From: a virus
Lineage: Duplodnaviria > Caudoviricetes
Reading direction: 5' to 3' (one strand)
Virus record (IMG/VR): IMGVR_UViG_3300006927_002472
Location: 1 to 42,695 of that record
Length of the DNA: 42,695 bases
Under the pieces are notes generated by a model. The model did not search any database. It was not told where the DNA came from and saw nothing but the letters and a program-made list of their open reading frames with translations. Numbering within the stretch: the first letter of the stretch is position 1; each line of letters starts with the position of its first letter. This document shows positions 1-42,695 of this stretch, piece by piece. Made by a program: the position numbers and the translations under genes.

Positions 1-182
1 AAAAGAGGGTCTTTATGTAAATTATCATAAACTTCTTCACAAGTATATGGGTTTTTTTCATCGGGTATAACATCTCGAATACAAATTAAAACATTTTTAC
101 CACCTTTTAATCTTTGGTCAATTAACCACTGGTGTCCATCGTGCCACGGTTGCCATCTACCTATAAACATCGAGTATTTCAT
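1..182 (-). CDS. HxGH-motif nucleotidyltransferase (cytidyltransferase-like), truncated by window edge
   Basis: Not in ORF track; translated by hand from ATG at 182: MKYSMFIGRWQPWHDGHQWLIDQRLKGGKNVLICIRDV..., with a GR(W/F)QP.H.GH motif; AGGAG upstream; overlaps the end of the APS kinase gene. Confidence 0.85.
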   Translation of the reverse strand, partial: MKYSMFIGRWQPWHDGHQWLIDQRLKGGKNVLICIRDVIPDEKNPYTCEEVYDNLHKDPL

Positions 183-684
183 CTACACACTCCTCTATTG
201 TTCTATTTGTTGTATCCATATCTAAAAAGTTTTGTAATGGTGGTTCATACTCATCTGAAAAGTATTTTTCTTTACCACGAATTTCTGTTGTGTGACAATA
301 AACTTCTAATACTTCAAATCGAGGTTGTTCTTTTTTATAATGTGTACCTTTACCAATTATTTTTAATTGTTCTCTTAAATATCTATACGGTGATACCAAT
401 GAAACTACAGGAACAAATCCTTTACTCACTAAAAATATTGATGTATCTATTGCAAACTGAATGTTTTTTACTCTACCACTTCTACCATAATCTGTAGAAT
501 CATTAGTTGCTAAAACCATTCTTATTTCATCACCATCAATATGTATAAACCGCGTCCTTGATGAATCTGGATTTGAATATTCATAACAAAGTTTATCAAT
601 AAATTCTCTAGCTAATGTTGTCTTACCACTACCTGGTTGTCCAGTAAACCAAACTATTGCATTTTTTTGTTCTAATTTTGACAT
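157..684 (-). CDS. cysC: Adenylyl-sulfate (APS) kinase
   Basis: VWFTGQPGSGKTT P-loop, IDGDEIR, VSLVSPY and YEPP motifs typical of APS kinase. Confidence 0.85.
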   Translation of the reverse strand: MSKLEQKNAIVWFTGQPGSGKTTLAREFIDKLCYEYSNPDSSRTRFIHIDGDEIRMVLATNDSTDYGRSGRVKNIQFAIDTSIFLVSKGFVPVVSLVSPYRYLREQLKIIGKGTHYKKEQPRFEVLEVYCHTTEIRGKEKYFSDEYEPPLQNFLDMDTTNRTIEECVDEILDVYR

Positions 685-1868
685 TTAATCAACTCCTTTT
701 CATAATTTTCCATACTGTGAATAGTTAATTTAAAAATATCCCACTCCATAGAACCAAGTTCACCACTTTCTGTAATAATATCTGAAAGTTTAGTTATAAA
801 CTGCATATTCTCATTTGTTAATTTCTTACAATCAAATTCTATAGTAATATTTGGAATATCTGAATCCTCAACTCCATCTGTTGGTATAGGTCTTAACTTA
901 TCTGTTAAATTATATAAAGTATTAGGTTGTTCTTCTTTTTGATATTTCTTTACATTCTCATAAGAACAATCTGAATAAAATATACTACACCAAGGCTCTA
1001 ATATTCTTAAATGTTCCATACCACAATTCTGTACTACAAATCCAATATGATATTTTTTAGATACAATAGGTTTCATTGATTCATCATGTTGAACTACAGT
1101 TCCCCACTTACGAATAAAATTTCTCATATTTTTAGTAGTTGTGTGAATCCACTCTTGAGAATCTTTCCCAGGTGCACCACCTGCCATCGGATTAAATCGG
1201 CTTCCTCTACTTGTCAAGTGATACACAAAACCTTCCCAAGTCTGTTTAAATGAACACCCATTTAATTGTAATCTATTCCATATATCACTATCTTCTTTTG
1301 ATTGTGGTGCAAATAATTTATCGTGACCACCAACGCTCCAATAATCTTCTTTATGTATTGCCCAAGGTGCAAAAACACCTTCAGTAACTTTATTTTTATA
1401 CGTATTTTTTATACTACGAACATAATGTAACAAATCTTCTTCTTTAAAATCTTCCGGTTCTATACCAAAATCTTTAAGTAACTTTTCTGGCCCATCAGGA
1501 TGTAATGGTGGTTCTATTCGTGTTGCGGCTACAATAACTGTAGGTTCAATTAATTCTACTATCTTAGAATCAAGGCCTGGACACGCATACATATCTGAAT
1601 GAAAAAACATAACTATATCATTAACTGCTTTTTCACATAAAAAATCATACCAATAAACAATACCCTTTCTTTCTGTAGTTTCATTTTTATAGACCTGTAT
1701 ATTATCATCCTCAAGTTGTTGTAACCACTCCCAAGTACCATCAGATGACGCATCATCTGCTAACAATATTTCATGTTGACCATCTAAATTATTTCTAATA
1801 GAATTATAACACCATTTTAAATAAGAAATATTATTTCTTGATGGAACTATAAAACTAATCTTCTTCAT
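672..1868 (-). CDS. Glycosyltransferase family 2 with C-terminal extension
   Basis: ISFIVPSRN, DDASSDGT, FFHSDM, VGGHD..F..EDSD motifs of GT2/GT-A. Confidence 0.85.
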   Translation of the reverse strand: MKKISFIVPSRNNISYLKWCYNSIRNNLDGQHEILLADDASSDGTWEWLQQLEDDNIQVYKNETTERKGIVYWYDFLCEKAVNDIVMFFHSDMYACPGLDSKIVELIEPTVIVAATRIEPPLHPDGPEKLLKDFGIEPEDFKEEDLLHYVRSIKNTYKNKVTEGVFAPWAIHKEDYWSVGGHDKLFAPQSKEDSDIWNRLQLNGCSFKQTWEGFVYHLTSRGSRFNPMAGGAPGKDSQEWIHTTTKNMRNFIRKWGTVVQHDESMKPIVSKKYHIGFVVQNCGMEHLRILEPWCSIFYSDCSYENVKKYQKEEQPNTLYNLTDKLRPIPTDGVEDSDIPNITIEFDCKKLTNENMQFITKLSDIITESGELGSMEWDIFKLTIHSMENYEKELIKCQN

Positions 1869-2736
1869 CTACTACAGACCTTCCTTTTAATTGTTCCCAA
1901 TCTCTTTCAGGTCTCACTTTTAAATTAGTATTCCAAACTCCATTCAAAGTTTCCATGTCCAATCCCAATGATTCTCCAAACTTTATAATAGCCTGTATAT
2001 CTTTGGGGAAACAACTACCACCAAAACCAAATTTACCATCTGGTCCTGGTATATTCATATGAGAATGTCCAACTCTACCATCTCTAACAAATCCTTCAAG
2101 TGCCATTTCCCAATCAACTCCACACTTGTCTGCTATTAACTTCATTTCATTTAAAAAAGACACTTTAGTTGCAAAGAAACAATTGTTCATATATTTTATC
2201 AATTCTGCTGTTTCATAATTAGTTAAAATTACAGGAACCGTTTCTCCAAATCTCCATTTAAATAATTCACTCACTCTTTTAGCATCACGATCAGTGGCTT
2301 TTCCACTACCACCAACAATGAATCTGGCTTGATTAATAAAATCATATCTTGCACTTCTTTCAGTTAAAAATTCAGGATTAAAAACTATACTTAAATTACT
2401 ATATTTTTCTTGTAATTTTCTTGTAGTACCAGGTACAACTGTTGACCTCAATAAAATTACATTATCATCAACCCAATTATAATCTTTACATATTTCACTA
2501 ATATCATTTAATGCTGAATCTACATAATCAATATTTATAGAACCATCTATATTAGACGGTGTTGGAACTGATAAAAATATAAAATCTGATTCATGTATTG
2601 TATCAGATAAAAGATTAAGAGATTTCATTGGGTCTTTATCATAAACCCTAACTTCTGCATCACAACCAGTTTGTGGTGAAAATCCAAAATGAACCGCTGA
2701 ACCAACAAATCCATTACCTATAATTCCTATCTTCAT
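1855..2736 (-). CDS. UDP-glucose/GDP-mannose dehydrogenase family protein (short, 293 aa)
   Basis: GNGFVG Rossmann motif, VPTP, RSTVVPGTT, FNPEFL, AELIKY..N, catalytic GFGGSCFPKD; too short to include the usual C-terminal domain. Confidence 0.9.
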   Translation of the reverse strand: MKIGIIGNGFVGSAVHFGFSPQTGCDAEVRVYDKDPMKSLNLLSDTIHESDFIFLSVPTPSNIDGSINIDYVDSALNDISEICKDYNWVDDNVILLRSTVVPGTTRKLQEKYSNLSIVFNPEFLTERSARYDFINQARFIVGGSGKATDRDAKRVSELFKWRFGETVPVILTNYETAELIKYMNNCFFATKVSFLNEMKLIADKCGVDWEMALEGFVRDGRVGHSHMNIPGPDGKFGFGGSCFPKDIQAIIKFGESLGLDMETLNGVWNTNLKVRPERDWEQLKGRSVVDEED

Positions 2737-3710
2737 TTTAAACCTTCAAGTATATCTGTTATATAAGGTACAAAATTCTTCTCATTATAGAATGAATTTT
2801 CATAGTTCTTTCTACATATTTTACTACAAGTATCATAAAAACCTTTATCATTCTTTAACTCTTTAGCTAAATGTTTAGCCTTTTCAATATCACCATCATT
2901 TACTGATAAATATGGATGCAATTCTTCTTGAGTATCTAATCCTTTATAACCAATACAAGGTATTCCGTGAAATGCACAATTTAATGTAAATGTACCAGCG
3001 GCGTGTGTTGGCATCATATGTACACCTATATGAAATTGACTTAAAAAATTTATCCACTCTACCCAAGTCATATACGGGTGATGAATTATATCCATCTCAT
3101 CTTCTCTATCTATTTTTCTACCCATTGATGGTGCGTGTATTGGCATATCAAACTCTTGAGCAACAATGTATGAATCAAATCCACCATACCATCTAACCAT
3201 ATTACCACCAATTATTACTTCATCTCCCCACTCACTTCGTGGTAAAATACCTAATCGTTCTGTTAACATTAATGTTGGCATCTTATGTACTAATGCATTA
3301 GTAAGTCCAGAATAATATTTAACATCTTTCTCATTATGAGCAAATAACATATCAAATTCTGTAAGTATATTATACCACCAAATTTGTTCTTCCATTTTAT
3401 AATCTTGAAAATACCAATGAGGCCCTTCTTGCATTGATATAACTTTCTTACTAAGTTTTTTTAAATTACCAATCATATCAAACTGTAATAACTTATCTAC
3501 ATTAGTTTTTGGTAGTGTTACTACGGCAAAATCAAAATAATCTTCACCAAAATGTTGTAAAACTCGTGGTACTTCAAATATAGGATAATGTTCTGCTCCT
3601 AAAATATATTTAGTAGAAACATCATTCCTCATATTAGGATTATCTAATGAAACCTTACCTGACCAAAGGCCTTCGGTGAACCATGCAATTTTATAATCTT
3701 TTAAACCCAT
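2733..3710 (-). CDS. Putative GT-B fold glycosyltransferase-like protein
   Basis: 325 aa; C-terminal AGTFTLNCAFHGIPCIGY resembles the GT-B donor-binding segment; glycan-cluster context. Confidence 0.5.
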   Translation of the reverse strand: MGLKDYKIAWFTEGLWSGKVSLDNPNMRNDVSTKYILGAEHYPIFEVPRVLQHFGEDYFDFAVVTLPKTNVDKLLQFDMIGNLKKLSKKVISMQEGPHWYFQDYKMEEQIWWYNILTEFDMLFAHNEKDVKYYSGLTNALVHKMPTLMLTERLGILPRSEWGDEVIIGGNMVRWYGGFDSYIVAQEFDMPIHAPSMGRKIDREDEMDIIHHPYMTWVEWINFLSQFHIGVHMMPTHAAGTFTLNCAFHGIPCIGYKGLDTQEELHPYLSVNDGDIEKAKHLAKELKNDKGFYDTCSKICRKNYENSFYNEKNFVPYITDILEGLK

Positions 3711-4606
3711 TCAACTAATTCTTTAATTTCTTTTTTGGTCATTTTCTTAGCAGTTTTTGAATTATAAGGAGCAGTCAATTTATTATCTTTAACATTCTCT
3801 TCCATTCGAATATGAATATCATCACCATAAAGATACGTTCTATCTACCTCATTTTTAGATACTAAATCTTCATCTACTTTTTCACCAGGTCGTTTTCCAA
3901 CTACCTCTATATCATCAGAAATAACTTTAGCTAATTCTAACATATTTACACATTTCATCTTATACGATTTTACAAACCCACCACCATGATGTAATGCCCA
4001 ATCAATCGTTCTGTTAATTAACATAGCGGCGTCATTTTTCGTAAATATTAACCGATTCATATTTGGGTCTGTAAGTTTAAGTGGTTTACCTTCCTTTTTT
4101 AACTTTAACCAAAATGGTAATACCGAACCACTACTATGAGCAACATTAGCAAATCGAGTTACCGCAAATCTATTAGTATCATTATTACTATTCATAAAAA
4201 CCCGTTCCATCAAATACTTTGAAGCTCCATAAACACTCTCAGCTAAACAAGCCTTATCTGTACTTATACCAACTGTAATTGGTATATCATTTATTATACT
4301 AGCTTCTACCACATTTAAACTTCCCATTACATTTATAGTACATCCAGCAATAGGATTAGTCTCCATCAAATCAATATGTTTCATAGCCGCTGTATGTGCC
4401 ACTACATCTGGTTTCACATCTTTAAAAACTCTAAGTAAAAATCCCTTATCCTCAATGTTTCCCACATAAGACTTTACATCAGGATATTTTCTCTTCAGAC
4501 TAGCTATCTTTTCTTCGTTTCTACTAACATTAATAAACTCATTATCATTATCTTTTATGAGAGCTCTACCTACTGTTCCTGTTCCTCCTGTGATTAATAT
4601 TTTCAT
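3701..4606 (-). CDS. UDP-GlcNAc 4,6-dehydratase (PseB/CapD, Polysacc_synt_2 family)
   Basis: ITGGTGTVG, HTAAMKHI, ISTDKA, YGASK, RFANV..SSGSVLP, RPGEK motifs. Confidence 0.9.
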   Translation of the reverse strand: MKILITGGTGTVGRALIKDNDNEFINVSRNEEKIASLKRKYPDVKSYVGNIEDKGFLLRVFKDVKPDVVAHTAAMKHIDLMETNPIAGCTINVMGSLNVVEASIINDIPITVGISTDKACLAESVYGASKYLMERVFMNSNNDTNRFAVTRFANVAHSSGSVLPFWLKLKKEGKPLKLTDPNMNRLIFTKNDAAMLINRTIDWALHHGGGFVKSYKMKCVNMLELAKVISDDIEVVGKRPGEKVDEDLVSKNEVDRTYLYGDDIHIRMEENVKDNKLTAPYNSKTAKKMTKKEIKELVEWV

Positions 4607-5718
4607 TCATATACCTCTTCAATCCATCTATTAACCCAATAAATTACATAATCAATATCTTCTTCAACCATTCTATTATTACAAGGTAATGAAATTAATT
4701 TAACCCACTCTTCCTCACAAACTGGATACTCTCTATCTTGTAACAATGGTGTATATTTGTATAATGGTTTAAAATGAACTGATGTATGTATTTTCTTATC
4801 TGCTAAATAATCAATCAAATTATCTCTGGTATATATTTTTACTGGTAATCTTGGACAATAGTATTGTACAGTTTCCGAATGCGGTGGTCTTTCTAATACT
4901 GGATGTAATTCATTATTATAACGTTCTTGAATATGTCTACGAAATTTTAAATGTTCAGGTAATTTTTTCATTTGTTCTAAACCAATCGCAGCAATAATAT
5001 CTATCATATAATATTTGTAACCAAGAATATCTACTTGATAATCCCAAGCATATCCAGGTTTACCACTTTTACCTTGAACTCTACTCCAAGTTGAAGATAC
5101 TCCAAACCAAGTCATTTCTCTACATCTATCAGCTAACTGTTTATCATCTGTAGTAATCATTCCACCATCGCCACAAGGTAATGTTTTAACCGCTTGAAAT
5201 GACCACACTGCACAATCTCCATCTAACCCAGCTCCTGGTGTATAACAACTGTGAGCTGTATCTTGAAGTATAAACCCATCAAATACTTTTCTTAACTCTT
5301 TATAGTCAGCAAAAACTCCAGCGTCATCTACAGCTATCAATAATTCACTATTAGGTTTTTTATATCTTTCAACTTCTTCAGGGTCAATACATAAAGTGTC
5401 TCGTTTTACATCAACAATATTAGAAGTAAAATTATTCCATAAAGGTATCATAGCAGTTGCTATAAAAGATATAGCTGGATTAATTACATCTATACCCTTC
5501 CAACCCATAGCCTTCATTACTAAATCTTGTCCATGTGAAGCACTTGTTACAGCTATAGCATATTTATGTCCAACCATTTCAGCAAACTTTTCTTCAAATT
5601 CAGCCACTTTAGGGCCTTTTCCCCACCATCCACTTTCAATAACTTCTTGTAGTGCTTGAACCTCTTCTTTACCACCTTTTGGCCCTAATACTGATAACAT
5701 ATTTTCTCTAATCTTCAT
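4603..5718 (-). CDS. DegT/DnrJ/EryC1/StrS sugar aminotransferase, copy 1
   Basis: GPKVAEFEEKFA, QDTAHS, SFQAVKTL..GDGGM (PLP lysine), LISLP. Start moved to ATG 5718 (MKIREN) by analogy with the paralog at 28391. Confidence 0.92.
   Translation of the reverse strand: MKIRENMLSVLGPKGGKEEVQALQEVIESGWWGKGPKVAEFEEKFAEMVGHKYAIAVTSASHGQDLVMKAMGWKGIDVINPAISFIATAMIPLWNNFTSNIVDVKRDTLCIDPEEVERYKKPNSELLIAVDDAGVFADYKELRKVFDGFILQDTAHSCYTPGAGLDGDCAVWSFQAVKTLPCGDGGMITTDDKQLADRCREMTWFGVSSTWSRVQGKSGKPGYAWDYQVDILGYKYYMIDIIAAIGLEQMKKLPEHLKFRRHIQERYNNELHPVLERPPHSETVQYYCPRLPVKIYTRDNLIDYLADKKIHTSVHFKPLYKYTPLLQDREYPVCEEEWVKLISLPCNNRMVEEDIDYVIYWVNRWIEEVYE
5417..5511. repeat. 95-nt perfect direct repeat, copy 1 (within DegT paralog 1)
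   Basis: Identical to 28090-28184 by manual comparison; offset 22673 nt; flanks remain highly similar. Confidence 0.9.
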
Positions 5719-5855
5719 TATCATCCTCTTCAAAAACTTCTATCATTAAAACATTATCATCATTAATCATAACCAATGCACCATTGTTTTGTAACTGACG
5801 ATTTTAAATCAACTTCTAATTCTTCAATTATATTTTTTAGTTCTTTTTTTTGCAT
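5708..5855 (-). pseudogene. Internally deleted, frameshifted paralog of the 73-aa gene at 28381-28602
   Basis: ATG 5855 gives MQKKELKNIIEELEVDLKSSVT; a different frame gives LQNNGALVMINDDNVLMIEVFEEDDNED-stop (TAG 5710-5708). These match LKSSV and NVLMIEVFEENENED of the paralog; span 148 nt is not a multiple of 3. Confidence 0.8.
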
Positions 5856-5856
5856 A

Positions 5857-6243
5857 TTATCTACCCATTATATAATATTTTACTTTAAATCCTGCTTTTT
5901 CAAATGCTCTCTTACTTGAATGATTATCAGGTTTCACTTTAGAAAAACATTCGGGATGTACTTTCATTATTTCATTTATCATAAATGTACCAACACCTTG
6001 ATTCCAATAATCAGGATTAACAGATAATGCAATTTCACCATCAATTTGTCTGATATATCCTACTGCTTTTTTATCCCTTAAACATATATAAAAATTATCG
6101 TTATATTTTTTCATATATTCTTTTTGTTGTTCTTCTGTCACGAAAGATGAATTATCAAATAACTCTTTTTGTACTCTTTCATCGTTTCTCAAATTTCTAA
6201 TAAATTCGTGATACTTTTTTTCATTTTTTACAAATTTAAACAT
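5857..6243 (-). CDS. GNAT N-acetyltransferase (PseH/RimJ-like)
   Basis: IRNLRND..V, VNPDYWNQGVG acetyl-CoA loop, N..SKRAFEKAGF. Confidence 0.85.
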   Translation of the reverse strand: MFKFVKNEKKYHEFIRNLRNDERVQKELFDNSSFVTEEQQKEYMKKYNDNFYICLRDKKAVGYIRQIDGEIALSVNPDYWNQGVGTFMINEIMKVHPECFSKVKPDNHSSKRAFEKAGFKVKYYIMGR

Positions 6244-6248
6244 ACAAA

Positions 6249-7001
6249 CTATTCCGTAGGTGGATTGTTTTCATCTATCTGTCCTCTTGCACACTCATAC
6301 ATAAAATCAGAATCTAAATACCGATTACTTAAATATGTTATTGCATTTGAACCATAAACACGATTAATTTTATATGCAAATAAAATAATAATTAAATTTC
6401 CAATACCACCGATACCTTTATGACCTTCTGTATGCCAATTTCCGTCTTTATCTTGTATTGGTTCTACCCAAATTGGTTCAAATCCATGTATATCTTTCAA
6501 GTACTTATATTTTGTACAGAAAAAACTGGTTCTCAATGTTTTAATTTGTAATTCCCTATCAAATAAATGTTTAGTTTCATCTTTAGTAAAATCTGCAAAC
6601 TGCTTACCACTTGCCTTTTCTATACCAAATGGATTAAAACTTGTTGGATAATTCATACAATTACCTATAAATTTATAATTAGAATCTAAAAGTTCAAGAC
6701 ATATATTTACACATTCCCAATTTTTTATTATCACATCATCTTGAAAAAATAAACATATTGTATCATCTTCTATATCTAAAAAATCTATTGCCTGTTGGAA
6801 TCCACCATCAGCCATACCTAAATTAGGAAACAATTTCCAATCAAAATTTTCTTTAACTTCTTTTGGTGGTTCTCTATGACATGAATAAAATACATCTACA
6901 AATTCATTTTCATTTTTAAATTCAATTAAACCATCTATTAAATTACTTTCTCCAGGATAATCAGTATAATGCCAACCAACAACTATTACTTGTATTTTCA
7001 T
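6249..7001 (-). CDS. Uncharacterised GT-A-like protein (GWH/HREP family, paralog of 12364-13275)
   Basis: Start moved to 7001 (ATGA overlap with upstream stop, GGAGG upstream); VVGWHY, SCHREP, CLFFQDD motifs. Confidence 0.55.
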   Translation of the reverse strand: MKIQVIVVGWHYTDYPGESNLIDGLIEFKNENEFVDVFYSCHREPPKEVKENFDWKLFPNLGMADGGFQQAIDFLDIEDDTICLFFQDDVIIKNWECVNICLELLDSNYKFIGNCMNYPTSFNPFGIEKASGKQFADFTKDETKHLFDRELQIKTLRTSFFCTKYKYLKDIHGFEPIWVEPIQDKDGNWHTEGHKGIGGIGNLIIILFAYKINRVYGSNAITYLSNRYLDSDFMYECARGQIDENNPPTE

Positions 7002-7972
7002 TTTTCCACATCCTCCCAAGTATATGTTTTAGATTGATTAAACATATTATATGCATTATGTTCACATAACTTATTTGCACTTTCATACCAACTATGTGCC
7101 TTTCTTAATGCACCTGTATTAGTTTTATCTATACCATCTTCTCCTAATACATAATTTCTTTTATTTGGATGTTTTCTATTATGAACCAATAATATGTTTT
7201 TTATTATAAATTGTGGAATTTTACCATCAAATGTTTTTATTAAACTATGCATGAATGCTGTATCTTCGTGTACAAAAAACACAGATTTTGGTATATTAAC
7301 ACCACTTTTAACTACATCAGATGATATCACTAAACCACAACCATTAAATTTATACTGGTGGGTAACTTGAATATCTAAATCTTCAACTTTATCATTAATT
7401 TCATCCATTTCTTTTCTATTCATTGTATATCTTAAACTCCACCAGTTTTCTGTATCACCATCTATGAATGGTTTATCTGTAAAATCTGGATGTTCTAAAA
7501 CTTTCCAACTGTCATCCCACATTTTACAAGTACTAAAAAATCCAACATACTTTGGAGTATCTCCGTTAATAGCTGTCGTGTGTAGATTATCTAAAATTTC
7601 AAATGTTTGTTTTGGTATTAATGAATCACTTTCACCCCACATTAAAACATCAACCTTTTCACAATAATAATCATTAAACCATCTACGATAATCCGCTATT
7701 GTAACAAGTTTATCTGTAACTCTCCATTCAACATCAACATCAAATGATTTCATCATATCTTGAAACTTAAATCTTAATGCATTTATTTCGTGTTCGTCAT
7801 CAATCTTTTCTAACTCTTGATTAGTTACAAAAGTAAAATCAACTGTTATATTTTCTTTATTTTCAATTTGTCCTAAAGATTGTTTTAAACTTTCTATATA
7901 TTCTTCAATGATTTTAATTTCATACCATTGAACAAGACAACCTATTGCAATTGTATTATTTAACTTAACCAT
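6998..7972 (-). CDS. Putative GT-A fold glycosyltransferase
   Basis: 324 aa; DVLMWGESDSL (DxD-like), NGCGLVIS and HEDTAF (ED motif) in GT2-like order. Confidence 0.5.
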   Translation of the reverse strand: MVKLNNTIAIGCLVQWYEIKIIEEYIESLKQSLGQIENKENITVDFTFVTNQELEKIDDEHEINALRFKFQDMMKSFDVDVEWRVTDKLVTIADYRRWFNDYYCEKVDVLMWGESDSLIPKQTFEILDNLHTTAINGDTPKYVGFFSTCKMWDDSWKVLEHPDFTDKPFIDGDTENWWSLRYTMNRKEMDEINDKVEDLDIQVTHQYKFNGCGLVISSDVVKSGVNIPKSVFFVHEDTAFMHSLIKTFDGKIPQFIIKNILLVHNRKHPNKRNYVLGEDGIDKTNTGALRKAHSWYESANKLCEHNAYNMFNQSKTYTWEDVEK

Positions 7973-8582
7973 TTTTAATCCTCGATTTACAAATTATACC
8001 CTCTCTATCTTTCAAGTATTTATTCACACTTGTCGGATTTACAAGTTCATCTTTCTGACCTCCGATATACTGAACTACTTCTATCATTCCAGTATTTATC
8101 ATATCATCAACTGCCGATTTTACTTCATCTAATAATCCGTAATCATCATAAACCAAATGGATATTACCAAAAGTTTTAATAGAATTTATAGTATCAAAAA
8201 CAACTTGATGATATTTATGTATAGCATCAATAAAAACAACATCAACTTCTTCATCTTTAAATGTATCATAATATAATGAAGTTACACCAGGTACTATCCA
8301 ATCATATATGTCACCTATATAATATTCAATATTATTTCTATCCTCATTAAGATTTCGTGCTAAATCAACCCATTCCTGATTAATATCAATAGTGATTACC
8401 TTATTAAATAGAAAACTTAATATTCTCGTTGTATGTCCTTGAAAAGTTCCAACCTCTAAACAATTTTTATTTTTAAATTCATCTCCAAAATAATCTAATA
8501 AATCATCTTTAAATTTATGTGTCGTTGTCCAATTCAGTTCACTTTTATCAGGAACATTTTTAAATATTTCTCCTCTATTCAT
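7965..8582 (-). CDS. Class I SAM-dependent methyltransferase (Methyltransf_24-like)
   Basis: LEVGTFQGHTT, ITIDIN, DVVFIDAIHKY..V..D, VYDDYG. Confidence 0.88.
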   Translation of the reverse strand: MNRGEIFKNVPDKSELNWTTTHKFKDDLLDYFGDEFKNKNCLEVGTFQGHTTRILSFLFNKVITIDINQEWVDLARNLNEDRNNIEYYIGDIYDWIVPGVTSLYYDTFKDEEVDVVFIDAIHKYHQVVFDTINSIKTFGNIHLVYDDYGLLDEVKSAVDDMINTGMIEVVQYIGGQKDELVNPTSVNKYLKDREGIICKSRIKNG

Positions 8583-9354
8583 TTAATTCCCCATAAAAAT
8601 GTTCGTATGTTTTTTGCATAAAATAATTTGAAATTTGATTGTCTTTATTATTAGGTATTGCATTATACTGATAAATCCAACCGATTTTTGTGAACAACAA
8701 ATCATCACCTAATATTTCTTTGCGTGTCATATCGCTCATATTATATTCATAAGGTAATAATTTTAAATCTATTCCTCTTTGATGTATTAACATATTAACC
8801 GGTGTTTGGTCTGTTCCAGTATGAAATGTTTCTTGTAATTGTATTAACAAATCTTGATTTGTAAAATAAAAGTTTACTATATCACGATAAAATTGTTTAT
8901 GATTTTTATTAACTAACACGAATCCACAATCAAGATACTTCCACCATGGCATCATATAATTATCAAATGCATGTTTTGAATAATTTTCTAAACTTCTTAA
9001 AACCCAATCCCAACTACCATCAAATTGTGCTCCACATAATTTACCTTCACTCATATCAAAAAAGTTAGGACACTCTGGATGTACTATTGTATCTGCATCA
9101 ATCATTAAAACTTGGTCATATTCTATTTCATTTGAGTCTAATATGTCAAATAAATAATATCTTTGCCAACAAATAGCCATTTTCTCTTTTTCCAAAACTA
9201 AATCATTTAACACAAATAACTCACAATTATTTTTATCACACCATCTTTTCCAACTATCTATTGAATACTTGTAAGCATATCTTCTACTACTTGAATATCT
9301 ACCATCACCACCTAAATCAATATCCATCATAAAAACTAAATTCTTAGTATTCAT
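8575..9354 (-). CDS. Glycosyltransferase, GT8/GT34-like GT-A fold
   Basis: YDQVLMIDADT DxD motif, YLDCGFVL, TDQTPVN, LPYEYN; start moved to ATG 9354 (MNTKNLV). Confidence 0.8.
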   Translation of the reverse strand: MNTKNLVFMMDIDLGGDGRYSSSRRYAYKYSIDSWKRWCDKNNCELFVLNDLVLEKEKMAICWQRYYLFDILDSNEIEYDQVLMIDADTIVHPECPNFFDMSEGKLCGAQFDGSWDWVLRSLENYSKHAFDNYMMPWWKYLDCGFVLVNKNHKQFYRDIVNFYFTNQDLLIQLQETFHTGTDQTPVNMLIHQRGIDLKLLPYEYNMSDMTRKEILGDDLLFTKIGWIYQYNAIPNNKDNQISNYFMQKTYEHFYGELNE

Positions 9355-10267
9355 AATCAAATAACTCCAAATCTCTACGATATACATTTGAAACTAATTC
9401 TATTGTTTCATCATCATAATAAGTTTTATAATTACTATGACTTCCACCAAAACGAACTGTTGGTAATCCAGTATAACCATGAATTTTTAATAACTCATAC
9501 TCCAAATTTAATTTATCACACAACACTTTAAAATCTTTATTTAAATTTTCAAACTTTCCTATAAAATCTACAAATAGTTCTTCATCTACTTCTGCATAAT
9601 AACTTTGATTCAACCAATGTGAATTTGAAGGATAACCTTTACTATCAAGTAAATTTCTTTTTACAAATGTCTTAAAATCTGGTGAACTATAATAACGACT
9701 ATCACGTGTTTGCCACATCTTCCTTTCTTGTAATGATAGCGCTTTAGATGCGATTTTATTAAAATTATTAGCACGTGTTTTAATTAAATATTCGTCAGCG
9801 TCACTCCCTACGCCCGGTACCCGCGGGTCACGGACACCACTATACATGGGTGTTTTCCTATAAGAAGACCATGTTATATCTTCTCGCAGATGGCTGTACG
9901 CAGAAACTAATCTATCAAACGGATTTCTAACAAAAACAAATTTAAAATAATCATTTTTAATTTCTTCATTTGTCAAGTTACTCCACCAAGTATCAAACTT
10001 TACTTTATCGTCTTTTTGACAACTACAATCTGGAACTAATCCCATACCCTTTACAATTTGTTTTTTAGGTTCCTGTTTATATGGTGGTAATCGTGCACCT
10101 TCACCAGCTGTACCTTCTTTAACTACGTCTAATCGAAACATACGTCTATAAATTGTAGTTCCAGCTGTTTTCGCTGGTTTCATATAAATAAAGTTGTTAT
10201 CAACAGAATAACACATATCTTTTAGTAAAAATTTAGTAGAATTAATATGACTTTTTATATTACTCAT
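9344..10267 (-). CDS. Sulfotransferase (Sulfotransfer_2 family)
   Basis: KPAKTAGTT 5'-PSB loop, FVRNPFDRLVSAY 3'-PB motif, HW..Q, DFIGKFENL..DF, Y..D.ELFDY; start at 10267 by ATGA overlap. Confidence 0.9.
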   Translation of the reverse strand: MSNIKSHINSTKFLLKDMCYSVDNNFIYMKPAKTAGTTIYRRMFRLDVVKEGTAGEGARLPPYKQEPKKQIVKGMGLVPDCSCQKDDKVKFDTWWSNLTNEEIKNDYFKFVFVRNPFDRLVSAYSHLREDITWSSYRKTPMYSGVRDPRVPGVGSDADEYLIKTRANNFNKIASKALSLQERKMWQTRDSRYYSSPDFKTFVKRNLLDSKGYPSNSHWLNQSYYAEVDEELFVDFIGKFENLNKDFKVLCDKLNLEYELLKIHGYTGLPTVRFGGSHSNYKTYYDDETIELVSNVYRRDLELFDYEY

Positions 10268-11631
10268 TTTAAATTTAAGATACAACCTTCTCTGTCATTC
10301 ATAGTCCAACCAGCTGCTGTTTTAAAACCTCGTTTCTCACCTATAAACGTATCTAATGATACAGCACCTGTAGTAACAATTTCATAAATAGCTTTTTGAA
10401 TTTCAACTTTCGGATTACCATAATCATCCATAATGATAATTGGTTTATTAAAATAATCCATAACTTTTGGTATATCGTGTTTCACGTGTTCGTATGTATG
10501 ACCCGCATCTATCATCACAACATCTACCTGTGGAAAATCCCATTCTTCTGTATAAATGTCTTTTTGTATAAATTCTACATTATCTCTATCTTTACATTTC
10601 TTTTCAGCTTGTTCTATATTCCAACTATCTTTTTCAACTCCATATACTTTTTTAAATACATTACTATAAACTACAGTTGAATTACCCTGACAACTACCTA
10701 ATTCTATCATTGTTAAATCTTTGTATTTCTTATGAGTAAAAGTTTTTAAAATATCTCTCTTAAATTTTCTACTCGTAGTGTATTTTGCTGTATCTTTATG
10801 TGGCATTAAATCTAAAATTTTATCATATTTTATTTCATCATAATTGTACCTACTTTTTATCATATCCCATGTTTGTTGCATTAACTTAGTTCTATTATCT
10901 TTAGGTATGCCATTAAAGCTACAGTTATATCCATACTTTATAAAAAAAGGTGTCTTATCTTCATCAAGTTGCCAGTTAAAATTAAATAATTCCTTCCTTT
11001 GTAAATGTGTTAATTTAAATGGTAAAGGTAAATCTGTATTTATATCAATGTTATTCGTCTGTAACCAATAATTCATAGGTGTTTGTTCTGTACCTTTCTT
11101 TACAACTTCATCTTGTAGTTTAACAAATTCTTCTATGTTATCTATATAAAACTGTTTAAAGTTATTGAATAAATCTTTATGTTTTTCATTAAACACCATA
11201 AATCCAGAGTTTACGTACTTAGTCATATCCAATTCAAAACCTCCGAATATATCTTTATATCCTTGAATACTTTCATATATCCACCTCATATTATCCATAT
11301 CTCTCCACGCAGTGAATCTTCTATCTGTTAGCTCGAAAAAGTTAGGTGTATCCCATCTAATCATAAAAGAACTATCAACCAGTGCTACCTGATCATATTC
11401 TATATTTCTTCTTTCAAGTTCATCGAATAAGAAAATAGCCTTTTGCCAATTTACTCTATACTTAAATAAATCTTTTTCTACTGGTTCAGTAAACGGTACA
11501 AATAAACAGTCATTTCGTTCACACCAGTATTCCCATGTATTTCTTGAGTATTGAAAATATTCATAACCCCCATACTTTTCTGTATGTTCTGTATTTACTA
11601 CTGCGGGCCACCAAACAACATTTTTTTTCAA
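10264..11631 (-). CDS. Glycosyltransferase (GT8/GT34-like) fused to Methyltransf_24-like domain
   Basis: N-half YDQVALVDSS, YVNSGFMVFN, TEQTPMN; C-half IELGSCQG, DVVMIDAGHTY, IMDDYG; TTG start overlapping upstream TGA. Confidence 0.8.
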   Translation of the reverse strand: MKKNVVWWPAVVNTEHTEKYGGYEYFQYSRNTWEYWCERNDCLFVPFTEPVEKDLFKYRVNWQKAIFLFDELERRNIEYDQVALVDSSFMIRWDTPNFFELTDRRFTAWRDMDNMRWIYESIQGYKDIFGGFELDMTKYVNSGFMVFNEKHKDLFNNFKQFYIDNIEEFVKLQDEVVKKGTEQTPMNYWLQTNNIDINTDLPLPFKLTHLQRKELFNFNWQLDEDKTPFFIKYGYNCSFNGIPKDNRTKLMQQTWDMIKSRYNYDEIKYDKILDLMPHKDTAKYTTSRKFKRDILKTFTHKKYKDLTMIELGSCQGNSTVVYSNVFKKVYGVEKDSWNIEQAEKKCKDRDNVEFIQKDIYTEEWDFPQVDVVMIDAGHTYEHVKHDIPKVMDYFNKPIIIMDDYGNPKVEIQKAIYEIVTTGAVSLDTFIGEKRGFKTAAGWTMNDREGCILNLK

Positions 11632-12371
11632 TTTAACAACTCCTGTGGAAAAGTACTTGTTTCACTATTCATTGAATCTAATAGTTCTTCGTTTCTCTCC
11701 TGTGTTAACGAAACAAAATTACCATAATTTGAATATCCATATTCTGACCATGAATATGGATGCATTAATACATGAAGTTTTTTAACTTTATTAAAATTTA
11801 ATTTCAATGGGTGTCCGAATTTCCATTGATGATTTGAATCTGATAAATAAGTTACATTTAAATCTTCTGGTAGAGGTCCTTCTACATATTCAAAAAACAA
11901 TTCACCATTACAATTAATCAACTCTTCAATTTTCACATACCAAGATAATAATTGTGGATTTACATTAGGTCTATGAAATGCAAATCTATCTATTTTAAAT
12001 CCATAATAATGTTCTAGCACTTCAATATCTTTCAAAATATTTTTTGTTATTTTTTCAGCTCCTAAATTTGGTGGATTTTGATGTAATCCTATCTTATGTC
12101 CCAAATCACGAATTTCTTGAACAGCCTTAATATTTTTTTCTGATAATGCGTTGTATGTATTATTTCTTAGTTGAACAGTATAAGTAGAAACTACACCTAA
12201 TTCATCAGCTTCTATTCTTGCCATTTTAAGAGCTCTATCAACTGAAAATTCTATATCATGTCTAAGTACACAAAATGATGTTGTATCACCATTTACATCA
12301 GCAAAATCAACAATAGGTAGATTTACTTTAATTAAATTGATAATATTTTTGAATTCGTTATAACTAAACAT
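11628..12371 (-). CDS. Polysaccharide deacetylase-like protein (WbmS-like)
   Basis: LRHDIE, GHKIGLH, FHRP, YLSDS..W, LMHP..W motifs. Confidence 0.75.
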   Translation of the reverse strand: MFSYNEFKNIINLIKVNLPIVDFADVNGDTTSFCVLRHDIEFSVDRALKMARIEADELGVVSTYTVQLRNNTYNALSEKNIKAVQEIRDLGHKIGLHQNPPNLGAEKITKNILKDIEVLEHYYGFKIDRFAFHRPNVNPQLLSWYVKIEELINCNGELFFEYVEGPLPEDLNVTYLSDSNHQWKFGHPLKLNFNKVKKLHVLMHPYSWSEYGYSNYGNFVSLTQERNEELLDSMNSETSTFPQELLN

Positions 12372-13275
12372 TTAACAACCCTTCTTCTAATAATCTTTCT
12401 ACTGTTGAATGATATAATGAACCTTGAGGTGTAGCTCTATTTGATAATAAACCTCGTTCACCTTCTAAACAATATTTACTAACTCTATATGCTGGTGAAA
12501 TATATCTAATTGTATCTAAATAACCATTTCTTACCATGAACCCATAAAAATTTTGAACTGGTTTTTCCCAATCTTTTATACTAAGACCACCTGTTGGGTA
12601 CGTAGTACCATAATAACCTATACCTGCATTGTCAGTTTCACCTGTTCTATCTAATTCAATATTATCTATATCAAATTTACCACCCATTTTTTCAATTATT
12701 TCTGGTTTAAAGAAATCAAATGACCCACGAACTTTACCAGTCATATTTACTATACCATTTGATAATATTAACCACTCACCATCATTTTTAACTTCTGAAT
12801 AATCACCCGGTCCTGCGTTTTTAAATTCTGGTAAATCATTCATAGAATAATCATTTCTAAATAAAGTTTCAATTTTATTATCTAATACATCAATAAACAA
12901 ATTATCGTTAAAAACGAAATTATCATCATGTGAAAATAAAAGCATATCATAATTCTTATAGTTATTTTTTTCTAACCATTGATTTGTAATAGCCCAATCA
13001 CCACAAGTATTTGGTTCTAATATATAATGCCAACCATTTTCTTCAAGATAATTAACAGTAGCTATTTTTTCGTATAAGATTTTATCTATTTTTTCTAAAG
13101 TACCATTACTTAATTGAGATAAAAATTTTTGTTTCTCTATATCAGATACTTCAGGTTCTCTATGAGAAACACAAAAATAATCAACTTCCCAATCTTTCGG
13201 TATTTTTTGTGTTCTTACCTGTTGATAAAATTTTAGTGGAAAGTGCCACCCATTAATTACTACAGCTAATTTCAT
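12364..13275 (-). CDS. Uncharacterised GT-A-like protein (GWH/HREP family, paralog of 6249-7001)
   Basis: VINGWHF, VSHREP, YDMLLFSHDD, RGSFDFF motifs. Confidence 0.55.
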   Translation of the reverse strand: MKLAVVINGWHFPLKFYQQVRTQKIPKDWEVDYFCVSHREPEVSDIEKQKFLSQLSNGTLEKIDKILYEKIATVNYLEENGWHYILEPNTCGDWAITNQWLEKNNYKNYDMLLFSHDDNFVFNDNLFIDVLDNKIETLFRNDYSMNDLPEFKNAGPGDYSEVKNDGEWLILSNGIVNMTGKVRGSFDFFKPEIIEKMGGKFDIDNIELDRTGETDNAGIGYYGTTYPTGGLSIKDWEKPVQNFYGFMVRNGYLDTIRYISPAYRVSKYCLEGERGLLSNRATPQGSLYHSTVERLLEEGLLNV

Positions 13276-14402
13276 ACAATCTCTTTCAAAACTTTAATAA
13301 CTTCTGTTTGTTCATCATCAGTTAATGTAGGATACATTGGTAATGAAAATATTTCATTAGCTAATTTTTCAGTTATTGGTAAATCTCCATCTTTCCAACC
13401 TAAATATTCATATCCTATCATAGTATGAACTGGCCACGGGTAACTTATATTTAAATGTATGTCTCTTTCAGTTAAATCTTTCATTATTCTATCCCTATCA
13501 GGATGAGCAACCACATATATATAATATCCATGTCTATTGTAGTAACATTCTTCAGGTAAAACTAATTCTGTATCTGATAATTCTTCATTATATCTTTCTG
13601 CAATCTGTCTTCTTCTATCTATCCATTCATCTATATAATTAAGTTTTTTAAGTAGTATTGCTGCATGTACTTCATCTAACCTAGAATTACAAGTATCTGG
13701 TCCATGTTCTAATGCATAATATTTACCATTCCAATGACCTGATGACATTTTTTTTCTTTCCATTCCAAAAAATCTCATACGATTCATCTTATCATATAAC
13801 TTCTCATCATTAGTTGTAATAAAACCACCATCACCATAAGCACCAAATATTTTAGTTGGATAAAAAGAAAAACAACCAACATCACCTATTGAACCTGCTT
13901 TTCTACCGTTATAAGTAGCACCGTGTGATTGTGCACAATCTTCAATAACTCGTAAATTATTCTCGTGAGCAGTATTCATAATAATACCCATATCACACAT
14001 TTGTCCAAACAAATGGACTGGTATAATTGCTTTAGTTTCATTATGTATTGCACTCTGTAATTCTACTACATCCATTAAAAAATATCTATCAACATCAACA
14101 AATACAGGTGTTGCTCCAGTCATTACAATAGCTGTTACAGTAGGAACTGCTGTGTTTGATACAGTAATAACTTCATCTCCTGTACCGATATTCATAGCTT
14201 TTAAAGCAATGTACAATGCATCTGTACAATTACCTACTCCTATACCAAACTTTGAATCACAATATTTAGAAAATTTTTCTTCAAACTCTTCTACTCTTGG
14301 ACCAAAAACCAATGTTCCTCCACTAAACACGTTATCTACTGCATCTAAAATTTCTTCTCTTAATGCTTCATATTCTTTTTTATAATCCCATACTTTTATC
14401 AT
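13272..14402 (-). CDS. dTDP-sugar C3 aminotransferase, DnrJ/EvaB-like
   Basis: IEDCAQSHGA, SFYPTKIFGAYGDGG, NSRLDEVHAA, plus subfamily-type VWDY..EY...R..ILDAV and LNISYPWPVHTM segments. Confidence 0.88.
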   Translation of the reverse strand: MIKVWDYKKEYEALREEILDAVDNVFSGGTLVFGPRVEEFEEKFSKYCDSKFGIGVGNCTDALYIALKAMNIGTGDEVITVSNTAVPTVTAIVMTGATPVFVDVDRYFLMDVVELQSAIHNETKAIIPVHLFGQMCDMGIIMNTAHENNLRVIEDCAQSHGATYNGRKAGSIGDVGCFSFYPTKIFGAYGDGGFITTNDEKLYDKMNRMRFFGMERKKMSSGHWNGKYYALEHGPDTCNSRLDEVHAAILLKKLNYIDEWIDRRRQIAERYNEELSDTELVLPEECYYNRHGYYIYVVAHPDRDRIMKDLTERDIHLNISYPWPVHTMIGYEYLGWKDGDLPITEKLANEIFSLPMYPTLTDDEQTEVIKVLKEIV

Positions 14403-14411
14403 AATTGTCTC

Positions 14412-15179
14412 CTATACGTGTGATATGATAGTTCTAACTGAATTAGCTACCCAAGATTCTTTTTCTAAACATTGTTTTATTTGATACATACTCATCCAAA
14501 TAAAATTATCATTTTTAAAAGTAATATTATACTCTTCTTCTACTTCTACTATCATATTCAAATTTCGTTTACTATAAAATCTACCACCGTCTTCAGATTG
14601 CCATTTCTTCAATAAAACTTTACCTACTTTTTCCGCATTCTGAAAAATATTTAAATAATTTGGAACATTACCTAAATGAGCTGCGTTTATATTACTGAAT
14701 GTAGCTTGTAATGTTGGACTAATTTGAACTAAATTTACATTACCCGGTTCTGATTTGGCTTCCAATAAATAATGTGGTATTCCTTCAAATCTTTTTCTAA
14801 CAATCCCGAGTATACCACCATCTAAACCAACTTGTTTAAAAAGGGGTTGGTCCCATCCTCTTTTTGCTTCTCTAATTTTAGTGTGTACTCTAAGTGCTTG
14901 AACTGAATAAAATTCACCACTTGTATGATATATAATATCTCCATCAAAAATCCATTCACTACAGTCTTTCAAAGATATTTCTTCAATAACCATTTCTTTT
15001 TTATCAAGTACACTTTGATACCATTTTTCTATATCTTCAAATGTATGAAAAGTTGACCAATCTTTTAAAGTTTCAAAATGAAACTCTAATTGATTTTCAT
15101 CAATTTTACTTGTCATATTTAAACCTAAAATATGTTTTTTATATTTATTTAACTGTTTTAAATATTTATCTTGTTTCAT
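14412..15179 (-). CDS. NDP-hexose 2,3-dehydratase family protein (single domain)
   Basis: H.SG.FYSV..LRV, WDQPL, GILG, AK.EPGN...VQISPTLQAT.SN, QSEDGGRFY.KRN.NMIVEV as in EvaA/DnmT/OleV. Confidence 0.9.
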   Translation of the reverse strand: MKQDKYLKQLNKYKKHILGLNMTSKIDENQLEFHFETLKDWSTFHTFEDIEKWYQSVLDKKEMVIEEISLKDCSEWIFDGDIIYHTSGEFYSVQALRVHTKIREAKRGWDQPLFKQVGLDGGILGIVRKRFEGIPHYLLEAKSEPGNVNLVQISPTLQATFSNINAAHLGNVPNYLNIFQNAEKVGKVLLKKWQSEDGGRFYSKRNLNMIVEVEEEYNITFKNDNFIWMSMYQIKQCLEKESWVANSVRTIISHV

Positions 15180-16072
15180 TTTAAACTCTCAACTGTTAAC
15201 TTAACTCCATCTTGTAAATTAACTCTTGGTTGCCAACCAATTACTTCTTCTAATAACCTATAATCTCCTACATAACTACGCATTTCAATGGGATTCAAAT
15301 CAATAGTATCATCTTCCGTGACTGTAACATCTGTTAGTACAGAGGCTATAGTGTTCCACATATCTGATATAGTTGTTAATTTATTACTTCCTACTACAAA
15401 AAATCTACCATCAAAAATATCATCATTAGCTAAACCTGTCTTTATAAAAGCTTTAACTATATCATCAATATAAACATAATCTCTATAACAATTTCTATTC
15501 TTAAATAACTTTAATTGTTTATGTTCAATTCCATATTTTATGACTCTGGCAATCAATGAACCTGACGTTTTTCTATTTATATCTTTATCTCGAACAGGAC
15601 CGTAGATATTTGGTAATCGTAAAATAATACTTTTCAATCCAAACTTTTCGTTATATATTTTTAAATAATGTTCTGAAAGTAGTTTGTGTGCTGACCATTC
15701 TGCTGCTGGTTTTGCATTTGTGTTTTCATTTACTTTATCTTCATTTACTATTCCAAATACATTAGTTGAACTTGCAAAAATAATTTTTGGATTACATCTT
15801 TTCTCAACACAAGTTTGTAACATATGTAAAACTGATACTGAATTTACATTTAAATCTCTTTCTGGTGTTTCATGTTCTACTTCTACAGCTGCTAAATGAA
15901 AAATAATATCAATATCATCTTTTATAATATCATTCCAAGTTTCTTTTTTAGATACATCACCGGTAGAAATAATTAAATTACAATCAATGGAATTAAACGA
16001 CTTTACTAAAGTTGAACCTATATAACCTGTACTACCTGTTATTAATATATTTAATCCTTCATAAGAAGTCAT
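15176..16072 (-). CDS. NAD(P)-dependent epimerase/4-ketoreductase (extended SDR)
   Basis: ITGSTGYIG, FHLAA, FASS, LRLPNIYGP, RDYVYIDD; the YxxxK position reads WSAHK. Confidence 0.82.
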   Translation of the reverse strand: MTSYEGLNILITGSTGYIGSTLVKSFNSIDCNLIISTGDVSKKETWNDIIKDDIDIIFHLAAVEVEHETPERDLNVNSVSVLHMLQTCVEKRCNPKIIFASSTNVFGIVNEDKVNENTNAKPAAEWSAHKLLSEHYLKIYNEKFGLKSIILRLPNIYGPVRDKDINRKTSGSLIARVIKYGIEHKQLKLFKNRNCYRDYVYIDDIVKAFIKTGLANDDIFDGRFFVVGSNKLTTISDMWNTIASVLTDVTVTEDDTIDLNPIEMRSYVGDYRLLEEVIGWQPRVNLQDGVKLTVESLK

Positions 16073-16546
16073 TTAAAATCCTGTCTTACCATCCCATTCA
16101 AATGGTATTAATTCATCATTAAACGGTATTCTGTATTCATCGAGTTCTTCATGATGATACGGTTCAGTTGTAATACTAATAATATAAGCATCCTCTTTAC
16201 CTACAGCTTCAAAACCGTGATAACAACCTGTTGGTATTTTTACTAATACTGGATTATCTTTGTTTACAATATATTCTTTTAATTCACCGTATGTCGGTGA
16301 ACCATCTCTATCATCAAATACAACAATTCGAGCTGTACCATTAATACAAGTAAAATAATCTGTTTTTATTCTATGATAATGCCAAGCTTTTACAAAACCT
16401 GGTTCGCAGCAAGTGATATATACTTGACCGAATTTTTTATAAATAGGATCATCCATTCTCAATATTTCCATTAAAAATCCTCTATCATCTGAATGAATTG
16501 TCAACTCTTTAGTTATAAAAGCATCTTCATATTCTTTTTCTTTCAT
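16073..16546 (-). CDS. dTDP-4-keto-6-deoxyhexose 3,5-epimerase (RmlC-like cupin)
   Basis: H.DDRG, PG.VKAWHYH, D.R..SPTYG, IPTG.YHGF. Confidence 0.88.
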   Translation of the reverse strand: MKEKEYEDAFITKELTIHSDDRGFLMEILRMDDPIYKKFGQVYITCCEPGFVKAWHYHRIKTDYFTCINGTARIVVFDDRDGSPTYGELKEYIVNKDNPVLVKIPTGCYHGFEAVGKEDAYIISITTEPYHHEELDEYRIPFNDELIPFEWDGKTGF

Positions 16547-16547
16547 A

Positions 16548-17000
16548 TTAATCTATCTCCATTTTATTTTTTTCTTTTATTATATAATCACTACAAATAC
16601 CTGCACAGTTACTATAAGCTGTCTTACTTATTCTTTGTATTTCTGGTAATACACATATTGATTTTTCTGTTAATGGGTACGTTGGATATGTCCATAAATA
16701 ACCGTGTGAAGTCAATGTAACATCATCTTTTTGATGAAAGAAACAATGAGCTTCTATCTTTTGTAGTTCATATAATACCTGAATATCTTTAGCGTGACAC
16801 CAAACTTCTTTTCTTTTTAGAAAATCTGTTCTAACTCTATATTGAGGTCTATCATGTCCAGTCCAAAATATTCCCTCATACCAATGAACATCAATCTCTA
16901 CATCAAAACCTTGTTCAATAGCTTCTTCACAATATCCTTGACCATTTTCAAGTTTTGACTCTTTACCGTTTGTATTTCCTCTATGTGCTATAAAAATCAT
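16548..17000 (-). CDS. Glycerophosphodiester phosphodiesterase-like (PLC-like) small protein
   Basis: IAHRGN, EN, GFDVEIDV, GHD, WCHAK, GICSDY. Confidence 0.75.
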   Translation of the reverse strand: MIFIAHRGNTNGKESKLENGQGYCEEAIEQGFDVEIDVHWYEGIFWTGHDRPQYRVRTDFLKRKEVWCHAKDIQVLYELQKIEAHCFFHQKDDVTLTSHGYLWTYPTYPLTEKSICVLPEIQRISKTAYSNCAGICSDYIIKEKNKMEID

Positions 17001-17696
17001 CTATAACTCCCTCACATCTATAAAACTACCACTTTCAAGTTCTTCTTTTAATTGTGGTAATAACTCATAAATCTTCTCTGCAGCCTCATCTGCAGAAGGA
17101 GCTTCATTATTTTCTCTTAATTCTACAAACTTTTTTTTCCATTCAAATTTCTCCCCATCTACTTCTTCACATATAAAATCTTGCATTGAAGTATTTACTG
17201 GTCCTGGTGAAAGTGATAAAAAATGTGTTTTAGGATTTTCAATTGCATAAACTTTCATCATCATATTAAGTGCTGCTTTAGAAATAGAATAATTTCCCCA
17301 ACCTGTATATGTATTAATTGCTGCACCCGAAGATATTGCTACTACTTGTTTAACTTCAATTTTCTTATTAATTAAATAATCAATAATCATTTTATTAGAT
17401 AATGTATTAATATCAAGTACTCTTTCTAGTTCGGGTAAAACTACTTTATTTGAAAATTCAATTTGACCGAGAACACCCGCATTAAGGATAACCACATCAA
17501 TTTCACTTACATCTTTTAGCAAAGTTCGTAATTTTTCAGGAATTTGATGTTTCCATATAAGATCACATTCAATATGATTATACCCTTTAACTTCGCTTCT
17601 ACTCAATCCAGATACGGTATATCCTGTCTCAGAGTACTTTTCAGCTAAAGCTTTCCCTAATCCAGCACTCATTCCTGTGATTAAAACATTCTTCAT
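17001..17696 (-). CDS. Short-chain dehydrogenase/reductase (YueD/sepiapterin reductase-like)
   Basis: ITGMSAGLG, NAG, ISSGAA, YSISK, SPGPVNTSMQ. Confidence 0.88.
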   Translation of the reverse strand: MKNVLITGMSAGLGKALAEKYSETGYTVSGLSRSEVKGYNHIECDLIWKHQIPEKLRTLLKDVSEIDVVILNAGVLGQIEFSNKVVLPELERVLDINTLSNKMIIDYLINKKIEVKQVVAISSGAAINTYTGWGNYSISKAALNMMMKVYAIENPKTHFLSLSPGPVNTSMQDFICEEVDGEKFEWKKKFVELRENNEAPSADEAAEKIYELLPQLKEELESGSFIDVREL

Positions 17697-18670
17697 TATA
17701 TTTCCACTCCATGATAATATAGTAACAACAATTCTTTATTAAAATTATCTCTATCTAATCCTTTTACTAAATCACAAAATAGAATAAACTTACTCATTGG
17801 TACATTTAATTTTCTAGCTTGTGTTGCATAGTGGTCTGTAATACCATATCTTCCAGTTACCATAAGATATGGACTTACTGTTTTCTTAAATAAGGCTTCA
17901 TAATATTTGTGAATAAACTCATTCAATTTCAATGCTTTATCATCATCAAGTACATTCTCTAATTTTAAATTACCGGCACCCTTTCCAAGAGACATTACTG
18001 ATGTATCACAGTAATCTACATAAGGACTTTCAAGACACTTAATATAATTCATATAAGCTTTACCAGTATGATTGTGTAGATGAAAACAAGTTTTCTTTCC
18101 AGAATCTATTATCCTCTTGAAAAATTGTTCATATCTTTTTATATCTCTATGTAAATTTAAATGTCCGTGTGTATCTGCAAAACCTATAATATCAAAATCA
18201 GAATCAAGAACAATATCAAGTGCAGAATTGAGTTCATCATCTATATAATTGGTCGTATTAAAAAGATTAAATGCTATAACTAAACCAGTATGTTTTTTTA
18301 GTTTAACGGCAAATTCAAATCCCTCTTTAACCATATCTTTTCTACAAGTCATTCTAATCATTTTAATTTCATTTTGATTATCTGTAGGATAGTCGTTTAA
18401 ATCTTTACTACAATAAGAATAGTCAATCATAACAGATATATTATTTTTACCTTGTTCACCTGTAACTTTTTTGACTGTATCTATATCTAAATTAAAAAAT
18501 CTATTCTTACTTTTCGCTGTTTGTTTCCAATAACCCATCTCTACATAACTAACATCTAATTCACTCATTAAATTATAATACTCTTGTGCAAATTCTATTG
18601 GCCAATCGAAATCACAAGTAAATCCACCGTCTCTTAATGTAACATCAACTAATTCTATTGTTTCTTTCAC
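17696..18670 (-). CDS. DRE-TIM metallolyase, 4-hydroxy-2-oxovalerate aldolase-like
   Basis: DVTLRDGG, FADTHG, FHLHN, GKGAGNL.LE; GTG start. Confidence 0.88.
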   Translation of the reverse strand: MKETIELVDVTLRDGGFTCDFDWPIEFAQEYYNLMSELDVSYVEMGYWKQTAKSKNRFFNLDIDTVKKVTGEQGKNNISVMIDYSYCSKDLNDYPTDNQNEIKMIRMTCRKDMVKEGFEFAVKLKKHTGLVIAFNLFNTTNYIDDELNSALDIVLDSDFDIIGFADTHGHLNLHRDIKRYEQFFKRIIDSGKKTCFHLHNHTGKAYMNYIKCLESPYVDYCDTSVMSLGKGAGNLKLENVLDDDKALKLNEFIHKYYEALFKKTVSPYLMVTGRYGITDHYATQARKLNVPMSKFILFCDLVKGLDRDNFNKELLLLYYHGVEI

Positions 18671-19313
18671 TATATAACTCTGCTAGTTTAAAATCTTCAA
18701 AAGTATCTATCTCTATACTCTCAGGTAATTGTATCGGATAAAAATAATTATTTTCACTCGTTCTATTCTTATTCTTCATAAATTCTTTTTTCGTGAATAT
18801 AAAGAAAGCTCCATTACCCATTATAACTGGTTCTAAATTCTGTGTTTTAGGAACTTCTTCAGGATTAAAATTTACCGGTTGTCCTTTGAAATATGTAAAT
18901 TCTTTATGTTCTGTACACGCACATACTGTATCATAACCTTTAGTTAACATTTCAGTAGCTTTTAGTATAGTTTTTAACTTTATAAAAGGTGATGTTACAT
19001 GAGGTGTTATTATTATTCCATCTTCATCAACAACAAATTTATTTAAAAAGTTTTCAATCATAAATAGTACCGGACTTACTCCAAATTCAATATTATTCTC
19101 CATCTCAACAAATCTTGAATCTCTTTTATAACAAGTTATATTAGTTAAAGTTTTACATTCATTAAATATTCTATCACTATCTGTATCTATATATACATCT
19201 TCGAGTGCCAACTCATTTAACAAATGCCTATATAATGGTATACCACTTAAAGTAAGAAAGTTTTTATTGGGTAATCTTTCTGATTCTTCTTTTATTATTA
19301 TAAAAAATTTCAT
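18645..19313 (-). CDS. Acylneuraminate (CMP-ulosonic acid) cytidylyltransferase, NeuA-like
   Basis: K..SERLPNKNF, IDTDS, HVTSPF, KTQNL, NGAFFI, IEIDT.EDF..AE. Confidence 0.88.
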   Translation of the reverse strand: MKFFIIIKEESERLPNKNFLTLSGIPLYRHLLNELALEDVYIDTDSDRIFNECKTLTNITCYKRDSRFVEMENNIEFGVSPVLFMIENFLNKFVVDEDGIIITPHVTSPFIKLKTILKATEMLTKGYDTVCACTEHKEFTYFKGQPVNFNPEEVPKTQNLEPVIMGNGAFFIFTKKEFMKNKNRTSENNYFYPIQLPESIEIDTFEDFKLAELYSERNNRIS

Positions 19314-19762
19314 TCTTCAATAAATGTACAAACAATAGTTCTCTCTTGAAGTGGATAAACTTCATCACCTGGATCTAACTCTATAAAATGTATATCTTGC
19401 CACTTACCCAACATCAATTCACCATTTTCAATTGGTACTATTTCTGATGTATTAAAAAATAGTGTTCTCATATGAGCGTATGCATTAATTCTTTCTCCTT
19501 GAGGTACGTCATTACGTAAGGATATCAAATCATGTAGATATCTTCTATTTTCTGGTTTATGTTTTGGTAAATATTTATCAAGCCAAAATCTTATATCAGC
19601 GTGATGCAATGTTTCATTTTCAAGTACTCTCAATGAAGTAGTAGTATGTGTTGTGTACATATTAACTAATCCACTTTTACCCCACTCTTTTGCATACGCA
19701 GCAACTTCAGGTGTAAGTATTGTAAAAAGTTTATCTGTTTTTATTTTAATAGTTTTTTTCAT
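19310..19762 (-). CDS. yjbQ: YjbQ (UPF0047) family protein
   Basis: HTTTSL...ENE, YLHD, N..AH, G.L.LG.WQ.I.F.ELD...R. Confidence 0.85.
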   Translation of the reverse strand: MKKTIKIKTDKLFTILTPEVAAYAKEWGKSGLVNMYTTHTTTSLRVLENETLHHADIRFWLDKYLPKHKPENRRYLHDLISLRNDVPQGERINAYAHMRTLFFNTSEIVPIENGELMLGKWQDIHFIELDPGDEVYPLQERTIVCTFIEE

Positions 19763-20484
19763 TTTAAAATATCCTCTAATTTTTGATATTCAAGTTCAGG
19801 AAAGGTGTTTGTTGCATCACAATTTATTAAATTTATGCTATGCTTGTCAAGTTCTTTTTTAACGTGATTATAATTTATCCATTCTCGTTTTCCTTCTTTT
19901 CTTACACTATCATAAAAGTGGTCCCAACCACCATCACAACCTAACAAATAAATATCCTTAAATCCTAAGTATACTGCTAAAGGTATAGCTAAGTTATCTA
20001 TAGTGCTTCCTCCATACGCTGTAATTGTTTCTAAATTTGTATCTATATAATACTCATCTGTTTTTAATAACGTTTCTCTATTTTCCATATGATTTATATG
20101 AATACCACTTTTTTCATTGTGTTTAACTATATAAATATTTTCATATTTACTATCTAAATTAATTCCTCTACAAGTAGAACCAGGATTGTTATGACAATTA
20201 CCGTGTCCGTTCGAATATTTATCTGCAATCATACATCTGTTACATATCACATACCAGCCGTCATTCATTTTATCATTAAAAATAGCATGATAATGGTTTT
20301 CCATAACTGTAGTATCTGCTATACAGAGATAATCTGGTGTAAAATCTTCTTTAAGTAAAATTAAATTAATACCTATTGTAACTTCATCTTTTAATAATGA
20401 TAAATCTAATTCATTTAATGAAGTACCTGTACCAACTACAAAACATCTTTCTTTTTTATCTTTATAGTAATTTTTTTCTACCAT
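19759..20484 (-). CDS. Maf/MptE-like (GT42 CstII-like) putative ulosonic-acid transferase
   Basis: RCFVVGTGTSL..LDL, TIGIN, PDY...AD, A.PLA.YLGFKDIYLLGCD. Confidence 0.7.
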   Translation of the reverse strand: MVEKNYYKDKKERCFVVGTGTSLNELDLSLLKDEVTIGINLILLKEDFTPDYLCIADTTVMENHYHAIFNDKMNDGWYVICNRCMIADKYSNGHGNCHNNPGSTCRGINLDSKYENIYIVKHNEKSGIHINHMENRETLLKTDEYYIDTNLETITAYGGSTIDNLAIPLAVYLGFKDIYLLGCDGGWDHFYDSVRKEGKREWINYNHVKKELDKHSINLINCDATNTFPELEYQKLEDILK

Positions 20485-21467
20485 TATTTAATATCTTCAC
20501 TTATTTGATTCAACCAATATGACATTTTTAACTTTTCTAAATTATATTCTTTATCCATCATTTCTTTATATTTGTCTTCTAAAAATTCTTCTGTAAGACT
20601 ACATATATCATCAACTTGTAATATAGGTAAATCATCGTACCAACTCATACCGAGTGTCTTTTGAACAATAGGTATAACACCAATGTACATAGCTTCCCAA
20701 GTTCTATGTGAATCCGCACAACAACTCTCAGGTGAGATTGCAAATTTATGATGATACATTTCTCTCAAATATTCAAACTGTCTACCTACACCTTCAGTTG
20801 CCCAACTTTTATCTCGGAAATAGTACACAATTTCATCTCGTTCCGCGTTAGTACCTAATCTGAAATTAAAGACGACTAAATTATCATCTCTCTTTTTTTC
20901 ATTAAATAATACTTTATCTCTTATTAGTTCGATTGTAATATTACATAAACCGTTTGGTACGGGTCTAAATTTATCATTATCAACACACATCAAACCTTTA
21001 CTATATATTCTTTTTATATTTTTCGGTGTATTGTATATATCATATATTTCAGGAAAATTACCTCCGTGTGGTTCTGGTGAAGTTACCACATATAAATCTT
21101 CCACATCTAAATTTACAGTTCTTTTAGTTTTTGCTAAAAATGAATTTATATTATCAATTAGTACACCTTTAACTCCAGTTGATTGTTTATCTGTTACTTT
21201 TAATATACCCGCATCATCATTTGTACCCAAAATAATATCATAATCTTCAAAATATCTACTCATCCAATTAGGTGAATCTCCTTGTGTATCAGTAATGAAT
21301 TTAACTTTTTTATTTTCTTTTAAAAATGATTTTAATTTATCATTCCAAATATGTCCTATATTAAATCCCCATTTACCCGTACCTGGTCCGACATGAACAC
21401 CAGTCCAATGTATAAATTCATCTCTCTCTATAGATTTTAGATATTCTAATGTAAATTTAGATTCCAT
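20484..21467 (-). CDS. Exostosin (GT47)-like glycosyltransferase
   Basis: C-terminal KFAISPE....DSHRTWEAMYIGVIPIV and DLPIL.V, matching the exostosin-like F.L.P.G...D.HR.WEA...G.IP motif. Confidence 0.7.
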   Translation of the reverse strand: MESKFTLEYLKSIERDEFIHWTGVHVGPGTGKWGFNIGHIWNDKLKSFLKENKKVKFITDTQGDSPNWMSRYFEDYDIILGTNDDAGILKVTDKQSTGVKGVLIDNINSFLAKTKRTVNLDVEDLYVVTSPEPHGGNFPEIYDIYNTPKNIKRIYSKGLMCVDNDKFRPVPNGLCNITIELIRDKVLFNEKKRDDNLVVFNFRLGTNAERDEIVYYFRDKSWATEGVGRQFEYLREMYHHKFAISPESCCADSHRTWEAMYIGVIPIVQKTLGMSWYDDLPILQVDDICSLTEEFLEDKYKEMMDKEYNLEKLKMSYWLNQISEDIK

Positions 21468-22197
21468 CTTTTTTCCTTTGTACTATTTTTTTATCTTTTA
21501 TCAATCCTACTTCTGTCCACTCTGTTAAAAAATCTGAACGTGTTTTTATTTCTTCATAAGCCCCCACTATATCCATCGCTTTAGGTTCAGTCCAATGAGC
21601 TTTATGTACCCATGCGTGTTCTGCTAAATTTCCTGACCAATAATCATCAAATATTACTATACCACCTTCACTTACAAGTTTAGCATAGTCATCCCAATCT
21701 TGTATTACACCCTTTTTTGTATGGTCTCCGTCTATAAATAATAAATCTATTGAACTCCCTAATATAGAATTAACTTTTTCAATAACTGATGAATCGTGTG
21801 ATGAACCTTCTATCAGATTATATAAATGTTTATGTTTATTATGTTTTACTACATTACTATTTACTGAAGAAATTGTGTTAGTCCCCCCACTTACAGGGTC
21901 TTCTGTAAGTCCTGTTCTACTTTTATAGTAACCATTAAAATAATCAATTGAAACATAATGTGATTTGTATACAGTCTGCATCATTGTTAACATAGAACCG
22001 CCCCATAAAGTTCCAATATCTAAAACTTTCTTACACGTATCTCCCATCAACTCTTTAACTAAATATAAAATATGAGTTGCTCCGTGTTCAGCATTCATAG
22101 CTACTCTACCAATCATATCTTTATTGATAGATTCTACAACTTCTAATGAATAATCTAATTTTTTGTGATTTAATATATCTTCTAATTTAAGTTGCAT
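21457..22197 (-). CDS. Class I SAM-dependent methyltransferase (Methyltransf_24-like)
   Basis: LDIGTLWGGS, IEGSS, IDLLFIDGDHT..GV..D, GGIVIFDDY; start placed at ATG 22197. Confidence 0.9.
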   Translation of the reverse strand: MQLKLEDILNHKKLDYSLEVVESINKDMIGRVAMNAEHGATHILYLVKELMGDTCKKVLDIGTLWGGSMLTMMQTVYKSHYVSIDYFNGYYKSRTGLTEDPVSGGTNTISSVNSNVVKHNKHKHLYNLIEGSSHDSSVIEKVNSILGSSIDLLFIDGDHTKKGVIQDWDDYAKLVSEGGIVIFDDYWSGNLAEHAWVHKAHWTEPKAMDIVGAYEEIKTRSDFLTEWTEVGLIKDKKIVQRKKDGI

Positions 22198-23602
22198 TCC
22201 TACTCTCAAATTCTTTTACATATCTATCTAAATCTTCTGGTGTTCCTAATCCCCACATCTGTTTTCTATCAATATGATATGTCTTTATCTTTTTACCATC
22301 TTCTATTGCTTCATTATAAACAGGACATACATAAAATTCATTATTAGTTCTAACATCTTTATCTAACATTTGTTTACAATATTTTATATAATCAGAACCT
22401 CTTGTCCAAAAATATACACCAACTGTAGCTATATTACTAATTGGGTCTTTCTCAGCTACTCTTTCAACGTATCCGTTATCATCAAGTTTTGCAAAACTCC
22501 ATTTCGGGTGTGTTGATTTAAATGTTAATATCCCTCCATCAATATCATCTGCTATCATAGAATACATAAACTCATTACTATTCCAATCAAGATACTGGTC
22601 TGAATTTGCCATTAATAATGGTTCATCATTATTAATATATTTTTCTGCTAATAATGTTGTACACGCCGCACCTTCAGTTATTCCATCTATCTGTACAATT
22701 TCACAGTTGGGTGAAATTAAGTTTAATAAATGTTTTAAATTATACTTTTCATAATGTTTTTTTTGTACAACATAAATATACTTAGCTTCTATGTTTAAAC
22801 TTTCCACTACCAGTTGTATCATGGGTTTTCCTTCTACATCAACTAATGGTTTTGGAAAACTATAACCAACTTTTTCAAATCGTTTTCCGGCTCCTGCCAT
22901 CGGTATTAATACATTCATTGTATCTCCTTGCCACTTAGGTTTAATTTCTCCATCTCTATCCGTTGTCTTAATTACTTTTTTAATTTTATCATAACTAACA
23001 TCTTCAGTATTTTTTACAGAACATAAAATTGCTCCACTACTTAAAGCACCTTTTCTACCTATATGTGAATCTTCTACAATTACAGTTTCATTTGGATTTA
23101 CTTCCGCCTTAATCATACACTTTAAATACATTTCTGAATTTGGTTTTGAATTTTTTACATCCTGATTAGAATACATAAAATCAATATATTCAAAAAAACC
23201 TTTTCTAATTAATTGTAATTTAGCCGTTTCTCTAATTGAATTAGTTGCACATGCTAATTTATAACCTTCTGATTTTAAACTTCTTAGTATACCTCTGATT
23301 CTATCATCTACATTAAATCCATCAATAATCTTTAAGGTCATTTCTTGTTTTAATTTCCATACAGTATCATGTAAGTTTTCAGGTAGTCCTTTATTTGTTG
23401 TAAGCATATTTAATTTTTTAGTAGTTGATAATCCGTCGTATGTTGACAAATGTTCATCTCGATTTATAATATATTTTTGATTTATATGTGATAACGCTTT
23501 ATTCAACGCTTCATAATGTATTTCTCTTGCGTCAACTAATACTCCATCTAAATCAAAAATTATTAATTTAATACGTGTTGTATTTACATTATTTTTATCC
23601 AC
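22187..23602 (-). CDS. HAD-family hydrolase fused to BcbE-like nucleotidyltransferase
   Basis: N-half FDLDGVLVD, ATNS, KP, VEDS..G; C-half IPMAGAG.RF...PKPL, TEGAACT, ANSDQ, AEK.PIS..A..G.Y, NEFYV.PVYN, GLGTPEDL. Confidence 0.9.
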   Translation of the reverse strand: MDKNNVNTTRIKLIIFDLDGVLVDAREIHYEALNKALSHINQKYIINRDEHLSTYDGLSTTKKLNMLTTNKGLPENLHDTVWKLKQEMTLKIIDGFNVDDRIRGILRSLKSEGYKLACATNSIRETAKLQLIRKGFFEYIDFMYSNQDVKNSKPNSEMYLKCMIKAEVNPNETVIVEDSHIGRKGALSSGAILCSVKNTEDVSYDKIKKVIKTTDRDGEIKPKWQGDTMNVLIPMAGAGKRFEKVGYSFPKPLVDVEGKPMIQLVVESLNIEAKYIYVVQKKHYEKYNLKHLLNLISPNCEIVQIDGITEGAACTTLLAEKYINNDEPLLMANSDQYLDWNSNEFMYSMIADDIDGGILTFKSTHPKWSFAKLDDNGYVERVAEKDPISNIATVGVYFWTRGSDYIKYCKQMLDKDVRTNNEFYVCPVYNEAIEDGKKIKTYHIDRKQMWGLGTPEDLDRYVKEFESRNAT

Positions 23603-23614
23603 AATAACTCCCCT

Positions 23615-23944
23615 TTAATCAACTTTAAATACTACTTTATCACCGACTTTACTCGGAGTTTTTACACATATAATACCACAATCTTCTAAAAAATCTGGGT
23701 CTGCTATTTCATATGGTTTAACAATAAAAATATCTCCTGTGTTTAACTCTTTCCCCTGCATTATCATTTTACCACTAACTAATAAATTTATTTCAGTAAT
23801 ATCTTTATGATAATGCCATTCCCATTGTTCACCTTTTGGGTGTACTCTATAACAAACTTCAAAATCTTTTGTTTTATATGCTGTAGGTTCAAAGTCTCCA
23901 ACAAACCAACCCTTAAACATATCTTTAAGTTTAAATATATCCAT
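23615..23944 (-). CDS. Small cupin-domain protein
   Basis: GWFVGDF.P, HYHK..TEINL..SG.M, GDIF.V.P.E; start at 23944 by TAATG overlap. Confidence 0.75.
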   Translation of the reverse strand: MDIFKLKDMFKGWFVGDFEPTAYKTKDFEVCYRVHPKGEQWEWHYHKDITEINLLVSGKMIMQGKELNTGDIFIVKPYEIADPDFLEDCGIICVKTPSKVGDKVVFKVD

Positions 23945-25041
23945 TATATTCCAATCTCCTCCCAATCAATAGTTTCAAATCCTTTATCTGTTTCTACATT
24001 AACACTTATAGCTCTATCTGGTAACCATTTTGTTAATTTATCATTAATTAAAACTCTCGCACCATTACCTACATTCATTATTAATTGATCCCAACACAAC
24101 CCTAATTCTCTTAAATCTTTTTCTGTCATTTCTCGTGCACTTTCTTTCCTACCGGTCATTAAAATAATCCTACATCCTGTTGAATCCCATTCATCAAATT
24201 TTTCTAACACACCTGGTAATATTTCTGCTTTATTACGTGTAACAACAGAAAATCTATGTGAATGTTTTAGTATTGTTCCGTCTAAATCACATATTATAGT
24301 TTTCGGTTTATTTTGTTTATATTCTCTTTGTTTTCCCAAATAATTTTTATAATCTTCAGGTGAACCTAAAGAATGATATTGTCCACTTTCAAAATGATAA
24401 TTTCTTATTTTTTTACTATTTTCAATTAATATATTATATGTTGGTGCTATATAATATTCATTTCCAGATTTATTACCTCTACTAATCAGTTCTTCAGCTG
24501 AAACTATAAAATCTTTACCGTGTTTCCAATAATGTAATCCAATTAACGCTAAATTACTTATAGGTTTTTTTTCTGCTAACTCTAAACCTAACCCATCTTC
24601 ATCTACTTTTATATAACTATTTTTAGGACTACTTGAATCATAAGTTATAACTACTCCATCATCTTCTTCATTTATTGAATTTATAAATTTATCTGATGAC
24701 CAATCTAAAACTTGATCGCAATTTGTTATAATTAACGGTTCATTATTATTTATTGATTCTTTCGCTAATAAACACGTAGCGGTAGCTCCTTCAGTTAAAT
24801 AATCTACTTCGTAAATTATAGGTTTGTCTGTAATTTTATTTAAAGTTTCTTTCAATAAAATATTATGTTCTTCATTTTCATATTTTCTAACGATAAATAT
24901 GTACTGACCTTCAATATCTAAAGACTCTACTGCCAACTCAACCATTAATTTATTACCTACTTTAATTAATGGTTTAGGTATATCATACCCTTTTATTTTA
25001 AATCTTGAACCCGCTCCTGCCATTGGTATTAAAATATTCAT
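23944..25041 (-). CDS. BcbE-like nucleotidyltransferase fused to C-terminal HAD phosphatase
   Basis: N-part IPMAGAGSRF...PKPL, TEGA..T, NCDQ, AEKKPIS, EYYIAPTYN, LGSPED; C-part CDLDGT, MTGR, INDK. Confidence 0.9.
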   Translation of the reverse strand: MNILIPMAGAGSRFKIKGYDIPKPLIKVGNKLMVELAVESLDIEGQYIFIVRKYENEEHNILLKETLNKITDKPIIYEVDYLTEGATATCLLAKESINNNEPLIITNCDQVLDWSSDKFINSINEEDDGVVITYDSSSPKNSYIKVDEDGLGLELAEKKPISNLALIGLHYWKHGKDFIVSAEELISRGNKSGNEYYIAPTYNILIENSKKIRNYHFESGQYHSLGSPEDYKNYLGKQREYKQNKPKTIICDLDGTILKHSHRFSVVTRNKAEILPGVLEKFDEWDSTGCRIILMTGRKESAREMTEKDLRELGLCWDQLIMNVGNGARVLINDKLTKWLPDRAISVNVETDKGFETIDWEEIGI

Positions 25042-25757
25042 ATTATTTGATTTTCCTTCATATGTTTAATTATAATATCATCTAACTCAAAATAATCATC
25101 TCCGTGTATGCACTTATACCAATGTTTACTATATTCACCTTTAACTAATGCGTTACTTACCACTACTGGATAATTACGATTCGTTCCTAATATTTTATAT
25201 CCATCATTGTAATAATCTTGTAATTCAAATTCCCACGGTCCTCCTAAACCTGGTTTCATATATTTCAACATATATTCTTTTGACCAAATAGATGGTTGAC
25301 AACAAACTCTATACATTGATGTTTGACTTAGTTCAGTAACTTCTACATCACTCTGACCATATATAGGGTCTATTATTGTTCTATAAGTTGTATAAGATTT
25401 ATTAATTGAATTATTTGTAAGGTCAATACGACCTATATTATCATCTAAACAAGTTAATAGTTGTTCATAAACATATTCATTAAATGGTTTTATAAAAAAG
25501 TGGTCTTCTTGCATAAATATAAAATAATCATCTTCAACTGTACTAAAATAATTATGGAAATCAGTAGTCCATCCTTTTGACCCATTATTTGAACCCAAAG
25601 CTATAATACTAAAGTTTTTTGGAAGTTCATATTCACTAATTGTTCCTCTATTAAGAACTGTTACTTCTATATCATCAGACCAAAATTTATTAAATAAATA
25701 TGCATATGGTGTTAATGCACTAACATAATCATCACAAGTTGCTACAAATACTTTCAT
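25038..25757 (-). CDS. Putative GT-A fold glycosyltransferase
   Basis: DYFIFMQEDHFF, QPSIW, PWEFE motifs; cluster context. Confidence 0.55.
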   Translation of the reverse strand: MKVFVATCDDYVSALTPYAYLFNKFWSDDIEVTVLNRGTISEYELPKNFSIIALGSNNGSKGWTTDFHNYFSTVEDDYFIFMQEDHFFIKPFNEYVYEQLLTCLDDNIGRIDLTNNSINKSYTTYRTIIDPIYGQSDVEVTELSQTSMYRVCCQPSIWSKEYMLKYMKPGLGGPWEFELQDYYNDGYKILGTNRNYPVVVSNALVKGEYSKHWYKCIHGDDYFELDDIIIKHMKENQII

Positions 25758-26422
25758 GCTACATACTCCGCGGATAATCGTTTATCTTTTAAACTTCTAA
25801 TTGATGAATGTTGATTCATTTTATACTCATATTTAGGTAGTACTCGTTTTGACCATTCTACATCTTCAGATTCACCCCAATTTAAATTTTCATTTAACGG
25901 TTCATCTTCCATTACATATTTTTTAGCTACCCAATAACCACCTGAAATATACATATATTCAAATTTATTATAATCGTATGATGGTAATCTTAACCTATGA
26001 TTAGGGTCTGTAATAACTGGTCTTGTTTGAACTTCTTGAGCTCCACCAGGAAAATTAAGTTCAGGGTCATCATAAGCACACCAATCTCGAAACCTACTAC
26101 CGTCAAGATTTTTTATTATATTCATACAAATATCCCATTCATCTCCAAATTTTTGAAATCCTATATACCAGTCGTCTTCTAAATAAAAATAATCATGTAA
26201 AAATACAATATTATCATATTTAGCATTTTGAGTAATTAAATTTTTCTTAACTGTATAATTACCTGTACCTTCATCAAACGGTACATATTTTATTTCACTT
26301 CGATATTCATCTCTACCACCAACTACAACAATTTCATAATTTATTATATTCTGTTTTAATATAGAATCTATAACTACATTCGTAACTAAACTATTAGTGA
26401 TAATTCCAAATGTAAAATCCAT
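25754..26422 (-). CDS. Glycosyltransferase family 2-like
   Basis: FTFGIIT, SI..Q...NYEIVVV, KKN.....AKYD.IVFLHDY, WGESEDVEWS.R. Confidence 0.75.
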   Translation of the reverse strand: MDFTFGIITNSLVTNVVIDSILKQNIINYEIVVVGGRDEYRSEIKYVPFDEGTGNYTVKKNLITQNAKYDNIVFLHDYFYLEDDWYIGFQKFGDEWDICMNIIKNLDGSRFRDWCAYDDPELNFPGGAQEVQTRPVITDPNHRLRLPSYDYNKFEYMYISGGYWVAKKYVMEDEPLNENLNWGESEDVEWSKRVLPKYEYKMNQHSSIRSLKDKRLSAEYVA

Positions 26423-27282
26423 TACGCATCACCTAAAACTATAGTTTTACCTTCACCGCTATATCTAAGATAATCAATATTAGAATAATCATAATCTTTG
26501 ATTCTATAGTTAGTCCAATCTCCTGCATAAGGTCTGTTTATATTTATACAACCTGCTATATTATCTATACCAGCTCCTACATCCATAAAAATAGCATTAG
26601 TATATTTTTTAAATCTATACAGTAATGCAGATTTAGAATGTCCTATACCTAAAAGAAATATTTTTGATGTTGATTCTTTTAATTGTTTACCTACAAAATC
26701 TTCAACTAAATTTACATCATCACATGCATACTTTTGTGGAAAGTGTATATAATCATTAAAATTATCTAATCCTAAATATTCTTTATATTCATCATACTGC
26801 ATAAGTTCTTCAATCAAATACAATTTTTCACTAGCTCCTATCAAACCAATACTATTACCAAATTCTTTAAAAAACCATTTATTAGAAACTAAACTGTAAC
26901 CATATTCAGCTGGATAATGTATCTCTATATCTGGTATTACATCTGTAAACATTCTTCTATTCTCTGGATATATTTCACACATATAATAATCATTTAGTTT
27001 AGCTCCATCTACAAAATCTTGATGATTAATTTCTTCAAATGGTAAACTTAAAGCTCTATTACCTGGTTTTGCACTACCGACTCCATTTTTAGTCAAGAAA
27101 TAATAATCTCCGTCTCCGAATTTATAAAACGTTTTAGAAGCTTTAACGTGTACAAGTTGTTTTAGATGTGATTTAAATTTAATTAAATCTTCTTGAAATT
27201 CTGGATATGTATTATTATCTCTGAAACAAGAATGTGGATCTAAATTTATTGTATTATTTATTTTATATAAATCAGAGTACAC
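26422..27282 (-). CDS. Putative GT-D fold-like glycosyltransferase
   Basis: FYKFGDGD, LLGIG..K and MDVGAGID resemble DUF1792/GT-D motifs (RFGDGE, D.G...D); GTG start overlapping upstream TAG. Confidence 0.5.
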   Translation of the reverse strand: MYSDLYKINNTINLDPHSCFRDNNTYPEFQEDLIKFKSHLKQLVHVKASKTFYKFGDGDYYFLTKNGVGSAKPGNRALSLPFEEINHQDFVDGAKLNDYYMCEIYPENRRMFTDVIPDIEIHYPAEYGYSLVSNKWFFKEFGNSIGLIGASEKLYLIEELMQYDEYKEYLGLDNFNDYIHFPQKYACDDVNLVEDFVGKQLKESTSKIFLLGIGHSKSALLYRFKKYTNAIFMDVGAGIDNIAGCININRPYAGDWTNYRIKDYDYSNIDYLRYSGEGKTIVLGDA

Positions 27283-28391
27283 TAAAAATTCTCTTCAAAA
27301 TACTTGTTAACCCAATAAATTACATAATCAATATCTTCTTCCTTCATTCTATTATTACAAGGTAATGTCAAAAATTTCAACCACTCAGTATCAGAAACTG
27401 GATATTCTCTATCATGTTTTAAAATATCATACTTATATAACGGTTTGAAATGAACAGAAGTATGAATATTTTTATCAGCCAAATACTCTATTAAAATATC
27501 TCTATGATTAGCTGGTACTCTGGTTACATAATATTGAACAGTTTCAGAATGTGGTGGTCTTTGTACTAACGGATTTAATTCTTTATTATATCTTGACTGT
27601 ACGTGTCTTCTAAATTTTAAATGTTCTGGTAATTTTTTCATCTGTTCTAAACAAATAGCAGCAATAATATCTATCATATAATATTTGTACCCCAAAACAT
27701 TTACTTTATAATCCCACGAATAACCTGGTTTACCGTCTAACCCCTTTTTTGACCTACTCCAAGTTGAAGATACACCAAACCACGTCATTTCTCTACATCT
27801 ATCAGCTAACTGTTTATCATCTGTAGTAATCATTCCACCGTCTCCTGCAGGCATTGTCTTTACTGCTTGAAAAGACCATACTGCACAATCTCCATCTAAC
27901 CCAGCCCCTGGTGTATAACAACTGTGAGCGGTATCTTGAAGTATAAATCCATCAAATACTTTTCTTAACTCTTTATAATCAGCAAAAACCCCAGCTTCAT
28001 CTACAGCTATCATTAACTCACTATTTGGTTTTTTATATCTTTCAACATCTTCAGGATCAATACATAACGTGTCTCGTTTTACATCAACTATATTAGAAGT
28101 AAAATTATTCCATAAAGGTATCATAGCAGTTGCTATAAAAGATATAGCTGGATTAATTACATCTATACCCTTCCAACCCATAGCTTTCATTACTAAATCT
28201 TGTCCGTGTGAATTACTTGTAACTGCTACAGCATATTTATGTCCTACCATCTCAGCGAACTTCTCTTCAAACTCCTGTACCTTTGGTCCTTTTCCCCACC
28301 AGCCACTTTCTATAACTTCACGTAAAGCCTGTACTTCTTCTTCACCACCTTTAGGTCCTAATACTGGTAACATAGTTTCTCTAATCTTCAT
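27282..28391 (-). CDS. DegT/DnrJ/EryC1/StrS sugar aminotransferase, copy 2
   Basis: Close paralog of 4603-5718; QDTAHS, SFQAVKTM..GDGGM; start at ATG 28391 (MKIRET). Confidence 0.92.
   Translation of the reverse strand: MKIRETMLPVLGPKGGEEEVQALREVIESGWWGKGPKVQEFEEKFAEMVGHKYAVAVTSNSHGQDLVMKAMGWKGIDVINPAISFIATAMIPLWNNFTSNIVDVKRDTLCIDPEDVERYKKPNSELMIAVDEAGVFADYKELRKVFDGFILQDTAHSCYTPGAGLDGDCAVWSFQAVKTMPAGDGGMITTDDKQLADRCREMTWFGVSSTWSRSKKGLDGKPGYSWDYKVNVLGYKYYMIDIIAAICLEQMKKLPEHLKFRRHVQSRYNKELNPLVQRPPHSETVQYYVTRVPANHRDILIEYLADKNIHTSVHFKPLYKYDILKHDREYPVSDTEWLKFLTLPCNNRMKEEDIDYVIYWVNKYFEENF
28090..28184. repeat. 95-nt perfect direct repeat, copy 2 (within DegT paralog 2)
   Basis: Identical to 5417-5511 by manual comparison. 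Confidence 0.9.
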
Positions 28392-28602
28392 TTTCATTCT
28401 CTTCAAAAACTTCAATCATTAAAACATTTGGGTCGTGAATTAAAACCATTACATTATCTTTTGTATGAAATTTAGTAAATTGGCCCTGTTCAATAGTTTC
28501 TGTATCTACTCCGTGTATTGTTTTACAATGACCCCCTATAAAATGTATTATTTGAGTAACATATCTACCTTTTTGTGCTACACTTGATTTAAGACCTGTC
28601 AT
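28381..28602 (-). CDS. Hypothetical 73-aa protein coupled to DegT
   Basis: ATGA overlap at its start, overlaps the DegT start at its end; a decayed paralog occupies the same position at 5708-5855. Confidence 0.8.
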   Translation of the reverse strand: MTGLKSSVAQKGRYVTQIIHFIGGHCKTIHGVDTETIEQGQFTKFHTKDNVMVLIHDPNVLMIEVFEENENED

Positions 28603-29627
28603 TGTAAACTCCTATAAAAATTTTTAAACTCTTCAAATAACTCATACGGTGGTGAATTATATACTTCTTCTCCACTATGATATTTATCAAATATTTTTAT
28701 ATTTTTTAAATTATCTGTTAAATCTCTTTCCCATTTATACTTCAATCTAAACCCTTCTTCTGCTGTTTGTTGAGTAAAAGTTGGTGTCTTTACAAAAAAT
28801 GGTAGTACTGCTGAACCACTTGCTCCATAAATACTACATTTAGTAGCCTTTAATAATGCTAATTGTCTATCTAACGAATCATCATCATCATCAAAATTTA
28901 TTGTCATTATATTTTCTTTATTATTTTTATACAACTCTGTATCTTCAAAACTCATAGCCCCACCCGAAGCTCCGCTCGTCGAAAGACTTATAACAACTAT
29001 ATTTGTTTCCAATTCATTTATAACTCTATCTAAAAATATTTCCCAACTTTCTGGTTTCCAATTTAGATAACATCCACCTGTATTCTCACCTCTATTTCTA
29101 TCTCTAATTCTAGCCATAAGTGCGATTGTATCTCTACCATTTGAAAAATAATTTTTTATTTCAGTTTTAATTTCATTATACATTTCTGAATCAACTTCAT
29201 AATTTATATAATCACCGTCTGGTTCTTCGTCATGAATATGTCTACCACCTACAAACATTTGGGGGTCTACATTATATAATAAAATTTCTTCAGATCCTCC
29301 ACCGACATAATGTTTTTTATACTGATACCGTGACGCTACTCTATACATAAATTCTTTTAAGTTTTCAGGTACTACTTCACCTACATCAATTACGTGTTGT
29401 CCTCCGGCCGCTGGAAATTTTAATGTCTCCTCAAGTTCTTTTGGGTATGATACATAGTCTTCTATAAAATCTTTGTACATTGCTCTTCGACCTCTATATC
29501 CAATATGTACTGCGTAATAATCTTTATACTTTTCTTTTCTTATTTTTCTTATACCTGGATTCCACCAACTTAACTCATAACTAAATTCACCACACCACGG
29601 TCCGAATATTATAACTTTATCCTTCAT
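28599..29627 (-). CDS. Putative GT-B (GT9-like) glycosyltransferase
   Basis: GEF.YEL N-terminus; NW..E.W, L..QLALL......YG.SGS resemble the GT9 C-domain. Confidence 0.45.
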   Translation of the reverse strand: MKDKVIIFGPWCGEFSYELSWWNPGIRKIRKEKYKDYYAVHIGYRGRRAMYKDFIEDYVSYPKELEETLKFPAAGGQHVIDVGEVVPENLKEFMYRVASRYQYKKHYVGGGSEEILLYNVDPQMFVGGRHIHDEEPDGDYINYEVDSEMYNEIKTEIKNYFSNGRDTIALMARIRDRNRGENTGGCYLNWKPESWEIFLDRVINELETNIVVISLSTSGASGGAMSFEDTELYKNNKENIMTINFDDDDDSLDRQLALLKATKCSIYGASGSAVLPFFVKTPTFTQQTAEEGFRLKYKWERDLTDNLKNIKIFDKYHSGEEVYNSPPYELFEEFKNFYRSLQ

Positions 29628-30357
29628 TAATATTCTCTGGTGTTAATTTATATTTCTTAAATATATCTAATAATAATTCATCAACTAATTTAATATTTAA
29701 ATCATTTTTTCCATCTACAAAAACATCCCAAGAATTTTGAACGTGTGGTTGAAATCCTAATGAACATACAGGTTTATCAGCAGCTTCATATCTTTGTTCC
29801 ATATGTGTTAATCCAACATTATATTTGTTATTAAGTGTTGTCAATAAAGTTGTTATAGCACTATTATTTCTTAAAATTGATATATAATTTTCATCACTAT
29901 AAAAATCAGATTCTTTATTAAGTTCCATAAAATCAACTACATAATTAACAACTTGCGTAGATGTTTGTTTTAAAAACATTGAACAAGTATTCCATTCAGG
30001 TGTATAAACATATGTACATCCTCCAATCTCACCATCAAACTCAGGAAACGTTACTTTATTTACTTGCCAAGAATCTTGATCGTGAAACCAAAAATCATCT
30101 TCTAAATAACCACCTTCCATTAATTCTAATATACCATACCATTTATTATTAAATATATTTGTTGTACATACATTTTTAAGTTCTATATTCTTTACACCTT
30201 CGTGTTCGAAATCAAAATTAGTACCTATAATTATATCTTCTTTATTCCAACCAAGTCTTAAACTATTATCAACTTGAGCTCTAAAGTAATTAAATAAAAG
30301 TTTATTATCATACCTCTTTTTATCTTCAACTATATTATATATTAAAACATTTTTCAT
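29617..30357 (-). CDS. Putative nucleotide-diphospho-sugar transferase
   Basis: NK...I..L, FWFHDQD (DxD), WNTCSMF, DE motifs in GT-A order. Confidence 0.5.
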   Translation of the reverse strand: MKNVLIYNIVEDKKRYDNKLLFNYFRAQVDNSLRLGWNKEDIIIGTNFDFEHEGVKNIELKNVCTTNIFNNKWYGILELMEGGYLEDDFWFHDQDSWQVNKVTFPEFDGEIGGCTYVYTPEWNTCSMFLKQTSTQVVNYVVDFMELNKESDFYSDENYISILRNNSAITTLLTTLNNKYNVGLTHMEQRYEAADKPVCSLGFQPHVQNSWDVFVDGKNDLNIKLVDELLLDIFKKYKLTPENINEG

Positions 30358-30980
30358 ATGCTACTGTATAACTCATTTTGTTTAACTTGTTTTTCTATTG
30401 TTTTGGGATGATATAAAGATAATTCTTCTACTGGTGGTAAATGAGCTAATGTTTTATGACCTGTAATAACTTCATGTACAGGTTTTATCCATTTAATTTC
30501 TGATATGTTTTTGAAAACACGAGCCTGATAATCAGGATAGTTTACCCAACCTTTATCTGAAACTCTCCAACCCCACTTACTAGCCCATTCTTCTGTAAGA
30601 CCTTCTACTGTATTTACTCTTGGTACCCAAATTAAATCTACCTCATTAGTTTCAATTACACTTGGTAACTGTTCCATTAATATTTCATGTGGGTATTCAT
30701 CAGCGTCAAGGTGAAATATATAATCACCATTACACATTGATTTAGTATAATTTTTTAATTTAGAAAAATCTTTATCGAATGATGGTTGAGGTGTATGCCA
30801 ACTAAAATTATTATTTGTTGATTGGCTTCTAAGATATTTTTCTACGTCTTGAGTACCATTCTTGTGATCAAAAGTTACTACTATTTCATCTTCACTTCTT
30901 TTATATTTTAATAGAAATGTAAGTAACCTTTGTATTTCTTCTAACTCACTACATACTGTTATTGCGTAGGATATCTTCAC
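30354..30980 (-). CDS. Glycosyltransferase family 2
   Basis: ISYAITV..E, DEIVV, DFS..KN, GDYIFHLDADE, YPDYQARVF, VHEVI. Confidence 0.88.
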   Translation of the reverse strand: MKISYAITVCSELEEIQRLLTFLLKYKRSEDEIVVTFDHKNGTQDVEKYLRSQSTNNNFSWHTPQPSFDKDFSKLKNYTKSMCNGDYIFHLDADEYPHEILMEQLPSVIETNEVDLIWVPRVNTVEGLTEEWASKWGWRVSDKGWVNYPDYQARVFKNISEIKWIKPVHEVITGHKTLAHLPPVEELSLYHPKTIEKQVKQNELYSSI

Positions 30981-31431
30981 TTAAAACCTCTTTAAATTCT
31001 TTTGGTAAAACGATTGGCTCTAAAAATACTTGTGATTTTCTAGCCTCTTTATAATCATAAGTTCTATATACTGAATATCTTCCAATACGTTGTTTTAATT
31101 TATTATAAGTTGCTTTTCTAACTCCTCGTGGTCCAACTCCTGGTATTTCAACTCTATAAATACCATCTTCACTTATAATTTGAACAGTGCCAATTCTTTC
31201 TAAAAGTTCAACAAGTTTTGGTTTATTTCTAATTGTAGGTATATTACCTCTACTTTCTAATTTTAATCCTATTAAATGAAAAGTTTTGGTTTTATCTTTT
31301 CTTATATATGGCATTCTCGGATTCAACACAAGAACTGTATTTAAATATCCTACAGTACCTTTTCCTTTATATCTAAAAGATACTATATCTCCTGCTCTCA
31401 CTTTACTCCAAGTATATATTTGTTTAGGCAT
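30949..31431 (-). CDS. Hypothetical basic protein
   Basis: 160-aa ORF overlapping both neighbours; K/R-rich; no family recognised. Confidence 0.7.
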   Translation of the reverse strand: MPKQIYTWSKVRAGDIVSFRYKGKGTVGYLNTVLVLNPRMPYIRKDKTKTFHLIGLKLESRGNIPTIRNKPKLVELLERIGTVQIISEDGIYRVEIPGVGPRGVRKATYNKLKQRIGRYSVYRTYDYKEARKSQVFLEPIVLPKEFKEVLSEDILRNNSM

Positions 31432-31873
31432 TCTGTTTTAAATCTCTTGTTATTCCCATTTCTTTACACGCTTCTAAAAACTCATATTGACCATACTCTT
31501 TCGCATTTTCAACTTCAAGTCTCTTATCATAATTATCATATTTATGTTGTTCTTCTTTAGGAATATCAACAACTTTTGCATATTTCCAAACATATTCCTC
31601 AGGTGTTCCTTCTGGAAATATCATTCCTAATTCACCCATATTAATTACTGATGGAAACCACACTATATTTCTATGTTTATCTTCAAATTTTAACTTCTGA
31701 ACTAATCTTGGTGATTTTTTTAAATTTTCTACTAATTGTAAACTACTAATCTCATATCTTGAATCACTCATAAACCCACAATGAAAACATAAATATGAAC
31801 TATAATTTTCTTGTATATCTTCAAAACAATTATCAGTATCGTAACATACTGGACAATCTATAACTCTTTCCAT
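31424..31873 (-). CDS. Hypothetical protein with CxxC...CxxC zinc ribbon
   Basis: CPVC and CFHC pairs near N-terminus. Confidence 0.75.
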   Translation of the reverse strand: MERVIDCPVCYDTDNCFEDIQENYSSYLCFHCGFMSDSRYEISSLQLVENLKKSPRLVQKLKFEDKHRNIVWFPSVINMGELGMIFPEGTPEEYVWKYAKVVDIPKEEQHKYDNYDKRLEVENAKEYGQYEFLEACKEMGITRDLKQNA

Positions 31874-31875
31874 TT

Positions 31876-32088
31876 TTAAAATCCGTATTTATTTGATAGA
31901 TAATTGAGGCAAACAGCACCACCTATTAAAAGTCCGTAAAATATTATCATAAACATAATACCTATTACCACTTCCCACCAATCAACGTTTTCATTTTTAT
32001 TTATATCTGGTGTTGGAAATACTACTTCATACCAATCTAATTTTTTATTTCTATTTCTATCTAAAAGTTTTAACAATCTTTTATACAT
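31876..32088 (-). CDS. Small membrane protein with two EF-hand-like loops
   Basis: DRNRNKKLDWYE and DINKNENVDWWE followed by hydrophobic VVIGIMFMIIFYGLLIGGAVCL; fills the gap between neighbours. Confidence 0.65.
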   Translation of the reverse strand: MYKRLLKLLDRNRNKKLDWYEVVFPTPDINKNENVDWWEVVIGIMFMIIFYGLLIGGAVCLNYLSNKYGF

Positions 32089-32091
32089 AAT

Positions 32092-33420
32092 TTAAACCTT
32101 CTTTAATTTTGGTAATTTTATTTTAGGTTGTTGAGTTGAACCTACTTTCTTTAATTTTGGTAACTTGAGTTCAACTTCTTCTGGAAACTCTGGAACGTAT
32201 TTATCTAACATTTTTCCAAGTTCTTTTGTCATTGCTTGTAATGAAAATTTAGATTTATTTATCTTTGAAAGTTTATTTGCATTAAGAGTATACTTTTTAT
32301 AATTATCATATACATTTTTCATTACAACTGATGCCTCTGGATAATTTACAGTAAACCATTGTGAACTTTCTGCATACATATCATCAGGAAATGCTCTCTT
32401 CGGTACTTCATCTAAACCACCTCCAAGTAAAATAGCATTATCTTTAGATAAAAAATCTAAATGTCCACTCCAATTTGAAGCAATAACTGGTTTTCCACTT
32501 ATACTAGCTTCAAGTAAAGGTCTACCATATCCTTCTCCGTGAGTTAACGTTACGTGTGCTTTAACTTTTGGATGGTTATATAACCCATTCATTTCATCAT
32601 CTGTTAAATCACCGTGCAATAAATAAACATTTGGTAAATCACCTTTTATTGTTTCTTTTATATCAGTTATTTTCTTTAATATATCTTCTCTATCAAGTAC
32701 TGAAACTGTTGCACCACTTGTTTTCATAATAAGTCCAGGTTTCTTTTTCTTATTTTTAAATGTTTCAAGAAAAACTTTCAGTAACATACCTGTATCTTTT
32801 CTATCTTCCCCTAAACCACCCTGCAACCAATGTCCTACATATAGAAAATTAAAAGGTTCTTCTACTTGTTTTAATTCAGTAACTAAATCTTGTGTAAATT
32901 CTTTAGTTTTTTTAAAAATAGTAGTATCTACACCTTCAAATAAAACTTCAATTGGTTTTTCAACTTTTAAATGTCCTTTTGCCTCTTTAGTTTTATCATC
33001 TGCTATATCAAAACCAATGCTGGTCATTACTTCTTTCACAAAATTTGAAGGTACTATATTCATATCCATTCTATTCATACCTTCAATCCATTGGGGTGGA
33101 CATACTGTTTTTTCTAATCCAGCTGTAACACCAATATTATATTTTCCCATTTGTTGAAACTCATTTGGTATTACTATATGAAAATGTAACTCTGGTTGTT
33201 TTGATAAAGTAGGTTCTTGTAACATTCTATCAATAATAATTTTATCATTAGGATCATCTTCATGCAAAGCGTTCATAGAACAACTTCCCCAACGGACTGG
33301 CCAGATTTTTACATCATATCTATCTAACTCTATTAATGCTCTACATATATCTCTACTGTGTGCACCATATCCACTTCTTGTAGCAACTGGTGCTGTTACT
33401 AAACATACTGGTTTACTCAT
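32092..33420 (-). CDS. Glycosyltransferase family 4 (GT-B)
   Basis: SGYG..SR, VPS.F, GVD...F, FLYVG.W, RK, GEGYGRPLLEA..SGKPVIASNWSGH. Confidence 0.9.
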   Translation of the reverse strand: MSKPVCLVTAPVATRSGYGAHSRDICRALIELDRYDVKIWPVRWGSCSMNALHEDDPNDKIIIDRMLQEPTLSKQPELHFHIVIPNEFQQMGKYNIGVTAGLEKTVCPPQWIEGMNRMDMNIVPSNFVKEVMTSIGFDIADDKTKEAKGHLKVEKPIEVLFEGVDTTIFKKTKEFTQDLVTELKQVEEPFNFLYVGHWLQGGLGEDRKDTGMLLKVFLETFKNKKKKPGLIMKTSGATVSVLDREDILKKITDIKETIKGDLPNVYLLHGDLTDDEMNGLYNHPKVKAHVTLTHGEGYGRPLLEASISGKPVIASNWSGHLDFLSKDNAILLGGGLDEVPKRAFPDDMYAESSQWFTVNYPEASVVMKNVYDNYKKYTLNANKLSKINKSKFSLQAMTKELGKMLDKYVPEFPEEVELKLPKLKKVGSTQQPKIKLPKLKKV

Positions 33421-33428
33421 TATAACTC

Positions 33429-34850
33429 CTACGCCTTAAACATACTATAACGTTTTCTTGGTTTCCACATTTCAAATCCTTTATCCATGTGGGCAATAAA
33501 ATTTTGACACATAGCTTCACTTGTCATCATTGCATCATCACTATTAACAAATTCATGTCCCTTCACACCGCATTCTCGACGTTTATCTGAACCCATATCG
33601 TACCACTCTTTAATAAGAACTGCCACATCATCAAATCTACATCTATCATCGAAAATATAAGGTGTTGGTATTGAACCCACTAAAGCTCTATTAGAAGGCC
33701 ATACTGGTTTTACCCATTCACCCCAAGTTAAATCTTTATTGTCTTTCCACTTCCTATCGTCATGTAATGATTTTATTTCTAAATAATCTTTTTCAGTTAA
33801 ATATTTTCCTAATGTATGACCTGAACCATCTGGAGCCCAATTTACTAATTTAAATCCACACTGGTCTTGTAATCCACCTGTAACATTTACAATAATAGGT
33901 GTTCCAGCCATTAAAGACTCACAAGTACCTAAACCAAATCCTTCATTAGAAGCTATGTTAATAGTTACATCAGCCATATTATATAAATGATTCAATTGAT
34001 GAGGTTCTAACTTTTTATCACTAAAATAAACTTTTAAATCTGGACACATTGCTTTAGCTACTGCCGGTAAATCTGTACCATTTTCATCTCGTGGTTGAGT
34101 ATGCATTAACAAAGCACATTTTTTAGCTTCTTCTTTCGATAACATATCACAAAATACTTTAAACGCTAAAATAATATCTCCTGGCATTTTTCTTCTAATA
34201 TTTCTATTATTATAAAAAAGAATAAATTCAACATTGTCATCTGTAAGTTGTTGTCTCATACTTTCAACTCTTTTATATTCGTCATCAAAAACACTTATAG
34301 GATAAAAGTATTTAGTACTTACACCATGTGGTAAATAAGTAGTTTGCCAATCTTCGGGTGGATGTTTAGTCCAAACATCTTTTACAATAGCATAAGTCTG
34401 TTTAGAAATATTCATAATTACATCACATGACTCATAAAACCATTGATTATACTGTGGTGCTGGCCAATCATCCCATATATTATAATAAAAAATCGGTATT
34501 TCTTGTCGAATTTCATGTTCCATTTCATATAACCAACCCCAAAATCTTGGGTCTGTATAATGTAAAATAGCATCAGGTTTTTCTCGTTGTACAACACTTC
34601 TAAGTAATTCAGAATTACCATAGCCATTAATAGGATATATCGTTAAACTGGCATCTTCTATACCCGTTTCATTACGACAAGATTCATTCATATCAACAAC
34701 CTTACCCTCTTCTGGGTGTTTTATAGCTCCGCCAATCTGAACCCAATCATAATGTTGTAGTGTACCTAATACAAACTCTTTTGACATTGTACCAATGCCA
34801 GAACTCATTCTTAAATCATCTGATAATAATAAAATTTTCTTTTTAGACAT
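33429..34850 (-). CDS. Glycosyltransferase family 4 (GT-B)
   Basis: KILLLSD, PHGV...F.P, NRNIRRK, LYN.ADV, NEGFGL...ESLMAGTPII...TGGL. Confidence 0.9.
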   Translation of the reverse strand: MSKKKILLLSDDLRMSSGIGTMSKEFVLGTLQHYDWVQIGGAIKHPEEGKVVDMNESCRNETGIEDASLTIYPINGYGNSELLRSVVQREKPDAILHYTDPRFWGWLYEMEHEIRQEIPIFYYNIWDDWPAPQYNQWFYESCDVIMNISKQTYAIVKDVWTKHPPEDWQTTYLPHGVSTKYFYPISVFDDEYKRVESMRQQLTDDNVEFILFYNNRNIRRKMPGDIILAFKVFCDMLSKEEAKKCALLMHTQPRDENGTDLPAVAKAMCPDLKVYFSDKKLEPHQLNHLYNMADVTINIASNEGFGLGTCESLMAGTPIIVNVTGGLQDQCGFKLVNWAPDGSGHTLGKYLTEKDYLEIKSLHDDRKWKDNKDLTWGEWVKPVWPSNRALVGSIPTPYIFDDRCRFDDVAVLIKEWYDMGSDKRRECGVKGHEFVNSDDAMMTSEAMCQNFIAHMDKGFEMWKPRKRYSMFKA

Positions 34851-34867
34851 ATAACCTCACTTATGTT

Positions 34868-35020
34868 TTAATCATTCAACAACTGTTTTTTGACTTCTTC
34901 TTTTTTAATACTTTTTTCTATGACATTCAAGCGTTCTTCCATTCTAATCATTATTCTATGTATATCATGTAATAGTCTCTCAACATTTTTATTATTTGTC
35001 ATACTTCCAGTATTCTTCAT
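34868..35020 (-). CDS. Hypothetical 50-aa coiled-coil-like protein
   Basis: Not in ORF track; MKNTGSMTNNKNVERLLHDIHRIMIRMEERLNVIEKSIKKEEVKKQLLND; ATGA overlap with upstream stop and GGAG upstream. Confidence 0.7.
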   Translation of the reverse strand: MKNTGSMTNNKNVERLLHDIHRIMIRMEERLNVIEKSIKKEEVKKQLLND

Positions 35021-35208
35021 AATCTACTCCCACTAACTTTCAAATTATTCCAATTTTTAATTTGACCTTTGAAATTCTTATCTAATAAATATAAATCCAT
35101 TGAACGATTTACTAATTTTTGTAAAGTAAACTCATCATCCAATGTATTCATTTTGAAATTTCTGTATAACTCTTTCAGTATTTTAACTGAAGTTAATTTG
35201 TAATCCAT
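35017..35208 (-). CDS. Small protein, possible ribbon-helix-helix DNA-binding fold
   Basis: 63 aa, GAGG upstream; strand KLTSVKI followed by two amphipathic helices (KELYRNFK, LQKLVNRSMDLYL). Fold is inferred. Confidence 0.55.
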   Translation of the reverse strand: MDYKLTSVKILKELYRNFKMNTLDDEFTLQKLVNRSMDLYLLDKNFKGQIKNWNNLKVSGSRL

Positions 35209-35225
35209 ATTTCTAAAACCTCTAT

Positions 35226-35242
35226 AATATATATGTATATAT
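35226..35242. promoter_or_regulatory. 17-nt pseudo-palindromic motif AATATATATGTATATAT, copy 1
   Basis: Intergenic, just upstream of the RBS of 35017-35208; exact reverse complement at 39950-39966. Confidence 0.5.
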
Positions 35243-35251
35243 AAATATATG

Positions 35252-35665
35252 TTAATTAATTATTTTAATCATTTTTTTCAACCGTTCAGCGTGACTAATT
35301 GTATTCATTGTTCCTTTTGATTCTACTCCGTCTGGTATAAAGGCTACAATTATATCACTATACTCAGCTATCTGTTTATTTCTTTTAAAATAGTTTGTAA
35401 CATAATAAGGTTTATTATATTTTGTAGCTGGTAGTTTACAATGCATATTCCAACTATAATGAGCCGGTGGAAATTCTATATATTCCATATCAAATTCTAA
35501 TGTAAATTTCTTTGCATAACCGTCAGCACCATCTTTTTGTCCACCACTTACTATTTCTACTTCATCACCATATTTTTCTTTTATTTCATGTAATAAATCT
35601 TTTATCTTTTTCTTATTAGTATAGCTTCTACTACCTACAATACCAATTTTAATCTTCGTAGTCAT
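35252..35665 (-). CDS. SLOG superfamily protein (YspA/DprA-related, DUF2493-like)
   Basis: IGIVGSR, IVSGG..GAD, RN..I...SD..VAF, SKGT..TI; start moved to ATG 35665. Confidence 0.85.
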   Translation of the reverse strand: MTTKIKIGIVGSRSYTNKKKIKDLLHEIKEKYGDEVEIVSGGQKDGADGYAKKFTLEFDMEYIEFPPAHYSWNMHCKLPATKYNKPYYVTNYFKRNKQIAEYSDIIVAFIPDGVESKGTMNTISHAERLKKMIKIIN

Positions 35666-36071
35666 TTCTTTTTTGTTTTTTAAATGGTTTATCTGTTGTA
35701 ATAAATTTCGTATATTCATAAAACTTTTTCAAGCCTTCTATTATATTTTCTTCATTTACATAATTGTAAGTAAATCTTTGCCATTCATTACTTGGTGCGT
35801 CAACTGGAAGTATATCCCAAAATATAAATTCATAAGGTCGAATGTTGTGACCTTGTTTTATAATTGTTTTAAACTGTAACTTATCTTCCCACCTCACTAA
35901 AAAATCTTTTAAATCTTTACTTTTTATTTCACCTTCTTCATACCACAAATATAACAATATAGGGGTGTTCAACCCAGCATGAGCTTGATTAATTTTTTCC
36001 ATAACTTGATTTTCTATATCTGTATTTATAAAATCAGAAAGCTTCAGTCGTAGACTACATTTAGATAACAT
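35649..36071 (-). CDS. Hypothetical protein
   Basis: Start at 36071 by TAATG overlap with the nuclease stop; no family recognised. Confidence 0.7.
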   Translation of the reverse strand: MLSKCSLRLKLSDFINTDIENQVMEKINQAHAGLNTPILLYLWYEEGEIKSKDLKDFLVRWEDKLQFKTIIKQGHNIRPYEFIFWDILPVDAPSNEWQRFTYNYVNEENIIEGLKKFYEYTKFITTDKPFKKQKRNDYED

Positions 36072-36934
36072 TATAAAACTCCTGCGTCGCAATGTTCAGT
36101 TTGATTAAATACACAAAACCTACAATTCTTTTTAGATGGTTGTTTCATATAAGTATGTTGAGTATTATATTCTCCACCAATAAAAGATTCCTTAATAAAT
36201 TGATTTAAATTATTAAGTACTTTATTAATACTTGGTTTACCACTTGCTGGTGTAAATGTTTGAACTCTACGTTGTGGAAAATCTACTTTTTCATATAATT
36301 TCCTCTTAACAATAAAATACTCTATATCAACTTTGTCTATCGGAATATCATTCTGTGCGCTATAAAATTGTTTATATAATAACAACTGATCGGTTTTATT
36401 TTTATCAGCCTTCTGATATTTGTTCCACCCCATTGTAGAAGTTTTAATATCTATAATTTTATACCTATCTCTTTTTACATCATGTAAAACTACATCCATA
36501 TAACCAATAAAAGTAATATTATTAGGTAACTTATATTCTATTGGAACTTCTATACCGATTAACTCATAACCCTTTTTACTAAAATACATACCTCGTTTCT
36601 TTTTAAACCAGTCTAATATAATTAATCCATGTCTATAAAATTCTTCCATATCATGTTGTCCACAAAAAACTTCACCACCATTAGTTTTCATAATTTTAAC
36701 ATAATTTTCTTTCATTCTATGTAATAACATTTCATCTAAAAATAACGCATCAGCCATTTTAATTGTATCATTATACATTACTGTAAGATATGTTTGAAGA
36801 ACTTCATGCATTGAAGTTCCAAATAATGTATGAATGCTATCAGTATATTCGCCTAAATCGTCAATATAATTTAATTTCCATTTATGTGGACAAGTAATCC
36901 ATTGATTATATTGACTATAACTTATTCGTTTCAT
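36071..36934 (-). CDS. PD-(D/E)XK nuclease, RecB/Cas4-like with 4-Cys cluster motif
   Basis: ISYSQ....CP, FGTSMHEVL, E, GYMD, IIDIKT, QL..Y, C-terminal CRFC.......C. Confidence 0.88.
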   Translation of the reverse strand: MKRISYSQYNQWITCPHKWKLNYIDDLGEYTDSIHTLFGTSMHEVLQTYLTVMYNDTIKMADALFLDEMLLHRMKENYVKIMKTNGGEVFCGQHDMEEFYRHGLIILDWFKKKRGMYFSKKGYELIGIEVPIEYKLPNNITFIGYMDVVLHDVKRDRYKIIDIKTSTMGWNKYQKADKNKTDQLLLYKQFYSAQNDIPIDKVDIEYFIVKRKLYEKVDFPQRRVQTFTPASGKPSINKVLNNLNQFIKESFIGGEYNTQHTYMKQPSKKNCRFCVFNQTEHCDAGVL

Positions 36935-37326
36935 TTACCCCATTTTCCTCGTGATACTATAGTAGCCATAACCCCATAATTCGAAACATCTAAATAAGCA
37001 TCTTCTAATGGTTCATCTTTTACAGCTTGTTTACCACCATTTAATAACAATGTTTTAATTCTCTGAATTTTATCATTCATTCGAAAAAATAAACCTTGAA
37101 GTGATAACTTTACTTCTGCCTCAGTTTGTAATTGCGTACCGACTGAAATATTACCAGGACCATAATCGTGTTGTTTGTGAAGAAATAACTCATATTGTTC
37201 TCGTTGAATCTTCTTAAACTCTTGTGTCATCTCAGGCCATTCAAGTTCCATTTGTTCAACTATTGTCAAATCAGGATTATTTTTTGCATACTTTTTGACT
37301 GTTTTAGAGTCTGTTATAACTTTCAT
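36931..37326 (-). CDS. Nucleotide modification associated domain 1 (DUF1599) protein
   Basis: LF..KQHDYG, RMNDKIQR, E..ED...D..NY. Confidence 0.78.
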   Translation of the reverse strand: MKVITDSKTVKKYAKNNPDLTIVEQMELEWPEMTQEFKKIQREQYELFLHKQHDYGPGNISVGTQLQTEAEVKLSLQGLFFRMNDKIQRIKTLLLNGGKQAVKDEPLEDAYLDVSNYGVMATIVSRGKWGK

Positions 37327-37838
37327 CCTACTTCGCCTGCAGTATAGCCTCCAATAGTACCAAGTACATTCAATCCAGCCTCTTCTATTTTTTCAGGTTC
37401 AACACCCCACTTTTGGCAGAGCTGTCCTAATTCTAACATACCACCTTCTGTAAGCATATACATTTCAATCATATCATATGCTTCTTTTTTACTAACCTCT
37501 TCGTGATTAGCTACTATATTAATTAACCAATTTGGATAATCCATTTGATTTCTCCCTTTTACATATTTTAAATATTGTCTACTTTTTGGTAAAATATTTA
37601 TATAAAGTTTATATAAATCTTTTGATTGTAAATTATACTTTTGTAACTCATTTACTACTTCTACCCATTCCATTTTCATAGATAAAAATCTATGTATCAT
37701 ATAATTAGACCAAGTTTTTTTATCCTCTACAGAAAGTGTATCCCAATAATTAGGTTTCTGAATCGTTGTTACTTGATTCAGATGTTGGAATAGATTTTTC
37801 TTCTTTACTGTTTGAGGTTTTTTTATAGTCCGTTTCAT
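37323..37838 (-). CDS. Clamp loader A subunit (T4 gp62-like)
   Basis: LF.HLN, YMIHRFLSM, VNE.Q, LY...LPK...Y.KY; lies near clamp and clamp loader; start ATG 37838 or GTG 37847. Confidence 0.72.
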   Translation of the reverse strand: MKRTIKKPQTVKKKNLFQHLNQVTTIQKPNYWDTLSVEDKKTWSNYMIHRFLSMKMEWVEVVNELQKYNLQSKDLYKLYINILPKSRQYLKYVKGRNQMDYPNWLINIVANHEEVSKKEAYDMIEMYMLTEGGMLELGQLCQKWGVEPEKIEEAGLNVLGTIGGYTAGEVG

Positions 37839-38010
37839 AAAATCCACTACCTTTAAATATAACTGATGTTTTCGAAAACTTCTTTTTCATTTCAGAATTA
37901 CAAAAATAGCCTTTAGATTCTTTATGACATTTTAATGGTAAAGCATCTATAGGTTGTAATACTTCTTCTTGATGTCCACAAGTTGGACAAACATACTCAT
38001 AAATCGGCAC
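37750..38010 (-). CDS. FmdB-family zinc-ribbon protein
   Basis: MPIYEYVCPTCGH..E.LQ, second Cys pair, FKGSGFYETDY. Confidence 0.85.
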   Translation of the reverse strand: MPIYEYVCPTCGHQEEVLQPIDALPLKCHKESKGYFCNSEMKKKFSKTSVIFKGSGFYETDYKKTSNSKEEKSIPTSESSNNDSET

Positions 38011-38287
38011 GAAATAACTTATCCTCTTTAGGTTCTTCGTCTACCTCAGTTACCCCAGAGCCTTCTAACATTGATTTAGGAACTCTACCGCAATTTCCAC
38101 AACTATAAACATCAATCGGTATTAATGCTTCTTCACCTGTAGGCGAAACTATAGGTGATAATCTTTTTATAATTGTAGAACCAATAAATAAATAGTTTCC
38201 ACAATGTTCACATTTCATAGTTTCTGCTTGTGTTAAATCTACTTTAACTTGTGCTTTTGGTAATGGTTTTTTTGGATGCATACTCAT
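37997..38287 (-). CDS. Hypothetical zinc-ribbon protein
   Basis: CEHC and CGNC pairs; ATGA overlap with clamp-loader stop. Confidence 0.75.
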   Translation of the reverse strand: MSMHPKKPLPKAQVKVDLTQAETMKCEHCGNYLFIGSTIIKRLSPIVSPTGEEALIPIDVYSCGNCGRVPKSMLEGSGVTEVDEEPKEDKLFRADL

Positions 38288-39198
38288 TTTATTACTCCTA
38301 ATAGTTCAATTAACATAGCCATAACATTAATCTCTTTATCAACTACTTGACTATCTGATAATTCATACTTCGCTATCACTAAAATACATTCTGCTATATG
38401 TCCTTGTCCATAAGAATCAACTTCATCATATAATAATCTAAATAAATCTGCGAAATCTCTAATCTGTGAATCTGTTATTAATTGTCTTATGTTTTTAAAT
38501 GCATTTTTCTTATCTTGTGTTTTTAATATTTCTAATAATTTTAATTTATAATCATTTTGAATGATACTACCAGTATCTAATTTTAAAGATTTATTAACAA
38601 CATTTCTTTGTGAAGTATTTATAACTTTTCTTATATCTGGATAAGTTCCATTTACAATAGTAGCTACATCATCTACCTCAAATTTTACATTCTCATTCTG
38701 TAGTATATTTGATAAATGTACTGCTACTTCTTTCTTTGATGGTGGAATAATCTGAAATGATTGACAACGAGATTGTATCGGATCAATAATTCTCTCTACA
38801 TAATTACAAGTCAATATAAATCTACAATGTTTACTAAATGTTTCCATTAAATTACGTAGTGCTGCCTGTGCATTAGGTGTGATGTAATCACATTCATCTA
38901 AAATAATTATTTTAAAATCTTTAAAACCTACTGTAGAAGCAAAATTCTTTACTTTAGTTCTAACTGTATCTACATTATTTTCATCACTCGCATTTATATA
39001 AAGATAATCACATTCGATATTCTTTACAAGAATTTTGGCGAGAGTGGTCTTACCTGTACCGGCTCTTCCATATAATAAAAGATGCGGTAAGTCTCCACTC
39101 TCGAGGTAAACTGATACTTTATCGAGTAGGTGTTCGTTCCCGATATAAGTATCAATAGATGAAGGCCGATATTTTTCAACCCATAAAGTATTTGACAT
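38284..39198 (-). CDS. Clamp loader AAA+ subunit (T4 gp44/RFC small subunit-like)
   Basis: WVEKYRP, G.AGTGKTT, INASDE, ILDECD, AQAALR, FILTCNY, SRC motif. Confidence 0.95.
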   Translation of the reverse strand: MSNTLWVEKYRPSSIDTYIGNEHLLDKVSVYLESGDLPHLLLYGRAGTGKTTLAKILVKNIECDYLYINASDENNVDTVRTKVKNFASTVGFKDFKIIILDECDYITPNAQAALRNLMETFSKHCRFILTCNYVERIIDPIQSRCQSFQIIPPSKKEVAVHLSNILQNENVKFEVDDVATIVNGTYPDIRKVINTSQRNVVNKSLKLDTGSIIQNDYKLKLLEILKTQDKKNAFKNIRQLITDSQIRDFADLFRLLYDEVDSYGQGHIAECILVIAKYELSDSQVVDKEINVMAMLIELLGVIK

Positions 39199-39926
39199 TA
39201 ATCAACTTCACTCGCTGCTACTAACCAATAAGTAGATGTAAAATTATCTATCTTAAAACTAATCTTTGCCAAACCTTCACTTGCAATTTGTAATAATGCG
39301 CTTTCACATTCTTTATTCGCACTCAGTACTTCTTTAAATAGATTGGCATTGAAAGAAATGTTATCAATTTTTTCAAATTCTGTAGTTGTTACAGGAATAA
39401 CAACTCTATTTGTATTTACAGCTGAATAACCAATAACTAATTTAGCTGACGTTTCATCTGTAATTACAGTAAATGTATCTGTCTCAACTAATGCTGACTT
39501 ACCGTGAATGAACTTATTAATAAGTTGTGAAGTTACATTTATACCCAGTTCAAAATTAGGTATATTTTTTAATTGAGGTGGTTCATTAATAATAGATGTA
39601 TCACTTAACATATAATTAACAGAAGAATATGCATCTGATAATCTAATTGATATAGCCTTATCACCTGCCTTATTTATAGAAAATTCAATGTTCTCATCTA
39701 ATACAGACAACAACCTTAATAATTGTTCAGTATCATAAACACCTATATCTGCTTCTTCATAATTCCAACTATCCATTTTCACTACACCCAACAAACTTTT
39801 ATCACCTGATACAAATCTTGTACCTAATTGTTGAGTAGATGCACTACTATTGAATACTACTGAATCTACTGTGCCATTTAGATAGTACTTATTTATAAAA
39901 CGTACTAACTTTTGTTTATTTATCAT
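39198..39926 (-). CDS. Sliding clamp (T4 gp45/PCNA-like)
   Basis: 242 aa between PolB and clamp loader; GVYD...LL..LS, EGL..I.F and terminal Y.LVA; AGGAG RBS. Call rests largely on size and synteny. Confidence 0.78.
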   Translation of the reverse strand: MINKQKLVRFINKYYLNGTVDSVVFNSSASTQQLGTRFVSGDKSLLGVVKMDSWNYEEADIGVYDTEQLLRLLSVLDENIEFSINKAGDKAISIRLSDAYSSVNYMLSDTSIINEPPQLKNIPNFELGINVTSQLINKFIHGKSALVETDTFTVITDETSAKLVIGYSAVNTNRVVIPVTTTEFEKIDNISFNANLFKEVLSANKECESALLQIASEGLAKISFKIDNFTSTYWLVAASEVD

Positions 39927-39949
39927 AACTTCTCCTGTTAATTATAACC

Positions 39950-39966
39950 ATATATACATATATATT
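39950..39966. promoter_or_regulatory. 17-nt pseudo-palindromic motif, copy 2 (opposite orientation)
   Basis: ATATATACATATATATT on + strand, intergenic, upstream of the clamp RBS; reverse complement of 35226-35242. Confidence 0.5.
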
Positions 39967-39983
39967 GATTAACTTATTGAAAA

Positions 39984-42491
39984 TCAAAAAAATCTTTCTA
40001 TTGTTTTAGATGAATCTGTTGGTTCATCCCAATTCATACTACCATATAACATCATAATTTTTTTGTGTAATGCTTGTTTATAAATTTTATCATAATTTAT
40101 ATATTGACGTATAAAGTTCAATATATCAATAGGATCTTCATATCCTTTATAAGCAATAGTATCTAATCCCAACGGATTTTGTTTCAGATAAACCCATTTA
40201 ATTTTATCACCATTAGCTATTGGTTTATATCTCTTTGATATTTTTTTATATTTTAAAAAATCATTATAATATAAAGAACTTTTTACGTGAACTGGTGTTC
40301 CTAACCGATGAGATTTAAATATATCACCCTCTTTATTTCTATATTTAAGAATACCCTTTACACTTGTCGGTATTGCTATCTTATCAAACTCCATAAGTTT
40401 CATACTATTTTTAAAATTAATAATAAACTTATCTAACTTATCTTTTGGTACATCCATTAAAATATCTTCTAATAATTTACTTAACATCTCTCTCATAGCT
40501 ACAGGAAAACTTGAACGAACTGTATCTAAACCTTTTACCATTAATTTATTTACTTTTCTACCAGTATCGTTAATAATCTTTAATCCATATCTTTTCTTTG
40601 TAACGAATAAACCACTCTTCGCTATAACTTCTTGTTTAATTTCAAACCTATGTTTATCTAAATTACAAAATTTCTTAGCAAAATATTCATAACTTTTATT
40701 TAAATACTTCTGAACATCATCAGCTATATCAAGTATTTGTTTCATCATAAACTCGTCATTAAATTTACCACTTTCCATCATTTTAGGAAATCGTTTCTTC
40801 ACTAAAGGTGTAGCTGAATAAAAAACTGAATCAGTATCAATATAAATACAATGATCTGTAGTATCACCGAGTTCTTTATTATAATAGTGGTTTGTAATCT
40901 TCTTAGTAAATTTTATTAAAGACTGTCCTGTATATGTAACCGCTTCAGCGTTATCAACATCATAAAATCTAAATACTGGTAAACCTAAAACACCATACAA
41001 ACTATTCAATACCACTTTCTGTAAATACTGTCTTCTATCAAAATATTCTGATTTTTCTTTATCTCCTTGTTCATAAAACTTTTTAGATAATTTACGGTAT
41101 TCAACTCGTTCATCAAACCATTTTCTCAACAATGCTGCTAACAATCCATCTTTATCTGTCCGGTACATTACACCGTTTGTTGCAACACCTATGTTTTCAT
41201 TCTCTAACATATTCTTTAATTCTGTTTCAGTATATTTACCTAAAAATTTACTGTTATGAGTTAATGAATAAGTTTTTTTATTATCTTTTTTTAAAAATTC
41301 TTCTGGATTCCATCCTTCAATTTTACCAAGTTTAGTTTCCGGTGATATGTTCAATGACATAATACATGACGGATACATAGAAGTAATATCTAAATCATAA
41401 ACCCAATCATGTTTACCTCGTTGTGGTTCTTGAACATATGCTCCAACAAATTTTTCTATTTTTTTAGTATCTTCTTTTTTAGGTTTATTAGGTGCAACAA
41501 TATTATTTTTTCTGAGATAAACTAAAATAGCTCCTTCTAAATAACGTGATGACATAAATACATTTTCATACGGTATATGACCTAAATGAGCTAATCCTCT
41601 AGCGATACCTATAAAATCTAATTTATCATCAAGTTTTTTAACAAGTTTTACATCCTGTAAATTATACTCTACAAATGTTTTTAAATCATTATCATATAAA
41701 TCATTTAGTGTACCTTCATATGAAACTTTTTTCTCTCCCAACTCATATTCACTTATCGCGTCTAATCTATACGATGGTCTTTCACTAAATGTAAATCTTT
41801 TATACAAAGCTAAATAATCTAAAACACTAACACCTGCAATTTTATATCTCTTAACAAAATCACTCCATTGAACAATACCAATCGGTGATAAAAAATTAGA
41901 TATTGTTTGACCTACAATTTGAACTGCTCTATTATACAAATAACTTATATCAAAAAATTCTACATTCCATCCTGTTAAAATTGTAGGTTGGATTTCTTTA
42001 TACTTTATAAAAAACTGTTGTAATAATTCGAACTCACTTGTAAATGTTTTTACTATAACATCTTCATCGAAATCTTTATCTAACTTCATCTCTTCATCAA
42101 GAACATAACAATAATATTTACCTATTATTGAATCATTAAATGCTATTGAAGTTATTTTGTTTTCAGCCTTTTCTATATCTGGAAATCCATCTGTAACTTC
42201 AACTTCAATATCAAAAATCATTACTTTATGACCTATAGATATATCATCTGAATCAGTATAGTTATCAACTAATACTCTAATCTCTGGATTCACATCTGAT
42301 TCAAATAACTCTGGTTGGTCAGCATCCCACTTACCTATTCTTTTTAATTTATCACCATATAGTGATATATGAGTACCTATCTTATTTTTAACGTAGGCAT
42401 ATTTTTTATAACGAAAGTTTTTATAACCAAACTTATCGTCCCAAATATGCATTTTATTTGATCTTCTATCGTAAAATATATTCTGGTAAAT
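39984..42491 (-). CDS. DNA polymerase family B (T4 gp43-like)
   Basis: Exo I FDIE, Exo II GWN..FFD..YL, Exo III YN..DV, motif A DITSMYPS, motif B K..LNSLYG, motif C YIDTDS. Start extended to ATT 42491 behind GAGGTG; the first ATG is 42452. Confidence 0.95.
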   Translation of the reverse strand: MYQNIFYDRRSNKMHIWDDKFGYKNFRYKKYAYVKNKIGTHISLYGDKLKRIGKWDADQPELFESDVNPEIRVLVDNYTDSDDISIGHKVMIFDIEVEVTDGFPDIEKAENKITSIAFNDSIIGKYYCYVLDEEMKLDKDFDEDVIVKTFTSEFELLQQFFIKYKEIQPTILTGWNVEFFDISYLYNRAVQIVGQTISNFLSPIGIVQWSDFVKRYKIAGVSVLDYLALYKRFTFSERPSYRLDAISEYELGEKKVSYEGTLNDLYDNDLKTFVEYNLQDVKLVKKLDDKLDFIGIARGLAHLGHIPYENVFMSSRYLEGAILVYLRKNNIVAPNKPKKEDTKKIEKFVGAYVQEPQRGKHDWVYDLDITSMYPSCIMSLNISPETKLGKIEGWNPEEFLKKDNKKTYSLTHNSKFLGKYTETELKNMLENENIGVATNGVMYRTDKDGLLAALLRKWFDERVEYRKLSKKFYEQGDKEKSEYFDRRQYLQKVVLNSLYGVLGLPVFRFYDVDNAEAVTYTGQSLIKFTKKITNHYYNKELGDTTDHCIYIDTDSVFYSATPLVKKRFPKMMESGKFNDEFMMKQILDIADDVQKYLNKSYEYFAKKFCNLDKHRFEIKQEVIAKSGLFVTKKRYGLKIINDTGRKVNKLMVKGLDTVRSSFPVAMREMLSKLLEDILMDVPKDKLDKFIINFKNSMKLMEFDKIAIPTSVKGILKYRNKEGDIFKSHRLGTPVHVKSSLYYNDFLKYKKISKRYKPIANGDKIKWVYLKQNPLGLDTIAYKGYEDPIDILNFIRQYINYDKIYKQALHKKIMMLYGSMNWDEPTDSSKTIERFF

Positions 42492-42585
42492 TATACACCT
42501 CTATTGTGTTTTGCTATAACGTGTGATTTTATATTATTTGTAGATATTTTTTTATCACAAAAATTACATTAATTTTTATAGTCTA

Positions 42586-42615
42586 AATATACGAATAAAA
42601 ACCTATACAAGTCAA
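42586..42615 (-). promoter_or_regulatory. Sigma70-like promoter upstream of DNA polymerase
   Basis: TTGACT (42615-42610), 18-nt spacer, TATATT (42591-42586) on minus strand, in the largest intergenic gap. Confidence 0.65.
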
Positions 42616-42695
42616 GCGTTTTTTACGGGTTCTCCAGGTAATTCACACGCGTCATTATTACAAAACTTATCTACTTCTGCTTCTTCACCTTCAAC
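42612..42695 (-). CDS. nrdJ: C-terminal tail of class II ribonucleotide reductase (partial)
   Basis: Hand translation VEGEEAEVDKFCNNDACELPGEPVKNA-stop; terminal FC..D.CE cysteine pair typical of monomeric B12-dependent RNR. Only 27 residues visible. Confidence 0.65.
   Translation of the reverse strand, partial: VEGEEAEVDKFCNNDACELPGEPVKNA

What the first reader, a model, noticed from the sequence alone, without database searches (positions are those of the whole stretch)
13272..16546. Antibiotic-type daunosamine/vancosamine-like deoxyamino sugar pathway in a phage
Seen: four contiguous genes - RmlC-like epimerase, extended SDR, NDP-hexose 2,3-dehydratase and an aminotransferase with DnrJ/EvaB-type segments (VWDY..EY, LNISYPWPVHTM). 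Known: the same activities (DnmU, DnmV, DnmT, DnmJ; EvaD, E, A, B) turn dTDP-4-keto-6-deoxyglucose into 3-amino-2,3,6-trideoxy-L-hexoses in actinomycete anthracycline and glycopeptide clusters. No C3-methyltransferase, RmlA or clear RmlB is adjacent. Inference: the phage diverts the host rhamnose precursor to daunosamine, acosamine or ristosamine. The genes are as AT-rich as their neighbours, so not a recent actinomycete transfer. I know of no such pathway described in a phage, but could not search.
Basis: partly seen in the sequence, partly recalled or inferred. Interest (0 to 1): 0.88.

Follow-up and report, generated by a model that had tools for sequence, protein, structure and literature searches.

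The report
Antibiotic-type amino-sugar genes in marine phage
A large uncultured marine phage carries four adjacent genes predicted to make a 3-amino-2,3,6-trideoxy sugar of the kind found on staurosporine, daunorubicin and vancomycin, likely to decorate its own particle, a pathway not found reported in any phage.

Summary
The four genes are real, intact and phage-borne. The aminotransferase falls in a well-supported clade with a staurosporine StaI orthologue (51% identical, same signature motifs), and that clade sits beside 2,3-dehydratases. The dehydratase keeps both EvaA catalytic glutamates, but it has one domain (255 aa) where EvaA has two. It retains the residues that the two EvaA-type domains conserve separately, which predicts a homodimer. 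The SDR has Trp where the catalytic Tyr belongs, across its subfamily, and the cupin lacks the RmlC Lys and Tyr. So 2-deoxygenation plus C3 amination is likely, while the final stereoisomer and the acceptor remain open. The pathway is not actinomycete-specific: the one-domain dehydratase is widespread in marine bacteria and archaea. It is absent from 50,697 GenBank phage records but lies on 14 IMG/VR contigs with swapped partners, including a vancosamine-type methyltransferase set. Seven literature searches found no phage report. This scan earlier noted the half-size enzyme and an EvaA-E set in cellular glycan loci on other DNA, not in a phage. Verdict: new variant of a known pathway in a new carrier; no step tested biochemically.

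The parts
16073..16546 (-). Short cupin (157 aa), predicted sugar 3,5- or 5-epimerase; H-x-H...D...H cupin motif, not a canonical RmlC/StaE
   Evidence: PF00908 E 5e-17 and PF14667 E 9e-16; TIGR01221 49 bits against a cut-off of 156; His56 kept, RmlC Lys column = Asp63, Tyr column = Ser124; a 50% homologue lies in an rmlB-rmlD-rmlA run beside a dehydratase in L081
15176..16072 (-). Extended SDR (298 aa), predicted C4-ketoreductase of a subfamily with Trp in the catalytic Tyr column
   Evidence: PF01370 E 5e-36; GxxGxxG present; column 126 is W in 53, Y in 11 and F in 4 of 68 homologues, His129 in 64 of 68, Lys130 in 68 of 68; 19% to the StaK orthologue
14412..15179 (-). One-domain NDP-hexose 2,3-dehydratase (255 aa), EvaA/StaJ family, predicted homodimer
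   Evidence: PF03559 once; matches both EvaA domains, 113.6 and 73.3 bits; Glu144 and Glu196 correspond to EvaA Glu139 and Glu190; keeps N-domain-specific and C-domain-specific residues
13272..14402 (-). PLP aminotransferase (376 aa) of the StaI/EvaB-type clade, predicted to aminate C3 of a 2,6-dideoxy-3,4-diketo sugar
   Evidence: PF01041; 50.8% to the StaI orthologue; 36-row clade with SH-aLRT 100; signature motifs in 16 and 21 of 23 clade rows and 0 of 181 others
12364..13275 (-). Virus-specific 303-aa protein overlapping the aminotransferase stop; candidate glycosyltransferase (weak lead)
   Evidence: No Pfam, NCBIfam or PHROG family; Atlas neighbours are 95-100% viral, one cluster with PF00535 on 10% of members
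157..34850 (-). About 35-kb glycan biosynthesis island holding the cassette: GT2 and GT4 enzymes, two more DegT aminotransferases, PseB-like dehydratase, nucleotidyltransferases, methyltransferases, sulfotransferase
   Evidence: only 1 of 56 minus-strand ORFs has a predicted membrane segment, so no flippase or polymerase
36071..42452 (-). Phage replication module (PD-(D/E)XK nuclease, clamp loaders, sliding clamp, family B polymerase) that identifies the carrier
   Evidence: PHROGs 69, 225, 168, 223, 262; collinear with phage Mel-JY01 at 29-55% identity

Best explanation
The four adjacent phage genes likely form a pathway that would convert dTDP-4-keto-6-deoxyglucose into a dTDP-3-amino-2,3,6-trideoxyhexose, which phage glycosyltransferases in the same island would likely attach to a phage-made glycan, most plausibly on virion proteins. 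Step 1 (inferred, about 0.8): the one-domain dehydratase, as a homodimer with two composite active sites, removes the C2 hydroxyl to give the 3,4-diketo-2,6-dideoxy sugar. Step 2 (inferred, about 0.8): the StaI/EvaB-type enzyme aminates C3. Steps 3-4 (inferred, about 0.6): the cupin inverts C5 and the SDR reduces C4, probably using His129 in place of the missing Tyr, to give L-ristosamine, L-acosamine or L-daunosamine. The precursor comes from host RmlA/RmlB or from unseen phage genes. The acceptor is the least certain step (virion protein about 0.5). Shown directly: genes, order, families, residues, clade, neighbourhoods. No activity is shown.
For: Catalytic Glu144/Glu196 invariant in 69 aligned homologues. 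One-domain enzymes keep both the N-specific set (K142, S154, T160, H168, G170, K204) and the C-specific set (R103, E104, acidic 197, G199, R200) of two-domain enzymes. Aminotransferase clade with the StaI orthologue, SH-aLRT 100; StaI identified by gene order. A dehydratase lies within 5 kb in 7 of 7 loci at 60% identity or more, 8 of 16 at 47-60%, and 0 of 135 below. rmlA and/or rmlB flank 12 of 15 cellular dehydratase loci tested; viral L014 has its own RmlB. No Gfo/Idh/MocA 3-ketoreductase, the alternative partner seen in L002 and L005, is in the window. No membrane export genes.
Against: No biochemical study of any one-domain dehydratase was found; EvaA itself has two domains. The SDR lacks the catalytic Tyr and the cupin lacks the RmlC Lys and Tyr. 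An archaeal aminotransferase, 7B0D, is about 47% identical by my count from the printed alignment, close to the 51% of StaI, so identity alone does not decide. The tree is a quick one without bootstrap, and DnrJ, EvaB, FdtB and QdtB themselves were not in it. The identity bands were chosen after seeing the data; 3 of the 8 misses at 47-60% are loci longer than 10 kb. No RmlA or RmlB is in the contig. No capsid gene or acceptor is in view.
Confidence: 0.58

Rival explanations
1. Only the dehydratase and aminotransferase act as in actinomycetes. The Trp-bearing SDR and the cupin do something else or act on another sugar, so the product is D-configured or differently reduced rather than daunosamine, acosamine or ristosamine.
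For: SDR Tyr to Trp, 19% to StaK; cupin below the RmlC cut-off and missing two catalytic residues. Viral L003 has the dehydratase-aminotransferase pair with neither gene within the locus.
Against: Lys130 and His129 are strongly conserved. A close cupin homologue fills the RmlC slot in L081.
Confidence: 0.22
2. The sugar is made as proposed but hypermodifies phage DNA, as an anti-restriction shield, rather than virion protein.
For: The island abuts the replication module; a 'nucleotide modification associated' domain (PF07659) lies at 36931-37326 and one GT4 weakly matches PF20706, below cut-off. Phage DNA glycosylation is known (passage in PMC12619734).
Against: No TET/JBP or hydroxymethylase match in the window. 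About 40 glycan genes with sulfation, methylation and several amino sugars look more like a surface glycan (inference).
Confidence: 0.12
3. The cupin is a 3,4-ketoisomerase and the aminotransferase an FdtB/QdtB-type enzyme, giving an ordinary 3-amino-3,6-dideoxyhexose; the one-domain dehydratase is inactive or unrelated.
For: H-x-H cupin motif; QdtB is the second-best solved match, 281 bits; the dehydratase is half the length of EvaA.
Against: No PF05523 (FdtA) match. StaI-type motifs are found in 0 of 181 aminotransferases outside the clade. The dehydratase keeps all catalytic and composite-site residues and travels with this clade.
Confidence: 0.05
4. The contig is a cellular surface-polysaccharide island miscalled as viral.
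For: Such islands are a recognised source of false viral genes; a global ocean catalogue excluded contigs that carry them (PMC11360552).
Against: Phage replisome on the same contig, collinear with isolated phage Mel-JY01, which also has glycosyltransferases there. A near-identical record continues into SSB, UvsX, helicase and RNR. No rmlAB, flippase or polymerase. No GTDB genome falls in the window's dehydratase subclade.
Confidence: 0.03

Closest known systems
StaJ/StaK/StaI/StaE sugar module of staurosporine clusters (S. clavuligerus plasmid orthologues, locus L096)
   Same: Same four activity classes with no C-methyltransferase; aminotransferase 50.8% identical with identical VWDY and LNISYPWPVH motifs; gene roles from PMC12525477 and PMC3640393 passages. 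That the product is L-ristosamine is recalled.
   Different: One-domain dehydratase (32% and 27% to the two StaJ halves), SDR with Trp (19%), different cupin subfamily (23%), no aglycone genes, carried by a phage.
EvaA-E (dTDP-epivancosamine, Amycolatopsis orientalis); EvaA structure 4J7G
   Same: Only solved relative of the dehydratase (E 1.4e-54); catalytic Glu139/Glu190 kept; source databases label close homologues EvaA and EvaB.
   Different: No EvaC-type methyltransferase in this contig, although viral L003 has one; EvaA is a fused two-domain protein with one dead pocket.
DnmT/DnmJ/DnmU/DnmV (dTDP-daunosamine)
   Same: Same predicted reaction set (recalled, not tested against the sequences).
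   Different: Not compared directly; the stereochemistry cannot be assigned from sequence.
One-domain 2,3-dehydratase loci of marine bacteria and archaea
   Same: Same enzyme family; 74 of the 80 best GTDB loci are one-domain; usually beside rmlA/rmlB.
   Different: Sampled cellular loci mostly pair it with a Gfo/Idh/MocA-sized reductase and a WecE- or DesI-like C4 aminotransferase, not the StaI/EvaB type.
Virus-encoded glycan pathways: giant-virus rare sugars, mycobacteriophage virion glycans, moraphage glycosyltransferases
   Same: Virus-encoded nucleotide-sugar synthesis and transferases (PMC9614988, PMC12619734 passages; PMC10117803 search listing).
   Different: Neither paper searched mentions a 2,3-dehydratase (0 occurrences); no 2-deoxy amino sugar is described there.

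Membership tests
EvaA-type NDP-hexose 2,3-dehydratase | PF03559 domain and sequence match to EvaA | tested here: met
   E 2.8e-59; 4J7G E 1.4e-54
EvaA-type NDP-hexose 2,3-dehydratase | Catalytic Glu139 and Glu190 of pocket A | tested here: met
   Glu144, Glu196; invariant in 69 of 69
EvaA-type NDP-hexose 2,3-dehydratase | Two tandem domains in one chain | tested here: not met
   One domain, 255 aa; no second PF03559 gene among the 54 ORFs scanned
EvaA-type NDP-hexose 2,3-dehydratase | Composite active site (here as a homodimer) and dehydratase activity | not testable with these tools
   No fold or complex model could be made; only column conservation supports it
StaI/EvaB/DnrJ-type C3 aminotransferase | DegT family with PLP Asp and Lys | tested here: met
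   PF01041; Asp155 and Lys184 invariant in 23 aligned sequences; their roles are recalled
StaI/EvaB/DnrJ-type C3 aminotransferase | Clade membership with a StaI orthologue, apart from WecE | tested here: met
   36-row clade, SH-aLRT 100, quick tree of 89 rows; DnrJ, EvaB, FdtB and QdtB were not rows
StaI/EvaB/DnrJ-type C3 aminotransferase | Signature motifs and coupling to a 2,3-dehydratase gene | tested here: met
   Motifs in 16 and 21 of 23 clade rows, 0 of 181 outside; coupling 15 of 23 against 0 of 135
StaK/EvaE/DnmV-type C4-ketoreductase | Extended SDR fold with nucleotide-binding GxxGxxG | tested here: met
StaK/EvaE/DnmV-type C4-ketoreductase | Catalytic Y-x-x-x-K | tested here: not met
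   W-S-A-H-K; the StaK orthologue has Y in that column
RmlC/StaE/EvaD epimerase | Score above the TIGR01221 cut-off | tested here: not met
   49 against 156 bits; the StaE orthologue scores 144, also just below
RmlC/StaE/EvaD epimerase | Catalytic His, Lys and Tyr (roles recalled) | tested here: not met
   His56 kept; Asp63 and Ser124 in the Lys and Tyr columns
Vancosamine (EvaA-E) pathway | C3-methyltransferase | tested here: not met
   No PF08484 in G000 or G070; both records are incomplete
Antibiotic biosynthetic gene cluster | Aglycone synthase (PKS, NRPS, indolocarbazole) beside the sugar genes | tested here: not met
   None among 54 ORFs; the rest of the genome is unseen
Tailed phage with T4-like replisome | PolB, clamp, clamp loaders in phage order; structural genes | tested here: inconclusive
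   Replisome met; no capsid or terminase gene lies in this fragment

The most novel reading that the evidence does not exclude
A lineage of large marine phages has long kept its own clade of a pre-duplication, homodimeric 2,3-dehydratase and swaps partners around it (3-aminotransferase, C-methyltransferase, 3-ketoreductase, epimerase) to coat virions with anthracycline-, vancomycin- and macrolide-type deoxysugars; this phage's version would include an SDR that reduces without the catalytic tyrosine.
Probability: 0.35. Interest if true: 0.86.

Novelty: new variant of a known kind. Interest (0 to 1): 0.64.

Why it matters
If right, phages make 2-deoxy amino sugars so far studied on actinomycete drugs, which widens what virion or DNA glycans can be. 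Ocean gene catalogues may have missed this because they filter out glycan islands. The one-domain dehydratase is a testable stand-in for the ancestor of EvaA, whose second pocket is a dead remnant of a duplication. The Trp-for-Tyr SDR would need a non-standard mechanism. Compact, soluble phage enzymes could also be useful for making rare dTDP-sugars in glycodiversification.

Tried and rejected
No fold of the dehydratase and no homodimer model could be obtained, so the dimer rests on conservation alone. A search of 60 Pelagibacteraceae genomes found no close aminotransferase (0 of 60 at E 1e-110), although one database homologue at 71% carries a Pelagibacter name; this does not settle the donor. 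Single-protein scans of viral contigs found only the near-identical copy for the aminotransferase; two SDR scans found no close viral relative besides that copy. PolB was not found in five fragmentary dehydratase-bearing viral records (0 of 5); the clamp loader was found in 2 of 5, one being the near-identical copy. Promoter and terminator counts were at shuffle level (44 against 44.0; 1 against 1.5). No tRNA genes. No RNA holder listed. The 303-aa neighbour shows no significant match to window 6249-7019 or to the gene after the L003 aminotransferase. The primary EvaA structure paper is not held. CDP-sugar use was considered and rejected: neighbours are rmlA/rmlB. A recent actinomycete transfer was rejected on composition and tree position.
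Full report
Observation. The four ORFs are present on the minus strand, abutting or overlapping: cupin 16546-16073, SDR 16072-15176, dehydratase 15179-14412, aminotransferase 14402-13272. Pfam assigns PF00908/PF14667, PF01370, PF03559 and PF01041. GC (0.27-0.31) and GC3 (0.12-0.145) are close to the replication genes. Of 24 runs listed, 19 hold at least half of the sampled words, all marine or vent metagenomes, 10 of them flagged as possible sources. In run X12, not so flagged, one contig covers 14482-16773 with 2 differences, so the odd residues below are not assembly errors.

Carrier. The window is a whole linear virus record, estimated 24% complete; a near-identical record is estimated 13% complete, so the genome is roughly 180-320 kb. 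PolB, clamp and both clamp loaders match PHROGs. Thirteen of 56 window ORFs match a 42-kb stretch of isolated phage Mel-JY01, with the replication genes in the same order and glycosyltransferases following. The near-identical record continues into SSB, UvsX, helicase and RNR. About 35 kb of the window is a glycan island; 1 of 56 ORFs has a predicted membrane segment, so there is no lipid-carrier export system.

Dehydratase. It has one PF03559 domain where EvaA (471 aa) has two; it matches both EvaA halves (113.6 and 73.3 bits). A review (PMC8987622, passages) states that pocket A is active, pocket B is a duplication remnant, and Glu139 and Glu190 are essential. These align to Glu144 and Glu196, invariant in 69 aligned homologues. 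The short form is a family, not a truncation: 1617 of 1838 candidates of 140-447 aa scored, 119 of the best 120 are 283 aa or shorter (some may be fragments), and 74 of the 80 best GTDB loci are one-domain (a few touch contig ends). Comparing 69 one-domain, 19 N-domain and 20 C-domain rows, the one-domain proteins keep positions conserved only in N domains (K142, S154, T160, H168, G170, K204) and those conserved only in C domains (R103, E104, acidic 197, G199, R200). I infer a homodimer with two complete composite sites, resembling the pre-duplication state. No model could be made to test this. In a quick tree of 111 rows the one-domain proteins form a clade (SH-aLRT 98). The window lies in an 18-row subclade (99) whose placed members are viral L002, L003 and L011 and metagenome contig L178; no GTDB row falls in it, but only about half of the 80 GTDB loci were given to the tree.

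Aminotransferase. The best solved matches are 7B0D, QdtB and other DegT enzymes; 7B0D is about 47% identical by my count, which limits what identity shows. Source databases name close homologues EvaB, one as Pelagibacter at 71%. The best plasmid matches (49-52%) are mostly actinomycete genes. One lies in the order ferritin-like, P450, methyltransferase, dehydratase, SDR, aminotransferase, rfbC, methyltransferase, monooxygenase, which is the staD-P-MA-J-K-I-E-MB-C order (PMC3640393, passages; roles in PMC12525477, passage). I take it as the StaI orthologue. The window enzyme groups with it in a 36-row clade (SH-aLRT 100, quick tree of 89 sampled rows, no bootstrap), away from WecE. Among 158 loci found with the aminotransferase alignment, a dehydratase lies within 5 kb in 7 of 7 at 60% identity or more, 8 of 16 at 47-60% (five misses are loci under 7.3 kb, three are longer), and 0 of 135 below; the bands were set after seeing the data. 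DnrJ, EvaB, FdtB and QdtB were not available as tree rows.

SDR and cupin. The SDR has W-S-A-H-K where the StaK orthologue has Y-D-R-Q-K. Among 68 homologues the column is W in 53, Y in 11 and F in 4, with His129 in 64 and Lys130 in 68. So this is a conserved subfamily lacking the usual acid, and its reductase role is inferred from context only. The cupin keeps the RmlC His but has Asp and Ser in the Lys and Tyr columns (roles recalled). A 50% homologue that also lacks the Tyr sits after rmlB, rmlD and a short rmlA, beside a dehydratase, in archaeal L081, which supports an RmlC-like role for this subfamily. From memory Bacillus SpsL is of this short type; PMC4191935 (passage) says only that spore rhamnose needs SpsI-L.

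Recurrence. No dehydratase homologue was found in 50,697 GenBank phage records. Two IMG/VR scans with different patterns returned the same 14 contigs; one is the near-identical copy and several others look redundant. Partners differ: C-methyltransferase plus a 75% identical aminotransferase (L003), Gfo/Idh/MocA reductase (L002, L005), C-methyltransferase plus RmlC (L011), small SDR plus RmlC (L006-L010, L012-L014), with a true RmlB in L014. The exact four-gene set was seen in IMG/VR only in the near-identical copy. Indirectly, homologue tables share five contig lengths for SDR, dehydratase and aminotransferase, and 10 for the dehydratase-aminotransferase pair against 0.19 in jittered controls (top rows only); source coordinates show the same abutting layout for P0243-P0003 and P0011-P0135. 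In cells, 12 of 15 tested one-domain loci carry rmlA and/or rmlB, and the aminotransferase partner is usually WecE- or DesI-like (16 loci given, one without such candidates). Contigs L179-L181 and L188 carry methyltransferase, two-domain dehydratase and this aminotransferase type.

Mechanism. Most likely dTDP-4-keto-6-deoxyglucose is 2,3-dehydrated, aminated at C3, epimerised at C5 and reduced at C4, then transferred by island glycosyltransferases, perhaps the viral-only neighbour 12364-13275 (weak lead). No C-methyltransferase, RmlA or RmlB passes cut-off in the contig, but three quarters of the genome is unseen. Virion protein is my preferred acceptor because the island is large, soluble and diverse; DNA remains possible.

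Literature. Searches pairing the dehydratase, EvaA/EvaB, vancosamine, daunosamine or trideoxy sugars with phage or virus terms found no report of this pathway in a phage (open-access library only, judged from listings). PMC12619734 (abstract, passages) describes large aquatic phages with core glycosyltransferases and never uses 'sugar' or 'dehydratase'; I did not test whether this phage belongs to that lineage. PMC9614988 (passages) has no 2,3-dehydratase. PMC11360552 excluded glycan-island contigs (passage); only one small supplement was searchable, so its gene tables could list these enzymes unseen. PMC6120980 (passages) confirms digitoxose in a Tannerella glycan, so 2,6-dideoxy sugars are known outside antibiotics.

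Verdict. The chemistry is known and is common in cellular glycan loci, which lowers surprise. Its presence in phages as a diversified, partner-swapping module, with a one-domain dehydratase and a tyrosine-less SDR, appears undescribed. New variant of a known kind; interest 0.64.

Noticed in passing
L003:6869-9863 (also L178): A second viral contig carries C-methyltransferase, one-domain dehydratase and StaI/EvaB-type aminotransferase in a row, a vancosamine-type set, among 2OG-Fe(II) oxygenases and a TTL-like ligase.
   Followed up: partly
window 4603-5733 and 27282-28415: Two further DegT aminotransferases are 86% identical to each other and far from all other tree rows; the first follows a PseB-like dehydratase and a GNAT acetyltransferase.
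   Followed up: no
window 17001-19313: Cytidylyltransferase, HMGL-like aldolase and short SDR in a row, suggesting synthesis and CMP activation of an ulosonic acid.
   Followed up: no
window 157-684 and 9344-10285: APS kinase-like gene and a sulfotransferase, suggesting glycan sulfation.
   Followed up: no
window 22187-25041: Two nucleotidyltransferase-HAD fusions with opposite domain order flank a small cupin-sized gene.
   Followed up: no
window 36931-37326: A 'nucleotide modification associated domain 1' gene (PF07659) inside the replication module, also present in Mel-JY01 at 55%.
   Followed up: no
L002:6459-7097 and L005:10659-11294: Short (about 211 aa) DegT-like proteins with an internal deletion near viral dehydratase genes.
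   Followed up: no
L195:3541-4789: A two-domain dehydratase appears as two separate ORFs, one N-type and one C-type; a natural split or a frameshift.
   Followed up: no
window 16948-17611, 22260-22923, 27572-32200: Summed contig depth in three DNA runs is much higher over these island genes than over the cassette, which may mean related phages share them while the cassette varies; depth here is not a copy number.
   Followed up: no
L005:5028-7759 and L002:10355-13042: Heptose-epimerase-like, PfkB kinase and cytidylyltransferase-like genes near viral dehydratases, suggesting phage heptose synthesis.
   Followed up: no
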